Below are positions 1 through 64,000 of a stretch of DNA of 64,000 bases, piece by piece; position 1 is the stretch's first letter; each line of letters starts with the position of its first letter. Both the position numbers and the translations under genes were made by a program. The DNA comes from Clostridia bacterium (lineage in GTDB: Bacteria > Bacillota > Clostridia > Christensenellales > CAG-138). The stretch spans positions 14,703 to 78,702 of the forward strand of contig JAFZRT010000007.1 of assembly GCA_017619735.1 (NCBI GenBank). Direction: 5' to 3'. Under the pieces are notes generated by a model. It made no database searches and was not told the DNA's origin. It saw nothing but the letters and a program-made list of their open reading frames with translations.

Positions 1-1
1 C

Positions 2-541
2 ATACCGAGCGCCGCGGAGGAGGACGAAGCCGTCTCCGATCCGGCGGAGCTCGTAAAGCGGCTCTCGCTCAAAAAGGCGGAGGCGGTGTTCCGCTCCCTG
101 CCGGAGGAGCGCAGACGGGAGGCCGTGATAGTCGGTTCCGACACCGTCGTCGTGCTCGACGGGGAGATAATCGGCAAGCCCAAAGACCCGGATGACGCCT
201 TCCGCATGCTGCGCCGCGAGAGCGGCAGGGCGAACACCGTCTATACCGGACTCGCCGTTGTGAGGACGTCGGAGGAGAGCCCCGACGTCATGGAGAGCTC
301 CGTCGTCTGCGACGAGGCGAGGGTAAGGTTCGCGGAGCTGACCGACGAGGAGATCGCCGCCTACATCGCGACGGGGGATCCTTTGGACAAGGCCGGCGCC
401 TACGGCATACAGGGCTGTTTCTCCATGTTCATCGAGGGCATCGAGGGCAGCTATTTCACCGTGGTCGGTCTGCCCGTGCACATACTGTACAGGGAGCTCA
501 GGCGCTTCGGCGCCGTACCGAAGGGAATTGTTTTGAGCTGA
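2..541 (+). CDS. maf: Maf-like nucleoside triphosphate pyrophosphatase / septum formation protein; 5' end lies outside the window
   Basis: The frame stays open back to base 2, so the ORF-track start at 86 is an internal GTG. C-terminal motifs DKAGAYGIQG and YFTVVGLP are typical of Maf/YhdE. An mreB-like gene follows, as in many Firmicutes. Confidence 0.85.
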   Translation: MPSAAEEDEAVSDPAELVKRLSLKKAEAVFRSLPEERRREAVIVGSDTVVVLDGEIIGKPKDPDDAFRMLRRESGRANTVYTGLAVVRTSEESPDVMESSVVCDEARVRFAELTDEEIAAYIATGDPLDKAGAYGIQGCFSMFIEGIEGSYFTVVGLPVHILYRELRRFGAVPKGIVLS

Positions 542-637
542 TACCTTTTTCGGCAATAAAAGCCAAATAAAAAGAGTAAACCTCCGTGCGTCCGGGGAAT
601 AATCATTAGTGATATCACCCGAATACACGGAGGCTTC

Positions 638-1627
638 ATGTTTGAGACATTGATAGCGGCGGACGTCGGCTCCTCGGTAACGAGGCTCGCCGTCAGGAAC
701 GCCGTTTCGGAAAACGAGACGAGGGCGGCGCTCGACCCCGAGGATACGAGGCGCGTGCTGGCCGTAGGCAACGAGGCGCGCAAGCTTTTGAACACGGCGG
801 AGGCCTATCCCGTAAGAGGGGGAGGCATTGCCGACGTATCCCTCGCGGCGATAATGCTTCGGCGGTTCGCGCTCGACCTTCTGAAAAGGCGGCCGCTCTT
901 CGGAGCGTCGCTCGTTTTGGCCGTGCCCCTTGCGGCGAACCCGCTTTCAAGGGCGGCGGCGCTGGAGGCCGGACGCGAGGCGGGCTTCCGCAGGGTCGGC
1001 GTCATCGACAGTCTTATCGCCGGCGCGGAGGGCGCGGGGCTCGATTATTCGGGCTCAGGCGCGCGCATGCTCGTCGACGTCGGCCGCGACAGCGTAAAGA
1101 CGGCGATCTTCGCGAGCGGCGGGCTGATACGGGAGACCTTCTCACCGTTCGGCAGTTCCGCCGCGGACCGCGCGATCAGGGACCGTCTGGCGCGGGAAAC
1201 GCGGCTGATCATCGGCTCCCGCACGGCGGAAAGGATAAAAAAGAGCCTGGCGGCGCCCCTCGTAAGGGTCTGCGGGCGCGACCTCAAAACGGGGCTCCCC
1301 GCGACGAAGGATATCCCGACCGCGTCCCTGCGGCAGGCGGCGGACGGCTTTGCGGAGGAGCTCTCGCGGGAGATCGTCGCCGCGATATCCTCCGTGCATC
1401 CGGAGGCGGCGTCCGACCTTGTGGACAGCGGCGTCACGCTAACGGGCGGCGGCGCGCTGCTCTTCGGGCTGGGCTCCGCGCTCGAGGAGCGTTTGGGGAT
1501 ACCGGTATCGATCGCCCAAAACGCGGAGAGCGCGGTGATCGACGGCCTTGTCAGGCAGCTGCGCAGAGCGGCCGCCCAAAACCTTTCGGAGCTCACCGCC
1601 CGCGCGAAGGCGTCCGGGACGATATAA
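638..1627 (+). CDS. Divergent MreB/Mbl-like actin-family protein
   Basis: Colinear with MreB: VLAVGNEARKLL, GGIADVS, IIGSRTAERIKKSL, GRDLKTGLP, VTLTGGGALL, GIPVSIA. The phosphate-binding loops are degenerate (ADVGSSVT and VDVGRDSV instead of DLGTANT and DIGGGTT). A GGAGG RBS lies upstream. Confidence 0.7.
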   Translation: MFETLIAADVGSSVTRLAVRNAVSENETRAALDPEDTRRVLAVGNEARKLLNTAEAYPVRGGGIADVSLAAIMLRRFALDLLKRRPLFGASLVLAVPLAANPLSRAAALEAGREAGFRRVGVIDSLIAGAEGAGLDYSGSGARMLVDVGRDSVKTAIFASGGLIRETFSPFGSSAADRAIRDRLARETRLIIGSRTAERIKKSLAAPLVRVCGRDLKTGLPATKDIPTASLRQAADGFAEELSREIVAAISSVHPEAASDLVDSGVTLTGGGALLFGLGSALEERLGIPVSIAQNAESAVIDGLVRQLRRAAAQNLSELTARAKASGTI

Positions 1628-1633
1628 AAAAAC

Positions 1634-1671
1634 ATCCGGGGACGTCCGATATCCCCGGATATTTTCTTTTT
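1634..1671 (+). terminator. Intrinsic terminator after the mreB-like gene
   Basis: Stem ATCCGGGGA / TCCCCGGAT with a 9-nt loop, followed by a T-rich tract (ATTTTCTTTTT). Confidence 0.65.
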
Positions 1672-1724
1672 CTGCGCCTGATACCGGCGCCGCTTTTCGG
1701 GATTGCACCCTTTCAGGGTACGCG

Positions 1725-2279
1725 TCAGATCATTATGACGTGATCCTCGTTCCACTCGTGCGGCTCCTTGTCCGTTGCGCGGCGGCCGACGGAGATGGCG
1801 ATTGAGAACTCGAACCCCTCGGGGAAGCGGAACAGCTCGCGCATGGCGCGGCCCTCCTCGCCGGAGAAAGCGCCCTCCGGCATGCCGAGGATCACGCTGT
1901 CAAGGCCGATGCTCTTCGCCGCGAGGGCGATGTTCTCGACCGCTATGCCCGCGTCCACGCGGGAGAAATGCGCGGGCCTGCTGCATATGACCACTACGAG
2001 CGGCGCGCCGTAGGTCGGCTTGCCGCCGCGGGCCTTCATCCTCTCGGCGAACTCGACGTTGCCGGAGCGGACGATGCCCTCCATTATCTCATTGTCGAGC
2101 CGTTCTATCAGCGCGGCGTCCGTCGCGAAAACGAACCGCTGATCCTGCCTGTTCATTGCCGTGGGCGAGGAGAGCGCGGCCTTTTTAAGTACGGCGAGCT
2201 CCTTTTCCGTAAGCTTTTCGGGCTTGTAGCCCCTTATGCTGCTCCTTTTGAGCATCGCGTCCAAAACCATGTTTATCAT
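1725..2279 (-). CDS. Nitroreductase family protein
   Basis: N-terminus KRSSIRGYKPEKLTEKELAVLKKAALSSPTAMNRQ and overall length (184 aa) are typical of FMN-dependent nitroreductases. Confidence 0.8.
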   Translation of the reverse strand: MINMVLDAMLKRSSIRGYKPEKLTEKELAVLKKAALSSPTAMNRQDQRFVFATDAALIERLDNEIMEGIVRSGNVEFAERMKARGGKPTYGAPLVVVICSRPAHFSRVDAGIAVENIALAAKSIGLDSVILGMPEGAFSGEEGRAMRELFRFPEGFEFSIAISVGRRATDKEPHEWNEDHVIMI

Positions 2280-2423
2280 GTGCTTTACCTCCGTTCCCGA
2301 TTTGTTTTCATTATACCATATTATTCAAGAAAAAACCATAGCTTTTCCTGCCGTTTCCGCTCATGCGGAGCCGATTTTGCGCCAAAACTAATCACGGCAG
2401 AAAATCGAGAGGAGGTATTTATA

Positions 2424-2567
2424 ATGAAGCTTTGGGGCTTTGCGGCAGGCATGGCGCTCGGCATGACTGCGGCGACGGTCGCCGTCACGACGGTCTATCC
2501 GGGCGTCGCCAAAAAGATGAAGCGCGACGGCAAAAGACTGTGGCGCGGCATCACGAATATGCTCTGA
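2424..2567 (+). CDS. Small membrane protein (47 aa), function unknown
   Basis: ATG 7 nt after GAGAGGAGG. One hydrophobic helix (FAAGMALGMTAATVAVTTV) then a basic tail. A terminator follows. Confidence 0.45.
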   Translation: MKLWGFAAGMALGMTAATVAVTTVYPGVAKKMKRDGKRLWRGITNML

Positions 2568-2573
2568 GAAAGC

Positions 2574-2613
2574 GGAAGACGGCGGAGGGTGTGCTCCGCC
2601 GCCTTCCGTTTTC
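2574..2613 (+). terminator. Intrinsic terminator
   Basis: Stem GGAAGACGGCGGAG / CTCCGCCGCCTTCC with loop GGTGTG, followed by GTTTTC. Confidence 0.7.
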
Positions 2614-2654
2614 GGGCGCACGGACAATTATTTGGAAGAAATCGGTTTTGACTA

Positions 2655-2683
2655 TTGAGCGGAACCCGAATATATGTTATAAT
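2655..2683 (+). promoter_or_regulatory. Sigma-A-type promoter upstream of ireB
   Basis: TTGAGC, 17 nt, TATAAT, with a TGT extended -10 element. About 120 nt of leader lies before the ireB start. Confidence 0.5.
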
Positions 2684-2808
2684 AAAGTGAGGTTTTATAG
2701 TGACATGGCGATAAGACCCGCGCCCGGCGGGGTTTTCCGCGGGGCGAAAGCAATAACGGCACCCTGTGCCGAGAAAGGACGCCTTTAGAATCAGGCAACA
2801 GATCCAGC

Positions 2809-3078
2809 ATGAGCGGAAACATGAACACCATCAAATTCAAGATGCCCAAGGATAAGCAGACCGCCCACGAGGTGCTTATGCAGGCCTACTCCTCCATGAA
2901 GGAGAAGGGTTACGATCCCGTGAACCAGATAGTCGGCTATCTGCTCTCCGGCGATCCCACCTATATCACGAGCTACAACAACGCCCGCTACCTCATCAGC
3001 ACGCTGGAGAGGGACGAGCTCATCGAGGAGCTCGTAAAGAGCTATATCGAAGTCAACAGCTCCGGAGACGAAGAGTGA
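2809..3078 (+). CDS. ireB: IreB family regulatory phosphoprotein (UPF0297, YrzL-like)
   Basis: [47 protein letters not shown] nearly matches the B. subtilis YrzL core. The conserved neighbours ruvX and DUF1292 lie downstream. Confidence 0.9.
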
Positions 3079-4019
3079 AGTATTCAGCGCTCGGCAGGAC
3101 GGGCATAGAGGTATCGAAGCTCTGCTTCGGCACGCTTACCATGGGGCCCTTCCAAAGGGACCTCAGCGTAAAAGATGGGGCGGCTCTATTTGAGCGCGCC
3201 TTTTCCCATGGCGTCAATTTCCTCGATACGGCGGAGATATACGAGACATATCCCCACGTTCGGGAGGCGCTGCGCATAAAGCCCGACGCCGTCGTCTGCA
3301 CGAAGAGCTATTCCTACGACACGAAGACCGCGGAGGCCTCCTTCAGAAAGGCCGTCGAGGGCATCGGCCGCGACTATATCGACGTGTTCCTCCTCCACGA
3401 GCAGGAGAGCGGCCTCACGATAAAGGGGCATTGGGAGGCCATAGAGTACTTCCTCCGCAAAAAGGAGGAGGGACGGATCGGCGCGATCGGCCTCTCGACC
3501 CACTACGTCGCCTGCATGAACGCGGCGATCAGGGTGAACGAGCTCGACGTGCTCTTCCCGCTGATAAACAAGAAGGGGGTCGGCATCGCCGACGGCACCG
3601 CCGAGGATATGCTTGACGCGATACGCCGCGCCCGCGAAGCGGGCAAGGGCATAATCGCGATGAAGCCCCTGGGCGGCGGCCACCTCATCTCGGAGCGAGA
3701 GGAGGCGCTGAGGTTCATACTCGGCGTTCCCGACGTCGACACCATCGCGATAGGCATGCAGTCGATCGACGAGGTCGATTACGACTGCGCCGTGTTCTCC
3801 GGGGAGGAGCCCGATCCCGAGCTTGCCGAAAGACTGGGCCGGGTCAGGCGGAGGATGCTGATACAGGATTGGTGCCAGGGCTGCGGAACATGCGTCGGCG
3901 CCTGCCGCAATCACGCGATCGGCATGGAGGACGGCATAGCCAGGATCGACTACTCCAAATGCGCCACCTGCGGCTACTGCGCGCGGGTCTGCCCCAATTT
4001 CAATATCAAAGTCATTTAA
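3075..4019 (+). CDS. Aldo/keto reductase fused to a C-terminal 2x[4Fe-4S] ferredoxin domain
   Basis: The GTG start overlaps the ireB stop (GTGA). AKR-like N-terminal region ([24 protein letters not shown]). C-terminal cluster motifs [11 protein letters not shown] and [12 protein letters not shown]. Confidence 0.8.
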
Positions 4020-4035
4020 GGAAGGAACTGAAAGG

Positions 4036-4467
4036 ATGTACCGCTATTTCGGCGTCGACGTCGGCGACAAAAGGATAGGCCTTGCCGTAACGGACGCCCT
4101 GGGCTTCACGGCGCAGGGGCTCGAGACGTACGCCCGCACCGGCGACGACGAGAGGGACGCCGCATACATAAGAGAAGCCGCGATGAAATGGGCTCCCTGC
4201 CGCATCGTTTTCGGCCTGCCTCGCAATATGGACGGCTCCTACGGCTTCGCCTGCGACAAGGTGAAGGCCTTTGCCGAGCTCGTGCTCGACGGCTGGGAGG
4301 GCGAACACGATTTCTACGACGAGCGCCTATCCACCATGGCGGCCGAGCGCTTCCTCTATGAAGCGGAGCTCAAATGGCAGAAGCGCCGCAAGGTCGTGGA
4401 CAAGATCGCCGCGCAGGTGATACTGGAGGGCTACATGACGCTTAAGCCCGTCAAGCTCGATCAATAA
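4036..4467 (+). CDS. ruvX: Holliday junction resolvase-like RuvX (YqgF/YrrK)
   Basis: N-terminus FGVDVGDKRIGLAVTD, plus GLPRNMDGS and a 143-aa length are typical of YqgF. Confidence 0.9.
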   Translation: MYRYFGVDVGDKRIGLAVTDALGFTAQGLETYARTGDDERDAAYIREAAMKWAPCRIVFGLPRNMDGSYGFACDKVKAFAELVLDGWEGEHDFYDERLSTMAAERFLYEAELKWQKRRKVVDKIAAQVILEGYMTLKPVKLDQ

Positions 4468-4484
4468 CAGAAAGGATCGTTATT

Positions 4485-4778
4485 ATGGAAAGGAATTACG
4501 ACGGACCGACCGCCGTCACCCTGATAGGAGAGGACGGCAAAGAGGTGACGCTCCTGCACGAGCTCACCTTCATGTACGAGAACGAGCGCTACATGGCGCT
4601 GACTCCGGATACGGACGGGGAGGACGAAGAGGCGGAGGTCCTCTTCATGAAGCTCGTGAAGGAAAACGGCGAGGACGCGCTCGCCCCCGTCGAGAACGAG
4701 GTGCTCCTCGACGAGCTCTTCGAGGTCTTCTGCGAACTCATGGACGGAGACGGGGAAGAGGGTCCCGAAGAGGAATAA
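4485..4778 (+). CDS. DUF1292 (YrzB/UPF0473) domain protein
   Basis: Small acidic protein with ERYMALTP...EVLFMKLV. It sits in the conserved position after ruvX. Confidence 0.8.
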   Translation: MERNYDGPTAVTLIGEDGKEVTLLHELTFMYENERYMALTPDTDGEDEEAEVLFMKLVKENGEDALAPVENEVLLDELFEVFCELMDGDGEEGPEEE

Positions 4779-4786
4779 CGCAAACG

Positions 4787-4825
4787 AAAAAAAGAGCCGG
4801 TAAGCAATACCGGCTCTTTGTATTT
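4787..4825. terminator. Bidirectional intrinsic terminator between convergent genes
   Basis: A-run, stem AGAGCCGGTA / TACCGGCTCT with a 5-nt loop, then a T-rich tract. Confidence 0.75.
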
Positions 4826-4829
4826 GCGC

Positions 4830-5513
4830 TCAGTCGAGGTCGAAGCGGAACTGCTCCTCGACGGTCTCCTCCACGTAGGGATCGAGCACGAGGACGCGGT
4901 CCTCGCCGAGGGTGTTCTTGTAGATGTTCGCTTCGCAGTCGTTCAGCTTGTGTATGCGGCAGTCCTGGACCGTCGCGACGAAGTTCGAGCAGTCGTCGAT
5001 GCCGACGCTGCATATCGGCGTCCTAAAATGCATGGGGATAACGACGGACGGGCGAAGGTCGTTCGCGAACCTGCGCGCGCCGACGTAGTCGAGCGTGTAG
5101 GTTCCGCCGATGGGCACGAGCAGTACGTCGACCACGCCGATATCTGCAAGCTGCTCGCGGGAGAGGAAATGCCCGATATCGCCCGCGTGCAGTATGCGGA
5201 TGCCGTCCATCTCGTAAAGGTACATCATGTTGGGGCCGCGGCGCTTGCCGCCCTCGTCGTCGTGGAACGCGGGGAAACCGATGATCTTAACGCCCTTGAC
5301 CTCATGCTCGCCCTCGTCGGTTATTATGACGGGCTCGCCCTCGGCGGCCTCTATGAAGTTATGATCGAAATGATCGTGGCTCACGGTAACGGCGTCGCAG
5401 GGGATCTTGCCGATCTTGTAGCCCGTCTCGGGGCCGCAGGGATCCGCAAGGACGGCGGTGCCGTTCTCATCGGTGAGCAGGAAGCAGGATTGGCCGTACC
5501 ATTTTATTTTCAT
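4830..5513 (-). CDS. MBL-fold metallo-hydrolase (UPF0173-like)
   Basis: MKIKWYGQSCFLL N-terminus and the HDHFDH metal motif. Confidence 0.8.
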   Translation of the reverse strand: MKIKWYGQSCFLLTDENGTAVLADPCGPETGYKIGKIPCDAVTVSHDHFDHNFIEAAEGEPVIITDEGEHEVKGVKIIGFPAFHDDEGGKRRGPNMMYLYEMDGIRILHAGDIGHFLSREQLADIGVVDVLLVPIGGTYTLDYVGARRFANDLRPSVVIPMHFRTPICSVGIDDCSNFVATVQDCRIHKLNDCEANIYKNTLGEDRVLVLDPYVEETVEEQFRFDLD

Positions 5514-6112
5514 TGTTTGTCACTCCGTTCGGGTATTATTTCCTGACTGAATGCCGCCGCCAAAGCAAGGGTGGTCTTCTTTCCCATCCTTTCGGGGCTG
5601 CCGGGCTTCGCCCTTCGGTGCTCCGAAACGACGGCGTGGGCTTCGCGGATCGCCGTGTTCCGGGAGGAGGGCGACGCCGCGAACACCGCGTGGAGCAGCG
5701 CCCGTCGGACGCTCCCCTCCGGTATCGCCGGATCTTCGGGCTTTGCGGTATCCGCCGCCGTCAGGAGCAGGGCGAGCAGATACCCGGTATCGTTCCCGAT
5801 CTCGAACGCGTCGGGAACGGAGCAGGGGGCAGCGGCCTGAACCTCGATCCATTCCACTGCGCCGTCGCTCAGGCGGAAGTCGATGTAGCCCGAGTCGATC
5901 CACACGCGTGAAAACATCGGAAAGCCGCAAAGCTTTACCCTGTTCATAATATTATATACTATGTCGCTTTCCCTGTCAAGCCCGTATTTGAGCGGCAGGG
6001 GGGAGACGATATCGTATGCGCCCGTGAATAACAGATCGCTCCCGTCCGCGCGGGGATAAAACTCCCGAAGCACGGGCAGGAGCTCGTTCGATACGGTATC
6101 TCTTGCGTTCAT
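5510..6112 (-). CDS. Hypothetical protein
   Basis: 4-nt overlaps with both neighbours suggest an operon. GYIDFRLSD is weakly reminiscent of the ArgRS N-terminal domain, which I cannot verify. The antisense ORFs here are R/G-rich artefacts. Confidence 0.5.
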   Translation of the reverse strand: MNARDTVSNELLPVLREFYPRADGSDLLFTGAYDIVSPLPLKYGLDRESDIVYNIMNRVKLCGFPMFSRVWIDSGYIDFRLSDGAVEWIEVQAAAPCSVPDAFEIGNDTGYLLALLLTAADTAKPEDPAIPEGSVRRALLHAVFAASPSSRNTAIREAHAVVSEHRRAKPGSPERMGKKTTLALAAAFSQEIIPERSDKQ

Positions 6113-7227
6113 CGGTTCTTTTTGGAGCGCTTGGCCGAGGGCAGCTTGATGCCGTCGAGTATCTTTTTGCCCTTCGCCGCAAGCTTCTTCGCGGGCTTCT
6201 CGTCCGCGGGGACCACGGCCTCGGTCTCCTTGTTTTCGGGGGCCTTTTTCTTTTTGCCGCCGAGCTTCGGAAGCTCGATCGGGCCGGAAGCGTAGAGCAG
6301 GCCGCGCATCTTCTCATGATGCTTGGAGAGCGGGAAATCGTAGGCGAGGAAGGGGAACTTCTTCGCGCCGAAGGTGAATACCGCGATGAACGCCGCAAGG
6401 AGCAGGCCCAGTATCACCGCCGCGCCGGGCAGCGTCATGCCGCCCTTTTCGCAGAAGGAGGAGACCCCCGCGGCGGAATACGCCATAAGTATATGCGAGA
6501 GCACGGCGGGTATTCCGGAGCGGAGCCGCCAGGTGAGCACGGAATGTATGAGGCCGATGAACAGCGCGACGAGCGCGGCGCATTCCGCCGCCGCGGTCGA
6601 GCTGACGCTCCACTTCATGTATCCGGCGACCGCGATGTACGCCGCCACGGCGTAGAGCACGGGGCAGATCACTATCGCGGCGATGGGGTGTATCCTTTCA
6701 AGACAGCTGAATATGAAGCCGCGGAATACTATCTCCAGCACCGCGGGCGCTATAAGCATCAGCAGGAGCTTGTTGTTCTCGAACGTGAGGGAGGACGAAA
6801 GCCTGTTGACGAATACGCCGAACTCGGCCGCCGCCTTGGCGGAGGAGGACTTCACTGCGAGGCAGATGAGCACGCTCATGGCGAGGGAGATCGCCGCAGT
6901 GAACACCAGCCCGATGGGGTTGAACCAGTTGACGCCGCCGCAGTCGTGGGGTGGGCGGAGAGCGATGAGGAATATCACGGAGGCGACGGCCGCCGCGACT
7001 ATGAACGCGGTGCGGAAAATGCCGTCGAGATTGGAGGTCACGGCGTCGCGCACGCTCTCCTCCACGTAGCTTTGGTCGACGGCGAGGCTGCCGCTCTCGA
7101 TGCGGGCCTCGGTCATGCGGCGCGCTTTCGCCTCATGCTTTGCGGGCACGGCGATGAACGGGTATGCGAACCCCGCGAATATCAGCAATGCGAGTATAAA
7201 GAATCCGATCCCCTTGACTATCTTCAT
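6109..7227 (-). CDS. CPBP-family (CAAX-type) intramembrane protease-like membrane protein with a Lys-rich C-terminal tail
   Basis: Multiple TM helices. The segment LEIVFRGFIFSCLERIHP resembles CPBP motif 1 (EExxxR). The tail is KKKKAPENKE...KRSKKNR. Confidence 0.55.
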   Translation of the reverse strand: MKIVKGIGFFILALLIFAGFAYPFIAVPAKHEAKARRMTEARIESGSLAVDQSYVEESVRDAVTSNLDGIFRTAFIVAAAVASVIFLIALRPPHDCGGVNWFNPIGLVFTAAISLAMSVLICLAVKSSSAKAAAEFGVFVNRLSSSLTFENNKLLLMLIAPAVLEIVFRGFIFSCLERIHPIAAIVICPVLYAVAAYIAVAGYMKWSVSSTAAAECAALVALFIGLIHSVLTWRLRSGIPAVLSHILMAYSAAGVSSFCEKGGMTLPGAAVILGLLLAAFIAVFTFGAKKFPFLAYDFPLSKHHEKMRGLLYASGPIELPKLGGKKKKAPENKETEAVVPADEKPAKKLAAKGKKILDGIKLPSAKRSKKNR

Positions 7228-7411
7228 GATACGCTTCCTCCGCGTCCCGACGGAGCGGAGCTCTCCTCATTCTCATTGATGCCCGGTCGCCCGCGGCATC
7301 CTCTAACAACATATTATAACAAAAATATCACATTATTTCAAGTATGACATGCGCTTCCGAAGGAAAAGCTATCAGCAGGAGAAAAAACTGTATCTCACGA
7401 AAGGAAAGCAT

Positions 7412-8188
7412 ATGGACGACAAGTCGGTTTTTCGCGGAAAGCGCGTGAAAAGGCGCCTCCGCATCTCGATCTTTTTGAGGAGGAACGCCCTGTTCATCGC
7501 CGTGATATTCGGCCTTGCTGTGCTGGGCGGCGTCTCCGCATTCATACTGAGCGGGAAGGGAACGGGGGAGGCCCCCGCGGGCCGTTCCTCCGACGAGAGA
7601 CTGAGCGAGGCGGAGAACAGCAAGTCGCCGGGACGTACGCAGATCACGGTGCGGCCTACCCCGTCGGAGCCCTCGGCCGGGACGCCCGAGCCGACGGCAA
7701 AGCCCACGCTCATACCGGATATGACGCCCGCTCCCTCGCAGGAGCCCGCGCGGACTGAAGCCGTCAAGTGGAACTCCCCCGTAAAGGGCCGGATAATACG
7801 CGGCTATGCCATGGACTGCCTGATCTATTCCAAGACCCTCGGCCAGTGGATGACCCACCGCGGCGTCGATATCGCGGCGCCGAAGGGTGAGGAGGTACGC
7901 GCCGTGGAGAAGGGGACGGTCGTGAAGGTCTATGACGACGACATGATGGGCACGACGGTCATCATCGCCCACGAGGGCGGGCTGTCGAGCGTCTATTCCG
8001 GGCTCCGCAGGGATCCCCCCGTGAAGGAGGGGGACGCGGTCGGATCCCGCGCGCTCATCGGCTACGTCGGCGACACGGCGATATCCGAATGCGCGGAGGA
8101 GAGCCACCTCCATTTCGAACTCATGCGGGACGGGGCCCCGATAGACCCGCGTACCGCGGTGCTCTTCACCACGGAGGGCGAAAACTGA
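7412..8188 (+). CDS. M23 family peptidoglycan metalloendopeptidase
   Basis: Start moved to the ATG at 7412 (AAAGGAAAG RBS); the ORF-track start at 7349 has no RBS. TM anchor, Pro/Thr-rich linker, then HRGVDIAAPKGEEV ... HLHFEL M23 motifs. Confidence 0.85.
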   Translation: MDDKSVFRGKRVKRRLRISIFLRRNALFIAVIFGLAVLGGVSAFILSGKGTGEAPAGRSSDERLSEAENSKSPGRTQITVRPTPSEPSAGTPEPTAKPTLIPDMTPAPSQEPARTEAVKWNSPVKGRIIRGYAMDCLIYSKTLGQWMTHRGVDIAAPKGEEVRAVEKGTVVKVYDDDMMGTTVIIAHEGGLSSVYSGLRRDPPVKEGDAVGSRALIGYVGDTAISECAEESHLHFELMRDGAPIDPRTAVLFTTEGEN

Positions 8189-8266
8189 ATCGACGGGCGC
8201 GGACGGGGAGCGGTATCATGGCCGCTCCCGTCTTTTTGCGCGCGGAAATATAAAACCCGCCGGCTA

Positions 8267-8294
8267 TTGACAAGCGGAAAAAAAGAGCTAATAT
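8267..8294 (+). promoter_or_regulatory. Sigma-A-type promoter
   Basis: TTGACA, 16 nt, TAATAT, about 35 nt upstream of the 8330 start. Confidence 0.5.
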
Positions 8295-8329
8295 TGATGT
8301 GGCAAATAACGAATCGGAGGCACAAAGAT

Positions 8330-8665
8330 ATGAAGCTGATGGTCATAACGATAGACGACTGCGACGAGTTCCTCGAGACTCTCGCCGGACTCAAGGCGCA
8401 CGGCATGAACGGCGTGGTGCTCCAGTCGACGAGTCTGAAGCACGCTCTGCTCAACAGCACCGTGGACGCGGCGCCGATATTCGGCTCCCTCTCCAAGGTC
8501 GTCAGCAATGATTTCGAATCCAGCCACACCGCGTTCCTGCTCCTCAACGACGACCAGATCGAACACGCGAAGCGCGTCGTGCGCCGCAACACCAACGGCC
8601 TCGGCAAGAAGGGCGTAATGTTCACGGTCCCCATAGCGGATTTCGAAGGCATAGAAGAGGAGTAA
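8330..8665 (+). CDS. PII-like small signalling protein, possibly DarA/PstA (cyclic-di-AMP receptor)-like
   Basis: Start at the ATG at 8330 (GGAGG 9 nt upstream). At 111 aa it is colinear by eye with B. subtilis DarA: MKLMVITI vs MKLIVAVV, TAFLLLNDDQIEHAKRVV vs TTFMIGVEDIRVNKALSL, GVMFTVPIADFEG vs ATVFVLPVDEFHQF. Confidence 0.45.
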   Translation: MKLMVITIDDCDEFLETLAGLKAHGMNGVVLQSTSLKHALLNSTVDAAPIFGSLSKVVSNDFESSHTAFLLLNDDQIEHAKRVVRRNTNGLGKKGVMFTVPIADFEGIEEE

Positions 8666-8674
8666 CGGGTCGAA

Positions 8675-9946
8675 ATGCTGTCAACACTGCTCATGATCGG
8701 GTTCGCCATGATCGGCGGACTCGCGCTTACCCGCGTTATGAAGCTCTTCAACCTTCCCAACGTCACGGGTTACCTCATCGCAGGCCTGCTCATCGGCCCC
8801 AATCTGTGGAACCTTCTGACGCCGGGCTCCTTCGGCGGGCTCATAACCGACGAGGGATTGAAGAGCCTCAACGTGATAACCACCGTCACGCTGGGCTTCA
8901 TCGCCTTCTCGATAGGCGGCGAGTTCAAGCTCGCCACCATCAAAAAGCTCGGCGGCAAGGTCATCGTGATCACGCTCGTGCAGGCGTTCACGACGGTCAT
9001 TTTCGTAATGGCCGCCATGATGTTCGTGCGGCATGACTGCGAATACTACGTGTCGAGGGCGCTGCTTCTCGGCGCCATCGCCGCCGCCACCGCGCCCGCC
9101 GCGACTCTGATGGTCGTCCGCCAGTACAAGGCGAAGGGCCCCGTCACCGAAACGCTGCTGCCCGTCGTCGCGTTCGACGACGCGGTCGGCCTCATAATAT
9201 TCTCCGTCTGCTTCTCGCTGGCGGAGGTGTTCGCCGTCGGCGGCAGCATCACCGCCGAAAAGGTCGTGCTCGAGCCCCTGCGCGAGATAGGGCTTTCGCT
9301 CCTCGTCGGCAGCGCGCTCGGCGCCGTCCTCGGCTTCATGTGCAGGTTCTTCAAATCCCGCGACAGCCGCCTTATGCTCATGGTCTGCGCGGTGATACTG
9401 GGCGTCGGGCTTTCGCAGCTCCTCGACCTTTCCAACCTGCTCGTCTGCATGATGATCGGCGCGGTGTTCGCAAACATGCGCATCGACTCCGTCCACATAC
9501 TCACCCACTGCGAAAAATGGACGCCCCCGCTCTTCATGCTCTTCTTCGTGATATCCGGCGCCGATCTCAAGCTCGAGATACTGCCCAAGGTCGGCCTCGC
9601 GGGGTTCATCTACGTCATCGTCCGCGCGGCAGGCAAATACACCGGCGCATTCACCGGCGCCGCCATCGTCAGGTCGGAAAAGACCGTGCGCGATTATCTG
9701 GGCCTCACGCTCCTGCCCCAGGCGGGCGTCGCGATAGGTATGGCGCAGATGGTCGCCGCCTCGGGCGATCTTGCCGTAGTGGCGGATCAGGTCGTCACCG
9801 TGGTCCTCTTCGCGACCCTCATCTACGAGCTCACCGGCCCGATCATCACGAAGGCCGCGCTCTCCGCCGCGGGCGAGATAGACAAGACCGTGAGCACCCA
9901 GAGAAGGCCTCTCGCCATGCTCTTCAAAAAGAAACGCTCGACGTGA
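8675..9946 (+). CDS. Cation:proton antiporter (CPA2 / Na+/H+ exchanger family), membrane domain only
   Basis: About 12 TM helices. N-terminal LPNVTGYLIAGLLIGP is typical of KefB/NapA-type exchangers. No RCK/TrkA domain is present. Confidence 0.85.
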   Translation: MLSTLLMIGFAMIGGLALTRVMKLFNLPNVTGYLIAGLLIGPNLWNLLTPGSFGGLITDEGLKSLNVITTVTLGFIAFSIGGEFKLATIKKLGGKVIVITLVQAFTTVIFVMAAMMFVRHDCEYYVSRALLLGAIAAATAPAATLMVVRQYKAKGPVTETLLPVVAFDDAVGLIIFSVCFSLAEVFAVGGSITAEKVVLEPLREIGLSLLVGSALGAVLGFMCRFFKSRDSRLMLMVCAVILGVGLSQLLDLSNLLVCMMIGAVFANMRIDSVHILTHCEKWTPPLFMLFFVISGADLKLEILPKVGLAGFIYVIVRAAGKYTGAFTGAAIVRSEKTVRDYLGLTLLPQAGVAIGMAQMVAASGDLAVVADQVVTVVLFATLIYELTGPIITKAALSAAGEIDKTVSTQRRPLAMLFKKKRST

Positions 9947-9987
9947 TAAAAGCCGAAAGCCGGGAAAAGCGCTTCCCGGCTTTTTTA

Positions 9988-10467
9988 TTACCCGCCGTAT
10001 TTTTCAGCGAGCGCGTCCGTCCACCAGTCGGGCGGCGACTCCGTTATCGAAAAGGTCTTCAGCGTGCCGTCGTCGGGGAAGAGCAGTACCGGTATCGGCC
10101 CGCGCGAGACGCCCGGCTCGATGCGGACGTACAGCAGCAGGCAGGGCGTATAGCCCTCCGCCGTTACGACGACGGTCGCCCTTCCGATGCCGGAGGGCAG
10201 GAGCTTTTCGTACTCGCCGTCGGGGATCACGGGCAGACGGATCTCGCAGGTGGCGCCGTCCGCGCCGGTATAGAACACCCCGCCCGTTTCGGGCACGCAT
10301 ACCCGCGCCCCGGGGATGGGGGCGTCGGTGAAGCCGTCGGCCACACTGACCGTGACAGAGCCGGTCGGATCGGCGGCGTTTTCCGGCGCGCGGCATGACG
10401 CGGGAACTGCGCAAAGCAGCGCCGCGAGAGCAGGTATCAGCAATTTCGCGAAGTTTTTTATGCACAT
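9988..10467 (-). CDS. Putative lipoprotein with a carboxypeptidase-regulatory-like beta-sandwich
   Basis: Start set at MCIKNFAKLLIPALAALLCAVPASC (lipobox). The rest resembles a CarboxypepD_reg-like fold (GSVTVSVADGFTDAPIPGARV). Confidence 0.5.
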   Translation of the reverse strand: MCIKNFAKLLIPALAALLCAVPASCRAPENAADPTGSVTVSVADGFTDAPIPGARVCVPETGGVFYTGADGATCEIRLPVIPDGEYEKLLPSGIGRATVVVTAEGYTPCLLLYVRIEPGVSRGPIPVLLFPDDGTLKTFSITESPPDWWTDALAEKYGG

Positions 10468-10553
10468 ATTCGATCTTATGCGCAAATACCCGTACAAAAA
10501 CACCGCAAGCTGTGTTATAATAACGTCAAATACCCGTAAAGGAGCTTTTTGAT

Positions 10554-11924
10554 ATGCGCATCAGCATCGACTATACCAACATGTTCTCCTCCGCCGTCGG
10601 CGCTCACGGCATCGACAGGGCGGAGTTCGCCTCCCGCGCGGCGGCCGCTTCCGGATACATCGCCTCCCTCAGGGCCAAGAGGGATACAATAAGGTGGCGC
10701 GATCTGCCCTATAACCAGGCCGGGATCGTGAAGGAGATAAAGGCCGTCGCCGAAGACGTCAGGAGCAGGGCGGAAAGCTTCGTCGTGCTCGGCATCGGCG
10801 GCAGCGCATTGGGTCCCATCGCCGTTCAGCAGGCGCTCAATCATCCCCGCTGGAACGAGCTCCCGCGCGAAAAGCGGAACGGCCCCAAGCTCTACGTCGA
10901 GGACAATATCGATCCCGAGCGCATGGCGGCGCTCTTCGACGTGATCGATCCCGAAACGACGGTGTTCAACGTCATCACCAAGTCCGGCTCCACCTCCGAG
11001 ACAATGGCGCAGCTTCTGACCGTCATGCGCACGCTGCTCGACCTCTACGGCGAGGAGAAGCTGAAGGACCGCCTCATTGCCACCACCGACCGCGAGAAGG
11101 GCAACCTCATCGGCATCGCAAGGAAATACGGCCTCACGACCTTCTACGTTCCGGAGGGAGTCGGCGGCAGGTTCTCCGAGCTCTGCCCCGTCGGGCTCCT
11201 GCCCGCGGCGGTATGCGGCGTCGACATCGAGGAGATGCTGAATGGCGCGGCGCTGATGGATGAGCTCTGCGACAGCGACGAGGTCGAGAAGAACCCCGCG
11301 CTCATGTACGCTCTGCTCGAGACCTGCGCCATGGAAAATGGCGCGAATATCGGCGTTATGATGCCCTATGCGGATTCGCTCAAATACTTCTCCGACTGGT
11401 ATGCGCAGCTCTGGGCGGAGTCCCTCGGCAAGAAGGCGGGGGAGGCACGCTTCGGCCAGACGCCTGTAAAGGCGCTCGGCGTCACGGATCAGCATTCGCA
11501 GGTGCAGCTCTACACCGACGGCCCCTTCGACAAGACGGTCACGTTCCTCGGCGTGGAGAGATACCGCAATGAGTTCACGATCCCCCATGCCGTTGACGAG
11601 AACCCGAACGTCGCGTTCCTCTCCGGCCACAGCTTCAACGAGCTCATTTCCGCGGAGCGCCGCGCGACGGAGCACGCCGTCACCGTGAGCGGCCACATGA
11701 ACAAGACGATAATACTGCCGGAGGTCAACGCATCGACGGTGGGTCAGCTCATAATGCTGCTGGAGCTCGCGACCGCCTACGCGGGCGAGATACTCGGCAT
11801 CAACGCCTACGATCAGCCCGGCGTGGAGGAGGGCAAGAACATGACGTACGCCCTGCTCGGCAAGAAGGGCTACGAGGCGAAGCTCGAAGAGATTAAGGAA
11901 AACGCCGACAGACTGACCGTCTGA
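10554..11924 (+). CDS. pgi: Glucose-6-phosphate isomerase
   Basis: Short Firmicute-type PGI of 456 aa: VVLGIGGSALGP, ITKSGSTSET, GGRFSELCPVGLLP, DQHSQVQLYTDGP. Confidence 0.95.
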   Translation: MRISIDYTNMFSSAVGAHGIDRAEFASRAAAASGYIASLRAKRDTIRWRDLPYNQAGIVKEIKAVAEDVRSRAESFVVLGIGGSALGPIAVQQALNHPRWNELPREKRNGPKLYVEDNIDPERMAALFDVIDPETTVFNVITKSGSTSETMAQLLTVMRTLLDLYGEEKLKDRLIATTDREKGNLIGIARKYGLTTFYVPEGVGGRFSELCPVGLLPAAVCGVDIEEMLNGAALMDELCDSDEVEKNPALMYALLETCAMENGANIGVMMPYADSLKYFSDWYAQLWAESLGKKAGEARFGQTPVKALGVTDQHSQVQLYTDGPFDKTVTFLGVERYRNEFTIPHAVDENPNVAFLSGHSFNELISAERRATEHAVTVSGHMNKTIILPEVNASTVGQLIMLLELATAYAGEILGINAYDQPGVEEGKNMTYALLGKKGYEAKLEEIKENADRLTV

Positions 11925-11947
11925 CACGCTTCTGAAAGGAAAGCCGA

Positions 11948-13156
11948 TTGAGCTTATACGATAAAAAGGACTTAAAGAGCATAGACTGGTTCACGGTGCT
12001 CCTCGTGTTCGCGCTCGTGGGCTTCGGTCTCGTCGCGCTCGCGTCGGTCCTCGCCACTCCCTTCGACGGGACGGAGCAGGGCTTCCGCGATATTCTGGCG
12101 CGCCTCAATCTCGACTACGTCCAGAGGCAGGCGATAAACTTCCTCGTCGGTCTCGCCGCGATGATTGTCGTGATGCTCTTCGATTACAATATCTTCAAGC
12201 CCCTCATACCGTACGCGTACATCGGCATCGTCGGCCTGCTTGCGCTGCTCTTCCTGTTCGGCAAGGTCAGGGGCGGCGCGCAGGGCTGGTTCGTATTCGA
12301 CAGCATCCAGAGGAACATACAGCCCGCCGAGCTTTCGAAGGTCGCGGTGATAGTCATGGTGTCGAAGGCCGCCGCCAAGGCGATGGATACCGACGGCCGG
12401 CTGCTAAAGGTCAAGGACATCGCGCTCGCCGTCGCCTACACCATGATACCCTTCGTGCTGATAGCGCTGCAGCCGGACTTCGGCAGCGCATTCGTGCTCA
12501 TAATCATACTCGCGTTCATAGTCTTTGCCGCGAGGATAAAATGGATCTGGATCGCCGGCGCCGCAGTCGCGCTCGGCACCGCGCTGCCGCTCATGTATTT
12601 CTTCGTGCTGACCGGCAGACAGAAGGAGAGGATAATCTCCTTCCTCAATCCCGAATACGATCTTCTCGGCGCGGGCTATCAGGTCTCCAAATCGAAGGTC
12701 GTCATCGGCTCCGGCCGCCTCATGGGCAAGGGCTTCTTCTCGACGGGCACGCTCGCGCAGCTCAAATACGTCCCGGAGAGGCATACCGACTTCATCTACA
12801 GCGGCATAGTGGAGGGCGTCGGCTTCGTCGGCGGCGCGATACTCATCGCCGCGTTCTTCCTGCTCGCGTTCCGCTGGCTCTATATCGCCGGCAAATCGAG
12901 GGACAATTTCGGCATGCTGCTCGCCGTCGGCGTGACGGGCATGCTCATAGCCCACGTTTTCGAGAATATCGGCATGACGATCGGACTAATGCCCATGACG
13001 GGCATACCGCTTCCGTTCGTATCATACGGCGGCTCCAACATGCTGACGAACATGATCGGCGTCGGCATAGTGCTCAACGTGTACATGCGGCATCCCGTCA
13101 AAAAGAAACGGCGCCGGGGCCGCTCAAAGGAGAAGGACGAGGTGCTCCTCGGCTGA
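11948..13156 (+). CDS. rodA: FtsW/RodA/SpoVE family peptidoglycan glycosyltransferase, RodA-like
   Basis: TTG start. IQPAELSKV, GYQVSKSKVVIGSGRLMGKGF and PERHTDFIY (RodA-type PERHTDF) motifs. About 10 TM helices. Confidence 0.8.
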   Translation: MSLYDKKDLKSIDWFTVLLVFALVGFGLVALASVLATPFDGTEQGFRDILARLNLDYVQRQAINFLVGLAAMIVVMLFDYNIFKPLIPYAYIGIVGLLALLFLFGKVRGGAQGWFVFDSIQRNIQPAELSKVAVIVMVSKAAAKAMDTDGRLLKVKDIALAVAYTMIPFVLIALQPDFGSAFVLIIILAFIVFAARIKWIWIAGAAVALGTALPLMYFFVLTGRQKERIISFLNPEYDLLGAGYQVSKSKVVIGSGRLMGKGFFSTGTLAQLKYVPERHTDFIYSGIVEGVGFVGGAILIAAFFLLAFRWLYIAGKSRDNFGMLLAVGVTGMLIAHVFENIGMTIGLMPMTGIPLPFVSYGGSNMLTNMIGVGIVLNVYMRHPVKKKRRRGRSKEKDEVLLG

Positions 13157-13278
13157 ACGGCGGCGAAGCAAAGCATTATCGGAGGGGGGAAGCGCCGCGC
13201 TTTCCCCTTTTTTGTAAGGTCGGGCGAAAAACGTTGTCTTATAGGGTGAAGGTACCTTTATGAAAGGAGGAACGGCTG

Positions 13279-13836
13279 ATGAACGACGTCGATATTATCG
13301 GGCTGTTCTTCAAACGCGACGAGCGCGCGCTGAGCGAGGTCAGCGCCAAGTACGGCGCCTACTGCTTCACCGTGGCGAAAAACATACTCGGCGTCCCCGC
13401 TGACGCCGAGGAGTGCGTGAGCTCCGCGCTGTTCAAGGCGTGGGAGACGATACCGCCAAAGCGCCCCGAGAAGCTCCGTCTGTATCTTGCCAGGATAACG
13501 CGCAGCGTCGCCTTCAACCGCTTCAGGGAGATGAACCGACAGAAGCGCGGGGGAGGGGAAGCGGCGCTCGTGCTCGACGAGCTCGCCGAGATCGTCCCCG
13601 CGGAGGGCGGAGCCGCTTCGGAAGCGGAGTACAGGGAGCTGAAGGCCGCGGTCAACGCGTTCCTCCGCGCCCTTCCCGAAAGGGAGCGCCGCATTTTCGT
13701 CGCACGCGTGTTCCGCGCGGAGCCGGTAAAGGCCATCGCGCGCGGGCTCGGCATGACGGAAGGAGCCGTTATGACATCCCTCAGCCGCACCCGCAAAAAG
13801 CTCAGGCAAAAGCTGATCGACGAGGAGATAATATGA
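13279..13836 (+). CDS. ECF-type sigma-70 family RNA polymerase sigma factor
   Basis: Region 2 (FKAWETIPPKRPEKLRLYLARITRSVAFNRFRE) and region 4 HTH (AIARGLGMTEGAVMTSLSRTRKKLR). Confidence 0.85.
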   Translation: MNDVDIIGLFFKRDERALSEVSAKYGAYCFTVAKNILGVPADAEECVSSALFKAWETIPPKRPEKLRLYLARITRSVAFNRFREMNRQKRGGGEAALVLDELAEIVPAEGGAASEAEYRELKAAVNAFLRALPERERRIFVARVFRAEPVKAIARGLGMTEGAVMTSLSRTRKKLRQKLIDEEII

Positions 13837-14618
13837 ACAACGAAGATATTTTCCGCGCTGTCGGGGAAGCCGACGACGCAGTGCTCGATGAAGAAAAGGT
13901 GAAAAGGAACAACTCTTTCCGCCGCATAGCCGGCATGGCCGCCGCTCTGCTCGCGGTCGGCGCGGCGGTGCTGATCGCCGTAAATCCGTGGAACAAAGAG
14001 AAACAAACGTCCACGGATTGGCGGCCCGTCATGTCGAACGAGACCGGAGCCACGCCGGAGCCGTTCGTCGTAAAAGCGCCGATGCCCGAGCCGGACGCGA
14101 CGCCCAACCCCGAATGGTTCGCGGAAGCCGACTATAAGCCGTTCAAAAACGCTCAGGAGCTCGCGGATAAGGCCGATATCATAGTCCGCGCGCAGATATA
14201 CGGAGAGGGCTCCGTGATGGCGCAGACCCGGTTCGAGTTCGACGAGAACGGAGATCCCATTCCGGACGAGAGCAGTATGGAGCCGCGCACGCTGTACGAA
14301 TTCAGCATCGTGGAGGTATTCAAGGGCGGAAACGAGGCCTTGAAGCTCGACCGCTTCATGACGCAGGGCTGCAGCTTCCTTTTCTCGGATTACTACCTGT
14401 GCTGTCCCCCCGCGCCGGATATCGACTGCGGGGAATACATACTCTTCCTGTACAAGCCGGAGATCGGCTCCCAATGGCTCTGGGACAACTGCGCGATGAT
14501 GGTCGGCTTCCTCGGCGACGAGGTCAAAGTCAGTTATTCGGCCATGGGCAATCCGGTCATCGAAAGCCGCTTCGAAGAGCTCACGTACGCCTGGCTCGAG
14601 GGAATGAGAGACCGGTGA
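13833..14618 (+). CDS. Membrane-anchored protein coupled to the sigma factor; putative anti-sigma or partner protein
   Basis: The ATG overlaps the sigma stop (ATGA). Short cytoplasmic N-terminus, one TM helix (IAGMAAALLAVGAAVLIAV) and a Cys-containing extracytoplasmic domain. No zf-HC2 motif is present. Confidence 0.5.
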   Translation: MNNEDIFRAVGEADDAVLDEEKVKRNNSFRRIAGMAAALLAVGAAVLIAVNPWNKEKQTSTDWRPVMSNETGATPEPFVVKAPMPEPDATPNPEWFAEADYKPFKNAQELADKADIIVRAQIYGEGSVMAQTRFEFDENGDPIPDESSMEPRTLYEFSIVEVFKGGNEALKLDRFMTQGCSFLFSDYYLCCPPAPDIDCGEYILFLYKPEIGSQWLWDNCAMMVGFLGDEVKVSYSAMGNPVIESRFEELTYAWLEGMRDR

Positions 14619-14703
14619 ACGCCGCCGCGCACGCGTCCGTCCCATATGGACGGGCGCTTTTGTATTACAAATAAATATATCCCTTTTTTTGCCGCGAAAA
14701 CGG

Positions 14704-14731
14704 TTGAATGATCTTTCCTTTGTGGTATAAT
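14704..14731 (+). promoter_or_regulatory. Sigma-A-type promoter of serC-serA
   Basis: TTGAAT, 16 nt, TATAAT, with a TGG extended -10 element. Confidence 0.55.
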
Positions 14732-14781
14732 CCAATTAGAAAAATATGCTTGCGAAGCAAGCGAGATAAAGGAGTATCAAT

Positions 14782-15879
14782 ATGGCATACGATCGTATCT
14801 ACAACTTCTCCGCCGGCCCCTCCATTCTCCCCGAGAAGGTCCTTGAGGGCATTCGTGACAACCTCATGAACTACGAAGGCTCCGGCATGTGCGTCATGGA
14901 GATGAGCCACCGCTCGAAGGTCTTCCAGAAGATCATCGACGAGGCAGAGCAGGATCTCCGCGATCTCATGAATATCCCCGATAACTACAAGGTAATGTTC
15001 ATCCAGGGCGGCGCGACGCTCCAGTTTGCCATGATCCCCATGAACCTCATGAAGAACGGCGTCGCCGACTACATCGTCACCGGCAACTGGTCCAAGAAGG
15101 CCTATGCCGAGGCGAAGAAGTACGGCAAGATCAACCTTGTCGCCACCTCCGAGGACCGCAACTACAGCTATATCCCCGATTGCTCCGATCTGCCCATCAG
15201 CGAGGACGCCGATTACGTCTACATCTGCGAGAATGAGACCATCCACGGCACCACCTATCAGCAGCTCCCCAACACCAAGGGCAAGATCCTCGTCTCCGAC
15301 CAGAGCTCCATGTTCCTCTCCAAGCCCTGCAACGTGTCCGATTACGGCATGATCTACGGCGGCGTTCAGAAGAACATCGGCCCCGCCGGCATGGTCATCG
15401 TCATCATGCGTGAGGATCTCATCCGCGACAGCTCCGAGCTTCCCTCCTGGGTTCCTACCTACATGAGCTATCAGACCCACGCGGCCAACAACTCCCTCTA
15501 CAACACCCCCAACTGCTGGTCCATCTACGTCTGCGGTCAGGTCTTCAAGTATCTGAAGAGCATCGGCGGTCTCGAGGTCATGGCCAAGATGAACGAGCAT
15601 AAGGCCAAGATCCTCTACGACTTCCTCGATCAGTCCAAGCTCTTCAAGGGCACCGTAGAGCCCGAGTTCCGCTCCCTTATGAACGTTCCCTTCGTCACTC
15701 CCACCAAGGAGCAGGACGCCGACGTCGTCGCCGCCACCAAGGCAGCGGGCTTCGACAACCTGAAGGGTCATAAGTCCGTGGGCGGCCTCCGCGCCTCCAT
15801 CTACAACGCCATGCCCGAAGAGGGCGTCGTTGCGCTCGTCGACTTCCTCAAGAAGTACGAAGCCGAGCATCTTGCGTGA
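14782..15879 (+). CDS. serC: 3-phosphoserine/phosphohydroxythreonine aminotransferase
   Basis: YNFSAGPSILPEKVLE N-terminus, HRSKVF, GGVQKNIGPAG (PLP Lys context), 365 aa. Confidence 0.95.
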   Translation: MAYDRIYNFSAGPSILPEKVLEGIRDNLMNYEGSGMCVMEMSHRSKVFQKIIDEAEQDLRDLMNIPDNYKVMFIQGGATLQFAMIPMNLMKNGVADYIVTGNWSKKAYAEAKKYGKINLVATSEDRNYSYIPDCSDLPISEDADYVYICENETIHGTTYQQLPNTKGKILVSDQSSMFLSKPCNVSDYGMIYGGVQKNIGPAGMVIVIMREDLIRDSSELPSWVPTYMSYQTHAANNSLYNTPNCWSIYVCGQVFKYLKSIGGLEVMAKMNEHKAKILYDFLDQSKLFKGTVEPEFRSLMNVPFVTPTKEQDADVVAATKAAGFDNLKGHKSVGGLRASIYNAMPEEGVVALVDFLKKYEAEHLA

Positions 15880-15918
15880 TCGGCAATCAGCAATAATATT
15901 GAAGGAGAATTAAGAATC

Positions 15919-16836
15919 ATGCGTATTTTAGCATCCGACGGTATGGAAAAAGGCGCCATCGCCAAGCTTCGTGAGCAGGGCCATGAGGTAGTGGTCCCCG
16001 AGACGACCCCCACCCCCGATGAGCTTTGTCAGCTCGTCAAGGAGTTCGACGTTCTCGTAGTCCGCTCCGCGACCAAGGTCCGCGTACCCGCCATCGATTC
16101 CGCTGCCGAAGCCGGCAGGCTCAAGCTCATCATCCGCGGCGGCGTGGGCATCGACAACATCGACCACAAGTATGCCGAGGAAAAGGGCATCGCCGTTAAG
16201 AACACTCCCCGCGCTTCCTCCGACGCAGTCGCGGAGCTCGCGCTCGCTCATATGCTCTCCTGCGCCCGCTTCGTCTCCGCAGCCGGTCATTCCATGCGTG
16301 AGAACAAGTGGGAGAAGAAGGCCTATGCCAAGGGCATCGAGCTCGCCGGCAAGACCCTCGGCGTCATCGGCTACGGCCGCATCGGTCAGAGCCTCGGCCG
16401 CAAGGCGCAGGCCCTCGGCATGAAGGTCCTGGCTTACGACGTATTCCACGTTGAGGGCATCGAGAACGAGAACATGAAGTACGCCGAAATGGACGAGGTG
16501 CTCGCCAACTCCGATTTCATCAGCCTCCACGTTCCCTCCCTTCCCGGCCAGCCCCTCATCAATGAGGAGACCATCGCCAAGATGAAGGACGGCGTCAACA
16601 TCATCAACACCAGCCGCGGCACCAACATCGACGAGGCGGCTCTGCTCGCCGCGCTCGAGTCCGGCAAGGTCCGCGCCGCGGGTCTCGACGTTTGGGCGGA
16701 GGAGCCCTCCAAGAACGAGGCGCTCTACAACCATCCCATGGTCAGCTGCACTCCTCACATCGGCGCTTCCACCGTTGAGGCGCAGAAGCGCATCGGCGCG
16801 GAGATCGTCGACATCATCGGCAAGTTCTTCGCGTAA
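15919..16836 (+). CDS. serA: D-3-phosphoglycerate dehydrogenase (short form, no ACT domain)
   Basis: 2-hydroxyacid dehydrogenase fold (GVIGYGRIGQ, SLHVP, NTSRG, LDVW, TPHIGAST). It lies directly downstream of serC. Confidence 0.85.
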   Translation: MRILASDGMEKGAIAKLREQGHEVVVPETTPTPDELCQLVKEFDVLVVRSATKVRVPAIDSAAEAGRLKLIIRGGVGIDNIDHKYAEEKGIAVKNTPRASSDAVAELALAHMLSCARFVSAAGHSMRENKWEKKAYAKGIELAGKTLGVIGYGRIGQSLGRKAQALGMKVLAYDVFHVEGIENENMKYAEMDEVLANSDFISLHVPSLPGQPLINEETIAKMKDGVNIINTSRGTNIDEAALLAALESGKVRAAGLDVWAEEPSKNEALYNHPMVSCTPHIGASTVEAQKRIGAEIVDIIGKFFA

Positions 16837-16854
16837 TGACCGCAAAATGAACAA

Positions 16855-16893
16855 CGGGACCGCTCCAAACGCACGGGGCGGCCCCTGTTTTTT
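16855..16893 (+). terminator. Intrinsic terminator after serA
   Basis: Stem GGGACCGC / GCGGCCCC (one mismatch) followed by TGTTTTTTT. Confidence 0.6.
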
Positions 16894-16951
16894 TGAAAAA
16901 AAGACCGATCCGCTGTAACGAAAAGGCGATTTCCGTCATTAACATACGAGC

Positions 16952-17452
16952 ATGAACGAAAGGAGAGGGGCCATGAGGGAAATGGACGAGGTCTACAAGC
17001 GATATGCGAAGACCGTCTATCGGTATCTCCTGACCCTCACCCGAGACCCGGACACCGCAGAGGAGCTCACGCAGGAGACTTTCTATCAGGCGATACGCTC
17101 CGCGGACCGATTCGACGGCAGCTCCTCCGTTTCGACATGGCTCTGCGCTATCGCGAAGCGCGTCCGCCTTGCCCACTTGAGAAAGCACCCGCCCCATGAG
17201 GATATCGACTCCGTGACTCTGCCCTGCGGCTCCGCGGAGGAGGACCTTATCAAAAAGGAGGAGCGGATGGAGCTCATGAAAAAGCTCCATTCCGTGAAGG
17301 AGCCCGCGCGCGAGGTCATGTACCTCCGGGCGTTCGGCGGTCTCTCCTTCCGTGAGATAGGGGAGATACTCGGCAAAACGGAGAACTGGGCAAGGGTAAC
17401 GTATTTCAGGGGCAAGGAAAGCATCAGAAAGGAGACGGAAACGAATGAGTAA
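16952..17452 (+). CDS. ECF-type sigma-70 family RNA polymerase sigma factor
   Basis: Region 2 (AEELTQETFYQAIRSADRFDGSSSVSTWLCAIAKR) and region 4 (LSFREIGEILGKTENWARVTYFRGKESI). An alternative start exists at 16973. Confidence 0.85.
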   Translation: MNERRGAMREMDEVYKRYAKTVYRYLLTLTRDPDTAEELTQETFYQAIRSADRFDGSSSVSTWLCAIAKRVRLAHLRKHPPHEDIDSVTLPCGSAEEDLIKKEERMELMKKLHSVKEPAREVMYLRAFGGLSFREIGEILGKTENWARVTYFRGKESIRKETETNE

Positions 17453-18593
17453 ACTCCCGTGCGGGGTCGTGCGCGACCTGCTGCCGTCCTATATCGACGG
17501 ATTGACCAACGAGGAGACGGACGCCCTTATAGAGGAGCACGCCGCCTCCTGCGCGGAATGCCGCCGCATGATCGACTCCCTGCGCGAGCCGGAGGTCAAC
17601 AGTCGGGAAGAGGAGACGGCGGAGATCGATTTCCTCAAAAAGAACAAAAGAAAAACGGTAAAAACAGCCGTTGCAGCCGCGTGCATAGCGGCGGCGGTCG
17701 CCGCCGTTGCGGTGCTGCTCAAGCTCTTCGTCATAGGACGGGACGCCGGATACGAAAAGCTGCGCTCCTTCGTCGACGTGGACGGGAGCCGGCTGTTCGT
17801 GACAGCGGAGGCGGCGGATAAGGACCGCGCCGTATCGCGGCTCGACGTGAGCGAAAAGGAGGGTGATGTCGTCGTGTCGGTAAGGACTGTAGTAAAAAGC
17901 TTTCTCCACAGAGGAAAGCTCGAAAGGACCTTCGAGGCTCCGTCCGAGATAGGATCCGTTACCGTCAACGGACGCCGCGTCTATGAAAACGGAGGGTATA
18001 CCGCGGCCTTCTCCGAGGCGATGAAGCAGGAGGTCATTGCGAACTGGAAGAGGTATCTCGACCTTCCCGAGATCGAGCGCACGCTTTGGAGCACCATGCC
18101 CGGGTACGTGTACAGGAGCTTCGAAACATGGCAGGACGCTTCGGACTTCGTCGGCTTCAATATCGGGAACCCGCTCGAAAACGACCCGGATTTCGTCGGC
18201 GTCGACCACAGGGACTATCCCGGTCAGGTCAAGCCGTACACCGCGCATCTGGCGTGGTACGGCGACCGCAGCGGAGACATAAGCTACGTCTCGCTTGAAA
18301 AGTTCTACAAGTACGGCGATCTCTCGGTGCAGTTCTGCGCGGAGCCTGTATGCGCCAAGCAGGGCGTTGACGACGGTCTCGTGCCGATCTGTTCCACGTT
18401 CGGCGACGATATACCGGAAGGCATAGTCACAAGCAGGGATTCGGGAGAGCACTTCAGCGCCGCGAACGTGATATTCATGTCGGACGGCGTGCGCTACTGC
18501 ATACGCATCATCGACAACGTGGGGAGCGATCCCTCCGTGCTCGAAGCCGCGATAGAGACTATACGGGCCGTTGCCGAGGAAATGATGAAATAG
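17445..18593 (+). CDS. Anti-sigma factor (zf-HC2 type) with a large extracytoplasmic domain
   Basis: Overlaps the sigma gene by 8 nt. N-terminal H-x3-C-x2-C motif (EEHAASCAECRRM) and a TM helix (AVAAACIAAAVAAVAVLL). Confidence 0.75.
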   Translation: MSKLPCGVVRDLLPSYIDGLTNEETDALIEEHAASCAECRRMIDSLREPEVNSREEETAEIDFLKKNKRKTVKTAVAAACIAAAVAAVAVLLKLFVIGRDAGYEKLRSFVDVDGSRLFVTAEAADKDRAVSRLDVSEKEGDVVVSVRTVVKSFLHRGKLERTFEAPSEIGSVTVNGRRVYENGGYTAAFSEAMKQEVIANWKRYLDLPEIERTLWSTMPGYVYRSFETWQDASDFVGFNIGNPLENDPDFVGVDHRDYPGQVKPYTAHLAWYGDRSGDISYVSLEKFYKYGDLSVQFCAEPVCAKQGVDDGLVPICSTFGDDIPEGIVTSRDSGEHFSAANVIFMSDGVRYCIRIIDNVGSDPSVLEAAIETIRAVAEEMMK

Positions 18594-18610
18594 CCGGACA
18601 AAAGCAAAAG

Positions 18611-18646
18611 CAAAAGAGCAGGGCGGCCGCCCTGCTCTTGTTTTTT
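18611..18646. terminator. Bidirectional intrinsic terminator (anti-sigma / glmS)
   Basis: A-run, 12-bp palindromic stem AGAGCAGGGCGG / CCGCCCTGCTCT, then TTGTTTTTT. Confidence 0.8.
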
Positions 18647-18658
18647 GACATTTTTCGT

Positions 18659-20488
18659 TTATTCCACGGTGACGCTCTTGGCGAGGTTCCTCGGCTTGTC
18701 GACGTTGCAGCCCTTCTGCACGGCCATATAGTAGGCGAAAAGCTGCATCGGGATTATCGCGCAGAAGGGAGCCGTCAGCTCGTTCATCTCGTCGAGCTCC
18801 CATACCTTGTTGCAGTGCCCCGCGATGTCGGGCATGCTGCCGTTGGTCAAGGCGAGCACCGTCGCGCCCCTGACGCGGACCTCCTCGAGATTGCTCGCGG
18901 TCTTGGAAGCGAGATGCCTCTGCGTTATGAGGCCGACCACGAGCGTCCCCTCCTCGATGAGGGCGATGGTGCCGTGCTTCAGTTCGCCCGCGGCGTAAGC
19001 GTCGGAGTGGATGTAGCTGACCTCCTTCAGCTTCAGCGCGGCCTCCATCGAGAGGGCGTTGTCGATGCCCCTGCCGATGAAGAACACGTGCTTGGCGGAG
19101 AACTCGCGGCTGGCGAAATACTGTATCGCCTCGCGGTCGTCGATCAGCTTCTGCATGTGCTCGGGAATGGAGGTGAGCTCCGAGAGCAGGGCCTTTACTC
19201 TTTCGCCGGAAATGGTGCCGCGGATCTCGCCCAGGCGCAGCGCCGCAAGGAAGAGCACGGTTATCTGCGTGAGGTAGGACTTGGTCGCGGCGACGGCGAT
19301 CTCCGGCCCGGCGTAGGTGAACAGCACCTCGTCCGCTTCACGCGCGATGGTGGAGCCGATGACGTTGCACACGGCTATCGTGCGGACGCCCGCCTGCTTC
19401 GCCATGCGCAGAGCGGCGATCGTGTCGGCGGTCTCGCCCGACTGGGATACGAGGAGCAGCGCCTCGCCCTCCTCGAACGTGTAGCCGGAGTAGCGGAACT
19501 CGGACGCGATCTCCGCCTCGACGGGGATCTTCGCAAGCTCCGTAAAGTACTTTTTGCCCAGCAGGCCCGCGTGATATGCGGTGCCGCAGCCGATAATGCG
19601 AATGCGCTTCAGCTCCGCGCAGTTATCCGCGTCCCAGGGGAAGCAGTCCGCCTTTAGGCGCGGCTCACGGAAGGAGACGTACTGCTCGGCGGTCTTGCGG
19701 AAGGCGACCGGCTCTTCGCAGATCTCCTTCATCATGAAGTGCTCGTAGCTGCCCTTCTTGGCCGCGTCGAGATCCCAGTCGATATGACTGCAGCCCTTGT
19801 CGATGGGCGTGCCGAACTCGTTGTAGAAGGCGATGCCGTCGGGGGAGAGCACGGCTATCTGCTTGTCGCCCATGAACGTGACGTCCCTCGTGTAGGAGAG
19901 CATGGCGGGTATGTCGGACGCGATATGCGCGCCGTCCCTGCCGAAGCCGACGACCATCGGGCTGTCCTTGCAGACGCAGTAGATCCTGTGCGGGTCGTCG
20001 CGGAAGAGTATCGCCAGCGCGAAGGAGCCCTCGATGAGCTTCATCGCCTCGACTATGGCCTTTATCGGGTCGCCGTTATACACGTCGCCCAGCAGCTGCG
20101 CCACTACCTCCGTATCCGTATCGGATACGAACACGCAGCCCCTGTCCATGAGCATGCTCTTGATGCGGACGTAGTTTTCGATGATGCCGTTATGGACGAG
20201 CACGAGCTGCTTCTTCGCGTCCCCGTGGGGGTGGGAGTTGATGTAGGAGGGCTCCCCGTGGGTAGCCCAGCGGGTGTGGCCTATGCCGCAGCAGCCGGTG
20301 ACGGGCTCCCTTTCGAGTATGGCTTTCAGGTTGGAAAGCTGGCCCTTTTCCTTTTTCATCACTATATTTTCGCCGTCCCATACGGCAATGCCCGCGGAAT
20401 CGTATCCGCGGTATGCAAGCGTATCGAGCCCCTCCAGAAGTATCGGGGTGGCGTTATTGATTCCGGTGTATCCGACAATTCCGCACAT
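18659..20488 (-). CDS. glmS: Glutamine--fructose-6-phosphate aminotransferase (isomerizing)
   Basis: MCGIVGY N-terminal nucleophile, two SIS domains, C-terminal NLAKSVTVE, 609 aa. Confidence 0.97.
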   Translation of the reverse strand: MCGIVGYTGINNATPILLEGLDTLAYRGYDSAGIAVWDGENIVMKKEKGQLSNLKAILEREPVTGCCGIGHTRWATHGEPSYINSHPHGDAKKQLVLVHNGIIENYVRIKSMLMDRGCVFVSDTDTEVVAQLLGDVYNGDPIKAIVEAMKLIEGSFALAILFRDDPHRIYCVCKDSPMVVGFGRDGAHIASDIPAMLSYTRDVTFMGDKQIAVLSPDGIAFYNEFGTPIDKGCSHIDWDLDAAKKGSYEHFMMKEICEEPVAFRKTAEQYVSFREPRLKADCFPWDADNCAELKRIRIIGCGTAYHAGLLGKKYFTELAKIPVEAEIASEFRYSGYTFEEGEALLLVSQSGETADTIAALRMAKQAGVRTIAVCNVIGSTIAREADEVLFTYAGPEIAVAATKSYLTQITVLFLAALRLGEIRGTISGERVKALLSELTSIPEHMQKLIDDREAIQYFASREFSAKHVFFIGRGIDNALSMEAALKLKEVSYIHSDAYAAGELKHGTIALIEEGTLVVGLITQRHLASKTASNLEEVRVRGATVLALTNGSMPDIAGHCNKVWELDEMNELTAPFCAIIPMQLFAYYMAVQKGCNVDKPRNLAKSVTVE

Positions 20489-20520
20489 GATGATTGCTCC
20501 TTGATCGAGATATTATAAAA

Positions 20521-20549
20521 ATTATATAAGAGACTATGCCGTGTGTCAA
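20521..20549 (-). promoter_or_regulatory. Consensus sigma-A promoter of glmS
   Basis: On the minus strand: TTGACA (20549-20544), exactly 17 nt, TATAAT (20526-20521). Only about 30 nt lie between the -10 element and the ATG, with AAGGAG as SD. Confidence 0.7.
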
Positions 20550-20675
20550 GCCGAAAATGCCGCGGCGCCGCGCGGGGCGGGGGAGCGCCTCCCCGCGAAA
20601 GCGCGGGCGCGATCGGCAAAAACACTTGCATCGAGTGCGTTTTTGTGGTAAAATATCCCTTAACGGAGGTTTTAT

Positions 20676-21386
20676 ATGGCAAGAGCGATCATTAACGACC
20701 AGAGCATCAGTTACGAGATTGCCGGTGTCACCGACTTCAAGCTCCGCACGCCCGCGCTCCTTCTGCACGGCAACGGCGAGAGCATGAAGACTTTTTCCGC
20801 GTTCGTCCCGTTCCTTTCGGGCTCCCGCGGATTCGTGCTCATGGACAGCCGCTGGCAGGGCGCGTCCATCCCCGCCTTCGAGGGCGAGGTCCCGCACATC
20901 AGCTATGAGCTCATGGCCGACGACGCCATAAAGCTCATGGAGGACGAGCTCGGCATAGCCGAATACGACGTCATCGGCTCCTCGGACGGGGCGATAACCG
21001 CGCTCATGATGGCGCTCAAGTCCATCCGCGTGCGGAAGCTGATACTCATCGGCGTCAACTCCGATCCCTCGGGCCTCAAGCCCCGCGCAGTCCGCATGAT
21101 CAAGCACGATCTTCGCGTCGCGCAGCACAGGCACGACCGCGTGCATGCGGAGCTCTGCCGCATGATGCTCGAAGAGCCGCGCCTCACGAACGGCGATCTC
21201 GCCTCGATAATCTGCGAAACGACCGTCGTATACGGTCAGAAGGACGACATGATAAAGCGCGACCACTGCTCCGCGATAGCGGACGCCATACCGCGCGGCA
21301 GCTTCGTCGTGATGAACGGCGCGGGCCACGATATCCCGCGCACCCATCCGGAGGAGCTCGCGGAGCTCGTCCGTTCGCTCCTGTAA
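20676..21386 (+). CDS. Alpha/beta hydrolase
   Basis: LLLHGNGES oxyanion region, GSSDG nucleophile elbow, C-terminal GAGHDIP His region. Confidence 0.75.
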   Translation: MARAIINDQSISYEIAGVTDFKLRTPALLLHGNGESMKTFSAFVPFLSGSRGFVLMDSRWQGASIPAFEGEVPHISYELMADDAIKLMEDELGIAEYDVIGSSDGAITALMMALKSIRVRKLILIGVNSDPSGLKPRAVRMIKHDLRVAQHRHDRVHAELCRMMLEEPRLTNGDLASIICETTVVYGQKDDMIKRDHCSAIADAIPRGSFVVMNGAGHDIPRTHPEELAELVRSLL

Positions 21387-21410
21387 AAAAAAACAGTCGA
21401 ATAATTCCCG

Positions 21411-21448
21411 TCACCTCTGCCGATATTAAGGGCGGAGGTGATTTTTTT
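21411..21448 (+). terminator. Intrinsic terminator
   Basis: Stem TCACCTCTGCC / GGCGGAGGTGA (11 bp with one G-U pair), 9-nt loop, then a T7 run. Confidence 0.75.
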
Positions 21449-21780
21449 GTCGGGAAAGAAAAGGTTTACCGATCCTGCCATGAGACCCGTCTCCGCAATG
21501 GAGACTACGGGCTCCGTACCCACTCCTCCGCTCGATCTCGGAGGGCTGGAATCCTATGAGGAGCTCGAAGCCATCCCCTCGGTCGAAAGGCCGAGACGAT
21601 TCAGCCGACCGACCGGCGAACGCTGACGGCGGCGAGGCGCCTTTTTTGCGGAGAGCTCTCCATCGGGGGCTGCTCTCCGCCGCCTCCTTTCGGAAAAACA
21701 TCGGCCCATTTTCACATTTATACTTTTCAAACCGATCCCGGATATGTTATAATATAAGGTAACTGTGAAAGGATCGGGAT

Positions 21781-21987
21781 ATGAAGCGCCGTCATTACCG
21801 CATACATTACAACGACCGCACCCAGCCCATGCGCCGCGTCAAGCACAAGCACGTGGAGTGGGGCAGCGTGCTGCTCGTCGTGCTCGCTCTCGCGCTTGCT
21901 GCGGCGGGGACTTACGCGGTATTGCGGTGGTTCGGCATAATAGGGGCGGAGGACCCGATATCCAGGGCTATCCGCAGCATCGTATAG
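21781..21987 (+). CDS. Small membrane protein (68 aa), function unknown
   Basis: Preceded by a TGTTATAAT extended -10 element and a GAAAGGA RBS. Basic N-terminus then one TM helix (WGSVLLVVLALALAAAGTYAVL). Confidence 0.45.
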   Translation: MKRRHYRIHYNDRTQPMRRVKHKHVEWGSVLLVVLALALAAAGTYAVLRWFGIIGAEDPISRAIRSIV

Positions 21988-22027
21988 CGTATTATTCCCG
22001 AAAAAACTCAATGAAAGGCGGCATCCG

Positions 22028-22120
22028 ATGAAGCATTCCGCACGTATTCTTGCGATAGTGCTCGCGGCGCTCTTTCTCCTCACCATAGTGGCGGGCATCG
22101 CCGCCATCGCGTTGAGGTAG
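22028..22120 (+). CDS. Possible 30-aa single-TM micropeptide
   Basis: Not in the ORF track (<60 aa). ATG after GAAAGG. Sequence MKHSARILAIVLAALFLLTIVAGIAAIALR. Support is only ORF plus hydrophobicity. Confidence 0.3.
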   Translation: MKHSARILAIVLAALFLLTIVAGIAAIALR

Positions 22121-22160
22121 CGCTCCGCGGCAGCGAATAAAAATCAAGGGGGCAAACAGC

Positions 22161-23081
22161 ATGGAACAGTTCTCTTATCCTTCCAAGACCGGGCTCTGTG
22201 AGACAGCGGCCTATAAATGGCTTCCCGAGGGCGAGCCCAAAGCGGTGATACAGATCGTGCACGGCATGGCGGAGCACGCCAAGCGCTACGACGACCTCGC
22301 CCGCTATCTCAACTCGCAGGGCTACGCCGTATTCGCGGAGGACCATCCCGGCCACGGCGCGTCCATCAACGGCCGCGGCGTGAAGGGGTATTTCGCTCCC
22401 GAAAACGGCTGGAGCCTCGTCGTGGAGGACATAATGACCCTCCACAACATGATAAAAGCCGAATATCCCGGCAAAAAGTACGTGCTCTACGGGCATTCGA
22501 TGGGCTCCTTCCTCGCAAGGACCTGCGCCTCGAGATACCCCGGCGAGTTCGACGCCTTCGTGTTCTCCGGCACCGCGGGCAGGAATCCCGTGCTCGCCAT
22601 CGCGAAGACCATCGCCAATTCCCACATCAAAAAGACCGGCGGCGCCAAGCCCGACGATCAGCTCAACGGCATGGCGTTCGGCGCATACGCCAAGCATATC
22701 AAGCCCGCAAGGACGGTATTCGACTGGCTGACCCATGACGAAGCGATAGTCGACAAATACATTGCGGACGATCTCTGCGGTTTCCCGTTCACCTCCGCCG
22801 CGTTCCGCGATCTGTTCGACGGACTGGGCGAGATCAGCGGCGCCAAATGGGCGGAGAAGGTCCCGAACGTCCCCATATATCTGCTCGCGGGGAAGCAGGA
22901 TCCCGTCGGCGCTTACGGCAAGGGCGTCGTCGAGGTCTGCGAAAACCTGAAAAAGACCGGGCACAGTATGGTCGTGCTGCAGCTCTATGAGAACGGCAGG
23001 CACGAGATGCACAACGAGCTCAACCGTGACGAGGTATACCGCGGCATCGCGGCGTTCCTTCGCTCGGCGGTAAACAGATAA
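22161..23081 (+). CDS. Alpha/beta hydrolase, lysophospholipase / monoacylglycerol lipase-like
   Basis: VHGMAEH, GHSMGS nucleophile elbow, C-terminal GRHEMHNE. Confidence 0.8.
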   Translation: MEQFSYPSKTGLCETAAYKWLPEGEPKAVIQIVHGMAEHAKRYDDLARYLNSQGYAVFAEDHPGHGASINGRGVKGYFAPENGWSLVVEDIMTLHNMIKAEYPGKKYVLYGHSMGSFLARTCASRYPGEFDAFVFSGTAGRNPVLAIAKTIANSHIKKTGGAKPDDQLNGMAFGAYAKHIKPARTVFDWLTHDEAIVDKYIADDLCGFPFTSAAFRDLFDGLGEISGAKWAEKVPNVPIYLLAGKQDPVGAYGKGVVEVCENLKKTGHSMVVLQLYENGRHEMHNELNRDEVYRGIAAFLRSAVNR

Positions 23082-23103
23082 TCATTTATAAGGAGAATAA
23101 AAG

Positions 23104-25737
23104 ATGAAGACTACCAAGAAACTGCTCTCGCTCGTGATCGCGGCGCTCATGGTGCTCGTGCTCGTTCCCACCTTCGGCGGGGCGGCCGAGACTTCCCGCC
23201 CTCTGACCGAGTCCGAGCGCGCCGCGAAGATCGAACAGCTCGCACAGTTCGCCTCCGGCGTCGCGGAGATCACCAAGGTCTACGATAAGGATATCGACGC
23301 CAAGAAGGGCGCCGGCGAATTCGCTCTCGCAAGGATCATCGCCAAGTCCTCCGCCCCGATCTCCGACGAAAACGCCATCGCGCAGGTCTCCGGCTACAAT
23401 GACTGGTACGTGTTCCAGTACGCCTCCCCCGAAGAGGCCGAGGCCGCCCTCAAGCGCATCAAGCTCATGAAGGGCGTCCAGTGGGCGGAGCCCGACGGCA
23501 TAATGACCGTCGACGCGACCCCCGGCAACAGCTCCTTCAAGTCCTGGGGCTTCGGCGCTTCGCACGTCAACATGTACGAGTACAACCAGTGGCTCTACGG
23601 TCAGTATAACAACGATCTGAGCAGCATGCCCGAGATAATCGTTGCGGTCATCGACACCGGCGCCGACTCCAGCCACTCCTTCCTCTCCGGCAGGCTCGTT
23701 CCCGGCTGGAACTTCGTCAACAACACCAACAACCCGCAGGACGGCCACAGCCACGGCACCCACGTCTGCGGCACCGTCGTCGACGGCACCTTCTCCAACG
23801 TCAAGATAATGCCCATCAAGGTCCTCTCCGACTCCGGCTCCGGCAGCACGCTGAACGTCGGCCTCGGCATGGAATACGGCTCCCTCCACGGCGCCAAGGT
23901 CGAGAACCTCTCCCTTGGCGGCGGCTGTGACGGCGGCGAGGAGCATCACTTCATGGCGGAGATCGTCGACTCGGCCTTCGATAACGGCACCACCGTCTGC
24001 GTAGCCGCGGGCAACGAGTCCGACGACGCCGTCAACCACTGCCCCGCGAATATCCAGCGCGCGTGCACCGTTGCGGCTCTCACCACCAGCCACACCCTCT
24101 GCTACTTCTCCAACTACGGCGACCTCGTCGATATCGCCGCCCCCGGCGACAATATCAACAGCTCCGTTCCCGGCGGCGGATTCAGCACCAAGAGCGGTAC
24201 CTCCATGGCCTGCCCGCACGTTGCGGCCGTCGCGGCCCAGATAAGGACCGCCTTCCCCGACATGAGCGCGGATGACGTCGTCAGCGCGATCAAGGGCGCC
24301 GCGGTGAACATCAACGTTTCCGGCATCGGCGCAGGCATGCTGCACCTTTCCGCCAACATGTACACCCTCGATCCCGCGGCCAACGCGGAGGGCCAGTACA
24401 ACCACTTCGTTTCCACCGGCAGCTACGCCTGGACCGTCGACGGCGATTCCGTCGTCAGCGGCAACGCGGGCGTCAACAATACCACCTCCGTACTGAAGAC
24501 CGAGCTCAGCCTCGGCTTCGAGCAGGTGCTCACCTTCGATTACAAGGTCAGCAGCCAGCAGGATCACGACTATCTGCGCGTCAAGGCCAACGGGACCGTC
24601 ATTTTCGAGACCAGCGGCGAGCATGACTGGCAGACCGAGACCGTTACCATCCCCGGCAGCGGCAGCGTCACCCTGACCTTCGAGTTCTCCAAGGATTCGA
24701 CCGGCGCTTCCGGCTCCGACAAGGCGTGGATCCGCAACGTCAGCGTGCTCGGGTCCCTGTCCTCCGCGGGCAACGTTTCCGGCGGCACCATTCCCTTCAG
24801 CTCCACGGGCGAATATCCCTGGACGGTCGATCATGCCGAGAGCGCGGCCGTGAGCGGCAACGCGGGCGTCGACAACTCCACGTCCGTCATGACGGCTTCC
24901 GGCGAGTACAAGAAGGGCATGATACTCACCTTCAAGTATAAGGTAAGCTCCGCCGAGGGCGACGTCTTCGCGTTCAGGTTCGACGGCGCCGAGGTGTTCA
25001 CCTCCGGCACGACCGACGGCTACGTCGATTACGAATACACCGTACCGTACTCCGGCATGCATACCTTCTCGTTCGAGTTCATCAAGGACGGCTCCGGCTC
25101 CGACGGCAGCGACTGCGCGTACGTCAAGCACCTTGCCGCGTATCACAGCTTCGAATCCGCTGTCAACGGCTCGGACAACTTCCTCCCCTTCGACAACGAA
25201 TCGGATTATCCCTGGTACCCGATGAACGATTACGTCGGCTCCTCCAACTGGAGCGAGGACAGCACCACCAGCTTCTTCACCCTCCAGCTGCCCATGCAGG
25301 CGGGCGAGACGCTGACCTTCCGCTACAGGGCCAGCTCCGAGAACAACTACGACTTCTTCCGCTTCTACGTCGACGGCACCCAGCAGGTGCAGGCCTCCGG
25401 CAACACCTCGTGGACGAATTTCACATTCACCGCGACCACGACCAAGACCTACCTGTTCAAGTGGGCGTTCGAGAAGGACTACTCCGCCGCCTCCAACGAT
25501 GACTCGGCGTACGTGGACGACGTCGTCTACTCCGGCAGCGTCGTGGATCACGACGGCGACGCCAACGAAAACGGCGAGGTCAACACCCTCGACGCGCTGC
25601 TCATACTGCGCTACTCCATGGGCCTCATCGACGAGAGCCAGCTCAATCTCGAAAGGTCCGACGTCGACTACAGCGGCGTAGTCGATTCCGCCGACGCGCT
25701 CATCGTCCTGCGCAGGACAATGGGCCTCAACGGCTGA
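23104..25737 (+). CDS. Secreted S8 (subtilisin-like) serine peptidase with three tandem ~130-aa modules and a C-terminal dockerin
   Basis: Signal peptide. Triad contexts VAVIDTGAD, HSHGTHVCGT and SGTSMACPHVAA. Dockerin Ca-loops DANENGEVNTLDALLILRY and DVDYSGVVDSADALIVLRR. Confidence 0.9.
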   Translation: MKTTKKLLSLVIAALMVLVLVPTFGGAAETSRPLTESERAAKIEQLAQFASGVAEITKVYDKDIDAKKGAGEFALARIIAKSSAPISDENAIAQVSGYNDWYVFQYASPEEAEAALKRIKLMKGVQWAEPDGIMTVDATPGNSSFKSWGFGASHVNMYEYNQWLYGQYNNDLSSMPEIIVAVIDTGADSSHSFLSGRLVPGWNFVNNTNNPQDGHSHGTHVCGTVVDGTFSNVKIMPIKVLSDSGSGSTLNVGLGMEYGSLHGAKVENLSLGGGCDGGEEHHFMAEIVDSAFDNGTTVCVAAGNESDDAVNHCPANIQRACTVAALTTSHTLCYFSNYGDLVDIAAPGDNINSSVPGGGFSTKSGTSMACPHVAAVAAQIRTAFPDMSADDVVSAIKGAAVNINVSGIGAGMLHLSANMYTLDPAANAEGQYNHFVSTGSYAWTVDGDSVVSGNAGVNNTTSVLKTELSLGFEQVLTFDYKVSSQQDHDYLRVKANGTVIFETSGEHDWQTETVTIPGSGSVTLTFEFSKDSTGASGSDKAWIRNVSVLGSLSSAGNVSGGTIPFSSTGEYPWTVDHAESAAVSGNAGVDNSTSVMTASGEYKKGMILTFKYKVSSAEGDVFAFRFDGAEVFTSGTTDGYVDYEYTVPYSGMHTFSFEFIKDGSGSDGSDCAYVKHLAAYHSFESAVNGSDNFLPFDNESDYPWYPMNDYVGSSNWSEDSTTSFFTLQLPMQAGETLTFRYRASSENNYDFFRFYVDGTQQVQASGNTSWTNFTFTATTTKTYLFKWAFEKDYSAASNDDSAYVDDVVYSGSVVDHDGDANENGEVNTLDALLILRYSMGLIDESQLNLERSDVDYSGVVDSADALIVLRRTMGLNG
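24380..25535 (+). repeat. Three tandem copies of a ~130-aa module inside the S8 peptidase
   Basis: The anchor motifs TFDYKVSS (about 24534), TFKYKVSS (about 24931) and TFRYRASS (about 25318) recur every ~390-400 nt. Each copy ends F.F.KD.S..G.D.A.V. The boundaries are approximate. Confidence 0.7.
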
Positions 25738-25745
25738 CGATCAAC

Positions 25746-25787
25746 AAAAAAGCAGCCCGCTTCCTGCGAAGCGGGCTGTTCTTTTTT
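25746..25787. terminator. Bidirectional intrinsic terminator (S8 peptidase / arcA)
   Basis: A-run, stem CAGCCCGCTTC / GAAGCGGGCTG, then TTCTTTTTT. Confidence 0.8.
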
Positions 25788-25791
25788 CGGT

Positions 25792-27009
25792 TTACCAGAT
25801 ATCTTCCCTTATCATGGGCATGCTCATGCAGCGGGGACCGCCGCGGCCTCTCGAAAGCTCGCCGCCGGGGATGGGGTTGACGTGCACGCCCGCCTTTTCA
25901 AGCAGCTCGTTCGTCACGTGGTTGCGGTCGTATGTGATGATGTTGCCCGGAGCAATGGCAAGGGAGTTCGAGCCCATGTTCCAGTGCTCGCGCTTGTAGA
26001 CTATGCTGTCGCCGCCGCCCATCTCGATAAAGCTGACCTTGTCGATGTGGAGCGCGCGCTCGAGTATCGGCGCCGTGCCGTCGGTCGTCCTCGACACGTT
26101 CATACCGCCGTGCGCGGCGGGGGTGAGCTCGTACACGTCGAACCACTTGTGCACCATGCAGGGATGCGCAAGGAACTTGTCGTAGTCGACGTGGGTCATG
26201 AGCACGTCAAGGTGCATGTACGTACGGTTGGCGGGGTTCTTGAAGAGGAGCACCTTTTCGTAGCCGCGGGTGAAGAGCGTCTTCGCGAGCTTTTCGATGG
26301 CCGCCTCGGTCGTCCTCTCGCCGCAGCCGATGGCGACGCATTTATCGGAGAGGGAGAGCACGTCTCCGCCCTCGATGGGACAGCCGCAGTTGTAATCGTA
26401 GAGCAGATCCGTACCGCCCTTGCCGAACTTTTCGGAATACCTGTGCAGGTATCTTATGTACAGCGTCTCGCGCATGCGGGCGGGCATGCTCATAGCGGAT
26501 ATCGCGATGCCCGTGCCGAGGCAAAAGCTTATGTCCCTCGTGAAATAGATATTGGGCAGGGGATCGGTGACGAAGGGATAATCGTCATAGACGAGCGCCT
26601 GTATGGGCTTGGGCTCGACGGACGCAAGATCGTCCCTCGTGATGCCCTTGGCGACAGCGTCGAACAGCCCCTCCGACGGAACGGAAAGCAGGTATTCGCG
26701 CACGGCGGGGCGGAGCGAATCGCCCTTCACGCCGATCTCGACGAAATCCTCTATGAAGGCGCGGCGGACGGCGTCGTCCTCCACGACCTTGGCGAATTCC
26801 TTTTCGATATAGACTACGTCGACGCCCGCACCGCGCAGTATGCCGGCAAAAACGTCGTGTTCGCGGCCGGCCATCTCAACGTCGGGAGTATCCTCGGCGA
26901 GCATGCGCTCGAGGTATTCGGGCATGAGACTGGCAAGCTCCGCGCCGGGGCGGTGGAGCATGACGCGCTTCAGGGGACCTATCTCGGATTTGACGTTAAT
27001 GTGACCCAT
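25792..27009 (-). CDS. arcA: Arginine deiminase
   Basis: Start moved to the ATG at 27009 (GGAGG 7 nt upstream); the ORF-track extension to 27123 is Pro/Arg-rich and covers the promoter. N-terminus MGHINVKSEIGPLKRVMLHRPG; C-terminal catalytic-Cys motif GGPRCMSMP. Confidence 0.9.
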   Translation of the reverse strand: MGHINVKSEIGPLKRVMLHRPGAELASLMPEYLERMLAEDTPDVEMAGREHDVFAGILRGAGVDVVYIEKEFAKVVEDDAVRRAFIEDFVEIGVKGDSLRPAVREYLLSVPSEGLFDAVAKGITRDDLASVEPKPIQALVYDDYPFVTDPLPNIYFTRDISFCLGTGIAISAMSMPARMRETLYIRYLHRYSEKFGKGGTDLLYDYNCGCPIEGGDVLSLSDKCVAIGCGERTTEAAIEKLAKTLFTRGYEKVLLFKNPANRTYMHLDVLMTHVDYDKFLAHPCMVHKWFDVYELTPAAHGGMNVSRTTDGTAPILERALHIDKVSFIEMGGGDSIVYKREHWNMGSNSLAIAPGNIITYDRNHVTNELLEKAGVHVNPIPGGELSRGRGGPRCMSMPMIREDIW

Positions 27010-27042
27010 ATGTGAACCTCCGGAAGTGATCTCAACTCTATT

Positions 27043-27071
27043 ATTATAAGCCAACCGCGCCCCGCAGTCAA
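27043..27071 (-). promoter_or_regulatory. Near-consensus sigma-A promoter of arcA
   Basis: On the minus strand: TTGACT (27071-27066), 17 nt, TATAAT (27048-27043). Confidence 0.6.
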
Positions 27072-27163
27072 GCCCGGGGACGGCGCCTCGGGCGCGCCGG
27101 CGCGCCGGGGGAGGGGGCGACAATATATATACTTCGGAACCACCCGAAAAGCACGCGGCGCTA

Positions 27164-27192
27164 TTGACCTTTTGACCGCGGAAGAATATAAT
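27164..27192 (+). promoter_or_regulatory. Sigma-A promoter of the ABC exporter pair
   Basis: TTGACC, 17 nt, TATAAT. Confidence 0.6.
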
Positions 27193-27233
27193 GGTTACAA
27201 ATTGTATGGCAGATATGCGGAGGAACTCAGACT

Positions 27234-29006
27234 TTGATATTCGGGAAACACATCAATCGCTACTACTTAAGGTATGCGCCACTTCTGCTGCTCGGCGCGC
27301 TCGCGCTGATAATGGTGGATTATTTCCAGCTGATAATACCGAACCTGTACGGCATGCTCATCGACGGAATAAACAACGGCTCCGTGCTCTATAAGGGCAG
27401 CACGGTCGCTTTTGATATGAACTTCCTGCTCGATAAGATATGCCTGCCGATAATCGGGATAGTCGTGATAATGGTCACCGGCCGCTTCCTCTGGCGCGTG
27501 TGCTTCTTCGGCTCCGCGATCAGGGTGGAAACGAACATCAGGATAGAGATGTTCGACCACTGCAAGGAGCTCTCCCGCGATTATTACCAGGTCAACAAGG
27601 TCGGCAACCTCATGAGCCTCTTCACGAACGACCTCGACACCATCCAGGAATGCTTCGGCGACGGTATGCTCATGTTCTTCGACGCGCTGTTCCTCGGGAT
27701 ACTCGGCTTCTATAACATGTGGCGCATGGACGTCGTGCTGACGCTCCTGACGCTCATACCGCTCGGGCTGATACTCCTCATCGGTACAATAATGGGCAAG
27801 GCCATGATGAAAAAATGGGAGGTCAGGCAGCAGGCGTTCTCCAATCTCTCCGACTTCGCGCAGGAGAGCTTCTCCGGCTACGCGGTGGTAAAGGCCTTCG
27901 TAAAGGAGCTCAAGCAGCTCCTGCGCTTCCGCAAGCTCAACGTCGAGAACGAGAACACCAATATCGACTATACGAAGATATCGACCCTCATGCACGTGCT
28001 CATAGTCCTGCTCGTCGAGACGGTCATCTGCGTTATTCTCGGCTACGGCGGCTACCTCGTCTATAAGGGCATGTTCAGCGCTGGCCGGCTGGTCGAATAC
28101 ATCGGCTATTTCTCCTCCGTCGTATGGCCCGTAATGGCGGTGTCCATGCTGATCGAAAAGACCGCGAGGGGCAAGGCCTCCATGAAGCGCGTATCCGAAC
28201 TGCTCGAGGCGAAGATCACCGTCAAGGACAGGGAGGGAGCGAATGACATCGGCAGCATCAGGGGCGACATCGAGTTCCGCGATCTCACCTTCCGCTATCC
28301 CGACGGCGAATTCGACGCCCTCGAAAACGTATCGTTCAGGATCAACGCGGGCGAGAGCGTCGGCATAGTCGGCAAGACCGGCTCCGGCAAGACGACGATA
28401 GTCGACCTCATACTCCGCACGTACAACGTGCCCGACGGCACGCTCTTCATCGACGGGAAGGACGTCAACTCCGTCACGATCAGATCCGTCAGGGAGGGCT
28501 GCGCCTACGTGCCGCAGGATAATTTCCTCTTCTCCGACACCATAACCAACAACATCAATTTCGCGTTCGACGAGGTCGACGATACTGCGGTGGAGACCGC
28601 GGCAGTGCTCGCGGACGTGCATGACAATATCGCCGAGTTCAAGGACAAATACGCCACGGTGCTGGGCGAGCGCGGCGTCACCGTCTCCGGCGGGCAGAAG
28701 CAGCGCATATCCATCGCCCGCGCGCTCATGAAGAACGCGCCGATACTGATACTCGACGATTCGGTCTCTGCGGTCGACACCGACACCGAAAAGGTCATAC
28801 TGCGCAACCTGAAGGAGAGCCGCGAAGGGAAGACGACCATACTCATCGCGCACCGCATATCGACGATAAAGGAGCTGCAGAAGATCGTATTCGTGGAGGA
28901 CGGCCGCGTGACTGCGGTCGGCAGTCACGACGAGCTGCTCGTCTCCTGCCCCGAATATGCGAAGATGGTCGAACTGCAGCGCCTCGAAGAAGAGGCCGCA
29001 AGGTAA
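27234..29006 (+). CDS. ABC exporter, fused permease/ATPase (heterodimer subunit 1)
   Basis: TTG start 9 nt after GGAGG. Six TM helices, Walker A GKTGSGKTT, signature VSGGQKQR, Walker B ILILDD. Confidence 0.9.
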   Translation: MIFGKHINRYYLRYAPLLLLGALALIMVDYFQLIIPNLYGMLIDGINNGSVLYKGSTVAFDMNFLLDKICLPIIGIVVIMVTGRFLWRVCFFGSAIRVETNIRIEMFDHCKELSRDYYQVNKVGNLMSLFTNDLDTIQECFGDGMLMFFDALFLGILGFYNMWRMDVVLTLLTLIPLGLILLIGTIMGKAMMKKWEVRQQAFSNLSDFAQESFSGYAVVKAFVKELKQLLRFRKLNVENENTNIDYTKISTLMHVLIVLLVETVICVILGYGGYLVYKGMFSAGRLVEYIGYFSSVVWPVMAVSMLIEKTARGKASMKRVSELLEAKITVKDREGANDIGSIRGDIEFRDLTFRYPDGEFDALENVSFRINAGESVGIVGKTGSGKTTIVDLILRTYNVPDGTLFIDGKDVNSVTIRSVREGCAYVPQDNFLFSDTITNNINFAFDEVDDTAVETAAVLADVHDNIAEFKDKYATVLGERGVTVSGGQKQRISIARALMKNAPILILDDSVSAVDTDTEKVILRNLKESREGKTTILIAHRISTIKELQKIVFVEDGRVTAVGSHDELLVSCPEYAKMVELQRLEEEAAR

Positions 29007-29021
29007 AGGAGGCGATGAGAA

Positions 29022-30911
29022 ATGCGTGAATACTACCCCCTGCTCCTCGGCGGAGGAATAATCGGACTCATCTCCATCGTCCTCATCGTCGCCTACGCCT
29101 CCATAAAGGACAAAAAACAGGCGATCGGCTTCGACCGCCACATGAAGGACGGCGAGATAATACGCCGCCTCCTCGCTTACGCAAAGCCCTACGTATGGCA
29201 TTTCGTGCTCGTCGGGGTCATTGTCATCGCCGGCATAGCGTACGACATAATCTCCCCGATAATCATCGGCAACATAACGAAGCTGATCAACACGGATTTC
29301 GCCCTTGCGAAGCTGTTCCGTCTGGTCGCGGTCTACGCGGGCATACTGATAGTATCCATGGTCTGCACCTACGCGCAGGCGATAATACTGCAGAGGATAG
29401 GCCAGAAGATAATCTCCGGCATGCGCGAGGATCTCTTTACGCACATAGAATCCCTCTCGCACGAGCAGATGAACTCCATACCCGTCGGCAAGCTCGTTAC
29501 CAGGGTCACGAACGATACCAACGCGATATCGCTCATGTTCACCTCGCTCCTCGTGAACCTCGTGAAGAACGTGTTCATAATCGTCGGCGTGTTCGCCGCG
29601 ATGCTCGCGCTCAACGTGGAGCTCACGCTCATGGTGCTCTGCTTCGTGCCGTTCATTGTGCTCTTCACGGTCATTTTCCGCAAGTTCGCGCGCCGCGCCT
29701 ACCGCAAGGTCAAGGACCGCACGACGGACATCAACACCTATCTGTCGGAGAACCTTTCCGGCATCAAGATCACGCAGATATTCAACCGCGAGGATGAAAA
29801 GCTGCGCGACTTCTCCGAAAAGAGCCGCGGCCTCGGCAAGGCCAAGCGCGAGCAGATACTGGTGTTCGGCATATTCCGGCCCCTCGTCTACATGCTCTAT
29901 ATCAGCTCCGTGCTGGCGCTGTTCTATCTGGGCGGCAAGGGCCATCTCGACGGGGCGAGCTTCCTCGGCCGCGCCATAGAGGCGTCGACGATAGTCAGCT
30001 TCTACATGTATATCAACAAGTTCTTCAACCCGATACAGAACCTCGCGGAGCAGTTCAACTGGCTGCAGTCGGCGTTCGCCTCGGCGGAAAAGGTGTTCAC
30101 GATAATGGATATCGAGCCCGCGCTCAAAGACGCGGAGGACGCGATAGAGCTTGAGAACGTCCGCGGCGAGATCGAGTTCAGGGACGTCTGGTTCAGCTAC
30201 ATCCCCGGCGAATGGGTGCTGAAGGGCGTTTCCTTCCGCGTCGACCCGGGCGAGACCGTCGCGTTCGTCGGCCCGACCGGCTCCGGCAAGACGACCATAC
30301 TCTCGCTTATCTGCCGCAATTACGAGTTCCAGAAGGGCGAGATACTGATCGACGGCATAGACATCAGGAAGATAAAGGCCGCCTCGCTGCGTAAGCATTT
30401 CGGTCAGATGCTGCAGGATGTGTTCCTGTTCTCCGGCACCATTAGGAGCAATATCCTGCTCGATATGGACGGAGTCTCCGACGAGGAGGTCATGGAGGCC
30501 TGCCGCTACGTCAACGCGGATCACTTCATAGACCGCCTCGAAAACGGTCTGGACGAGATCGTGCGCGAGCGCGGCAACAACTTCTCCGCGGGCCAGAGAC
30601 AGCTCCTGAGCTTCGCCCGCACCATCATCCACAAGCCGGAGGTCATGATACTGGACGAGGCCACCGCCAACATCGACACCGAGACGGAGGTCCTCATACA
30701 GGATTCGCTCGAAAAGATGATGAACATCGGCACCATGCTCATAGTCGCGCACCGGCTTTCGACCATACAGCACGCCGACAACATAATCGTCCTCTCCAAG
30801 GGCGAGATCGTCGAGCAGGGCACCCATCAGGAGCTTTTGAACCTCCACGGCAAGTACCACGCGCTCTATATGCTCCAGTTCGAAAAGGAGAAGCAGCGGC
30901 TGGGCGAATAA
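29022..30911 (+). CDS. ABC exporter, fused permease/ATPase (heterodimer subunit 2)
   Basis: Six TM helices, Walker A GPTGSGKTT, signature FSAGQRQL, Walker B VMILDEAT. Confidence 0.9.
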   Translation: MREYYPLLLGGGIIGLISIVLIVAYASIKDKKQAIGFDRHMKDGEIIRRLLAYAKPYVWHFVLVGVIVIAGIAYDIISPIIIGNITKLINTDFALAKLFRLVAVYAGILIVSMVCTYAQAIILQRIGQKIISGMREDLFTHIESLSHEQMNSIPVGKLVTRVTNDTNAISLMFTSLLVNLVKNVFIIVGVFAAMLALNVELTLMVLCFVPFIVLFTVIFRKFARRAYRKVKDRTTDINTYLSENLSGIKITQIFNREDEKLRDFSEKSRGLGKAKREQILVFGIFRPLVYMLYISSVLALFYLGGKGHLDGASFLGRAIEASTIVSFYMYINKFFNPIQNLAEQFNWLQSAFASAEKVFTIMDIEPALKDAEDAIELENVRGEIEFRDVWFSYIPGEWVLKGVSFRVDPGETVAFVGPTGSGKTTILSLICRNYEFQKGEILIDGIDIRKIKAASLRKHFGQMLQDVFLFSGTIRSNILLDMDGVSDEEVMEACRYVNADHFIDRLENGLDEIVRERGNNFSAGQRQLLSFARTIIHKPEVMILDEATANIDTETEVLIQDSLEKMMNIGTMLIVAHRLSTIQHADNIIVLSKGEIVEQGTHQELLNLHGKYHALYMLQFEKEKQRLGE

Positions 30912-30931
30912 CGAACAATAAAAAAACCGGA

Positions 30932-30943
30932 GCTCACGCTCCG
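30932..30943. repeat. Left copy of the 12-bp direct repeat GCTCACGCTCCG flanking the AT-rich island
   Basis: Exact 12-mer, also present at 32310-32321. It lies within the half-terminator AAAAAAACCGGAGCTCACGCTCCG. Confidence 0.8.
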
Positions 30944-31254
30944 ACCGTCATAAGGATGTTTTTTGAAGGGTTGGTGTGTTCTCGATATATGAGAGCAAAC
31001 CGCTCTTCATTTGTTGTCAAGATACGAGTTTCAGATATTTGGGATCGTTCTGCGGGGATGCTCATCATACCGGCTACGGTGAAGTAGATATCGACCTTAA
31101 CGTGGCCGTGCCGGTCGTATTTGTCGTTGTTATGCACCTCGATCCGCTCGATCAGCGAATTGACGAGAGTGGGTGTAAGCTCCTTTATATCCGTCAATTC
31201 ACGGACGGTCTTGAGCAGCAGCCTAATGCTATCGGCCAATATCGCTGTCCGCAT
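30934..31254 (-). pseudogene. C-terminal fragment of a large serine recombinase (DUF4368-like region)
   Basis: LTDIKELTPTLVNSLIERIEVHNNDKYDRHGHVKVDIYFTVAG resembles the DUF4368 C-terminus of TndX-like serine recombinases. No resolvase catalytic domain is present. The upstream part of the ORF-track frame overlaps the neighbouring lipoprotein gene. The stop codon lies inside the host-derived repeat. Confidence 0.6.
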
Positions 31255-31762
31255 AGTATCCGACCCACCAATACTCATCTGTTTTCTGAAATTCCTTGGT
31301 CCACGGAAATATAAAATACGATAGATCCTGATCATCGTTTGTTTCGCAGTAAAACAGTATTGTTTCAAAATCCCCATGCCTATATAAAAACTTGATCACA
31401 TTTTTACCGATCTTTGTGTTCCTTTCGATCCTATTCAGACCGGTAATGCGAAACAACTCAGTGATATCGCTCCATTCTTCTTCCGAAAAATAAGCGCAAT
31501 CTCCTTCAAAGTAAATATCTATCGCCGATTCATTTTGAACGAGCATGAATCGTTTCATCGCTTCATTTTCTTCCACGATCTTGGCAACATGCTCGAACTT
31601 CTCACGATATTGAGTAAAGACTTGAATGAGCTCCTCAACGGAGTATGCTCGCAGCTGCTCATTATCAATGATCAAATCCCAAGAATAAGGAACCTTGTGC
31701 GAACACGAAGCAGCAAGCAGTAATGTCAAGAAGACTAAAGCCAAGGCAGCAGTCCTTTTCAT
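31229..31762 (-). CDS. Lipoprotein, candidate immunity partner of the upstream toxin-like gene
   Basis: Lipobox signal MKRTAALALVFLTLLLAASC. 4-nt ATGA overlap with the upstream gene. AT-rich. I recognise no homology. Confidence 0.5.
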   Translation of the reverse strand: MKRTAALALVFLTLLLAASCSHKVPYSWDLIIDNEQLRAYSVEELIQVFTQYREKFEHVAKIVEENEAMKRFMLVQNESAIDIYFEGDCAYFSEEEWSDITELFRITGLNRIERNTKIGKNVIKFLYRHGDFETILFYCETNDDQDLSYFIFPWTKEFQKTDEYWWVGYYADSDIGR

Positions 31763-32283
31763 TCGAAAACTCCTTTCAAATATAGGTAGTAACCTAATAT
31801 AATATTGTTAAAATCATCAACTTGATCGCCATAATGTCCAAAATATCCAAGTTGATTAGCGCGACGCAGAGAACTGAAAAATCCACGGCCCTCTCCTTGT
31901 TCAATACGGGGCTTCCTTAATTGAGCAGCGCCAGCTTGTTTAAGCAGCGTATTTAATGGAATACCCATTGCCACTCCTACAGCTCCATAATTAATATTTC
32001 CAAGATCAGATGCGCTAATCTTTTTAACGTAAAACATATAAGTTGGAATTTCACCCGGAAAAAGAAGACTTGGTAACGCTTTCTTCCATCTTGATACAAC
32101 TTTATAATCCATCGGACCGTTCTTTTTCACTTGGAAATAGAACCATGCATATTTACACAACTCAACGATTGATTGCGTTGTTCGCATAGATTGTACTGCA
32201 TGCGGATCAAGTCCCGCCGGAGTTGAATAAGTGGAAAGAGCGTGTCGTTTTGCTTTTTTTACATTATTTGCAATCAGCTCCAA
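31759..32283 (-). CDS. Orphan polymorphic-toxin-like domain protein (Ntox44 / toxin type 44-like)
   Basis: TTG start 8 nt after AAGGAAG. Motifs VKKNGPMDYK, DLGNINYGAVGVAMG and LLKQAGAAQL match my recollection of the type-44 toxin signature (WDYK ... GNxNYG ... AGxxQ). There is no N-terminal delivery domain and no signal peptide. Confidence 0.5.
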   Translation of the reverse strand: MELIANNVKKAKRHALSTYSTPAGLDPHAVQSMRTTQSIVELCKYAWFYFQVKKNGPMDYKVVSRWKKALPSLLFPGEIPTYMFYVKKISASDLGNINYGAVGVAMGIPLNTLLKQAGAAQLRKPRIEQGEGRGFFSSLRRANQLGYFGHYGDQVDDFNNIILGYYLYLKGVFE

Positions 32284-32309
32284 TATTAGTGCTTCCTTAT
32301 CACTATCGG

Positions 32310-32321
32310 GCTCACGCTCCG
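32310..32321. repeat. Right copy of the 12-bp direct repeat GCTCACGCTCCG
   Basis: Exact match to 30932-30943, followed by GTTTTTC (the other half of the split terminator). Confidence 0.8.
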
Positions 32322-32330
32322 GTTTTTCTT

Positions 32331-34229
32331 TTACCTTTTCGGAGTTCTCTTCGGCTTCGGTCCCTGCGGGGGCTTTTTGCCCGCGGGTCGTGAGGGCTTA
32401 CCGCCGCCGCTCCTATCGGGCTTCGCCCTGCCATCCGGCACGAGGCAGTCGCGCCCGTTCCCAATAAGATCCTCGCGGCCGGCCTTGATGAGCGCCTGAC
32501 GCGCGGTCTCGCGGTAATAGGGCATGAAGTACTGCATCAGCGCCCTCTGCATCGCCTTCTCCTTTGGATCGCGCGGCACGTACACGGGCTGCATATCGCG
32601 CGGGTCGAGCCCCGTATGGAACATGCAGGTCGAGAGCGTGCCCGGCGTGGGGTAGAAGTCCTGCACCTGCTCCGGACGCTGGCCCGTCCTTTTGAGGTAC
32701 AGCGCGAGCTCTATAGCGGAATCGAGCGTGCTTCCCGGGTGACTGCTCATGAAGTACGGCACTATGTACTGCTCCATGCCGAGGCGTTCGTTGAGCTTTT
32801 TGTACTTGGCGCAGAAGCGGTCGTAAAGCCCGCCCGCGGGCTTGCCCATGAGCCGCAGTACGCCGTCCGAGATATGCTCTGGCGCGACCTTCAGCTGTCC
32901 CGAGACGTGATGCTTTATCAGCTCCCGCATGAAGGAGTCGTCCCTGTCGAACATCAGGTAATCATAGCGGATGCCGCTCCTGACGAATACCTTTTTGACG
33001 CCCTCGACCGCGCGGAGCTTTTTTAAGAGCTCGGTGAAATCGCGGTGGTCGACCTCCACGTTTCTGCAGTGCTCGTAGCCCAGACACTGCCGCTTTTTGC
33101 ATACGCCCTTCGTCAGCTGTTTTTTGCAGGCGGGATGACGGAAATTGGCCGTCGGGCCGCCCACGTCGTGTATGTATCCCTTGAAGTTGGGGAGCTTCGT
33201 CAGTATCCGCGCCTCCCTCAAAAGCGATTCGTGGCTGCGCGCCTGTATAACGCGCCCCTGATGGAAGGTCAGCGCGCAGAACGAGCACGCGCCGAAGCAG
33301 CCCCTCGTCGAGACGAGCGAGAACTCGACCTCGTCTATGGCGGGGATGTGCTCCGTATAGGAGGGGTGGGGGAGCCGCGTGTACGGCAGCTCGTATACGT
33401 CGTCCAGCTCCTGCGTCGTCAGCGGCATAGCAGGCGGGTTGGCGACGAGCCATCTCTGCCCGTGCTTCTGCACAAGGCGGCGGCCGGAGATCGCGTCCTG
33501 CTCCTCGTATTGGCGCATGAACGCGCGGCAGTACGCCTTTTTGTCGGAGGACACCGCCTCGAAGCTCTCTATCTCGTCGTGATCGTAAACGTTTTCAAGC
33601 GAGCTCGTCATGAAGCATGTGCCCGCTACGTAGGTGATATCGTGCACGTCGAGGCCGGAGGCCAGCGCGTCTGCTATCTCGACCGCCTGTCTTTCGCCCA
33701 TGCCGTAGGAGAGCAGGTCCGCTCCGGAGTCGTCGAGCACGCTGCGGCGGACGCGGTCGTCCCAGTAATCGTAGTGGGCGAAGCGGCGGAGGCTCGCCTC
33801 GATGCCGCCTATCACGATCGGCACGGAGCCGTACGCCTCCCTTATGCGGTTGCAGTAGACGGTGACCGCCCTGTCGGGGCGCAGACCGATCCTCCCGCCG
33901 GGGGAATAGCTGTCCTCGGAGCGGCGCTTTTTCGAGCTGGTGTAGTGGTTCACCATGGAGTCCATGTTGCCGCTGTTGACGAGGAAGGCGAGCCGCGGCC
34001 TGCCGAAGACGGTGAACGGCTCCGCTCTCCTCCAGTCGGGCTGCGCGATTATCGCGACGGAGTACCCGCGCGAGGCGAGCACGCGCCCGATTATGGCCGT
34101 GCCGAAGGAGGGGTGATCGACATACGCGTCACCCGTCACTATCACGAAATCCGGCACTTCCGTACCGAAAACCTCTATGAGCTCCGCCCTTGTCATGGGC
34201 AGAGGCCGCCTATACGAGGTCAAGTCCAT
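32331..34229 (-). CDS. ygiQ: YgiQ family radical SAM protein (UPF0313)
   Basis: LPMTRAELIEVFG...VIVTGDAYVDHPSFGTAIIGRVLASRGYSVAIIAQPDW parallels the E. coli YgiQ N-terminus. Radical SAM CxxxCxxC motif (CFGACSFC). Basic Lys/Pro-rich tail. Confidence 0.9.
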   Translation of the reverse strand: MDLTSYRRPLPMTRAELIEVFGTEVPDFVIVTGDAYVDHPSFGTAIIGRVLASRGYSVAIIAQPDWRRAEPFTVFGRPRLAFLVNSGNMDSMVNHYTSSKKRRSEDSYSPGGRIGLRPDRAVTVYCNRIREAYGSVPIVIGGIEASLRRFAHYDYWDDRVRRSVLDDSGADLLSYGMGERQAVEIADALASGLDVHDITYVAGTCFMTSSLENVYDHDEIESFEAVSSDKKAYCRAFMRQYEEQDAISGRRLVQKHGQRWLVANPPAMPLTTQELDDVYELPYTRLPHPSYTEHIPAIDEVEFSLVSTRGCFGACSFCALTFHQGRVIQARSHESLLREARILTKLPNFKGYIHDVGGPTANFRHPACKKQLTKGVCKKRQCLGYEHCRNVEVDHRDFTELLKKLRAVEGVKKVFVRSGIRYDYLMFDRDDSFMRELIKHHVSGQLKVAPEHISDGVLRLMGKPAGGLYDRFCAKYKKLNERLGMEQYIVPYFMSSHPGSTLDSAIELALYLKRTGQRPEQVQDFYPTPGTLSTCMFHTGLDPRDMQPVYVPRDPKEKAMQRALMQYFMPYYRETARQALIKAGREDLIGNGRDCLVPDGRAKPDRSGGGKPSRPAGKKPPQGPKPKRTPKR

Positions 34230-34677
34230 ACTGCCTCTTGTTCCTGAAATAGTCGGTGAGCAGCGCGGCGCATTCTTCCTTCATCACGCCGCCTATCGCC
34301 GGCACGGCGAAGCCGAAAGCCCCGCCCGCGATATCCGATACGGAGCCCATGGCTCCCGCCCTTTCGTCGTACGCGCCGAATACCGCCGCGCCTATCCTGT
34401 AATGGAGGCAGGCGCCGGCGCACATGGGGCACGGCTCCATGGTGACGTAGAGTGCGCAGTCGACGAGGAAACGGCTGCCGACCGCCTCGGCCGCGAGCTT
34501 CAGAGCGAGCATCTCCGCGTGAGCTGTCGGGTCGCGGAGGGCCTCCGTCCGGTTGTGCGCCCTCGCTATGACCTCGCCTCCGCGGACGACGACGGCGCCT
34601 ACGGGGACCTCGTCGGCCTCCGCGGCGGCGCGCGCCTCCTTCAGCGCTTCCTCCATGAACCTTTTTTCAATGAGCAT
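34210..34677 (-). CDS. tadA: tRNA adenosine(34) deaminase
   Basis: HAEMLAL and PCPMCAGA zinc motifs, 155 aa. Confidence 0.92.
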   Translation of the reverse strand: MLIEKRFMEEALKEARAAAEADEVPVGAVVVRGGEVIARAHNRTEALRDPTAHAEMLALKLAAEAVGSRFLVDCALYVTMEPCPMCAGACLHYRIGAAVFGAYDERAGAMGSVSDIAGGAFGFAVPAIGGVMKEECAALLTDYFRNKRQYGLDLV

Positions 34678-34841
34678 GATCGGGCTCCTTTTTGTTTCCT
34701 GCTCCCATTATATCATCGCCCGGCCGATTTGGAAACAGAAAAAACGCCGAACGCTTAACAAGTTTCATGCTCCGCGCTATTGCAAAACGCGGCGGGGGAG
34801 AGTAAAATATATATATCATTTCCGGAAAGGAAGGCGAGATC

Positions 34842-37457
34842 ATGAAACGCTCTGCTGCATTGCTGCTGGTATTGCTGCTGCTGTTCGGGATGCTTTCCGG
34901 CTGCAAGGCCAAAACGCCCGATGAGACCGTCCCCACGGATCCACCTAAGGACGAATACACGCTCGAGCCCGAGGAGGGCTGCAACCAGCTGATATTCTAC
35001 TGGTACTCCGACGGCGTCGATTACTCCAAATGCGATATGTGGATATGGTATCCCGACGCCGACGGCAGGGGCTACCTCTTCCATGAATGCGACTACGGCG
35101 CGAAGGTGATCCTGAACGTGCCGGAGGACATCACCGAGGTCGGCTTCATCGTCAGGAAGGACTGCTCCGATCCCGGCGGGACGAGCTGGGGCGACGCCGT
35201 GAAGGATTACGACGGCGACAGATTCGCCGCCATCACGGGCAAGGTCACCGAGGTATACCTCAAGCCCGGCGACGGAGCGCAGTACTTGAGCGACGACGGA
35301 GGCAAAACATTGTATCAGGCAAAGCTCTTCTCTCTGGCGGGCATAGTCGCGCTGGATCAGATCAAATACAACATCACCCCCGCTACGCGGATAACCTCTC
35401 TCGATCAGATAAAGGTCAAGGACGGCGACCGCGAGCTGGAGATAGTCTCCCTTTCGAGCCTTAACAACGAGGTCGTCACCGGCATTATCACCGTGGGCGA
35501 GGAGCTCGACATCTCCAAGACCTACGTCGTGGAGATAGAGGGCTTCGACCCGCAGAACGCCGTGCCCACGCAGGTATTCGACTCCCCGGGCTTCATTGAA
35601 AAATACGCCTACGACGGCGAGCTCGGCGCGTTCGATTTCGTCGACGCCACGCTGTTCAAGTTCTGGGCCCCGACGGCGAGCGACGTCAAGCTCAACCTGT
35701 ATTCCGAGGGCGAAGGCGGCGAAGCGTATGAGACGATCGACATGGTCAGGGGCGAGAAGGGCGTATGGAGCGCCGAATGCCCCGGCAACAGCGGCTTCTA
35801 TTACACCTACACCGTGACGACGGCCGCCGGCACCAACGAGATAGTCGACCCGTACGCGAAGGCGGTCGGCGTGAACGGCAACCGCGGCATGGTCGTCGAC
35901 CTCGACGCCACCGATCCCGAGGGCTGGGCCAACGACAGGTTCTACGACGGCATAGACGCCTATAACGAGGCCGTTATCTGGGAGGTGCACGTCCGCGACT
36001 TCTCCAACAGGATATCCGGATCGCAGTATCCCGGCAAATATCTCGCCTTTACCGAGACCGGCCTCAAGAACGCCTCGGGCGAGCCGGTCGGCATTGATTA
36101 TCTCGTCGATCTCGGCATAACGCACGTGCATCTGCAGCCCGTCTACGACTACGCGACCGTCGACGAATCTTCCGACGAGCCGCAGTTCAACTGGGGCTAC
36201 GATCCCAAGAATTACAACGTGCCCGAGGGCTCCTATTCCACCGACCCCTACCACGGCGAGGTCAGGATCAAGGAGTTCAAGCAGATGGTAAAGGCCCTGC
36301 ATGACGCGGGCATCGGCGTAGTTATGGACGTCGTCTACAACCACACCTACTCCGCGGATTCCAACCTCAGCGCCGCGGTCCCGTATTACTACTACCGCTA
36401 CGACCCCTCCGGCAAGCTCTCCAACGGCTCCGGCTGCGGCAACGAGACGGCCTCCGACCGCGTGATGTTCCGCAAGTTCATGGTGGATTCCGTCAAGTAC
36501 TGGGCGGAGGAATACCATATCGACGGCTTCCGTTTCGACCTGATGGCGCTCCATGACGTGGAGACCATGCAGGCGATAGAGACCGCCGTGCACGAGATCA
36601 ATCCCCGCGCGATAATCTACGGCGAGGGCTGGACCGGCGGCACCACCACGCTCATGGCCAACAAACAGGCGAACCAGGCGAACATCTCCAAGATCGTTCC
36701 CACGGGCGAGGCGATCGGCGCGGTATCCGTGTTCAACGACTCCATAAGGGACGGCCTGAAGGGCAGCGTCTTCAATGCGAAGGACAAGGGCTACATCAAC
36801 GGCAACGCCTCCTCGGGCACCGCGAACCGCGTCATATTCGGCATAATGGGCGGCGTCAAGACCCCCGCCGCGACGTGGAGCGTCGAAAACAACGCGGTCA
36901 TCAACTACATGGCCTGCCACGACAACAACACGCTGTGGGACAAGCTGGAGATCTCCAATCCCGAAGCGTCCGTCGAGGAGCGTATGCTGATGAACCGCCT
37001 CGGCGCTTCGATAATCATGATATCGAAGGGCACTCCGTTCTTCCTCGCGGGGGAGGAGATGCTTAGGACGAAGGACGGCGACCACAACAGCTACAAGTCC
37101 TCCGACGCGATAAACAACATCGATTGGGACGCGCTGACGGAGGGCAGCGACGTGATGCGGATGCGCGATCTCTACCGCTCGCTGATCGCCATGAGGCGCG
37201 CCAACCGCATGTTCACCGAGTGCGACGTCGAATGCAGCGTGCTGGACGGCAGCGCGATAGAGGTCGTGTTCAGCCGAAACGGCGAAACAGTGGGTTACGC
37301 AGTGATCAACCCCAACGCCGAGGCGATGGATCACGCCCTGCCGGAAGGCGAATGGGGCGTGCTGCTCGAGGGCTGGAGCGCTTCGGCCTCCGCCATGAAG
37401 ACCGTGAGCGGCAGCGTCAGCGTCGAGGGCAGATCGGTGCTCGTCGTTATCAAGTGA
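34842..37457 (+). CDS. pulA: Type I pullulanase (GH13) lipoprotein
   Basis: Lipobox LLFGMLSGC. N-terminal CBM-like regions. GH13 motifs DVVYNHT, GFRFDLM and YGEGW, plus the pullulanase-type YNWGYDP-like NWGYDPKNYNVPEGSY. Confidence 0.9.
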   Translation: MKRSAALLLVLLLLFGMLSGCKAKTPDETVPTDPPKDEYTLEPEEGCNQLIFYWYSDGVDYSKCDMWIWYPDADGRGYLFHECDYGAKVILNVPEDITEVGFIVRKDCSDPGGTSWGDAVKDYDGDRFAAITGKVTEVYLKPGDGAQYLSDDGGKTLYQAKLFSLAGIVALDQIKYNITPATRITSLDQIKVKDGDRELEIVSLSSLNNEVVTGIITVGEELDISKTYVVEIEGFDPQNAVPTQVFDSPGFIEKYAYDGELGAFDFVDATLFKFWAPTASDVKLNLYSEGEGGEAYETIDMVRGEKGVWSAECPGNSGFYYTYTVTTAAGTNEIVDPYAKAVGVNGNRGMVVDLDATDPEGWANDRFYDGIDAYNEAVIWEVHVRDFSNRISGSQYPGKYLAFTETGLKNASGEPVGIDYLVDLGITHVHLQPVYDYATVDESSDEPQFNWGYDPKNYNVPEGSYSTDPYHGEVRIKEFKQMVKALHDAGIGVVMDVVYNHTYSADSNLSAAVPYYYYRYDPSGKLSNGSGCGNETASDRVMFRKFMVDSVKYWAEEYHIDGFRFDLMALHDVETMQAIETAVHEINPRAIIYGEGWTGGTTTLMANKQANQANISKIVPTGEAIGAVSVFNDSIRDGLKGSVFNAKDKGYINGNASSGTANRVIFGIMGGVKTPAATWSVENNAVINYMACHDNNTLWDKLEISNPEASVEERMLMNRLGASIIMISKGTPFFLAGEEMLRTKDGDHNSYKSSDAINNIDWDALTEGSDVMRMRDLYRSLIAMRRANRMFTECDVECSVLDGSAIEVVFSRNGETVGYAVINPNAEAMDHALPEGEWGVLLEGWSASASAMKTVSGSVSVEGRSVLVVIK

Positions 37458-37471
37458 CGATCGTGACAATA

Positions 37472-37505
37472 ACCGTCCCCGGGAGCTTCCCGGGGGCGGT
37501 TTTTC
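37472..37505 (+). terminator. Intrinsic terminator after pulA
   Basis: Stem ACCGTCCCCGGGA / TCCCGGGGGCGGT followed by TTTTT. Confidence 0.75.
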
Positions 37506-37541
37506 CTTTGCTCCGCGCATTTCTTCTGCGCGGCCCCCGCC

Positions 37542-37570
37542 TTTACACGGGGAGGGAAAGAGTGTATAAT
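37542..37570 (+). promoter_or_regulatory. Sigma-A promoter of the GTPase-NYN / ylmH operon
   Basis: TTTACA, 17 nt, TATAAT, with a TGT extended -10 element. Confidence 0.6.
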
Positions 37571-37621
37571 CAGCATGTGCCGGGCGGCGCGAACCGCCCG
37601 AAATGACTGTAAGGGTGAAGC

Positions 37622-40201
37622 ATGGAAAGACTCGTTATCGGCATGCTGGCGCATGTTGACGCCGGCAAGACAACGCTCTCGGAGGCGCTGCTGTATAAAG
37701 CGGGCGCCATTCGGCGGCTCGGAAGGGTGGACCACGGGGACGCCTTTTTGGACGCGCACGAGCTGGAGAGGGAGCGCGGCATAACGATATTCTCCAAACA
37801 GGCCGAAATGGAGCTCCCGGGCAAGCTCGTGACGCTCATGGACACCCCGGGGCACGTGGATTTCGCCGCGGAGGCGGAGCGCGTGCTTCGCGTCATAGAC
37901 TACGCCGTGCTCGTCATAAGCGCGCCGGAGGGGGTGCAGACGCACGCTCTCACGCTGTGGCGGATGCTCGACAGGCGGCGCGTGCCCGTTTTCGTATTCG
38001 TAAACAAGACCGATCTGCCCTGCCCGTCCCGCGGGGCGATAATGGAAAAGCTCCGCACGCGGCTCTTCGACGGCTGCGTGGATATGACGGAGGATCCTGA
38101 AAAGAGGGACGAGGACGTCGCCTCCTTCAGCGAGGGACTAATGGAAAAATACCTGGCGGAGGGGAGGCTGACGGACGACGATATCGCCTTCGCCGTGAGG
38201 AGCAGGCAGATAGCCCCCGTGTATTTCGGCTCCGCGCTGAAGATGCAGGGCGTCGACGCGCTGATGGACGGCCTCGCCAGGTTCACCCGCATGCGCGAAT
38301 ATCCTGCGGAGTTCGGCGCGCGCGTCGTCAAGATAAGCAATTCCGAAGGCGTCCGGCTGACGTTCATGAAGATCACCGGCGGACGGCTCGCCGCCAAACA
38401 GGTGCTGACAAACCGCTCCGCGACCGTCCCGGAGGACGAGGTCTGGAGCGAGAAAGCCGACAGCATACGGCTCTACTCCGGCGCGAGGTTCACCCCCCTG
38501 CAGGAGGCGGAGGCGGGCTCGGTGGTCGCCGTGACGGGCCTCACGCGGACGTATGCCGAGCAGGGCCTCGGCTGCGAGGCGGGGGAGACCGGATCGCAGC
38601 TCGATCCCGTGCTGTCGTATTCGCTCATATTCCCGGAGGGCGTCAACCTTTTCGACGCGTACCGCCGCATTTGCCTCCTCACCGAGGAGGATCCGCAGCT
38701 CAACATAGTCTGGGACGAGCAGGCGGGCGAGATCCGCGCGCAGCTTATGGGCGAGGTCCAGTGCGAGGTGCTGCAGCGCCTCATACGCGAGCGATTCGGC
38801 CTCGACGTGACATTCGGCCCCGGCGCGGTGATGTACCGCGAGACGGTGGAGGAGGGTGCGGACGGCATAGGCCATTTCGAGCCGCTTCGGCATTTCGCGC
38901 ACGTGGAATTGAGGATAGAGCCCGCGCCTCCGGGCAGCGGCATCGAGCTCGGCACGGAGGTACCGCAGAACGAGCTTTCGCGCAGCTGGCAGCGGCTGAT
39001 ACTCACACATCTCGCCGAAAAGCGGCACAGGGGCGTGCTGACCGGCTCCCCGCTTACCGACGTCAGGATAGTGCTGACGGGCGGCAAAGCGCATCTGAAG
39101 CACACGGAGGGCGGCGATTTCCGCAGGGCGACGTACCGCGCCGTCAGGAACGCGCTCATGTTCTGTAAGAACGTGCTGCTCGAACCCTATTACGATTTCC
39201 GGCTCGAGCTGCCGGAGGAGAACGTCGGCCGCGCCATGACGGATATCCGCCGCATGGAGGGCGAGTTCGCCGCTCCGGAGAGCATCGACGGCACTGCGAT
39301 ACTCACGGGCAAGGCGCCCGTGGCGACCATGCGCGATTACGGCAGGACCGTCGCCGCCTACACCCATGGGCACGGCGTGCTGCGGCTCACCCCCGCGGAG
39401 TACCGGCCGTGTCACAACGCCGCGGAGGTCATAGCCGAAAAGGGCTACGATCCCGAAGCGGATCTCAAAAACACGCCCGATTCGGTATTCTGCGCGGGCG
39501 GTGCGGGATTCACCGTCAAATGGTACGAGGTCGCCTCCTACATGAAGCGCAGCTCGGGCGGCGCGGGCGAAAAGATGCCGACCAAAAAGCCCGCCCCCCG
39601 CGACGAGGAGGCCGAGCTCATGGCGATATTCGAGCGCACTTACGGCGCGGTCAGGAGCGGCTCGCTCCTCCCGGTCAAAAAGAAGGAGCAGCCCGCCGCG
39701 GAGCCGACCGCCGAGAGGGGGGACGAATACCTCCTCATCGACGGCTACAACGTCATATTCTCATGGGACAGCCTGAAGCTCATAGCGCAGGAGAGCATCG
39801 ACTCCGCGCGGGAGGCGCTGATCCGCATGATGATCAACTTCGCCTCGGGCAGGGACGCCGCGGTGATACTCGTTTTCGACGCGTACAAGGTCACGGGCGG
39901 CGTCGAAAGGGTCGACCGGGTCGGAGGCGTCTATATAGTCTACACGCGTGAGAGCGAGATCGCCGACGTGTTCATAGAACGCGCCGTGCAGAAGCTCTCC
40001 GGCACGAAACGGAGCATCAGGGTCGTCACGTCCGACGGCATGGAACAGCTTATCGTAATGGGCAGGGGAGCGCTGCGCGTTCCCGCGCCGGCCTTCGAAA
40101 AGGAGGTACAGCTTGCCGACGAAAGACTGAAGGACGTCATGCACAGGCTCGAATCGGAGGGAAGGACGGTGCTGCATCTATGGCAGAAGATGATACCCTG
40201 A
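37622..40201 (+). CDS. TetM/EF-G-like translational GTPase fused to a C-terminal Rae1/YacP-type NYN ribonuclease domain
   Basis: G motifs AHVDAGKTT, RGITI, DTPGH and NKTD, with colinearity to TetM through domains II-V (residues about 1-640). A K/P/E-rich linker follows. Residues about 702-859 match B. subtilis YacP motif by motif: LLIDGYNVIFSW, VILVFDAY, ESEIADVFIE, RVVTSDGMEQ, GRGALR. Confidence 0.85.
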   Translation: MERLVIGMLAHVDAGKTTLSEALLYKAGAIRRLGRVDHGDAFLDAHELERERGITIFSKQAEMELPGKLVTLMDTPGHVDFAAEAERVLRVIDYAVLVISAPEGVQTHALTLWRMLDRRRVPVFVFVNKTDLPCPSRGAIMEKLRTRLFDGCVDMTEDPEKRDEDVASFSEGLMEKYLAEGRLTDDDIAFAVRSRQIAPVYFGSALKMQGVDALMDGLARFTRMREYPAEFGARVVKISNSEGVRLTFMKITGGRLAAKQVLTNRSATVPEDEVWSEKADSIRLYSGARFTPLQEAEAGSVVAVTGLTRTYAEQGLGCEAGETGSQLDPVLSYSLIFPEGVNLFDAYRRICLLTEEDPQLNIVWDEQAGEIRAQLMGEVQCEVLQRLIRERFGLDVTFGPGAVMYRETVEEGADGIGHFEPLRHFAHVELRIEPAPPGSGIELGTEVPQNELSRSWQRLILTHLAEKRHRGVLTGSPLTDVRIVLTGGKAHLKHTEGGDFRRATYRAVRNALMFCKNVLLEPYYDFRLELPEENVGRAMTDIRRMEGEFAAPESIDGTAILTGKAPVATMRDYGRTVAAYTHGHGVLRLTPAEYRPCHNAAEVIAEKGYDPEADLKNTPDSVFCAGGAGFTVKWYEVASYMKRSSGGAGEKMPTKKPAPRDEEAELMAIFERTYGAVRSGSLLPVKKKEQPAAEPTAERGDEYLLIDGYNVIFSWDSLKLIAQESIDSAREALIRMMINFASGRDAAVILVFDAYKVTGGVERVDRVGGVYIVYTRESEIADVFIERAVQKLSGTKRSIRVVTSDGMEQLIVMGRGALRVPAPAFEKEVQLADERLKDVMHRLESEGRTVLHLWQKMIP

Positions 40202-40920
40202 AACTGAGAAAGCGCTTTGAGGAGCTCAGCACGCGCGCGGAGCGCACGGGCGTCCGCGAGGAGACCAAGTTCCTCAACATGGCGGAGCAGTCCGTGCTTT
40301 TGAGCATGCCTGTCAGCGCGGAGCTGTACGGCGGTTACGAAGGCGCGGAAAGGCGCATAGCCGTGTTCGGCTGCGGGGACGCCGCGGAGCCGGAGTATCG
40401 GCCGCCCATAGTCTGCGTAAGGATAAGGCCCGCCTCGAAAAGGTTCGCCGACGAGCTCACACACAGGGATTTCCTGGGCTCGCTCATGGCTCTCGGCATA
40501 ACGCGGGAGGTGCTCGGCGATATCATAGTTCGGGACGGCGAGGGCTGGCTTTTCTGCCTCTCGCCGATAGCCCCGTTCATTATCGAGAACCTGCGGGAGG
40601 TCAAGCGCACGCAGGTCAGATGCGAGGAAGCCCCTCCGCCCGAGACGGCGGAGGATCGCGGCGAGACGCGCAGCATAGTGATCGCCTCCGAGCGGCTCGA
40701 CGCTGTGATAGCCGCCGTGTACCGCCTCCCCCGTGAGGAGGCCAAGGCGCTCTGCGAAAAGGGCCTCGTTTACATCAACGCGAAGCTCGCCGAAAAGGGC
40801 GGCGCGGCCATTCCCGAAAACGCCGTGGTGTCCGTCCGCGGCAGGGGCAGGTTCCGCTTTTCGGGAGCCGACCGCACAACGAGGAAGGGGCGCATCCGCG
40901 CGAACGTGACGATCTATTGA
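40180..40920 (+). CDS. ylmH: YlmH-like S4-domain RNA-binding protein
   Basis: Colinear with B. subtilis YlmH: GGYEGAERRIAVF vs GGYDRAERKRAILF, HRDFLGSLMALGITREVLGDI vs HRSLLGALMGIGLKRQKFGDI, and a C-terminal S4 region (RLDAVIAAVYRLPREEAKALCEKGLVYIN). It overlaps the upstream gene by 22 nt. Confidence 0.85.
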   Translation: MAEDDTLKLRKRFEELSTRAERTGVREETKFLNMAEQSVLLSMPVSAELYGGYEGAERRIAVFGCGDAAEPEYRPPIVCVRIRPASKRFADELTHRDFLGSLMALGITREVLGDIIVRDGEGWLFCLSPIAPFIIENLREVKRTQVRCEEAPPPETAEDRGETRSIVIASERLDAVIAAVYRLPREEAKALCEKGLVYINAKLAEKGGAAIPENAVVSVRGRGRFRFSGADRTTRKGRIRANVTIY

Positions 40921-40985
40921 TACGGCCCGGCAAAAAGGCGGCTAACGCCCTTTATTGCCGCACGGTATCGTGGTATAATGGAAGC

Positions 40986-41561
40986 ATGAAGAAAAGAGAA
41001 GACGAAAACCTTTCCAACGACAGGATCAGATCCCTTGCGATGCACGGGGTATTCCTCGCGGTGATAGCGATGCTGACGCTGTTCGCGTCGGTGCCTCTGC
41101 CCGCCGGCACGGGGGGAGCGTACATCAACGCGGGCGACGCGGCGATATACGCCGCGGCTTACGTGCTCGGCCCCGTGGGCGGCGCGGTCACCGCCGCATT
41201 GGGCTCCGCGCTCGCGGACGTGCTGCACGGCGCAATGATCTACGCGCCCGTCACGCTCGTAATAAAGGGGCTGATGGGCCTTATCGCGGGCCTTCTGTTC
41301 AAGCGGCTGAGGCACGGCGCCCTGCCCGTCGCCGGGCTCGTGATGCCCGCCGGGTATTTCCTCTTCGAATACCTGCTCTACGGAAGGGGCACTGCGCTAT
41401 TCGGCCTGTGGACCAACGCGATACAGTACGTTTTCGGCGTGGTCGCCGGCATCCTGCTGATAACCGCGCTCGGAAAGACGCGCGCCGTTCAGCCGGCCGC
41501 CGCTCCGCATGAAGGCGGGAACTTCAACGAAAAATCCGATGAGGAGGATCTTAAGGAATAA
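40986..41561 (+). CDS. ECF transporter S component (RibU/DUF1393-like)
   Basis: Start at the ATG at 40986, downstream of a TGGTATAAT extended -10 element. YINAGDAAIYAAAYVLGPVGGAVTAALGSALADVL and TLVIKGLMGLIAG match the PF07155-type signature as I recall it. Confidence 0.7.
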   Translation: MKKREDENLSNDRIRSLAMHGVFLAVIAMLTLFASVPLPAGTGGAYINAGDAAIYAAAYVLGPVGGAVTAALGSALADVLHGAMIYAPVTLVIKGLMGLIAGLLFKRLRHGALPVAGLVMPAGYFLFEYLLYGRGTALFGLWTNAIQYVFGVVAGILLITALGKTRAVQPAAAPHEGGNFNEKSDEEDLKE

Positions 41562-42922
41562 TGGAGCTTTGGCAATTCATAGTACTGCTTGCCGCCGTAG
41601 TGCTTCTGGGAGGCGGCGCGATACTCGCGATAATCCTCACGAAGCGCAGGGACGGCGCGTTAGGCGACCTGCTGATAACCTACAAGAACGACAGCGAAAG
41701 GAGCATCGACCGCGCGCGCAAGGACATCTCCGAGGATATGGAACAGCAGCTCCGCTTCCTCGGCGAGAACATGCGCATCATGCAGACCGGCCAGTCCGAA
41801 CAGCTCGCGAGCAGGCAGGAGGCGTTCTTCGGCCTCATGACGGAGAAGCAGTCCGCGATCAGCAGCAGTCTTGAGACGAGCGCGAAGAATACCGAGGACC
41901 GCTTCCGCACGTTCGAGAGCAAGAACGCCGCGGACCTGAACGAGATCCGCGAGACGGTCGAACGCCGCCTTTCGGCCATGCAGTCGGAGAACGACAAGCA
42001 TCTGGACGACGTCCGCGACACCATGAAGAAGAGCCTCGACGAGGTCAGGGGCGTGGTCGACGAAAAGCTGCAGGAGACCCTTAACAAGCGCATCACCGAG
42101 AGCTTCCGCATGGTCAACGACCGCCTTTCGGAGGTCTATCAGGGCCTGGGCGAGATGAAGAATCTCGCCGTGGGCGTGGGCGACCTCAAAAAGGTGCTGT
42201 CGAACGTCAAGACGCGCGGCACCCTCGGCGAGGTGCAGCTCGGCGCGATACTGGAGGAGATACTGACCCCGGATCAGTACGTCAAAAACTTCGACGCGAA
42301 GCAGAAGAGCCAGGAGCGCGTGGAATACGCCGTGCGCCTCCCCGGCGAGGGCGACGCTCCGGTGTATCTGCCCATCGACTCCAAGTTCCCCTCCGACGCC
42401 TACGTCCAGCTGCTCGACGCGTACGACGCGGCCGATCCCAATCTCGTGGCGTCCGCGCAGAGGCGGCTCTGCGACGTAATAATGAAGTTCGCCCGCGACA
42501 TAAGGGACAAGTACATAGATCCCCCGAGGACCACGGAGTTCGCGATAATGTTCCTTCCCACGGAGGGCATATATGCGGAGGTAGTGCGCCTCGGCATGGT
42601 CGAACGCCTCCAGCGCGAGGCGAGGGTCAATATCGCCGGCCCCTCGACGATGGCGGCGCTTCTGAACTCCCTGCGCATGGGCTTCTCCATAGTCGCGATG
42701 CAGCAGCGCTCGGGCGAGGCGTGGCAGGTGCTCGGCGCGGTCAAGGCGGAGTTCATGAACTTCGAAAAGGTGCTCACCACCGCCCAGAGCCGCATTTCGA
42801 GCGCCAACGACGAGCTTGAAAAGCTGATAGGCACCCGCACCCGCGCCATATTGAGAAAGCTGCGGGACGTGGAATCCCTCCCCGCGGAGAACGCGGCGCA
42901 GCTGAACGACGCGGCGGAATGA
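41561..42922 (+). CDS. rmuC: DNA recombination protein RmuC
   Basis: N-terminal TM helix, long coiled coil, then the RmuC nuclease-like core (EFAIMFLPTEGIYAE, NIAGPSTMAALL). The start overlaps the upstream stop (TAATG). Confidence 0.88.
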   Translation: MELWQFIVLLAAVVLLGGGAILAIILTKRRDGALGDLLITYKNDSERSIDRARKDISEDMEQQLRFLGENMRIMQTGQSEQLASRQEAFFGLMTEKQSAISSSLETSAKNTEDRFRTFESKNAADLNEIRETVERRLSAMQSENDKHLDDVRDTMKKSLDEVRGVVDEKLQETLNKRITESFRMVNDRLSEVYQGLGEMKNLAVGVGDLKKVLSNVKTRGTLGEVQLGAILEEILTPDQYVKNFDAKQKSQERVEYAVRLPGEGDAPVYLPIDSKFPSDAYVQLLDAYDAADPNLVASAQRRLCDVIMKFARDIRDKYIDPPRTTEFAIMFLPTEGIYAEVVRLGMVERLQREARVNIAGPSTMAALLNSLRMGFSIVAMQQRSGEAWQVLGAVKAEFMNFEKVLTTAQSRISSANDELEKLIGTRTRAILRKLRDVESLPAENAAQLNDAAE

Positions 42923-42931
42923 TAATAGAAT

Positions 42932-42970
42932 AAAAAAGACCGTTCCCCATCGGGAACGGTCTTTTGTTTT
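42932..42970. terminator. Bidirectional intrinsic terminator (rmuC / mtaD)
   Basis: A-run, stem GACCGTTCCC / GGGAACGGTC with loop CATC, then TTTTGTTTT. Confidence 0.85.
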
Positions 42971-42974
42971 ATCG

Positions 42975-44270
42975 TCATCTGTTCAGCACTATCGGCACGG
43001 CGTATTCCTCGACGTCTCTCACCGCCTTTTCGATATCGAGAGTCAGCCATTCGCCGTCCCTGTACAGCACGCGGCCGCGCACCATAGTCATACATACGTC
43101 CGAGCCGTGCGCGGAGTAGACGACCGCGGCAACGGGGTCGTATATCGGCCGCAGATGCGGCGAGTTGGAGTCGATCATGATTAGGTCCGCGTCGAGCCCG
43201 ATCTCTATCCTTCCGGTCTCGTCGGCGCGGCCCTGAGCGCGGGCGCCGTTCACCGTCGCCATCTTCAGCGCCTCGTAAGCGGGGAGCGCGGTCGGATCCA
43301 GCGCTTCCGCCTTCGCGACGAGCGCCGCGAGCTTAATTTCCTCAAAGAGGTCGAGCGAGTTGTTGGAGCAGGCGCCGTCCGTGCCGAGGCATACGTTTAT
43401 GCCCGCGCGGATCATCGCCGCGGTGTCGGCGGAGCCGCTGCCGAGCTTCATGTTGGAAACGGGGCAGTGCGCGACGGATACGCCGTTGTTCGCGAGCACG
43501 GCCATATCGTCCTCCTCGAGCCAGACGCCGTGCGCTGCGAGCACGGGGGTATCGAAAATCCCGTTCGCCTCAAAGGCGCGCGCCGCGCTCATGCCGTGGC
43601 GGGTCTTCGCCTCCTCATGCTCCGAAAGCGTCTCCGAAAGGTGGATATGCGTTATCACGCCGTATTCCTTCGCCCATTCGTGCACTCGCCTCCAGACGGC
43701 GGGGGGAGAGGTGTACTCCGCGTGAATGGAGACGTCCGCGCGTATGCTGCCGGAGGCGCCGTACTTCGAAAGGAGCTCGGCAGTCTCCCTTACGGCGCGG
43801 TCGTTCTCGAAAACGTAGCCGTCGCCCAGCGCGATCACCGCGTTGCACAGGTTCGCCTTCATGCCGATCTTTTCCGCGGCCTTCGCGACGGCGGGCTGGC
43901 AGAAGTACATGTCGGAGAACGAGACCGTCCCCGTGCGCAGCATCTCCGCCATGCCGAGCGTCGCTCCCGCGACTATCGCCCGCTCGTCAAGGCGCGCCTC
44001 GACGGGGAACACCTTGTCGTAGAGCCAGCTCTTCAGCGGGTAGTCGTCGGCGTATCCGCGCATTATGCACATCGCCGTGTGCGCGTGCGCGTTGATAAGG
44101 CCGGGCATCACGATACGGCCCCCGGCGTCTATCACCTCGCGGGCTTCGGGCGTCTCATGGCCGATATAGACGATCTTGCCGCCTTCGACGCCGATCGAGC
44201 AGTTGTCGATGACGTCGCCGGCGTCCGTCATGGGGATCGCCAATGCGTTTTTTATCAGTGTGTCGAGCAT
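42975..44270 (-). CDS. mtaD: Amidohydrolase, 5'-methylthioadenosine/S-adenosylhomocysteine deaminase-like
   Basis: Start set at the ATG at 44270; the ORF-track start at 44285 is a TTG inside punA. Motifs GLINAHAHTAM, HLSET, AHGVWL and GTDGACSNN fit the MtaD/guanine-deaminase-type amidohydrolases. Confidence 0.8.
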   Translation of the reverse strand: MLDTLIKNALAIPMTDAGDVIDNCSIGVEGGKIVYIGHETPEAREVIDAGGRIVMPGLINAHAHTAMCIMRGYADDYPLKSWLYDKVFPVEARLDERAIVAGATLGMAEMLRTGTVSFSDMYFCQPAVAKAAEKIGMKANLCNAVIALGDGYVFENDRAVRETAELLSKYGASGSIRADVSIHAEYTSPPAVWRRVHEWAKEYGVITHIHLSETLSEHEEAKTRHGMSAARAFEANGIFDTPVLAAHGVWLEEDDMAVLANNGVSVAHCPVSNMKLGSGSADTAAMIRAGINVCLGTDGACSNNSLDLFEEIKLAALVAKAEALDPTALPAYEALKMATVNGARAQGRADETGRIEIGLDADLIMIDSNSPHLRPIYDPVAAVVYSAHGSDVCMTMVRGRVLYRDGEWLTLDIEKAVRDVEEYAVPIVLNR

Positions 44271-44271
44271 A

Positions 44272-45093
44272 TCACAGTCTCTCAAGGAACTCGGTCACGT
44301 AGGAGGAGAGCCGGTTCGAAGCGGCGTTGCCCGCCTCTATGACCTCCTCGCCGGAGAGGGGCTTGTCCAGTATCCCGGCGGCCATGTTGGTAACGAGGGT
44401 GATGCCGAGTATCCTCATGCCGCAGTGCCTTGCGGCTATGCACTCGGGCACGGTGCTCATGCCGACGGCGTCCGCGCCGAGCAGACGCATCGCGCGGATC
44501 TCGGCCGGGGTCTCGTATTGCGGGCCGGTGCAGTAGAAGTACACGCCCTCGTGGATATTCTCGCCGTGCGACTCTGCGATCTCGCGGAAGAGGGCCATGT
44601 AGTCGCGGTCGAATACGCGGCTCATGTCGGGGAAGCGCGGGCCGAATTCATCGATATTGGGCCCGATGAGCGGATTAACGGCGTTGAGCTTGATAAAGTC
44701 GTTTATCAGCATGAGCTCGCCCGGCTTGAAGCCGGTGTTTATCCCGCCCGCGGCGTTGGTCACTATCAGCTTTTCGATGCCCATGAGCCGTGCCAAGCGG
44801 ATGGGGAAAACGGCGTCCTCGGCAGCCCAGCCCTCGTAAAAATGGAGGCGGCCCTGCATCATCAGCACGTTCTTCCCTCCGAGCACCCCCGCGAGGAAGC
44901 GGCCCTTGTGGCCGGGCGCGGTCGAATACTTCATGTGCGGTATCTCGCTGTAGGGAACGGCGATGGGATCGTCGAGCCTGGAGCCGAGATCGCCCAGGCC
45001 GGAGCCCAGTATTATCAGCACCTCGGGGCAGAACTCGCCCAGCTTCCTGCAAAGCGTCTTTGCGCTTTCGACGTAATCCTCGTACTTAAGCAT
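44272..45093 (-). CDS. punA: Purine nucleoside phosphorylase (trimeric PNP/MTAP family)
   Basis: ILGSGLG, MMQGRLHFYEG, GPQYETPAE, GADAVGMSTVPE and VTNMAAG motifs. Confidence 0.88.
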   Translation of the reverse strand: MLKYEDYVESAKTLCRKLGEFCPEVLIILGSGLGDLGSRLDDPIAVPYSEIPHMKYSTAPGHKGRFLAGVLGGKNVLMMQGRLHFYEGWAAEDAVFPIRLARLMGIEKLIVTNAAGGINTGFKPGELMLINDFIKLNAVNPLIGPNIDEFGPRFPDMSRVFDRDYMALFREIAESHGENIHEGVYFYCTGPQYETPAEIRAMRLLGADAVGMSTVPECIAARHCGMRILGITLVTNMAAGILDKPLSGEEVIEAGNAASNRLSSYVTEFLERL

Positions 45094-46162
45094 CTTTGTT
45101 CTCCGTCCTTGCTTTTTTTCTTTGGAATGCTTTATTGAAGTTCTCCTCGAAGGGGGCCGTCACGATCCCCTCCTCGGTGACTATACCGGTTATCAGACGG
45201 TGGTCGACGACGTCGAAAGCGGGGTTGTAGACCTTTATGCCCTCGGGCGCCATGCGCTTCTCGAAATAGAGCTCGGTTATCTCGTTCGGGTCGCGCTCCT
45301 CGATCCTTATGTCCTTTCCGCTCGCGGCGCCCATGTCGACGGTCGAGAGCGGCGCGAACATGTAGAAGGGTATCCCGTAGTGGTCGGCAAGCACGGCGAG
45401 CGACGATGAGCCGATCTTGTTCGCCGCGTCGCCGCAGCGGGAGGCGCGGTCGCAGCCGATGAACACCGCGCTGATCCGGCCTTCCTTCATGACCTGACCC
45501 GCCATATTGTCGCAGATGAGGGTCACGTCGACGCCCGCGTTATGCAGTTCGAACGCGGTGAGGCGGGCCCCCTGCAGGAGCGGCCTCGTCTCGTCGGCGA
45601 AGACCTTTATGTCCATGCCGCGCTCCTTGGCAAGGAGTATCGGCCCGAGCGCGGTGCCGTAGCGGCTCGTTGCGAGAGGCCCCGCGTTGCAGTGGGTCAG
45701 CACGCAGTCCCCGTCCTTTATCAGCGACAGCCCGTATTCGCTTATCCGCAGATTGGATGCGATATCCTCCTCGTGTATGGCTTTCGCCTCGGCGAAAAGG
45801 CGCTCGACTATCTCCTCACGCGGGAGCAGAGCGTTTTTGCGCAGGGTCTGGCGCATCCTTTCGAGCGCCCAGAAGAGGTTGACGGCCGTCGGACGGGAGG
45901 AGGCGAGGTACCTCTCCGCGTCGTCCATGCGGCGGAAGAAATCGGGCTCTTCCATATCCTCCTTCGCGCAGAGACAATAGCCGTACGCCGCGGCGATGCC
46001 TATCGCGGGCGCGCCGCGCACGCGGAGCCGGCTTATCGCCTCGAAAAGCTCCTCACGCGAGCGCAGCTCAATATACTCGAGCTCGCCGGGGAGCTTCGTC
46101 TGGTCGATTATCACGAGCGAATCGCCCGACTCGCTCAATCTTATGTTGGTAAGTTCTTCCAT
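45086..46162 (-). CDS. mtnA: S-methyl-5-thioribose-1-phosphate isomerase
   Basis: IIDQTKLPGELEYIEL, VRGAPAIGIAAAYG, TRPLLQGARLTAFEL, GCDR..CGDAANKIG and NPAFDV motifs of the eIF-2B/MtnA family. Confidence 0.9.
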   Translation of the reverse strand: MEELTNIRLSESGDSLVIIDQTKLPGELEYIELRSREELFEAISRLRVRGAPAIGIAAAYGYCLCAKEDMEEPDFFRRMDDAERYLASSRPTAVNLFWALERMRQTLRKNALLPREEIVERLFAEAKAIHEEDIASNLRISEYGLSLIKDGDCVLTHCNAGPLATSRYGTALGPILLAKERGMDIKVFADETRPLLQGARLTAFELHNAGVDVTLICDNMAGQVMKEGRISAVFIGCDRASRCGDAANKIGSSSLAVLADHYGIPFYMFAPLSTVDMGAASGKDIRIEERDPNEITELYFEKRMAPEGIKVYNPAFDVVDHRLITGIVTEEGIVTAPFEENFNKAFQRKKARTENKDA

Positions 46163-46166
46163 TTTT

Positions 46167-46490
46167 TCACAGTATGAATTGCAGAAGGAGCAGCAGCAGC
46201 ACTCCGGGTATCCCGAGGAACCCCGCGACGAGCGAGGTCGCCCATGTGATGGGGATCTTGAAGAAGGTCATTTTGAGATACGTTACGAAGACTATGTCGA
46301 AAAGGCAGAGCATGCCCGCTCCTATAATCCCGTTTATGAGTATCTTCCAAAGGATCTTCGAAGTGACTCCGAGCAGCTTGAAAAACAGGAACGTCAGCGC
46401 GAGCACCGCGCAGACGACGATCAGCGGTATGTACTCGCTTATCTGTATGTTCAGCGTTTCGGAGACGGCGGAGGCAAAATCCGTGCTCAT
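46167..46490 (-). CDS. bofA: Pro-sigmaK processing inhibitor BofA-like membrane protein
   Basis: Small protein with 2-3 TM helices (NGIIGAGMLCLFDIV ... LVAGFLGIPGVLLLLL). It lies directly downstream of a yaaL-like gene, as in the B. subtilis recR-yaaL-bofA arrangement. Confidence 0.7.
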   Translation of the reverse strand: MSTDFASAVSETLNIQISEYIPLIVVCAVLALTFLFFKLLGVTSKILWKILINGIIGAGMLCLFDIVFVTYLKMTFFKIPITWATSLVAGFLGIPGVLLLLLLQFIL

Positions 46491-46517
46491 TGCGATCCAA
46501 TCCTTTCTTTTAAGGGA

Positions 46518-46706
46518 TCATTCTTCCTCCCGCAGGCAGCCGAATCTTCGCCTCGCGGCTTCCAGCTGCATTGCGGCGTATTCCGTTTCGGCGCGGCTCT
46601 CCGCGCCGTCAAAGAGCTTTTCACTGCGCATCCATTGAAGGAGCGCCGAGCGGAGCCCGTTATCTTCCGCCCTTTCGGCGGGTCTCGCTTTGGCCTTGTT
46701 TTTCAC
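46518..46706 (-). CDS. YaaL-like DUF2508 small protein
   Basis: GTG start at 46706 with a GGAGGG RBS 9 nt upstream. The 62-aa helical protein ends ...ETEYAAMQLEAARRRFGCLREEE, similar to the DUF2508 C-terminus. It pairs with bofA. Confidence 0.5.
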   Translation of the reverse strand: MKNKAKARPAERAEDNGLRSALLQWMRSEKLFDGAESRAETEYAAMQLEAARRRFGCLREEE

Positions 46707-46759
46707 TGCAATATCACCCTCCTCGCGGTCACTGATAATTATTGCAGCTTGAAGGCCTT

Positions 46760-47503
46760 TTATTCCGACAGCGCCGCGGCTCCGCCCGAATAAGTCAAAA
46801 TGCTCGTCCCGGCGACCTCGGGGAATACATGCATATCGCCGTCGGGAGCGTCCTTCGCGGCGAATCGCTCGTAACGCAGCCCGTCGGGCGCGATCTCGGC
46901 GCAGCCCAGCATGCCGCCGCGCTCGACCCGCATAACGTACCCCGATTCCGTAAGGGCGACGGTCATTATGATCGTTTCGCCGTCCGCGGTATAGGCGCAT
47001 TTTAAGTCGGTGCCGGAGGTCAGAGTGCCGACGAGCTCGTCCCCGTTATCGAACGCGTATGAGAAGGAGTTCATATGCCGCAGCTGTCCGCTGCCCGCGT
47101 ACGCGCCCGTGAAAGTGCCGGAGAAGGTCGATCTGCCCTCGTCCTGCGTGAGCATGCCGACCGTGACGAAGAGCCTCGATACGAGCGCCTCGTCCCCGGC
47201 GAGCGCGGCGTAGAGCCCGGTCAGCTCCGCGTCCCCGCTCATGAAAACGGAATCGAGCAGCCCCGCCGACGCCCTGCCGTATTCCGAAATGAATCCGGTA
47301 AGGAATATGAAGACGGGATTGGTCTTCTCCGTCGGGAGCGGCTCGTCGGTCGGAGACAATGTCGGCTCGAGCAGCGGGGCGTCGGTCGTCTTCGTGCCGG
47401 CGTCCTTTATCGCGCCGCTTATCCTCGCGCAGCCGGAAAGCATGCAGGCGGCCGCCGCGAGCAGGGCGATGAAGCAGTATGCTTTTTTTGCCTTGCTCCT
47501 CAT
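46760..47503 (-). CDS. Putative lipoprotein, function unknown
   Basis: Lipobox signal CFIALLAAAACMLSGC. 4-nt overlap with the ahcY stop. Confidence 0.6.
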   Translation of the reverse strand: MRSKAKKAYCFIALLAAAACMLSGCARISGAIKDAGTKTTDAPLLEPTLSPTDEPLPTEKTNPVFIFLTGFISEYGRASAGLLDSVFMSGDAELTGLYAALAGDEALVSRLFVTVGMLTQDEGRSTFSGTFTGAYAGSGQLRHMNSFSYAFDNGDELVGTLTSGTDLKCAYTADGETIIMTVALTESGYVMRVERGGMLGCAEIAPDGLRYERFAAKDAPDGDMHVFPEVAGTSILTYSGGAAALSE

Positions 47504-48741
47504 TCGGCGCCGAGATAGGCTTCCTGCTCCGGGGTGAGGACGTCGAGCCCCAGTCCCATCGCTCCGAGCTTTATCATGGCGACGCTGCGGTCGATGCTTT
47601 CGGGCACGCTGTAAAGCCCCGGCGCGAGCCCGCGTCCGTGCTTCGCAAGGTATTCGGCGGAGAGCGCCTGAATAGCGAAGCTGAGATCCATTATCTCCGC
47701 GGGGTGGCCGTTGCCGGCGGTGATGTTGACGAGGCGGCCCTCTGCCATGAGGTTCAGTATCCTGCCGTCGGGCATTACGTAGCCGTCTATGAAGGGCTTG
47801 CGTTCGATCTTCTTAACGGCCATCTTCTCCAGATCGGTGCGGGACACCTCAACGTCGAAATGGCCGGAGTTGGCGAGCAGCACGCCGTCCTTCATCTTTT
47901 CGAAATGACGGGCGGTGATGACGTCCCTGCAGCCGGTGGCGGTGACGAAGATGTCGCCGAGCGGCGCGGCGTCGTCCATCTTCATTACGCGGAACCCGTC
48001 CATTGCCGCTTCGAGCGCGCGGAAGGGGTTTACCTCGGTGACTATGACGTTCGCGCCGAGGCCCTTCGCCCGCATGGCGATACCGCTGGAGCAGAAGCCG
48101 TAGCCGGCGACGACGACGGTCTTGCCCGTCACCATGTTGTTGGTGGTGTACATTATCGCGTCCCACGTGCTCTGGCCGGTGCCGTGGCGGTTATCGAACA
48201 GATGTTTGCAGTTCGCGTCGTTGACAGCCATCATGGGGAAGCGGAGATTGCCGTTTTTGACCCTTGCGCGGAGCTTCAGTATGCCGGTGGTGGTCTCCTC
48301 GCAGCCGCCGATGAGATTCTCGGCGTATTCGGGATGCTCGTCGTGGAGCATCGAAACGAACTCGCCGCCGTCGTCGATGACAACGTGGGGCTTGAACTCG
48401 AGCGTCTGCCTGATATGCTCATGATATTCCTCCGGCGTGGCTCCGAACCAGGCGTAGACGTTCATACCGTCCTCGGCGAGGGCGGCGCAGATATCGTCCT
48501 TGGTGGAGAGGGGATTGCTGCCTGTTATGGCGACCTCGGCGCCGCCTTCGCGCAGGAGCAGGCCGAGATATGCGGTCTTCGCCTCAAGATGCACGCAGAC
48601 GGAAACGCGCAGCCCGCTGAAGGGCTTTTCACGGCGGAACCTCTCGCCGAGCTCCTTGAGGACGGGCATATAGCTCTTTACCCATTCGATGCGCTTGTGA
48701 CCGAGCGGGGCAAGTGTGATATCGCGTATGGAACAGCTCAT
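47500..48741 (-). CDS. ahcY: Adenosylhomocysteinase (short archaeal/Firmicute type)
   Basis: EETTTG, the NAD-binding VVAGYGFCSSGIA, and GHFDVE motifs; 413 aa. Confidence 0.93.
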   Translation of the reverse strand: MSCSIRDITLAPLGHKRIEWVKSYMPVLKELGERFRREKPFSGLRVSVCVHLEAKTAYLGLLLREGGAEVAITGSNPLSTKDDICAALAEDGMNVYAWFGATPEEYHEHIRQTLEFKPHVVIDDGGEFVSMLHDEHPEYAENLIGGCEETTTGILKLRARVKNGNLRFPMMAVNDANCKHLFDNRHGTGQSTWDAIMYTTNNMVTGKTVVVAGYGFCSSGIAMRAKGLGANVIVTEVNPFRALEAAMDGFRVMKMDDAAPLGDIFVTATGCRDVITARHFEKMKDGVLLANSGHFDVEVSRTDLEKMAVKKIERKPFIDGYVMPDGRILNLMAEGRLVNITAGNGHPAEIMDLSFAIQALSAEYLAKHGRGLAPGLYSVPESIDRSVAMIKLGAMGLGLDVLTPEQEAYLGAE

Positions 48742-48775
48742 TGGGATCCTCCCGTAAACATATTTTCACAAATCG

Positions 48776-48784
48776 ATTATAGCA
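48776..48784 (-). promoter_or_regulatory. Extended -10 element (TGCTATAAT) upstream of ahcY
   Basis: Minus-strand TGCTATAAT about 35 nt before the ATG. No convincing -35 element. Confidence 0.4.
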
Positions 48785-48920
48785 TAAAACCCGCCCTAAA
48801 GCAAGCGAAACGGGGCGGGGGCGGGCTTCCTCGGCCGCGGGAGGGGACCGCGGGCCCCGCGCTTTTCCGCCGAAAGCGCGAAATATACCGCCCGGGCGGC
48901 TTTTTTGCCGAAGCAGACTA

Positions 48921-48949
48921 TTGACAAAGGGGCGGCGCGGGTTTATAGT
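48921..48949 (+). promoter_or_regulatory. Sigma-A promoter driving the THF riboswitch and folT-folC
   Basis: TTGACA, 17 nt, TATAGT. Confidence 0.65.
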
Positions 48950-48952
48950 ATT

Positions 48953-49070
48953 GCCGCTGAAGAGTAAAGCAGCGTTCGTTAAGTGTTGGCCGGACGGGGA
49001 GTTGTCGGCCGAACGAAAAGCCGCACGGCGGCTTGCGGAGCGCGGCTTGCATCCCGCTTCATAGGGCAGC
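48953..49070 (+). promoter_or_regulatory. THF-I (folT-type) riboswitch aptamer
   Basis: GAAGAGUAAAGCAGCGUUCGUUAAGUGU...GGGGAGUUGUC...GAACGAAAAGC...GGAGCGCGGCUUGCAUCCCGCUUC aligns with the Eubacterium siraeum THF aptamer blocks AGAGUAG, CGUUAAGUGU, GGGAUGUC, AACGAAGC, GAGCGCGG and UGCAUCCGCUC. It sits upstream of a folate transporter gene. Confidence 0.85.
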
Positions 49071-49086
49071 CAAAGAGTGCTTTATG

Positions 49087-49123
49087 CCTCCTTCCCATGT
49101 CGTATGAATGTGGCGGAAGGAGG
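49087..49123 (+). promoter_or_regulatory. SD-sequestering hairpin (riboswitch expression platform)
   Basis: CCTCCTTCC (49087-49095) is the exact reverse complement of GGAAGGAGG (49115-49123). The latter is the SD, 7 nt before the ATG at 49131. Confidence 0.7.
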
Positions 49124-49130
49124 TTTTATT

Positions 49131-50990
49131 ATGTCTTCAACAAAGAAAAACGGCGGCATGACCCCCCGCGCGCTGAGGGCGATGATAATCATGGCCATGC
49201 TGATAGCCATGACCGTGGTGCTCGACCGAACGCCCGGTCTGTCCATAAAAACGCCCGGCTGGAAGATCGGCTTCTCGTTCATTCCGCCCATGATAGCCGC
49301 AATGCTGCTCGGCCCGATCGAGAGCGCGATCGTCTACGGCCTTTCCGATCTCATCGGCGCGCTGCTCTTCCCGTTCGGGCCGTACCATCCCGGCTTCACG
49401 GCCGTCGCCGCGCTCATGGGCTTCATAATGGGCCTGTTCCTCAACAAGCGCCCGCTCGCCTTCGCTCGGAGCGAAAGGGAGTGGAGCGGCATACGCTTCT
49501 TCCCGAACATGCTCCTGCCCGTGGCGATCAACTGCCTGCTGCTGGGCCTCGTGGTCAACACCGTCTGGGTCGCCCAGCTCTACGGCTCCAAGACCTACGC
49601 CGGCTGGTTCACGTACCGCCTGGCCGAATACGCTATACTCGTGCCCGTTCAGCTCGTGCTGATACCCGCGCTCCTGAAGCTCTGCGATCTCATCAAGCGC
49701 TCCGGCAGCCTTAAGCTCGACCGCAGGGGCTCCGAAGCCCGCCTGAAGGAGATCTCCCGGAACGAGAGCATACTCGGCCTCGAAAGGGTGACGGAGCTCC
49801 TGTCCCTCATGGGCGATCCGCAGGACAGGACCCCCGTCGTGCACGTCGCCGGCACCAACGGCAAGGGCTCCTTTACCGCCATGCTCGCCTCCGTGCTGAA
49901 GGCCGCGGGGCTCAAGGTCGGCACATTCACATCCCCCGCGATAACGGGCGTCACCGATCCCTTCCGCATCGACGGCGAACGCATAGACGACGCTCAGCTC
50001 GACTCCCTGCTCGAAAGGATAGAGCCGCTCTCCGCCTCCATGGAGGAGAAGCCCACCGAGTTCGAGGTCATGACCGCCGCCGCATATCAGCTCTTTGCCG
50101 ATGAGCAGTGTGATATCGCCGTGGTCGAATGCGGCCTAGGCGGAGCGGGCGATTCCACGAACGTGGTCTCCTCGCCCCTCCTTTCCGTGATCACCAACGT
50201 CGAGCTCGACCATACCGGCAGGCTCGGCTCCACCACCGCGAAGATCGCCGTCCACAAGGCCGGCATAATCAAGAGCGGCTGTCCCGTGCTGTTCGGCGGC
50301 ACCGATCCCGACGCGGACGAGGTCATCGCCCGCACCGCCGCGGAAAAGCGCGCGCCACTTACCCGCACCGATCATTCGCGGCTCGGCTTCGTCCGCTGCG
50401 GCCTCGACGGTACTGATATGGAGTTCTCCGGCTTCGGCAGTCTGCATTTGTCGCTCCTCGGCGAGTATCAGCCGAAGAACGCCGCGAACGTGCTCACCGC
50501 CGTCGAGCTCCTGCGCGAGAGCGGTCTCGACATCCCCGACGACGCCGTGAGGGAGGGCCTCGCGAACGCCTACTGGCCCGCAAGGTTCGAGCTCCTGCGC
50601 CGCGATCCCATAGTCGTTTTCGACGGCTCGCACAACCCCGACGGGATAGGCCTCGCCGCGAAGAGCATCGGCAGCTGCCTGCCCGGCGGCAGGGCCGCCG
50701 CGCTCATGTCCGTCATGGCGGACAAGGATTACGAAAGCTATCCCGCTCTGCTCAGGGGCAGCGTGGTCCGCGTATTCGCCGTGCGTCCCGCGCTTGACCG
50801 CGCTCTCGACGCCGACCGGCTCAAGGCGGTGTTCGAAAGGGGCGGCATCCCCGCGGAATCGTTCGACAGCTTTGACGACGGCGTCCGCGCGGCTTACGCC
50901 TACGCAAAGGAGAACGGCGTACCGCTCGTCGCCATGGGCACGCTCTACATGTACAAGGAGTTCCTTGAGGCGCTCGAAACGGTCGGATGA
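49131..50990 (+). CDS. Fusion protein: folate-family ECF S component (FolT) plus folylpolyglutamate synthase/dihydrofolate synthase (FolC)
   Basis: Start set at the ATG at 49131 after the SD; the ORF-track start at 49077 lies inside the expression platform. The N-terminal ~190 aa are FolT-like (IGFSFIPPMIAAMLLGPIESAIVYGLSDLIGALLFPFGPYHPGFT). The rest is FolC (HVAGTNGKGS P-loop, VVECGLGG, ITNVELDH, DGSHNPDG). Confidence 0.85.
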   Translation: MSSTKKNGGMTPRALRAMIIMAMLIAMTVVLDRTPGLSIKTPGWKIGFSFIPPMIAAMLLGPIESAIVYGLSDLIGALLFPFGPYHPGFTAVAALMGFIMGLFLNKRPLAFARSEREWSGIRFFPNMLLPVAINCLLLGLVVNTVWVAQLYGSKTYAGWFTYRLAEYAILVPVQLVLIPALLKLCDLIKRSGSLKLDRRGSEARLKEISRNESILGLERVTELLSLMGDPQDRTPVVHVAGTNGKGSFTAMLASVLKAAGLKVGTFTSPAITGVTDPFRIDGERIDDAQLDSLLERIEPLSASMEEKPTEFEVMTAAAYQLFADEQCDIAVVECGLGGAGDSTNVVSSPLLSVITNVELDHTGRLGSTTAKIAVHKAGIIKSGCPVLFGGTDPDADEVIARTAAEKRAPLTRTDHSRLGFVRCGLDGTDMEFSGFGSLHLSLLGEYQPKNAANVLTAVELLRESGLDIPDDAVREGLANAYWPARFELLRRDPIVVFDGSHNPDGIGLAAKSIGSCLPGGRAAALMSVMADKDYESYPALLRGSVVRVFAVRPALDRALDADRLKAVFERGGIPAESFDSFDDGVRAAYAYAKENGVPLVAMGTLYMYKEFLEALETVG

Positions 50991-51003
50991 CGGAACAAAA
51001 AAC

Positions 51004-51032
51004 AAAGGACGGAGATCTTTCCCGTCCTTTTT
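51004..51032. terminator. Bidirectional intrinsic terminator (folC / TPM gene)
   Basis: Stem AAAGGACGG / CCGTCCTTT with a 9-nt loop, flanked by A-run and T-run. Confidence 0.65.
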
Positions 51033-51049
51033 GCATGCTTTTTTCAGCT

Positions 51050-52420
51050 TCAGAAATCCCTGCCGCTGCCGGAATGGCTCGTGCCGGAGGAGCCGGAATA
51101 GCCGCCGCTGTATGAGGAGCCGCCGCCTCCGCCGCCGGAGTGGCCCTCGCGCTCCTGCACTATGGGGCTGTATACGCGCGACTCGGTGGTGTGGGTGAAT
51201 ATGTCGCTGCCGCCGCCTATCATGAGCCTGTCGCGGACGAGGTGATCGCTCGCTTCATATGCCGTGCGGACCGTCCTCATGGAGCGCTTGGCCTTGCTCG
51301 ACGAGATCGCGGAGCCGATTATCGAGATGACGCCCGCAAAGGCGGAGCGGATCGCCCAGACTATCGGCGTGCGCGGCACGCGGCCGGTCTTCAGGGTGCG
51401 GTCGAGATACGAGAGCCACCTGTCGGCCGCCTTGAAGAGATCGCCCTCCTCGGCGGGATCGGCCACCGCCTCCAGAAGGAGTTCGGTGTTCCTGTCGTTC
51501 AGCTTATCCTGCAGCCCGGGGGAGGAGTACATGTTCGAAGATCTGCTCTGGGTGAAGAGCGTGAGCTGCGTACCCTCAAAGCTGTCGCCCAGGCCGTAGC
51601 CCCTGTAGCGGAAGAAGGCGTCGGTATAGCTCTTCCGCGTGAGGCCGTATGTGTTGTCGGTGGTGTGGACCACGACGTCGACTCCGTATTTCTGCGAGAT
51701 CGCGGCGGCCTTTTCCTCAAGATATTTGACCTGATCCGCGGTGAAGACGTGACCGTCGTCGACCACTCGCGGGGCTTCCGTGTCATGCGTGCGGACGAAG
51801 GGCTCGTTTATGGAGGGGAACCATTCGGGAGCGAAGGGGTACCCCTTTTCGAGAAGAGTGCCGATATTGCCGACCCAGTCGTAAATGCCGTCAAAGTAGC
51901 GGCCGCTGCCCAGATACGAGTAGAGCACGTCGTCTATGTCGTTGGCGTTCTCCTCGGTATAGAGGGAGCGGGGACGGCTGCCGGTGACGCAGCACCAGCC
52001 GCCGCGGGACTGCGGATCCATGCAGATAAACAGGCAGAAGCCGTCGTGCTCGGGACCTATGCCGTAGCCGTTGAAGTCGTAAAAGTCGGCGGCGTATACG
52101 GCCCTTTCGAGCCCGTGGGTGGAAACGTCGGTGAATACGACGATGTCCGCGGCGTTTTTCGCGGAGACCTCCGCTATCCGGGCGGATATCGCGGCCTCCT
52201 CCTCGTCGGTCAGTATGTCGGCGTCGTCGACCACGCGCGGCGCGTCGGGGGAGGCGGGAGTGAACTCCCACTCATCGACGTTTTCGGGATACCAGTCGGG
52301 CATCTCCCCGTCAGAGGGCGCCTCCTCCGCAAGCGCGGGAAGGCACGCGAATACGAGGAATGCTATGAACAGTATGACAAGCGCTTTTTTCAATGTGTTC
52401 ATGGCCGTGCTCCTTAACAA
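51050..52420 (-). CDS. Secreted/membrane protein with two TPM (YgcG-like) domains and a Gly/Ser-rich tail
   Basis: Signal peptide. Two repeats begin APRVVDDADILTDEEEAAISARI and APRVVDDGHVFTADQVKYLEEKA. C-terminal TM helix then GGGGGSSYSGGYSGSSGTSHSGSG. Confidence 0.75.
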   Translation of the reverse strand: MLRSTAMNTLKKALVILFIAFLVFACLPALAEEAPSDGEMPDWYPENVDEWEFTPASPDAPRVVDDADILTDEEEAAISARIAEVSAKNAADIVVFTDVSTHGLERAVYAADFYDFNGYGIGPEHDGFCLFICMDPQSRGGWCCVTGSRPRSLYTEENANDIDDVLYSYLGSGRYFDGIYDWVGNIGTLLEKGYPFAPEWFPSINEPFVRTHDTEAPRVVDDGHVFTADQVKYLEEKAAAISQKYGVDVVVHTTDNTYGLTRKSYTDAFFRYRGYGLGDSFEGTQLTLFTQSRSSNMYSSPGLQDKLNDRNTELLLEAVADPAEEGDLFKAADRWLSYLDRTLKTGRVPRTPIVWAIRSAFAGVISIIGSAISSSKAKRSMRTVRTAYEASDHLVRDRLMIGGGSDIFTHTTESRVYSPIVQEREGHSGGGGGGSSYSGGYSGSSGTSHSGSGRDF

Positions 52421-53463
52421 GACAGGAAAGAGATCGCGATCATTATCGCGGCGAATACCGCGGCGAACGTGCCCCAGCGGCGCAGGAAGCTCCTGCCCTT
52501 GTCGGTGGGGACCTCGCCCACGACCTTGCCGGTCTGACCGTTCATCGCAAAGGTGTACTTCGTGCCCTTGTAGCCCACGCTGAACGTGTATACGGGAAGC
52601 AGCACGTACCTTGCGGTAATGGGGGAAGCGGTAAGATCGTTGCCCGCGGAAGCCACGCCGGAATATCCGACTCCGGCGTTCGCGTCGACTATGCTCATGA
52701 CGCTGTTGGTCATGCGTTCCTCGGCCCTTCTTCTGACCTCCTCGGAATCCCGGTCGAAACGCTCGGCGAGGAAGCCCGAAAGGTAGCTCATGTTGAAGGG
52801 CTTGATATCGGTGATGTCAAACGGCTCGAGGGAGTCCATCAGCGCGTCGTCCAGACGCCCGCTGCCGTCGACGGGGATATCCTTGAAGTCCATGCTGACG
52901 TCGCGCTCGATATCGTAATGATCGCGTATCGTGACGAGGTAATCCCCCTCGCGCACGACGCGGTCCTTGTAGCCCTTGTAATACGCCTTGCCCTGATAGG
53001 TGCAGTCGTAGAGCCAGAACGGGACGTATACTCCGGCAAGATCCTCTATATTGCTCTCGCTGAAGAAATGGCGGGGGAGGAGCTGCCGGTCCTTGTAGAA
53101 GTTCTGCACCGCGGCGGGAAGGGACTTCTTGTCGATGCGGAAGGGGATTATTCCGTCGGGACGGAGCCCGCCGGAGACCTTTTCCGTGAATACGATGTTG
53201 TTCCCGCAGTAGGGGCATTTTACGGATGCGGAAACGGAATCGGTCACGATCTCCGCGCCGCAGGATCTGCAGTTGTAGCAGCAGAGCTCCTCGCTCTGCA
53301 CGGAAGGCGCCTCGCCCGCGCCCTCCTCGGGCTCGGGTTCCGCGGTTTCGGGGATATCGTAGGAGGTGCCGCACCAATCGCAGACGGACTTGCCGCTCTC
53401 GGGATCGAACCTCAGCGGCGCTCCGCATGCGGGGCATTTCTGTTCGCTCAGACCTCTCTGCAT
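52414..53463 (-). CDS. Zinc-ribbon membrane protein, function unknown
   Basis: Start set at the ATG at 53463 (GGAAAGGAG 7 nt upstream). Two Cys4 ribbons (CPACG...CDWCG; CRSCG...CPYCG) and a C-terminal TM helix. It overlaps the TPM gene by 7 nt. Confidence 0.65.
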   Translation of the reverse strand: MQRGLSEQKCPACGAPLRFDPESGKSVCDWCGTSYDIPETAEPEPEEGAGEAPSVQSEELCCYNCRSCGAEIVTDSVSASVKCPYCGNNIVFTEKVSGGLRPDGIIPFRIDKKSLPAAVQNFYKDRQLLPRHFFSESNIEDLAGVYVPFWLYDCTYQGKAYYKGYKDRVVREGDYLVTIRDHYDIERDVSMDFKDIPVDGSGRLDDALMDSLEPFDITDIKPFNMSYLSGFLAERFDRDSEEVRRRAEERMTNSVMSIVDANAGVGYSGVASAGNDLTASPITARYVLLPVYTFSVGYKGTKYTFAMNGQTGKVVGEVPTDKGRSFLRRWGTFAAVFAAIMIAISFLSC

Positions 53464-53563
53464 TTTCTGACTCCTTTCCCGTGACAAAAAGTCCGATACG
53501 GTCCGCTTATATTATACAAAGAAAAAGCGCCGCTTGCAAGCATGAACCGCAGGCGGCGTGCTA

Positions 53564-54289
53564 TTATTCCAAAAGGCCGTACTTGACCTGCACCCTGTTG
53601 AGCTTCTTCAGGAGCGGCTTCGCCAGCAGCAGCAGGAATATCGCGGTCGCTGCGGCGTTTATGAGGTTGAAGGGGACGCCCGCGGCGAATACCTTGCCGG
53701 CGAGCTCCCAAGTTACGTCGCTGTATGTGGTCAGCAGCGTGGACGTGTCGACGATGGGGCCGTAGACGAGGAGCACGGAGAGCACGCCGAATATCACGAG
53801 CGGCACTGTTTTGGGCGGAGCGGCGTTCTTTCTGTGGAAGAAGAGCCCGCCCAAAAGCCCCGTAAGGCCGAGCGCCTCCATCTGCCAGGGCGTCCACGGG
53901 CCCTGAACGAACATGAAGTTGGAAACGAAGGCGATCATCGCCCCCGCGATGAAGCCCGAATCGGCGCCGAAAGCGATACCGGTGATTATTGCGACCGCGA
54001 TGATGGGCTTGAACTGCGGCAGCATGTAAAACGCCGCGCGCCCCGCCACGCCTATCGCGATCATCGCCGCAAGCACCACGAGCTCGCGCGGGCGTAGCTT
54101 CTTCCGCTCGAAGCGCAGCACGAAAGGCACTGCGGAAAGCAGCATTATTATAAGGCTCACAAGGTAGAACCTGCGGTCGTTCCATACGGAGACGCCGAGG
54201 AATATCGCCGCTGGCGCCGCTGCCGCTGCGACGAGCACCGTCACGATGATGCGGATGCGGCGGCGCCTGTCATCCCTCTTTTCGGGCAA
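53564..54289 (-). CDS. ECF transporter S component (substrate unknown)
   Basis: TTG start 9 nt after GGAGG, overlapping the ATPase gene stop. Six TM helices. Last gene of the T-AA'-S cluster. Confidence 0.7.
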   Translation of the reverse strand: MPEKRDDRRRRIRIIVTVLVAAAAAPAAIFLGVSVWNDRRFYLVSLIIMLLSAVPFVLRFERKKLRPRELVVLAAMIAIGVAGRAAFYMLPQFKPIIAVAIITGIAFGADSGFIAGAMIAFVSNFMFVQGPWTPWQMEALGLTGLLGGLFFHRKNAAPPKTVPLVIFGVLSVLLVYGPIVDTSTLLTTYSDVTWELAGKVFAAGVPFNLINAAATAIFLLLLAKPLLKKLNRVQVKYGLLE

Positions 54290-55919
54290 GCCCGATCACC
54301 TCCCCGGTAAGCAGCGCGTTGCGGTATACGTCGCGCGCCGTGCGGTTCGCCGCCGTGGTGTAGAAGGTGTTCTCGCAGAAGAACTCACGCGCGGTGTTTT
54401 CGGATGCTATGGCGCCGTCGAACATGAAGCCCGCACGGTCGGCGTATTCGGCGCAGAACTCGATATCGTGGGATACGAGCAGTATCGCGAGCCCCGCTTT
54501 TTTGAGCTCGAGAAGCTTCCTGCCGAAGACCTCCTTTATGGAGGCGTCCATGCCCTTCGTCGGCTCGTCGAGCAGCAGCACCCGCGGCTCGGTCAGCAGC
54601 ACCTTGGCTATCGCCGCGCGCTGCTGCTCGCCGCCCGAAAGGTCGTAGGGATGCCTGCCGAGCAGATCCTCTATATCCATGAGGCGCACCGCCTCGCTTA
54701 TACGTTCATCCTCGTTGCCGCCGCCTCGGCCGTACGCCGCCTTTTTGAGGTCGTCCGCCACGGTATCGGCGCTGAACAGCGTGCGCGGATCCTGGTGGAG
54801 CATTGAGACGCGCTCCTCGAAAGCGCCGAACGCCGCCTTCTTGCGCTCGCCGTTTATGTACAGCTTCCCGCGATAGGGGACGCTCACGCCCGAGAGCACG
54901 GAGAGCAGCGTGGATTTGCCCGCGCCGTTGCCCCCGACGAGGCCGTATATCTCGCCCGGGTAAAGCTTGATGTCGAGGCCCTTCAGCACGTCGCAGCCGT
55001 CCTTCTCGTAGCGGAAGAAGAGGCCCTTCGCCTCAACGGCGGGGGTTTCAGCATGCCGTGGAGCTTCGGCCGCGGGCAGCAGCTTCTTTTCGAGCCCCAG
55101 CGCTCTCAGCGCGGCGCGGCCCTCGTTGACCGTCAGCGGGAGCGGCGCCGTCATGCCCAGCGCGCAGCCGATGCGGGCGGCGGTGGGCATTGCGCGGAAC
55201 ATGGGGGAGGAGGTCTCATAGAGCTTCAGCGCGGCCTCCCTCGGCCCGCCGCAGACCTCGATGCGGCCGCCTTCCATGACTATCACACGGTCGGCAAAGG
55301 GCATCGCCTCCTCCAACCGGTGCTCGCTGAGTATCACGGTGATGCCGAGCTCGGTGTTGAGACGCTTCACCGTCGAGAGGAAATCGAAAGCGGCGATCGG
55401 GTCGAGCTGCGAGGTCGGCTCGTCGAGTATCAGCACGTCGGGGTTGAGCGCCATAACGGAGGCGAGGTTCAAAAGCTGCTTCTGTCCGCCGGAAAGCTCC
55501 GCCACGCTGCGGTCGAAGAGCTCTTCTATGCCGAAATAGCTCGCCATCTCGGCGACGCGCAGGCGCATGACCTCGCGGTCGGTGCCCAGACTTTCCAGCC
55601 CGAACGCCAGCTCGTGCCAGACCTTGTCGGTCACTATCTGATCGTCGGGGTGCTGAAATACGAATCCGATGCGCGCGGCCTGCTCGCGCTCGCCGACGGA
55701 GGACAGCGGCGCTCCGGAGAACAGCACATCGCCCGTCCGCTCGCCGTGGGGGGCGAGCACGGTCTTCAGGTGCCGCAGGAGCGTGCTCTTGCCGCAGCCG
55801 GACCGGCCTATGACCAGCAGGAACTCGCCCTCCGCCGCGTCGAACGAAACGGAATCGAGCGCGGGCGAAGCGCCGTTGGGATATGTGAAGGTAAGATCCT
55901 TTACGCTGTAGCTTGCCAT
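54270..55919 (-). CDS. ECF transporter ATPase, fused EcfA-EcfA' (YkoD-like)
   Basis: Two ABC cassettes: GRSGCGKST / LSGGQKQ / LILDEPT and GGNGAGKST / LSGGEQQ / LLLDEPT. Confidence 0.9.
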   Translation of the reverse strand: MASYSVKDLTFTYPNGASPALDSVSFDAAEGEFLLVIGRSGCGKSTLLRHLKTVLAPHGERTGDVLFSGAPLSSVGEREQAARIGFVFQHPDDQIVTDKVWHELAFGLESLGTDREVMRLRVAEMASYFGIEELFDRSVAELSGGQKQLLNLASVMALNPDVLILDEPTSQLDPIAAFDFLSTVKRLNTELGITVILSEHRLEEAMPFADRVIVMEGGRIEVCGGPREAALKLYETSSPMFRAMPTAARIGCALGMTAPLPLTVNEGRAALRALGLEKKLLPAAEAPRHAETPAVEAKGLFFRYEKDGCDVLKGLDIKLYPGEIYGLVGGNGAGKSTLLSVLSGVSVPYRGKLYINGERKKAAFGAFEERVSMLHQDPRTLFSADTVADDLKKAAYGRGGGNEDERISEAVRLMDIEDLLGRHPYDLSGGEQQRAAIAKVLLTEPRVLLLDEPTKGMDASIKEVFGRKLLELKKAGLAILLVSHDIEFCAEYADRAGFMFDGAIASENTAREFFCENTFYTTAANRTARDVYRNALLTGEVIGLARKEG

Positions 55920-55928
55920 GTGATCTCC

Positions 55929-56849
55929 TCAGCCGCCGTCGGCGGTTTTTTTGCTGAACGAGCCCGAGCCGAGGGCGCGGGCGAGCGACGCGCGCTCCCA
56001 AATGTTCAGGAGCAGCGGCGTTATGCAAAGGATAAGGAACGCGGCGTATCCGATGAGGGAGAGCGCGTCCGCGGGGCTGTATTTGACGGATGGATAGAAG
56101 CGGAAGCGGATATGCCCGGTCGCCATGGCGGCGGCGCTCAGCGCGAAGCACACGAGCATCGATATCCCCAATACCGCGTCGCGGCGGTCGAAGCGGAAGA
56201 GCGGAAAGCTCGTCCGCCCGGGGAGCCCGTAGCCGCGGCTGTGCATGCTGTCGGACACGGTGACGGCGCTCTCGAGCGCCCAGGTGACGGTGGCGGACAG
56301 CACGGAAAGCCCGTGCGACGCGGCCTTTATCGGACTTTTGCCGAAGCTCGGCGCGACGCTTTTCTGCGCCTCGGACACGAGCTTTATCCTCGCGAAGAGG
56401 CGGGGGACGAACCGCAGCACCATGGAGAAGACGAGCGAGAGCGTGGGTATCGCCCTGCCGAACAGATATACGTATTTATCGGAGGTCATGACTGCCGTGA
56501 GACACGAGCACCAGAGTATCAGCGCCGCGAACATGCATGCGGAGACGGCGCCGTAAAGCACGGCCTCCATGGTCACCGCGTTGCCGTTTTTCATGTAGAA
56601 GAGCACCGTCGTCCCCGCGTGGTTGAAGAGCGGGTTGAATACCGCGACGATCACGACCACGGGCAGAACGAACGTGAGGCAGAGCCTCAAGGTCTTTCGT
56701 CCCTTGAGACAGATCGCGTATGTCAGGGCGGCGGCGAGCGAGATGCCTGTGACGGCGGGGTGGAGGACGAAAGCCGTTATCAGCATCACGAAGAGGAAGA
56801 ACGCAAGATCCACCGCCGGATGGACTGTGTGAAAAGCATCCCGGCGCAT
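55929..56849 (-). CDS. ecfT: ECF transporter transmembrane (T) component
   Basis: Polytopic CbiQ/EcfT-like protein with the characteristic Arg-containing coupling helices (MHSRGYG). First gene of the cluster; GAGGGA RBS. Confidence 0.8.
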   Translation of the reverse strand: MRRDAFHTVHPAVDLAFFLFVMLITAFVLHPAVTGISLAAALTYAICLKGRKTLRLCLTFVLPVVVIVAVFNPLFNHAGTTVLFYMKNGNAVTMEAVLYGAVSACMFAALILWCSCLTAVMTSDKYVYLFGRAIPTLSLVFSMVLRFVPRLFARIKLVSEAQKSVAPSFGKSPIKAASHGLSVLSATVTWALESAVTVSDSMHSRGYGLPGRTSFPLFRFDRRDAVLGISMLVCFALSAAAMATGHIRFRFYPSVKYSPADALSLIGYAAFLILCITPLLLNIWERASLARALGSGSFSKKTADGG

Positions 56850-57032
56850 AATTGATCCCTCGTGTTTTGCGCATAATGAAGATATGCACTGCCCTTTATT
56901 ATATCACGTTTTCGGCCCGCCGCAAGAAGCAAATGGCCCTGCGCAAAGTCCGCGGGGGGCGGTTTTCGCGGTTGACGGAGCGGCGGTGAAAATGCTATAC
57001 TGATAAAAAGACAAAGGAAGGAAACACACCGA

Positions 57033-57554
57033 ATGAAAAAGCATCTGAGACTGCTCGCCGCCGCGCTCGCAGCATTCGCGCTGATGATCTCCTGCGCGTC
57101 GTGCAGCAAGCCCGAGCCGCAGCCCGCGACCGTATCCGATCCGCCTGCGGAGTTCGGCTTCAGCGCATCGGATATCAACGGCGATCCCATATCCTTCACG
57201 GACTTCTCCGACAGGAAGGTCATTATGATCAACTTCTGGGAGACCTGGTGCGGCCCCTGCGTAAACGAGCTGCCCGATCTGCAGAAGCTCTATGAGGCCC
57301 GCGCCGACGACGGCCTCGTCATAATCGGCGTTTATTCGTCGTCCGAAAAGCAGGACGTCGAAGCCCTCGTAAAGAAGCTCGGCATCACGTATCCGATAAT
57401 GGAATGCGTCCCCTCGCTCGAGGGCTTCAGGACGGAATACGTCCCCACGACCGTCTTCTTCGACGGCTCGGGCAACTTCATCGGCTCGACGCTGGTAGGC
57501 TCCCGCAGTTACGAGGCGTGGGACGGCGTGGTATCGTCCCTGATGAGCAAATGA
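57033..57554 (+). CDS. TlpA/redoxin-family thiol:disulfide oxidoreductase lipoprotein
   Basis: Lipobox ALMISCASC; thioredoxin-fold active site WETWCGPC. Confidence 0.85.
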   Translation: MKKHLRLLAAALAAFALMISCASCSKPEPQPATVSDPPAEFGFSASDINGDPISFTDFSDRKVIMINFWETWCGPCVNELPDLQKLYEARADDGLVIIGVYSSSEKQDVEALVKKLGITYPIMECVPSLEGFRTEYVPTTVFFDGSGNFIGSTLVGSRSYEAWDGVVSSLMSK

Positions 57555-57567
57555 GGCGCCGCGCATA

Positions 57568-58239
57568 ATGGCAGAGACCACGGCATATCTTGAAAAACTC
57601 CCGTTCTGGGCGGAGCTTTCCGACAAGGAGCGCCGCTTTTCGGAGCGAAATTCCGCCATACGCCGCGCGCCGAAGGGCACCCTCCTCTACAGCCGCGACT
57701 GCGCCTGCATGGGGCTCGTGCTCGTCGTCTCCGGCGCAGTCAGGATATACCTCCTCTCGCCGGAGGGAAGGGAGATAACGCTCTTCCGCCTCGGGCCGGG
57801 CGATCCCTGCGTGCTCTCCGCCTCCTGCGTGATCCGTCAGATCGACTTCGACACGCACATGGTCGCGGACGAGGACTCCGAGCTCGTCATTATGAACGCG
57901 GAGGCCTTCGGCGAGCTTACCGACGGCAGCATACACGCGCGCTGCTTCCTCTTCGAGCAGGCGACGGAGAGCTTCTCCGCGGTCATGCGCACCATGGAAA
58001 AGCTCCTGTTCACGCGGTTCGACATGCGCCTCGCGTCGTTCCTCGTCTCGGAGTGCGAGCGCACCGGCTCGTATTCGCTCCCGCTGACGCAGGGACGCAT
58101 CGCGGAGCGGGTCAACTCCGCGCGGGAGGTGGTCGCCCGCATGCTCAAGCAGTTTTCGGAGAGCGGCCTCGTCGCGATGAAGCGCGGCCGTGTGGACGTC
58201 ACGGATATCGACGGCCTGCGCAGGATAGCGGGGCAATAA
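57568..58239 (+). CDS. Crp/Fnr family transcriptional regulator
   Basis: N-terminal cNMP-binding-like beta-roll and C-terminal HTH (LTQGRIAERVNSAREVVARMLKQF). Confidence 0.85.
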   Translation: MAETTAYLEKLPFWAELSDKERRFSERNSAIRRAPKGTLLYSRDCACMGLVLVVSGAVRIYLLSPEGREITLFRLGPGDPCVLSASCVIRQIDFDTHMVADEDSELVIMNAEAFGELTDGSIHARCFLFEQATESFSAVMRTMEKLLFTRFDMRLASFLVSECERTGSYSLPLTQGRIAERVNSAREVVARMLKQFSESGLVAMKRGRVDVTDIDGLRRIAGQ

Positions 58240-58256
58240 AATATATTCTCCGTTGT

Positions 58257-58297
58257 GTGACTTAGTCACGGTAAGCGACCTTTCGGCGGGGTAGAAT
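58257..58297 (+). promoter_or_regulatory. Perfect 6-1-6 palindrome GTGACTtAGTCAC plus a TAGAAT -10 element upstream of trxA
   Basis: The palindrome is at 58257-58269 and TAGAAT at 58292-58297. The palindrome centre is about 41 nt upstream of the expected TSS, the class II Crp/Fnr position. The TGTGA-like half-sites fit the Crp/Fnr family. Confidence 0.5.
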
Positions 58298-58353
58298 ATG
58301 ACCGTAACAAAAACGAAAGGAGGCCCCGTCCCGATTGGGCCGGGGAGACGAAA

Positions 58354-58662
58354 ATGAAAGAGATAGAACTCACCTACAGCAATTTCGAGGAAGAGGTCCT
58401 CAATTCCGACAAGCCCGTTCTGGTGGATTTCTGGGCGACATGGTGCGGCCCCTGCCGCATGCTCGGCCCCGTCATCGCCCAGATAGCGGAGGAGAACGAC
58501 GATATCAAGGTCTGCAAGGTCAACGTCGACAACGAGCCCCAGCTCGCTCAGCAGTTCAACATCACCGGCATCCCCACGGTGCTCGTGTTCAAGAACGGCC
58601 TGCTTGCGGAAAAGTCTGTCGGTTTCCGTCCCAAGCAGCAGATACTTGACCTTATCAAATAA
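58354..58662 (+). CDS. trxA: Thioredoxin
   Basis: WATWCGPC active site, 102 aa. Confidence 0.95.
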
Positions 58663-58681
58663 CCGAGAAAGGGAGAACAAC

Positions 58682-59218
58682 ATGAACAAGTACGAAGGCA
58701 CAAAGACCGAAAAGAACCTCTGGGAGGCCTTTGCCGGCGAATCCCAGGCCCGCAACAAGTACACCTATTTCGCCTCCAAGGCGAAGAAGGAGGGCTTCGA
58801 GCAGATCTCCGCGATATTCCTGAAGACCGCCGAGAACGAGAAGGAGCATGCGAAGCTCTGGTTCAAGGAGCTCAACGGCATCGGCTCCACCGCCGAGAAC
58901 CTAACGGCCGCCGCCGAGGGCGAGAACTACGAGTGGACCGACATGTACGAGGGCTTTGCCAAGACCGCGGAGGAGGAGGGCTTCCCCGAGCTCGCCGCCA
59001 AGTTCCGCGCTGTCGGCGCTATCGAGAAGGAGCATGAGGCCCGCTACCGCGCTCTCCTCTACAACGTCGAGACGCAGCAGGTATTCGAAAAGTCCGAGGT
59101 CAAGGTTTGGGAGTGCCGCAACTGCGGCCATATCGTCGTGGGCACCAAGGCGCCCGAGGTATGCCCCGTCTGCGATCATCCCATGGCCTATTTCGAGATC
59201 AACGCCAAGAATTATTAA
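58682..59218 (+). CDS. rbr: Rubrerythrin
   Basis: Start at the ATG at 58682 after GGGAGAA. Diiron ExxH motifs ([19 protein letters not shown]) and a C-terminal rubredoxin-like CRNCGH...CPVC. Confidence 0.93.
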
Positions 59219-59251
59219 ATCAAGCATACAAAAGAAAGGAGAACCCCCACT

Positions 59252-59407
59252 ATGAAGTACATCTGCGACGCATGCGGCTGGGAATATGACGAGGCTCTCG
59301 GCGATCCCGAGAACGGCATCGCTCCCGGCACCAAGTTCGAGGATCTTCCCGACGATTTCGTCTGCCCCCTTTGCGGCGTGGGCAAGGATATGTTCAGCGC
59401 CGAGTGA
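59252..59407 (+). CDS. Rubredoxin (51 aa; below the ORF-track size cutoff)
   Basis: [48 protein letters not shown] carries both CxxCG knuckles. AAGGAGAA RBS. Confidence 0.92.
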
Positions 59408-59431
59408 TCCGCGATACGGCACTTAAAGGAA

Positions 59432-59461
59432 CGCCGGTCCGATCGGACCGGCGTTTTTTTG
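59432..59461 (+). terminator. Intrinsic terminator of the trxA-rbr-rub operon
   Basis: Stem CGCCGGTCC / GGACCGGCG with loop GATC, followed by a T7+ run. Confidence 0.85.
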
Positions 59462-59563
59462 CGCTCCGCGCGGCGGGGAAGGGCATTTACTGTTGCGGCG
59501 GGACGCCGGGTTGTGATATAATCGACTGGTGCGGAAGCGCGAATATCAGGGAAGGGCAGAAGT

Positions 59564-60400
59564 ATGCGCCTCGATACCGAAATACGCCGAATAGAGACCA
59601 GCTGGGGCAGCATGAAGCTCATTGTGCTCCGCCCGCGCGGAGCGGAGGGCGGACTGCCCGGCATACTCTGGATACACGGCGGCGGCTATTACGAGGGCAG
59701 AGCTGAGATGGTGTTCCTCTCCAAGGGGCGGGACGCCGCGATGGAGTACGGCGCGGTCGTCGTATCGCCCGAATACCGTCTCTCCGGAGAAGCGCCGTAT
59801 CCCGCCGCGCTCGACGACTGCTGGGCGGCGCTGCTGTGGCTGCGCGATCACCGCGAAGAGCTGGGCGTAGACTTGATAATGGTCGGCGGAGAGAGCGCGG
59901 GCGGCGGGCTCGCCGCGGCGGTATGCATGCGCGCGCGCGACTCGCGGGAGGTCGATATCGCCTTCCAGATGCCGCTCTATCCGATGCTCGACTGCGACGA
60001 TACGGAATCCTCCGCGGACAACAACACCCCGATATTCTGGAACACGAAGCGCAATCACGAAGCGTGGAAGCAGTATCTCGGCCCGCTGTGGGGATCGGAG
60101 AACGTGCCGCCCTACGCCTCGCCCGCGAAACAGACCGACTATTCCGGCCTGCCGCCGTGCTACACCTTCGTCGCGGACGGGGAGCCGTTCTACGCGGAGA
60201 CCCTGCGCTACGTCGAAAACCTCAACAGAGCGGGCGTTCCCGCGAAGGCCGACGTGTTCCATGCCGAGATGCACGCGTTCGACGCGCTGTTCCCTTGGCG
60301 AAAGGCGTCGAAGGACGCGAAGGCCGCGTTCCTGCTGAACTTCGGCGAAGCGCTTTCGGCGATTCGAAACAACAACGATCCAACGGGGGAGACAAAGTGA
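59564..60400 (+). CDS. Alpha/beta hydrolase, HSL-family (family IV) esterase/lipase
   Basis: HGGGY oxyanion motif and GESAGGGLA nucleophile elbow. Confidence 0.85.
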   Translation: MRLDTEIRRIETSWGSMKLIVLRPRGAEGGLPGILWIHGGGYYEGRAEMVFLSKGRDAAMEYGAVVVSPEYRLSGEAPYPAALDDCWAALLWLRDHREELGVDLIMVGGESAGGGLAAAVCMRARDSREVDIAFQMPLYPMLDCDDTESSADNNTPIFWNTKRNHEAWKQYLGPLWGSENVPPYASPAKQTDYSGLPPCYTFVADGEPFYAETLRYVENLNRAGVPAKADVFHAEMHAFDALFPWRKASKDAKAAFLLNFGEALSAIRNNNDPTGETK

Positions 60401-60888
60401 AAAAGGAGTTTCTGCGCACGGTCAAATACCTGCTGATCGCCTGCTCGGCGGGCATAATTCAGTTCGGCAGCTTCACGCTGATGAACGAGCTCATCGGATG
60501 GGACTACTGGATCAGCTACCTCATAGCGCTCGTGCTTTCCGTCATCTGGAACTTCACGTTCAACCGCAAGTATACCTTCAAGAGCGCGTCGAACGTGCCG
60601 AAGGCCATGGCGCTCGTGTTCGCCTACTACTGCGTGTTCACGCCGCTCTCCACCCTAAACGAGCATTTCCTCACGACCAGGCTCGGCTGGAACGAGTACG
60701 TCGTAACGCTTACCAACATGGTGCTGAACCTCGCGACGGAGTTCCCGTTCCAAAGGTTCGTCGTGTTCCGCAAGACCATCGACACGAACGAGATCGCCCG
60801 GCGCGAGCGTGAGAAGGCGGAGGCGGCCGCCGCGGAGAACGCCGCGGAGGGATCGGAGGACTTAAACGGAGAAAATCCGTCAGAATAA
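60397..60888 (+). CDS. GtrA family membrane protein with an acidic C-terminal tail
   Basis: The GTG start overlaps the upstream stop (GTGA), with GGGGGAG upstream. Four TM helices, and WNFTFNRKYTF / FPFQRFVVF motifs typical of GtrA. Confidence 0.75.
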   Translation: MKKEFLRTVKYLLIACSAGIIQFGSFTLMNELIGWDYWISYLIALVLSVIWNFTFNRKYTFKSASNVPKAMALVFAYYCVFTPLSTLNEHFLTTRLGWNEYVVTLTNMVLNLATEFPFQRFVVFRKTIDTNEIARREREKAEAAAAENAAEGSEDLNGENPSE

Positions 60889-60909
60889 ATCTTTTACGGA
60901 GAAAACGAC

Positions 60910-63123
60910 ATGAAAAGATCAAGGCTCATCTGCGCGCTGACCGCGCTCGTAATGACGATGGCTCTGCTCCTGCCCGCGGCGGCTTCCGCCGTTTCCGGCA
61001 CGGAGACGGAGACATTCGCGATCACTCCGGTCGCGTCCGACGGCGTCACCCTCACGTACGACGAGGCGGACTTCACTCTGCTCTGCAGCAGGATGTTCGG
61101 CCTTCTTAAGGCGGAGGAGGAGAAGACGCTCACCCTCACCGCCGAGTTCGGCGAGGGCTGGACCTACAACGCCGACTATACCAACTTCTTCCGCGGGCGC
61201 GACGGAGTCTCCGTGACCACCGGCTCCGGCGGATCGAAGATATTCTCCTACACCGTGCGCAGGGGCGACCTCTTCACCGAGGACGAGCTCATGACGATCG
61301 GCGTGTACGCCTCCGCGGCTGAGCTGCCGAAGTTCTACATCACGACGCAGATCCCCTTCTCCCAGATAGGCAAGACGGAATACGTCGACGCGAGCTTCAC
61401 GCTGACGCTCGGCACGAAGCAGTTCTCGGGCGGCGATTACGAGGGCACTGGTTACATCAAGGGCCGCGGGAACACCTCATGGTCGCAGCCCAAAAAGCCC
61501 TATTCCATAAAGCTTTCCTCCAAGGCGTCGCTGCTCGGCATCCCCAAGACGAAGAAGTACGCGATAGTCCCCAGCTATTCGGACGACTCCATGATAAGGA
61601 ACCTCATGACCTACAAGGCGTGCGCCATGCTCACCGGCATCGACTACTGCCCCAGGTGCGAGTTCGTGGAGGTGTACCTCAACGGCGTGTACAACGGCAT
61701 CTACATACTGGTAGAGCGCGTATCCATCGAGTCCAACAAGATCGACATCGATGAGGCGTCCGCCGACGATCTCACGGGCGGCTATCTCATCGAGAAGGAC
61801 ATCGACGGCAAGATCGACTACTCCGCCGATCAGTGGTTCAACTGCCCCTACTGGGCGAATCAGAGCAAGGACTACTTCGTGCTGAAGGAGCCGGAGCCCG
61901 ACGACAGCGAGCTCAGGAGCCAGATGCTCTCCTATCTCGAAAACTACATGCAGGATCTGCACGACGCCGTAATGGGCACGAGCGGCGAACCCTATACGAG
62001 ATACGTCGACGTCGATTCGTGGATCGATTTCATTATAGTCCAGGAGCTGTCGAAGAACATCGACGGCAACCTCAAGACGAGCTGCTACATGGTCAAAAAG
62101 TCCCAGGACGACAAGCTTTATCTGACAGCCCCGTGGGATTTCGACCTTGCCTACGGCAACCCGGCGACCACGTGGAACAACGCCGACCATACGCACAACG
62201 ACTATTACGACTGCCCCAACGCCACGAGCCCGCAGGACTTCATGGCGATCAACAGCTCCTGCCCGTGGTTCGACACCCTCTATGACGATCACGGGGAGTT
62301 CCGCACCGCGCTGATGGAGAAATACGCCGAATACAGGCGCAGCATGATCCCCGCGATGCTCGCCATGATCGACAGCCAGGCCGCATACCTCTCCGCCGCC
62401 GTCCCCCGCGACGAGGCGAAATGGGGCGTGCGCTTTGTAAACGGCGTGACCCAGCTCAAGAGCTGGTTCGCCTCCCGCATAGAATGGCTCGACGGCCAGT
62501 GGCTCGGCGAGAGCGAGACCATCGATCTCGACTACGCCCTCAACGTCGAAAACGGCACTCTGCACTTCACGCCCTCCGCGCAGTATCCCTTTGCCGGCAC
62601 GGTCAAGGACGGCAGGATAGCGGGAATGAGCGGCAACTCCGGCGCAGACAGCTCCGAGAGCAGCTTCACCGTCACGATAGACATGCAGGCGGGCGAGACC
62701 GTCTCGTTCGACTACAAGGTCAGCTCGGAGGAGAATTACGACAAGTTTCTCTTCATCGTCAACGGCGCGACGCGGCTCACCGTCTCCGGCGAGCACGATT
62801 GGCAGAGCGAGACCTTCACCGCGCAGTCCGACGGCAGCTACACTTTCAAATGGAGCTTCACGAAGGACTATTCCGTCAGCGGCGGCAGCGACTGCGTCTG
62901 GGTGGATAACGTGTTCTACTCGGGCGATCAGCTCGCGGGCCTGCTCGGCGACGTGGACGGCAACGGCGTCGTCAACACCGCCGACGCGCTGCTCATACTG
63001 CGCTACGCCATGGGGCTTCTGGATACGCTCCCGCATATCGAGAACGCGGACTATGACGGCAGCGGTACTATCGATACCGCAGACGCGCTGCTGGTTTTGC
63101 GCTATGTGACCGTTCCCCGCTGA
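60910..63123 (+). CDS. Secreted CotH-family kinase-like protein with one ~130-aa module and a C-terminal dockerin
   Basis: Signal peptide. CotH motifs IKGRGNTSW, KKPYSIKL, VEVYLNGVYNGIYILVERV and WDFDLAYGN. The module carries SFDYKVSSEENYDKFLFIVNG...FKWSFTKDYSVSGGSDCVWVDNV. Dockerin loops DVDGNGVVNTADALLILRY and DYDGSGTIDTADALLVLRY. Confidence 0.88.
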   Translation: MKRSRLICALTALVMTMALLLPAAASAVSGTETETFAITPVASDGVTLTYDEADFTLLCSRMFGLLKAEEEKTLTLTAEFGEGWTYNADYTNFFRGRDGVSVTTGSGGSKIFSYTVRRGDLFTEDELMTIGVYASAAELPKFYITTQIPFSQIGKTEYVDASFTLTLGTKQFSGGDYEGTGYIKGRGNTSWSQPKKPYSIKLSSKASLLGIPKTKKYAIVPSYSDDSMIRNLMTYKACAMLTGIDYCPRCEFVEVYLNGVYNGIYILVERVSIESNKIDIDEASADDLTGGYLIEKDIDGKIDYSADQWFNCPYWANQSKDYFVLKEPEPDDSELRSQMLSYLENYMQDLHDAVMGTSGEPYTRYVDVDSWIDFIIVQELSKNIDGNLKTSCYMVKKSQDDKLYLTAPWDFDLAYGNPATTWNNADHTHNDYYDCPNATSPQDFMAINSSCPWFDTLYDDHGEFRTALMEKYAEYRRSMIPAMLAMIDSQAAYLSAAVPRDEAKWGVRFVNGVTQLKSWFASRIEWLDGQWLGESETIDLDYALNVENGTLHFTPSAQYPFAGTVKDGRIAGMSGNSGADSSESSFTVTIDMQAGETVSFDYKVSSEENYDKFLFIVNGATRLTVSGEHDWQSETFTAQSDGSYTFKWSFTKDYSVSGGSDCVWVDNVFYSGDQLAGLLGDVDGNGVVNTADALLILRYAMGLLDTLPHIENADYDGSGTIDTADALLVLRYVTVPR

Positions 63124-63136
63124 CGACCCGAACCAT

Positions 63137-63163
63137 AAGGCGGCTCATGCCGCCTTTTTTATT
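63137..63163 (+). terminator. Intrinsic terminator after the cotH-like gene
   Basis: Stem AAGGCGGC / GCCGCCTT with loop TCAT, followed by TTTTATT. Confidence 0.8.
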
Positions 63164-63245
63164 GCCCGATTTTATCGAAAAAAGCCGAATACCGCCGGAT
63201 TGCGAGCATAGGATCGATATCAGATGAATGAGAGGAGCAGGCGGA

Positions 63246-63950
63246 ATGCTCACTGCGCTTATAGAGTTTTTCAAGCGGCTGTTCGTTTTCACGGGATACG
63301 TGGACGGCAGGAACGGCTTCCCCGAGAAGCTGACGGAGAAGGAGGAGGCGGCGCTCCTTGCAAGGCTCGCCGAAGGCGACGAGGACGCCCGCAGCGAGCT
63401 CATAGAGCGCAATCTGCGCCTCGTCGCGCATATCGCGGGCAAGTACCGCGGCCGGGGGCGGGATACCGACGACCTCATATCGATCGGCTCGATAGGCCTC
63501 ATAAAGGCCGTGTCGACCTACAGCCCTTCCCGCGGGAGATCGCTCGCCGCCTACGCGGGCAGATGCATCGAGAACGAGATACTGATGTCGATAAGGAGCG
63601 AGCGCAGACGCCGCGGCGACGTGAGTCTGGAGGAGCCGATAGGCGTCGACCGCGACGGGAACGAGATCACCGTCGGCGACATTATAGGCACGGACGAGGA
63701 CGCGGTTTTCGGAAGCGCGATGGACTCCGTCTCGGCGGAAAGGATACGCTCCGCCGTCGAAAAGGCGCTGCCGGAGAGGGAGCGCCGCATAGTCATACTG
63801 CGGTTCGGGCTCGACGGGGGAGAGCCCAGACCGCAGAGGGAGGTCGGGAAAATGCTCGGCATTTCAAGATCGTACGTATCGCGCATAGAAAAGCAGGCGC
63901 TCAAGGCCCTGAGGGAGGAGCTGGGCGAGGCGGGGAAGGAGCTTATCTGA
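63246..63950 (+). CDS. sigK: Sporulation sigma factor SigK (pro-sigma-K), uninterrupted
   Basis: Start set at MLTALIEFF. The pro-sequence and GYVDGRNGFPEKLTEKEE parallel B. subtilis SYVKNNAFPQPLSSSEE. Also LIERNLRLVAHI, DLISIGSIGLIKAV, YAGRCIENEILMSIR and the region 4 HTH GISRSYVSRIEKQAL. Confidence 0.85.
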   Translation: MLTALIEFFKRLFVFTGYVDGRNGFPEKLTEKEEAALLARLAEGDEDARSELIERNLRLVAHIAGKYRGRGRDTDDLISIGSIGLIKAVSTYSPSRGRSLAAYAGRCIENEILMSIRSERRRRGDVSLEEPIGVDRDGNEITVGDIIGTDEDAVFGSAMDSVSAERIRSAVEKALPERERRIVILRFGLDGGEPRPQREVGKMLGISRSYVSRIEKQALKALREELGEAGKELI

Positions 63951-64000
63951 TCGATTTTCGGGAGGACGGGGCAGTTTGACCCGCCTTCTTTTTTATTCGG

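Follow-up and report, generated by a model that had tools for sequence, protein, structure and literature searches.

A probable relic or mini-derivative of a serine-recombinase transposon, with toxin and putative immunity cargo, at a terminator loop in a Clostridia genome

Why does a stretch of A+T-rich DNA of 1.37 kb, bordered by two copies of a 12-bp repeat, stand between two convergent host genes of a Clostridia bacterium, and what brought it there? The window, that is, the whole 64-kb stretch of DNA that we analysed, is contig 54 of a 1.86-Mb genome that is 92% complete, and the island occurs in that genome as a single copy. On its left lies the plus-strand gene of a 629-aa ABC exporter (29022-30911, with its stop codon at 30909-30911 and Pfam matches to ABC_membrane and ABC_tran), and on its right the minus-strand gene of a ygiQ-family radical SAM protein (32331-34229; Radical_SAM_N at 9e-132, and DUF3362). 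From 30944 to 32309 the G+C content is 0.414, against 0.570 / 0.623 in the two 2-kb flanks and 0.604 in the 64-kb window, and the fall begins less than about 100 nt from either repeat copy. The initial annotation of this DNA had described an abrupt change of composition from hand counts of 19, 18, 30 and 45 G+C in single lines of 60 nt; all four counts were exact on recount, and the computed profile drops in the same way, from about 0.60 to 0.41, near both copies of the repeat. We read the island as descended from a known family of serine-recombinase transposons, of which it would be either a relic or a mini-derivative, with an unusual cargo and a clearly resolved terminator-loop target. Very likely, the parent was a mobilisable transposon like Tn4451/Tn4453, driven by a DUF4368 (TnpX/TndX-type) recombinase, which entered the two-way terminator that the ABC exporter and ygiQ genes share, at the loop of its hairpin. 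The earlier description of a decayed mosaic remnant of an integrative element inside a bidirectional terminator has therefore gained support, from empty sites in relatives, a three-part mosaic structure, the single copy, and the homology of the ends.

The first part of the answer is given by the repeat itself. The 64-kb window has two exact copies of the 12-mer GCTCACGCTCCG, at 30932-30943 and 32310-32321, just where they had been annotated, with no other copy there even when one mismatch is allowed, and the 12-mer is the sole exact direct repeat of at least 12 nt between 30500 and 32800. Removal of one copy together with 1366 nt joins the flanks as AAAAAAACCGGAGC-TCAC-GCTCCGGTTTTT, a hairpin bounded by an A-run and a T-run that folds on both strands, and the predicted energies for the two strands of a 57-mer from this rebuilt site are -19.7 and -23.8 kcal/mol, so the two-way terminator that had been predicted by eye to result from this excision is supported by folding. 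The rebuilt hairpin lies 9 nt past the stop codon of the ABC exporter gene and likewise 9 nt past that of ygiQ, and it has the features of a bidirectional intrinsic terminator, namely a G+C-rich stem-loop, an A-run, a T-run and convergent genes on its two sides. At present its host parts are separated by the island: the left part (30920-30933) holds the A-run (30920-30926) and the 5' stem CCGGAGC (30927-30933), which pairs in the rebuilt site with 32316-32322, and the right part (32316-32327) holds the 3' stem GCTCCGG (32316-32322) and the T-run (32323-32327).

It had been assumed in the initial annotation that each junction now keeps only one half of this hairpin, and this is the claim that did not hold. 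The left junction has an intact stem-loop, CGGAGC-TCAC-GCTCCG, and both the terminator scan and the fold predict a complete intrinsic terminator for the minus strand there (30925-30946), with a stem of 9 pairs followed by TTTTT, and at the right junction the scan finds a weaker plus-strand hairpin of 6 pairs with a T-run. On the minus strand of the right junction, 3' of ygiQ, the terminator scan found none, and ygiQ has lost its own terminator, so that none now stands between it and the island. Because no terminator is left after ygiQ, the toxin and immunity genes of the island, which face the same way, are probably transcribed by read-through from ygiQ, with transcription ending at the left junction. 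In the mechanism that we propose, the inner arm of the element imitates the terminator stem, and for this reason a full terminator for minus-strand transcripts would be regained at the left junction, behind the toxin and immunity genes through which the ygiQ transcripts would read.

The ends of the island, and a gene fragment next to one of them, point to its family. At the left end, the recombinase-side arm of the element (P'), CCGACCGTCATAAGGATGT at 30941-30959, is near-identical to the ends of full-length elements in three genomes of the same genus (G001, G012 and G007), and this homology runs through ...CATCCTTATGACGGTCGG and ends at the junction. Inward of it, a minus-strand pseudogene (31017-31224, former stop 31017-31019) corresponds to the final ~60 codons of the gene for a large serine recombinase with DUF4368 (Pfam 3.6e-16); it aligns to residues ~488-547 of the 567-aa recombinase of G001, its frame is broken, and it has an internal deletion of ~40-50 nt near 31045-31056, an approximate value taken from a gapped local alignment. 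A three-way DNA alignment places the mosaic joint at 31224/31225, with homology to the G001 recombinase up to 31224 and to an immunity locus of another genome (G002:C30) from 31225. At the right end, the far-side arm (P), CTTCCTTATCACTATCGGGC at 32292-32311, matches the far end of the Tn4451-like element of G001, which reads GCCCGACCGTGATAAGGAAG in locus L100; on the opposite strand this end of the island is GAGCCCGATAGTGATAAGGAAG, the same arm as the far end of G001. The two arms of the island form an imperfect inverted repeat, 13/16 complementary between 30941-30959 and 32294-32309. The far-side arm is only ~20 nt long and overlaps the codons D-S-D-K-E, possibly the start of the toxin module, and because it is so short and shares these codons, part of its match could be coincidence.

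Surviving DNA of the parent element thus comes to ~280 nt at the recombinase end and ~20 nt at the other. Neither a catalytic resolvase part nor a relaxase or resistance gene is present among the open reading frames and domains of the island, which has three open frames, all on the minus strand, and its own genome contains no second DUF4368 match. The island is a remnant, and not an autonomous DUF4368 recombinase element, and it is now immobile on its own because the genome lacks a matching recombinase. Since no catalytic part is present, we infer the identity of the recombinase from the 60-codon tail together with the homology of the ends.

How can a serine recombinase leave a 12-bp repeat? 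Elements of the TnpX/TndX type are described as having a GA crossover dinucleotide and 2-bp repeats. The island resembles Tn4451/Tn4453 (TnpX) and Tn5397 (TndX) in its recombinase tail with DUF4368 and in its imperfect inverted arms, and it differs from all of them in a repeat of 12 bp instead of 2 bp and in having a terminator loop as its target. In our view the repeat most likely represents the core common to attP and attB, and not a duplication made by a transposase; the left copy, which comprises part of the stem, the loop TCAC and the 3' stem, is then the common core within attL, and the right copy is the same core within attR. The hairpin, by its dyad symmetry, would serve a recombinase dimer as attB, and recombination of this attB, ...CCGGAGCTCACGCTCCGGTTTTT, with attP, ...TATCGG-GCTCACGCTCCGACCG..., would give both of the junctions seen wherever in the shared 12 bp the crossover fell. 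Twelve base pairs, rather than two, would be repeated because the crossover fell inside a stretch that was by chance the same in attP and attB; in the island these 12 bp are common to both junctions and the crossover could lie anywhere within them, and the rebuilt site of G001 has no more than CA in common. The repeat can also be prolonged to CGG(A)GCTCACGCTCCG at the cost of one indel, and, judged on sequence, such a prolonged repeat would fit two similar but separate att arms better than a copied target. The interior of the element, with the catalytic part of the recombinase, the relaxase, TnpV and the rest, would have been lost, whether at the present site or earlier, ahead of a final transfer in trans as a mini-element.

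The relatives of the parent element show the same choice of target. A search with the G001 recombinase gave 48 loci, and three recombinases, 97-100% identical in amino acids, occur in G001, G012 and G007, each at another site, which makes them multi-targeting enzymes. In G001, the genus-wide pattern search found the far end as GGCCCGACCGTGATAAGGAAG on a second contig, where it adjoins TnpV and an HTH/sigma-r4 gene; the C33 end therefore has TnpV, and the C59 end has a relaxase, ParB-N and the 567-aa recombinase. The host flanks of these two ends, ACGCTCCGCAGCG-CA and CA-TACTGCGGGGCGTTTTTT, rebuild an 11-bp hairpin followed by a T-run, with the shared CA in the loop, and on this ground we infer that the two contigs are the ends of one insertion. 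If both belong to one element, they hold together a gene set of the Tn4451 type, this full relative being like Tn4451 in its TnpV, relaxase and recombinase genes. The search for full-length parent elements that had been proposed at the outset was thus successful in one respect, since the elements of G001, G012 and G007 match the ends of the island, and unsuccessful in another, since none sampled has the toxin-immunity cargo; the toxin and immunity proteins gave no cargo match among all the recombinase loci fetched. The attP/attB core, the far arm at the right end, the RHS-type cargo and the predicted terminator at the left junction are all additions to what had been annotated before.

Across the family, with the element boundary taken as the point where related copies diverge, a T-run starts 5-25 nt outside the element at 24/28 recombinase-side junctions, compared with 8% in neighbouring host DNA (binomial p ~6e-23), and, of the four junctions without one, three may represent a single shared site. 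From this excess of adjacent T-runs over the background, we conclude that the DUF4368 element family habitually lands in terminators. For other subfamilies, searches for inverted arms in the loci and in two whole genomes gave recombinase-side ends and no far ends, and the elements of L061 and L067 are homologous over ~8 kb, their far boundary not being clear. Terminators are also homing sites of bacterial class C group II introns, and insertion sequences such as IS1397 insert in the loops of REP elements. The likeness to both lies in the use of a hairpin that is common throughout the genome as a harmless landing site, and the difference lies in the machinery, given that class C introns work with a ribozyme and a reverse transcriptase and IS1397 with a DDE transposase, and a serine recombinase would act here. 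The DUF4368 clade has been classed as “multi-targeting” and TndX-like (PMC10083194), and neither “terminator” nor “hairpin” occurs in the main text of that paper. Our literature searches for terminator-loop targeting by these recombinases found no description of it, and the rule appears to be undescribed in the searchable literature. If it is general, it would account for the “multi-targeting” of a clade that is under development for genome engineering, and it would make the landing sites predictable in any bacterial genome. The island is a small relic, yet it is among the cleanest readable cases of this recombinase family landing in a terminator hairpin, with both junctions, the rebuilt target, the empty sites of sister species and a full-length relative available together.

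These empty sites were the comparison that the initial annotation had proposed, and they were found. The flank with the ABC exporter is recognisable in 10 genomes of the same genus, with 85-90% nucleotide identity and conserved synteny, and in 8 of them both flanks are on one contig. The congeners are uncultured Clostridia from ruminant guts. Four same-genus species (G005, G013, G004 and G001) have between the two genes one intact hairpin with A-run, stem and T-run, and nothing more, without any island; the stems vary by species, and that of G005, CCCCGGAG...CTCCGGGG, is the closest. Four other congeners carry DNA at this place that is unrelated to the island, and the intergenic site between the ABC exporter and ygiQ is for this reason a hot spot: G012 has a 3.9-kb block with a sigma factor, an anti-sigma factor and an S8 peptidase; G007 has a gap of 884 bp with one minus-strand open frame, HEAT-repeat-like by eye only; G003 has ~300 bp around a long inverted repeat; and G010 has a gene-less insert of 294 bp with a direct repeat of 9 bp and with inverted ends similar to the element arms, located in a terminator-like hairpin directly 3' of the orthologous ABC exporter gene. 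Rfam at the gathering score gave nothing on the island, on the G010 mini-element or on the G003 insert. Within the species itself, searches of metagenome contigs found no assembled empty allele. An exact search of JGI metagenome contigs with the rebuilt empty-site string gave 2 matches, both at unrelated loci with an identical hairpin and T-run. In the 90% protein clusters of both flank genes, the other members are only 85.5-91% identical, and therefore belong to other species, except for the ygiQ gene of the window itself, called at a greater length.

We then have to ask how the element came to be so small. In one explanation, a full-length element inserted here, decayed in place through at least two internal deletions and has been immobile since, and we hold this to be a serious possibility that falls a little short of an even chance. 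It is in keeping with the broken frame and the extra deletion of the recombinase tail, with the sharp joint at 31224/31225, and with the uniformity of the island in metagenomes, where it was found in the same context on 7 contigs (5 ENA assemblies and 2 Logan runs, some of which may share samples), all 99.95-100% identical to the window over the aligned stretch. Such decay needs, however, a deletion end-point less than about 20 nt from the far end that left the arm undamaged, and a full-length ancestor with toxin and immunity cargo, of which no example has been sampled.

Alternatively, the 1.37-kb unit may be a non-autonomous mini-element that was reduced elsewhere and moved here in trans, and that may still excise precisely when the enzyme is provided; we hold this to be possible and somewhat less likely than not. 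It would explain why both arms are kept with nearly all else gone and why the cargo abuts the 20-nt far arm, and the G010 insert, with its similar ends in the hairpin after the orthologous exporter gene, offers a parallel. Some contigs also break where one would expect them to in a mixture of filled and empty alleles: the ends of Logan contig L038 lie at precisely 30914 and 32339, so that at each end it takes in one copy of the repeat and 18 nt more, a length equal to k-1 = 30 if k is assumed to be 31, and ENA scaffold_1926 ends exactly at 32310 and has a 55-nt overlap with scaffold_1357. Given that assembly graphs break at such points when an empty allele is present, contig ends at the edges of the repeat hint at the coexistence of both alleles, although they are indirect signs and the k values are assumed. 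Against a mini-element stand the absence from its genome of any recombinase of the DUF4368 clade, and its single copy at a single site in all data searched, as no second copy or second site of the 1.37-kb unit was found in its own genome, in metagenome contigs or in plasmid and phage records, the last two kinds of record giving no match to the island DNA at all. More speculatively, small non-autonomous derivatives of Tn4451-like elements could be dispersed cassettes as a class, with two short arms, moved in trans, landing in terminator loops, transcribed by read-through and rebuilding the terminator behind them, and the island would be one of these, still excising in the rumen; we regard this extended proposal as unlikely.

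It is very improbable that the 12-bp repeat is the target-site duplication of a DDE transposase, or a chance repeat, with the recombinase fragment being incidental. Flanking direct repeats are the classic mark of a transposase, and 12 bp is longer than expected of a serine recombinase, but no transposase gene, fragment or domain occurs in any open frame of the island, both of its ends match a serine-recombinase element, and the extension of the repeat with one indel suits att arms that are similar and non-identical; as for chance, an estimated ~0.16 exact 12-mer repeats are expected per 2.3 kb, and the one observed rebuilds a perfect hairpin. It is scarcely credible that the ancestor of the genus already had the island and that the species without it lost it precisely, even if additional DNA is present at the site in G010, G007, G003 and G012, because those four inserts are unrelated to it, its G+C is 0.41 against 0.60, and the closest sampled congeners are empty with ordinary hairpins. 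Transposase-made duplication, chance repeat and ancestral island were thus all rejected, on end homology, the rebuilt hairpin and the empty congeners.

The island, as the remnant of a Tn4451-like transposon, remains to be considered for what it carries. The first of its two cargo genes in the direction of transcription (32283-31759, minus strand, TTG start) encodes an orphan Ntox44 toxin C-terminal domain of 174 aa, which matches Pfam Ntox44 at 4.5e-15 over profile positions 1-102 of 104 with every invariant residue kept. Its frame begins at the start of the toxin tip, immediately past the place of the RHS DPxGL-type boundary, and is open upstream across the junction. The second gene (31762-31229, minus strand), whose start overlaps the toxin stop in ATGA, encodes a protein of 177 aa with a lipoprotein-type signal (MKR...LLLAASC), a putative cognate immunity protein. 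In this order of an Ntox44 tip followed by an overlapping immunity gene, the island is like the orphan tip-immunity cassettes of RHS/YD systems; unlike them, its tip is not downstream of a main rhs gene and is housed in the remnant of a recombinase element. The island has no piece of rhs core for recombination and no main rhs gene upstream, and no TEN_YD-shell match was found anywhere in its genome, in which the toxin tip lacks a shell for delivery. Probably, the island persists for its immunity gene, which would protect against the RHS-Ntox44 toxins of rumen neighbours, and an RHS-toxin immunity gene on a recombinase element would be one route by which bystander species gain protection in dense communities such as that of the rumen.

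The toxin has few homologues, and these form the C-terminal tips of RHS/YD proteins. In locus L094, an RHS toxin has an Ntox44 tip that is 64% identical to that of the island, and the next gene, which overlaps it by ATGA as in the island, encodes a lipoprotein of 50% identity. G002 has a 63%-identical homologue of the immunity protein in an immunity-only locus, and L095 has a toxin-immunity pair of weak homology. The source of L094 is a metagenome of the ruminant gut that belongs to the same sample series.

At the same intergenic site in G010, a genome of the same genus, a terminator-like hairpin directly 3' of the orthologous ABC exporter gene carries a 294-bp insert without genes (insert region at L025, G010 contig C8, 1355-1666, read on the minus strand). 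A copy of GCATAAGCC, a 9-bp direct repeat, stands on each side of this insert, whose inverted ends are similar to the recombinase arms, that is, the short imperfect inverted ends of the Tn4451-like element. Removal of these 294 bp from the G010 sequence restores AAAAAACCGGGGCTTATGCCACGGTTTTTTT, and against Rfam the insert found no family at the gathering score. At this site in G003, about 300 bp of additional DNA (L023, contig C20, about 900-1190, minus strand) lies between the ends of a long inverted repeat, AAGGAACGGATAAGGGTGCATTCACTTAAGG ... CGTTAAGTGAATGCGCCC...CCGTTCCTT; it has neither an ORF nor an Rfam match and may be another sort of miniature element. The site in another congener, G012, in turn, holds a 3.9-kb block (L027, contig C51, about 1000-4700) in which a sigma factor gene of the ECF type is accompanied by genes for a putative anti-sigma protein and an S8 peptidase of 590 aa, with the G+C of the peptidase gene appearing below that of the neighbouring DNA.

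Full-length elements also have a strong inward-facing hairpin just interior to the recombinase-side arm (L046, about 4520-4570), with the T-run then on the opposite strand; this hairpin would act as a terminator protecting the element from outside transcription. Its counterpart in the window (30960-31010) is decayed, with a 6-pair stem left at 30991-31007. Besides, the exact 24-mer ACCGGAGCTCACGCTCCGGTTTTT forms a terminator-like hairpin in two JGI metagenome contigs, L104 and L105, and is the only sequence these have in common with the window; therefore, an identical stem-loop arose, or spread, in unrelated contexts.

The three homologous Ntox44 immunity proteins (window 31229-31762; L033 450-1049; L094, a ruminant gut metagenome contig, 4646-5173) all share an MKR start followed by a hydrophobic stretch and an SC motif, so that their N-termini look like a lipoprotein signal. 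Given that this putative signal would export the immunity protein, it suggests that this Ntox44 toxin family acts outside the cytoplasm, although Ntox44 is predicted to be an RNase, a role that would conflict with such a site of action. Within the toxin gene, window position 31930 is the start of both L039 and L040, short contigs from two samples and different assemblies, and this shared start point suggests that these samples contain a variant diverging there, either as a SNP bubble or as a different 5' part of the toxin gene.

What the first reader, a model, noticed from the sequence alone, without database searches (positions are those of the whole stretch)
37542..40920. TetM/EF-G-like GTPase covalently fused to a Rae1/YacP NYN RNase, with its stop overlapping ylmH: candidate ribosome-surveillance operon
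Seen in the sequence: one uninterrupted 859-codon frame. Residues about 1-640 carry translational-GTPase motifs (AHVDAGKTT, RGITI, DTPGH, NKTD) and run colinear with TetM/TetO through domains II-V. A ~60-aa K/P/E-rich linker follows. Residues about 702-859 match B. subtilis YacP/Rae1 block by block: LLIDGYNVIFSW vs LLVDGYNMIGAW, VILVFDAY vs VIVVFDAH, ESEIADVFIE vs ENETADERIE, RVVTSDGMEQ vs HVATSDYTEQ, GRGALR vs GQGALR. The next gene overlaps by 22 nt and is a clear YlmH homologue. The pair has its own promoter (37542-37570), follows a strong terminator, and is separated from the next gene by a promoter-like element. Established knowledge: Rae1 is an A-site, translation-dependent endoribonuclease. 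TetM-type and EF-G-type factors occupy the ribosomal factor site and reach toward the A site. YlmH has been implicated in ribosome-associated quality control in B. subtilis. Inference: the fusion would deliver the NYN nuclease to the A site under GTPase control, and YlmH would then handle the products. I know of no experimental work on this architecture.
Basis: partly seen in the sequence, partly recalled or inferred. Interest (0 to 1): 0.85.

Follow-up and report, generated by a model that had tools for sequence, protein, structure and literature searches.

The report
EF-G-like GTPase fused to Rae1 nuclease
A real 859-residue gene joins a ribosome-docking GTPase to an mRNA-cutting enzyme; it belongs to a large, untested family of gut and rumen Clostridia that probably clears stalled ribosomes and is wrongly labelled a tetracycline-resistance gene.

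Summary
Window 37622-40201 (+) is one 859-codon ORF. It has a complete EF-G-type five-domain translational GTPase at aa 1-600. A conserved ~45-aa mini-domain and a ~58-aa flexible linker follow. The C-terminus is a YacP/Rae1 NYN nuclease domain (PF05991, E 4e-41) with all four catalytic acidic residues. A YlmH homologue overlaps its 3' end by 22 nt.

The fusion is not an artefact. At least 143 cluster representatives at 50% identity share the architecture and keep both catalytic centres.

Three points of the interpretation need correcting.
- The architecture was already noted computationally in 2015 and 2017. I found no experimental work.
- The GTPase is not a Tet protein. It scores 368 against a cut-off of 775, lacks the Tet domain-IV YSPxSTP loop, and is as far from TetM as from EF-G.
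- The premise that Rae1 cuts in the A site was revised in 2025. Rae1 cuts 12 nt upstream of the A-site codon, at the tail of stalled or collided ribosomes.

The ylmH link is a conserved two-gene module only in the query's clade (about 55-100% identity). About 28 other loci lack it.

Best reading: a self-targeting Rae1 for rescue of stalled ribosomes. The function is inferred, not shown.

The parts
37471..37501 (+). Intrinsic terminator of the upstream pullulanase-type gene. It isolates the unit from upstream transcription.
   Evidence: Stem of 14 pairs (10 G-C), loop of 3, T-rich tail. The upstream gene, 34842-37457, carries Alpha-amylase, CBM_48 and PUD domains.
37542..37570 (+). Sigma-70-type promoter TTTACA-17 nt-TATAAT.
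   Evidence: Matches 11 of 12 positions. It is the best of 3 sites in the region, against 1.1 expected from shuffles.
37622..40201 (+). Fusion gene of 859 aa: EF-G/Tet-like translational GTPase, C-terminal mini-domain, linker, Rae1-type NYN nuclease.
   Evidence: ORF. Pfam domains. GC3 of 0.84, typical of real genes in this window. More than 140 homologous fusions.
37631..38281 (+). G domain, aa 4-220. Motifs: G1 AHVDAGKTT, G2 RGITI, G3 DTPGH (catalytic His78), G4 NKTD.
   Evidence: GTP_EFTU E 7.6e-47. The motifs are invariant or nearly so in 150 family representatives; His78 is kept in 150 of 151 rows.
38825..39160 (+). EF-G domain IV, aa 402-513. The family-specific tip motif AHLKHTEGGDF is aa 490-500 (nt 39089-39121).
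   Evidence: EFG_IV E 3.4e-17. H491, K493, H494, T495, E496, G497, G498, D499 and F500 are invariant in alignment A1. The motif replaces YYSPVSTPADF of TetM, FFSPASTPADF of TetB(P) and SYHDVDSNENAF of EF-G.
39173..39421 (+). EF-G domain V, aa 518-600.
   Evidence: EFG_C E 6.4e-17.
39422..39550 (+). Conserved C-terminal mini-domain, aa 601-643: helix, beta-hairpin, helix. Consensus GYDPE.D..NTPDSVFC.HGAG..V.W.EV. Cys597 and Cys624 are invariant in the 37-sequence alignment A1. No match in Pfam or PDB.
   Evidence: Conservation. Secondary structure in the AlphaFold2 model: H600-607, E621-625, E628-632, H634-643. No PDB sequence hit. Unfused family members end just after this segment.
39551..39724 (+). 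Flexible K/E/P-rich linker, aa 644-701. It holds one conserved helix, aa 662-674 (nt 39605-39643), with the motif EL..IFERTYG.
   Evidence: pLDDT below 50 at aa 645-662 and 678-699, with a helix at 662-674. L666, I669, T673, Y674 and G675 are invariant in A1. Linker length in the family is 42-192 aa, median 86.
39731..40156 (+). NYN_YacP (Rae1-type) endoribonuclease domain, aa 704-845. Acidic catalytic residues: D707, D753, D782, D805.
   Evidence: PF05991 E 4.1e-41. Aligns to B. subtilis Rae1 5MQ8/5MQ9, E 3.7e-23. The model's best PDB match is Rae1, E 8e-12, TM 0.77. The four Asp are kept in 141-143 of 143 fused representatives.
40180..40920 (+). ylmH homologue of 246 aa. Its start lies 22 nt inside the end of the fusion gene, which suggests translational coupling.
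   Evidence: YlmH_RBD E 3e-14 and S4 E 1e-4. Aligns to B. subtilis YlmH 8S1P, E 6e-19. The same overlapping arrangement is found in L001-L003, L011, L100, L101 and L103.
40971..40979 (+). Extended -10 element TGgTATAAT ahead of the ECF-S gene (ATG at 40986). It is a possible internal promoter, so the next two genes may be transcribed separately.
   Evidence: Read directly from the sequence. The promoter scan did not call it.
40986..42922 (+). Downstream genes without an intervening terminator: an ECF riboflavin-type S component (to 41561) and rmuC (41561-42922). They are probably not functionally part of the module.
   Evidence: Pfam ECF-ribofla_trS E 1e-27 and RmuC E 7e-67. These neighbours recur only in the closest relatives, L001-L003.
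42934..42965 (.). Bidirectional intrinsic terminator that ends the co-directional gene run.
   Evidence: 14-pair stem called on both strands.

Best explanation
The gene encodes a self-targeting Rae1. Its EF-G-type GTPase module, in the GTP form, docks in the ribosomal factor-binding site and puts its conserved domain-IV tip into or near a vacant A site. This tethers a catalytically competent Rae1-type NYN endoribonuclease on a flexible leash of 42-192 residues. Elongating ribosomes rarely leave the factor site open for long. Stalled or collided ribosomes do, so they are preferentially occupied. The tethered nuclease then cuts the mRNA at the ribosome's edge: at the entry channel of the bound ribosome, which in a collided pair is the tail end of the leading ribosome, where free Rae1 cuts. 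GTP hydrolysis at the sarcin-ricin loop releases the factor. The truncated mRNA sends upstream ribosomes to rescue by tmRNA, or by subunit splitting and RqcH-dependent alanine tailing. In the query's clade, the co-translated YlmH would serve that second route by holding peptidyl-tRNA on the 50S subunit.

Shown here by computation: an intact GTPase, an EF-G fold, an intact NYN active site homologous to Rae1, a disordered linker, family-wide purifying conservation of both centres, and an overlapping ylmH conserved as a module in one clade.

Inferred: ribosome binding, mRNA as the substrate, preference for stalled ribosomes, the position of the cut, and the hand-over to YlmH.
For: Domain architecture and scores.

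Fold:
- EF-G-type fold with a confident model, mean pLDDT 78.6.
- The best PDB structural matches are ribosome-bound EF-G.

Conservation:
- G1-G4 and catalytic His78 are conserved in about 150 representatives.
- NYN Asp707, 753, 782 and 805 are conserved in 141-143 of 143.
- The NYN domain is homologous to the experimentally characterised Rae1 by sequence (E 3.7e-23) and by structure (TM 0.77).
- The domain-IV tip H.KHTEGGDF is invariant in A1 and kept with small changes in more distant members, which argues that A-site insertion is functional.

Linker: disordered and variable in length.

Known Rae1 biology: cleavage is translation-dependent, falls 12 nt upstream of the A-site codon of stalled ribosomes (PMC12407103), and feeds tmRNA rescue of collisions (PMC13622287).

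Known YlmH biology: an RqcP-like RQC factor on 50S-peptidyl-tRNA (PMC11317155; PDB 8S1P match).

ylmH linkage:
- ylmH overlaps the fusion gene by 22-31 nt in 7 loci whose flanking genes differ.
- ylmH is the only recurrent neighbour in 33 loci.

Genomic setting: core chromosome with no mobile-element signals.
Against: - There is no experimental evidence for any step.
- ylmH is absent within about 6 kb in about 28 of about 35 sampled fusion loci, so any YlmH hand-over cannot be intrinsic to the family.
- Unfused members of the same GTPase family exist, so the GTPase module has a function without a covalently attached nuclease.
- I could not test whether fusion-bearing genomes also keep a stand-alone rae1. 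Replacement and addition therefore remain open.
- The geometry (which ribosome of a collided pair is bound, and where the NYN domain reaches) is reasoning from known EF-G and Tet ribosome structures, not a docking result.
- The substrate could be rRNA or tRNA rather than mRNA.
Confidence: 0.5

Rival explanations
1. It is a tetracycline ribosomal protection protein with an accessory RNase. The GTPase dislodges tetracycline as TetM/TetO do, and the NYN domain adds to or modifies resistance. Atkinson suggested this in 2015.
For: - The best NCBIfam model is tet_protect, 368 bits.
- NCBI annotation names relatives 'TetM/TetW/TetO/TetS family tetracycline resistance ribosomal protection protein'.
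- Atkinson classed them in the Tet subfamily (PMC4342817).
Against: - The score is less than half the curated cut-off (368 against 775), and the specific Tet models are further below theirs.
- Identity is 28-30% to TetM, TetO and TetB(P), and 26.5% to EF-G, so there is no real preference. The PDB sequence search even ranks EF-G above TetM.
- The Tet domain-IV loop III motif (Y/F)(Y/F)SPxSTP, which contacts the tetracycline site, is replaced by a different motif, H.KHTEGGDF, invariant among close relatives.
- The Tet C-terminal helix is replaced by a 45-aa mini-domain.
- The gene sits in core chromosomal context in several Clostridia orders. No mobile elements and no tet leader peptide were seen.
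Confidence: 0.08
2. It is a ribosome-targeting nuclease. The GTPase docks on the ribosome and the NYN domain cuts rRNA or tRNA rather than mRNA. The purpose could be to inactivate or dismantle ribosomes during starvation or sporulation, or to check or process rRNA late in assembly.
For: - The tether holds the nuclease next to rRNA-rich surfaces and A/P-site tRNA (inference from the EF-G-like fold).
- YacP was first predicted to act in rRNA/tRNA maturation from its operon with mrnC and rlmB (PMC5499597; B. subtilis locus).
- Atkinson proposed rRNA RNase activity.
- Some relatives lie near sporulation genes: spoIVA in L011/L101 and cotJ in Monoglobus.
Against: - The only characterised member of the NYN_YacP family cleaves mRNA.
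- Fusion loci show no recurrent linkage to rRNA-processing or assembly genes.
- The one recurrent neighbour, ylmH, points to rescue of stalled translation.
- The sporulation neighbours are not conserved.
Confidence: 0.15
3. The GTPase is the primary effector and acts as a ribosome-splitting or remodelling factor, like EF-G with RRF or like HflX. It turns a stalled 70S into a 50S subunit carrying peptidyl-tRNA, and YlmH then captures it. The NYN domain is an add-on that destroys the offending mRNA and is dispensable in some lineages.
For: - Unfused members with the same domain-IV motif and mini-domain exist and cluster together in a rough tree.
- YlmH acts on 50S-peptidyl-tRNA complexes, the product of splitting rather than of cleavage (PMC11317155).
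- The catalytic His and all G motifs are conserved, as expected of a working motor.
Against: - 143 of 150 representatives keep the NYN domain with an intact active site, so the nuclease is under strong selection.
- Nothing in the sequence separates splitting from simple docking.
- Bacillota already have MutS2/RqcU for splitting.
Confidence: 0.17
4. The fusion is an assembly or frameshift artefact that joins two separate genes.
For: Two low-coverage metagenome contigs, L035 (coverage 1.3) and L039 (coverage 4.5), show the GTPase and NYN parts as separate adjacent ORFs.
Against: - Hundreds of independent assemblies, including cultured isolates (Agathobacter rectalis, Monoglobus pectinilyticus, Lentihominibacter hominis), encode the single ORF.
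- The linker carries an in-frame conserved helix motif.
- The window ORF has uniform coding GC3.
Confidence: 0.01

Closest known systems
Rae1/YacP of Bacillus subtilis (ribosome-associated endoribonuclease 1; PDB 5MQ8/5MQ9)
   Same: - Homologous NYN_YacP domain, about 35-40% identity, E 3.7e-23.
- The same four acidic catalytic residues.
- The same fold, TM 0.77.
- The expected activity is therefore metal-dependent endonucleolytic cleavage of RNA in a ribosome context.
   Different: - Rae1 is a free 170-aa protein that finds stalled or collided ribosomes on its own. It lies in the cysS-mrnC-rlmB-rae1-sigH cluster.
- Here the domain is the C-terminus of an 859-aa GTPase, in a different genomic context.
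- Ribosome targeting is presumably supplied by the GTPase and gated by GTP.
Tet(M)/Tet(O)/TetB(P) ribosomal protection proteins
   Same: - Colinear five-domain EF-G-like architecture with a short G' region.
- Highest-scoring NCBIfam profile.
- Presumably binds the same factor site with domain IV toward the A site.
   Different: - 28-30% identity only.
- Below all curated cut-offs.
- The domain-IV loop III YSPxSTP motif is absent.
- The C-terminal helix is replaced by a conserved mini-domain plus linker plus nuclease.
- Chromosomal and apparently not mobile.
EF-G (fusA) and EF-G paralogues (EF-G2, LepA, BipA)
   Same: - Best structural matches.
- G motifs and catalytic His.
- Domains III, IV and V are recognised by the EF-G Pfam models.
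   Different: - 26-30% identity, with TIGR00484 at 259 bits against a cut-off of 659.
- A different domain-IV tip.
- An extra C-terminal module.
Eukaryotic no-go decay: Hbs1-Dom34 (translational GTPase plus A-site probe) with the nucleases Cue2/NONU-1. Bacterial SmrB. Comparison made from my own knowledge of these systems and from PMC13622287.
   Same: The same logic of a stall sensor combined with an endonuclease that cuts mRNA at or between stalled ribosomes, to open the way for rescue.
   Different: - The proteins are unrelated: an SMR nuclease rather than NYN, and an eEF1A-type GTPase rather than an EF-G-type one.
- The components are separate polypeptides.
- Here sensor and nuclease are one chain.
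YlmH/RqcP S4-domain RQC factors of B. subtilis
   Same: The downstream gene has the YlmH N-terminal, central RNA-binding and S4 domains, and aligns over residues 35-250 of B. subtilis YlmH.
   Different: It is not in the ylm/dcw cluster. In this clade it is translationally coupled to the GTPase-nuclease gene.

Membership tests
Tet ribosomal protection proteins (TetM/O/W/S/Q, TetB(P), OtrA) | Scores at or above the curated NCBIfam cut-off for tet_protect (NF012153) or a specific Tet model. | tested here: not met
   NF012153 scores 368 bits against a cut-off of 775. tet_protect_M_W scores 227 against 1100. Otr(A) scores 291 against 900.
Tet ribosomal protection proteins (TetM/O/W/S/Q, TetB(P), OtrA) | Domain-IV loop III motif (Y/F)(Y/F)SPxSTP, which reaches the tetracycline site. 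| tested here: not met
   In an alignment with real TetM and TetB(P) sequences, the window protein has AHLKHTEGGDF where TetM has YYSPVSTPADF and TetB(P) has FFSPASTPADF. The replacement motif is invariant in the close-relative alignment A1 and kept with small changes in more distant members.
Tet ribosomal protection proteins (TetM/O/W/S/Q, TetB(P), OtrA) | Confers tetracycline resistance. | not testable with these tools
   This needs an MIC assay.
Translational GTPase superfamily, EF2/EF-G family | G1-G5 motifs with catalytic His, and the domain order G-II-III-IV-V. | tested here: met
   Pfam GTP_EFTU, EFG_III, EFG_IV and EFG_C. Motif conservation. Foldseek top hits are EF-G, E 1e-48.
EF-G proper (fusA) | Scores at or above the curated cut-off of the EF-G equivalog models. 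| tested here: not met
   TIGR00484 scores 259 against 659. NF009381 scores 281 against 583.
NYN_YacP / Rae1 endoribonucleases | PF05991 match above the gathering score. | tested here: met
   141.2 bits against 24.6, E 4.1e-41, covering profile positions 1-143 of 166.
NYN_YacP / Rae1 endoribonucleases | Conserved acidic active-site residues of the PIN-like fold. | tested here: met
   D707, D753, D782 and D805 align with the DGYN, FDA, ETAD and TSD motifs of B. subtilis Rae1. They are kept in 141-143 of 143 fused representatives.
NYN_YacP / Rae1 endoribonucleases | Rae1 three-dimensional fold. | tested here: met
   The AlphaFold2 model of aa 590-859 has 5MQ9_A as best PDB hit, E 8.4e-12, TM 0.77 (normalised by target length), 35% identity.
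NYN_YacP / Rae1 endoribonucleases | Stand-alone protein of about 170 aa in the cysS-mrnC-rlmB-rae1-sigH neighbourhood (Bacillota). | tested here: not met
   Here it is the C-terminal domain of an 859-aa protein. No mrnC or rlmB homologue was found in the window; the only sigH-like hit is a weak sigma-factor match at 63228-63947. The B. subtilis reference locus is.
NYN_YacP / Rae1 endoribonucleases | Translation-dependent cleavage of mRNA at stalled ribosomes. | not testable with these tools
   This needs biochemical or genetic assays.
YlmH (S4-domain RQC factor) | YlmH_RBD central domain plus a C-terminal S4 domain, with full-length homology to B. subtilis YlmH. | tested here: met
   PF17774 scores 53.5 bits against 23. 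S4 scores 22.3 bits, just under its 22.8 cut-off. phmmer to 8S1P chain V gives E 6e-19 over residues 35-250.
YlmH (S4-domain RQC factor) | Location in the ylm operon downstream of the dcw cluster. | tested here: not met
   The neighbours are the fusion gene, an ECF-S component and rmuC. Published work notes that the ylm context varies between taxa.

The most novel reading that the evidence does not exclude
This family would be the first translational GTPase that carries its own catalytic effector. It would be a GTP-gated, factor-site-docking endonuclease that recognises stalled or collided ribosomes through an EF-G-like probe with a unique domain-IV tip. It would cut the mRNA at the ribosome boundary, in one polypeptide doing what Hbs1/Dom34 plus Cue2, or SmrB, or free Rae1 do elsewhere. 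In many Clostridia it could be the main or only Rae1 activity. In one clade it forms a dedicated cut-and-tail operon with YlmH.
Probability: 0.4. Interest if true: 0.8.

Novelty: new variant of a known kind. Interest (0 to 1): 0.62.

Why it matters
Rae1 has only recently been recognised as the Gram-positive nuclease that opens collided ribosomes to tmRNA rescue. How it finds its ribosome is unresolved. A natural fusion to a factor-site GTPase acts as a Rosetta stone: it says the nuclease works from the factor-binding side of a ribosome. It also offers a stable, GTP-trappable complex for cryo-EM.

The family is large. It has at least 143 fused representatives at 50% clustering, and abundant human-gut species such as Agathobacter rectalis carry it.

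There is also a practical side. Public annotation calls these genes TetM/TetW/TetO/TetS-type tetracycline resistance determinants. The sequence evidence here does not support that name, and it may inflate resistance-gene counts in gut and rumen metagenomes.

The conserved overlap with ylmH in one clade gives a testable genetic link between mRNA cleavage and alanine-tailing quality control.

Tried and rejected
- **Assembly artefact.** Rejected by comparative data.
- **Membership in Tet RPPs.** Rejected on HMM cut-offs and the loop motif.
- **Anti-phage defence role.** No PADLOC hit for either protein.
- **RNA leader, riboswitch or attenuator.** No Rfam match between 36500 and 43500 at E <= 0.1.
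- **Link to the trans-translation locus.** No tmRNA gene in the window or in 40 related loci. RNase R follows one unfused homologue, in L041 only.
- **Second copies in the window.** No second copy of the NYN domain, ylmH or the GTPase.
- **rae1 neighbourhood in the window.** No mrnC or rlmB homologue.
- **Identity of the mini-domain and linker, aa 590-703.**
  - No PDB sequence hit.
  - When folded without the GTPase, the mini-domain is low-confidence and finds no structural match.
- **Does a fusion-bearing genome also keep a stand-alone rae1?** I could not settle this.
  - The plasmid collection holds only fragments of the relevant genomes. Monoglobus and Agathobacter each show only the fused copy there, which is not conclusive.
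- **Literature.** Searches for experimental work on the fusion, or for a YlmH-Rae1 connection, found only the two comparative-genomics mentions.

Full report
**1. Observation**

The window carries an uninterrupted 859-codon ORF at 37622-40201 (+). A 246-codon ORF at 40180-40920 starts 22 nt before the first one ends.

Pfam finds these domains in the long ORF:

| Domain | Residues | E-value |
|---|---|---|
| GTP_EFTU | 4-220 | 7.6e-47 |
| EFG_III | 353-399 | 1e-06 |
| EFG_IV | 402-513 | 3.4e-17 |
| EFG_C | 518-600 | 6.4e-17 |
| NYN_YacP | 704-845 | 4.1e-41 |

The second ORF has YlmH_RBD plus S4. It aligns to B. subtilis YlmH (PDB 8S1P) over residues 35-250, E 6e-19.

The transcription signals are as follows.
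- An 11-of-12 sigma-70 promoter lies at 37542-37570. It follows a strong terminator at 37471-37501.
- After ylmH there is an extended -10 (TGgTATAAT, 40971-40979) ahead of the ATG at 40986 of an ECF-S component gene.
- No terminator occurs until 42934-42965, after rmuC. Read-through into those two genes is therefore possible.

**2. The fusion is real**

- A search of 5.8 billion proteins returned more than 120 full-length relatives of 852-944 aa at 52-75% identity, all carrying PF05991.
- An exhaustive scan of 1.84 billion representatives at 50% clustering returned 150 hits, the list limit, at 39-52% identity. Of these, 143 carry both modules.
- Cultured carriers include Lentihominibacter hominis, Monoglobus pectinilyticus and Agathobacter rectalis (933 aa).
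- Named relatives are Oscillibacter, Oscillospiraceae, Lachnospiraceae and unclassified Clostridia from rumen and gut.

**3. Anatomy and conservation**

*GTPase centre.* Across 150 representatives, the G1-G4 motifs and the catalytic His78 are essentially invariant.

*Nuclease centre.* The four acidic residues D707, D753, D782 and D805 are kept in 141-143 of 143 fused proteins.

*Model.* The AlphaFold2 model has a mean pLDDT of 78.6. It shows:
- an EF-G-like five-domain body;
- a small helix-hairpin-helix mini-domain at aa 600-643;
- a disordered linker at aa 644-701 interrupted by one helix at aa 662-674;
- a separate NYN domain.

Foldseek matches the whole model to ribosome-bound EF-G, E about 1e-48. 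It matches the C-terminal part to Rae1, E 8e-12, TM 0.77.

*Features that mark this family.*
- The mini-domain has the consensus GYDPE.D..NTPDSVFC.HGAG..V.W.EV. Cys597 and Cys624 are invariant in the 37-sequence alignment A1.
- The linker helix carries the motif EL..IFERTYG.
- Neither segment has a Pfam or PDB match.
- Linker length varies from 42 to 192 residues.

**4. It is not a Tet protein**

- The best NCBIfam profile is tet_protect, but at 368 bits against a cut-off of 775. EF-G models are also far below their cut-offs.
- tblastn identity is 29.7% to TetB(P), 28.3% to TetM, about 28% to TetO and 26.5% to an EF-G. The PDB sequence search ranks EF-G slightly above TetM.
- I aligned the protein with real TetM, TetB(P) and EF-G sequences fetched from annotated plasmids. 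The Tet loop III motif YYSPVSTPADF/FFSPASTPADF is replaced by AHLKHTEGGDF. That motif is invariant among the close relatives and kept with small changes in more distant members.
- In a rough neighbour-joining tree the family falls apart from TetM and TetB(P).
- The genomic context is core chromosome: glmS, pgi, ftsW, serine biosynthesis, methionine salvage and dockerin proteins. I saw no mobile-element genes and no tet leader.

The NCBI name 'TetM/TetW/TetO/TetS family tetracycline resistance ribosomal protection protein', given to relatives, is therefore probably an over-annotation.

**5. Linkage to ylmH**

*Arrangement A: ylmH overlapping, directly downstream.*

| Locus | Identity of the fusion protein to the window protein |
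|---|---|
| L001-L003 | 68-81% |
| L011/L012 | 57% |
| L100 | 59% |
| L101 | 55-56% |
| L103 | 69% |

- The overlap is 22-31 nt in the loci whose gene coordinates I compared.
- The genes flanking the pair differ between these loci: pullulanase and ECF-S in the window; TRAP transporter and MFS in L100; flavorubredoxin and spoIVA in L011/L101; AlkZ and a C1 peptidase in L103.
- The pair has thus been kept together while its surroundings changed.

*Arrangement B.* In L005 (Lentihominibacter hominis) and L008, ylmH lies about 3.5 kb upstream on the other strand, with a radical-SAM gene between.

*No ylmH within about 6 kb.* This holds for about 28 other loci. They include the Oscillibacter-type L013, Monoglobus L014, A. 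rectalis L099, L102 and 20 or so gut-metagenome contigs.

Clustering all neighbouring ORFs showed ylmH to be the only recurrent neighbour. The link is therefore non-random but clade-specific. It cannot define the family's function.

**6. Unfused members**

L036 (641 aa), L040 and L041 (668 aa) encode the same GTPase, with the KHTEGGDF-type tip and the mini-domain, and stop right after the mini-domain. Several such sequences cluster together in the rough tree, which suggests secondary loss of the nuclease. In L041 the next gene is RNase R. That is a single observation.

**7. What is already known**

- Matelska et al. [quoted passage not shown]
- I found no experimental study and no mention of the ylmH operon.
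- Knowledge of the parts has moved on.
  - Rae1 is proposed to cut mRNA on collided ribosomes to feed trans-translation (PMC13622287).
  - YlmH is an RqcP-like factor acting with RqcH on 50S-peptidyl-tRNA (PMC11317155).

**8. Mechanism**

I commit to the following, at about 0.5 confidence.
- The GTPase module docks in the factor site of a ribosome whose A site stays accessible.
- The conserved domain-IV tip probes the decoding region.
- The leash lets the NYN domain reach mRNA at the nearby entry channel. In a collided pair, that point is the tail of the leading ribosome, where free Rae1 cuts.
- GTP hydrolysis releases the factor.
- The truncated mRNA leads to rescue by tmRNA or by RQC. In the query's clade, YlmH is made together with the fusion protein for the RQC branch.

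Only the competence of the parts and their conservation are shown. Ribosome binding, the substrate, the position of the cut and the hand-over are inferred. The geometric argument rests on published EF-G and Tet ribosome structures that I recalled, not on docking.

Rivals:

| Rival | Confidence |
|---|---|
| A splitting or remodelling GTPase with the nuclease as an accessory | 0.17 |
| An rRNA- or tRNA-directed nuclease | 0.15 |
| Tetracycline protection | 0.08 |
| Assembly artefact | 0.01 |

**9. Verdict**

- The finding is real and well described.
- Its interpretation is partly right.
- The architecture is not a new discovery, but it is experimentally untouched.
- The ylmH module and the clear separation from Tet proteins appear to be new observations.
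- I rate it a new variant of a known kind (a Rae1-type ribosome-associated nuclease with a built-in translational GTPase), interest 0.62.

Noticed in passing
L099 6622-9423 (Agathobacter rectalis, WP_306784676.1); relatives P0004, P0008, P0035, P0089: NCBI annotation names members of this family 'TetM/TetW/TetO/TetS family tetracycline resistance ribosomal protection protein'. The window protein scores less than half the tet_protect cut-off and lacks the Tet loop motif. This is probably an over-annotation, and it could inflate tet-gene counts in gut and rumen resistome surveys.
   Followed up: partly
L036 6001-7926; L040 61-1941; L041 1504-3510: Unfused members of the same GTPase family end directly after the conserved mini-domain and have no NYN domain. 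Several cluster together in a rough tree, which suggests secondary loss. In L041 the next gene, 3652-5844, is RNase R.
   Followed up: partly
window 39407-39550 (aa 596-643): The conserved mini-domain after EF-G domain V has two cysteines, C597 and C624, invariant in the 37-sequence alignment A1, and usually two histidines (CH...FC.HGAG). It may be a metal site. The window protein has Gly where most relatives have the second His. No Pfam or PDB match.
   Followed up: partly
window 39605-39643 (aa 662-674): A short conserved helix, EL..IFERTYG, sits in the middle of the otherwise disordered and variable linker. Its partner (ribosome, NYN domain or YlmH) is unknown.
   Followed up: no
L005 3398-4222 (-) and 7793-10471 (+); L008 2261-3028 (-) and 6301-8271 (+): A second, looser fusion-ylmH arrangement. 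ylmH lies about 3.5 kb upstream on the opposite strand, with a B12-binding radical-SAM/DUF4080 gene in between. Seen in Lentihominibacter hominis and one uncultured Firmicute.
   Followed up: partly
window 49077-50990 (+): A 637-aa protein joins an ECF-transporter S component (aa 34-198) to Mur-ligase middle and C-terminal domains of the FolC/folylpolyglutamate-synthase type. This is a transporter-enzyme fusion.
   Followed up: no
window 23104-25737 (+) and 60910-63123 (+): A subtilase and a CotH-kinase-like protein each end in a type I dockerin domain. This suggests a cellulosome-bearing Clostridia chromosome (GC 60.4%). The closest relatives of the fusion gene are rumen MAGs.
   Followed up: no
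window 42975-48741 (-): A run of genes for SAH/MTA metabolism: an amidohydrolase (MTA/SAH-deaminase-like), a PNP_UDP_1 phosphorylase, an IF-2B family protein (MtnA-like isomerase) and an S-adenosylhomocysteine hydrolase.
   Followed up: no
window 40917-42922 (+): An ECF riboflavin-type S component and rmuC follow ylmH with no terminator. rmuC starts on the last base of the preceding gene's stop codon. Only the closest relatives, L001-L003, share this.
   Followed up: partly
L035 1142-3855; L039 6688-8671: The GTPase and NYN parts appear as separate adjacent ORFs in two very low-coverage metagenome contigs (coverage 1.3 and 4.5). These are most likely sequencing frameshifts rather than genuinely split genes.
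   Followed up: no
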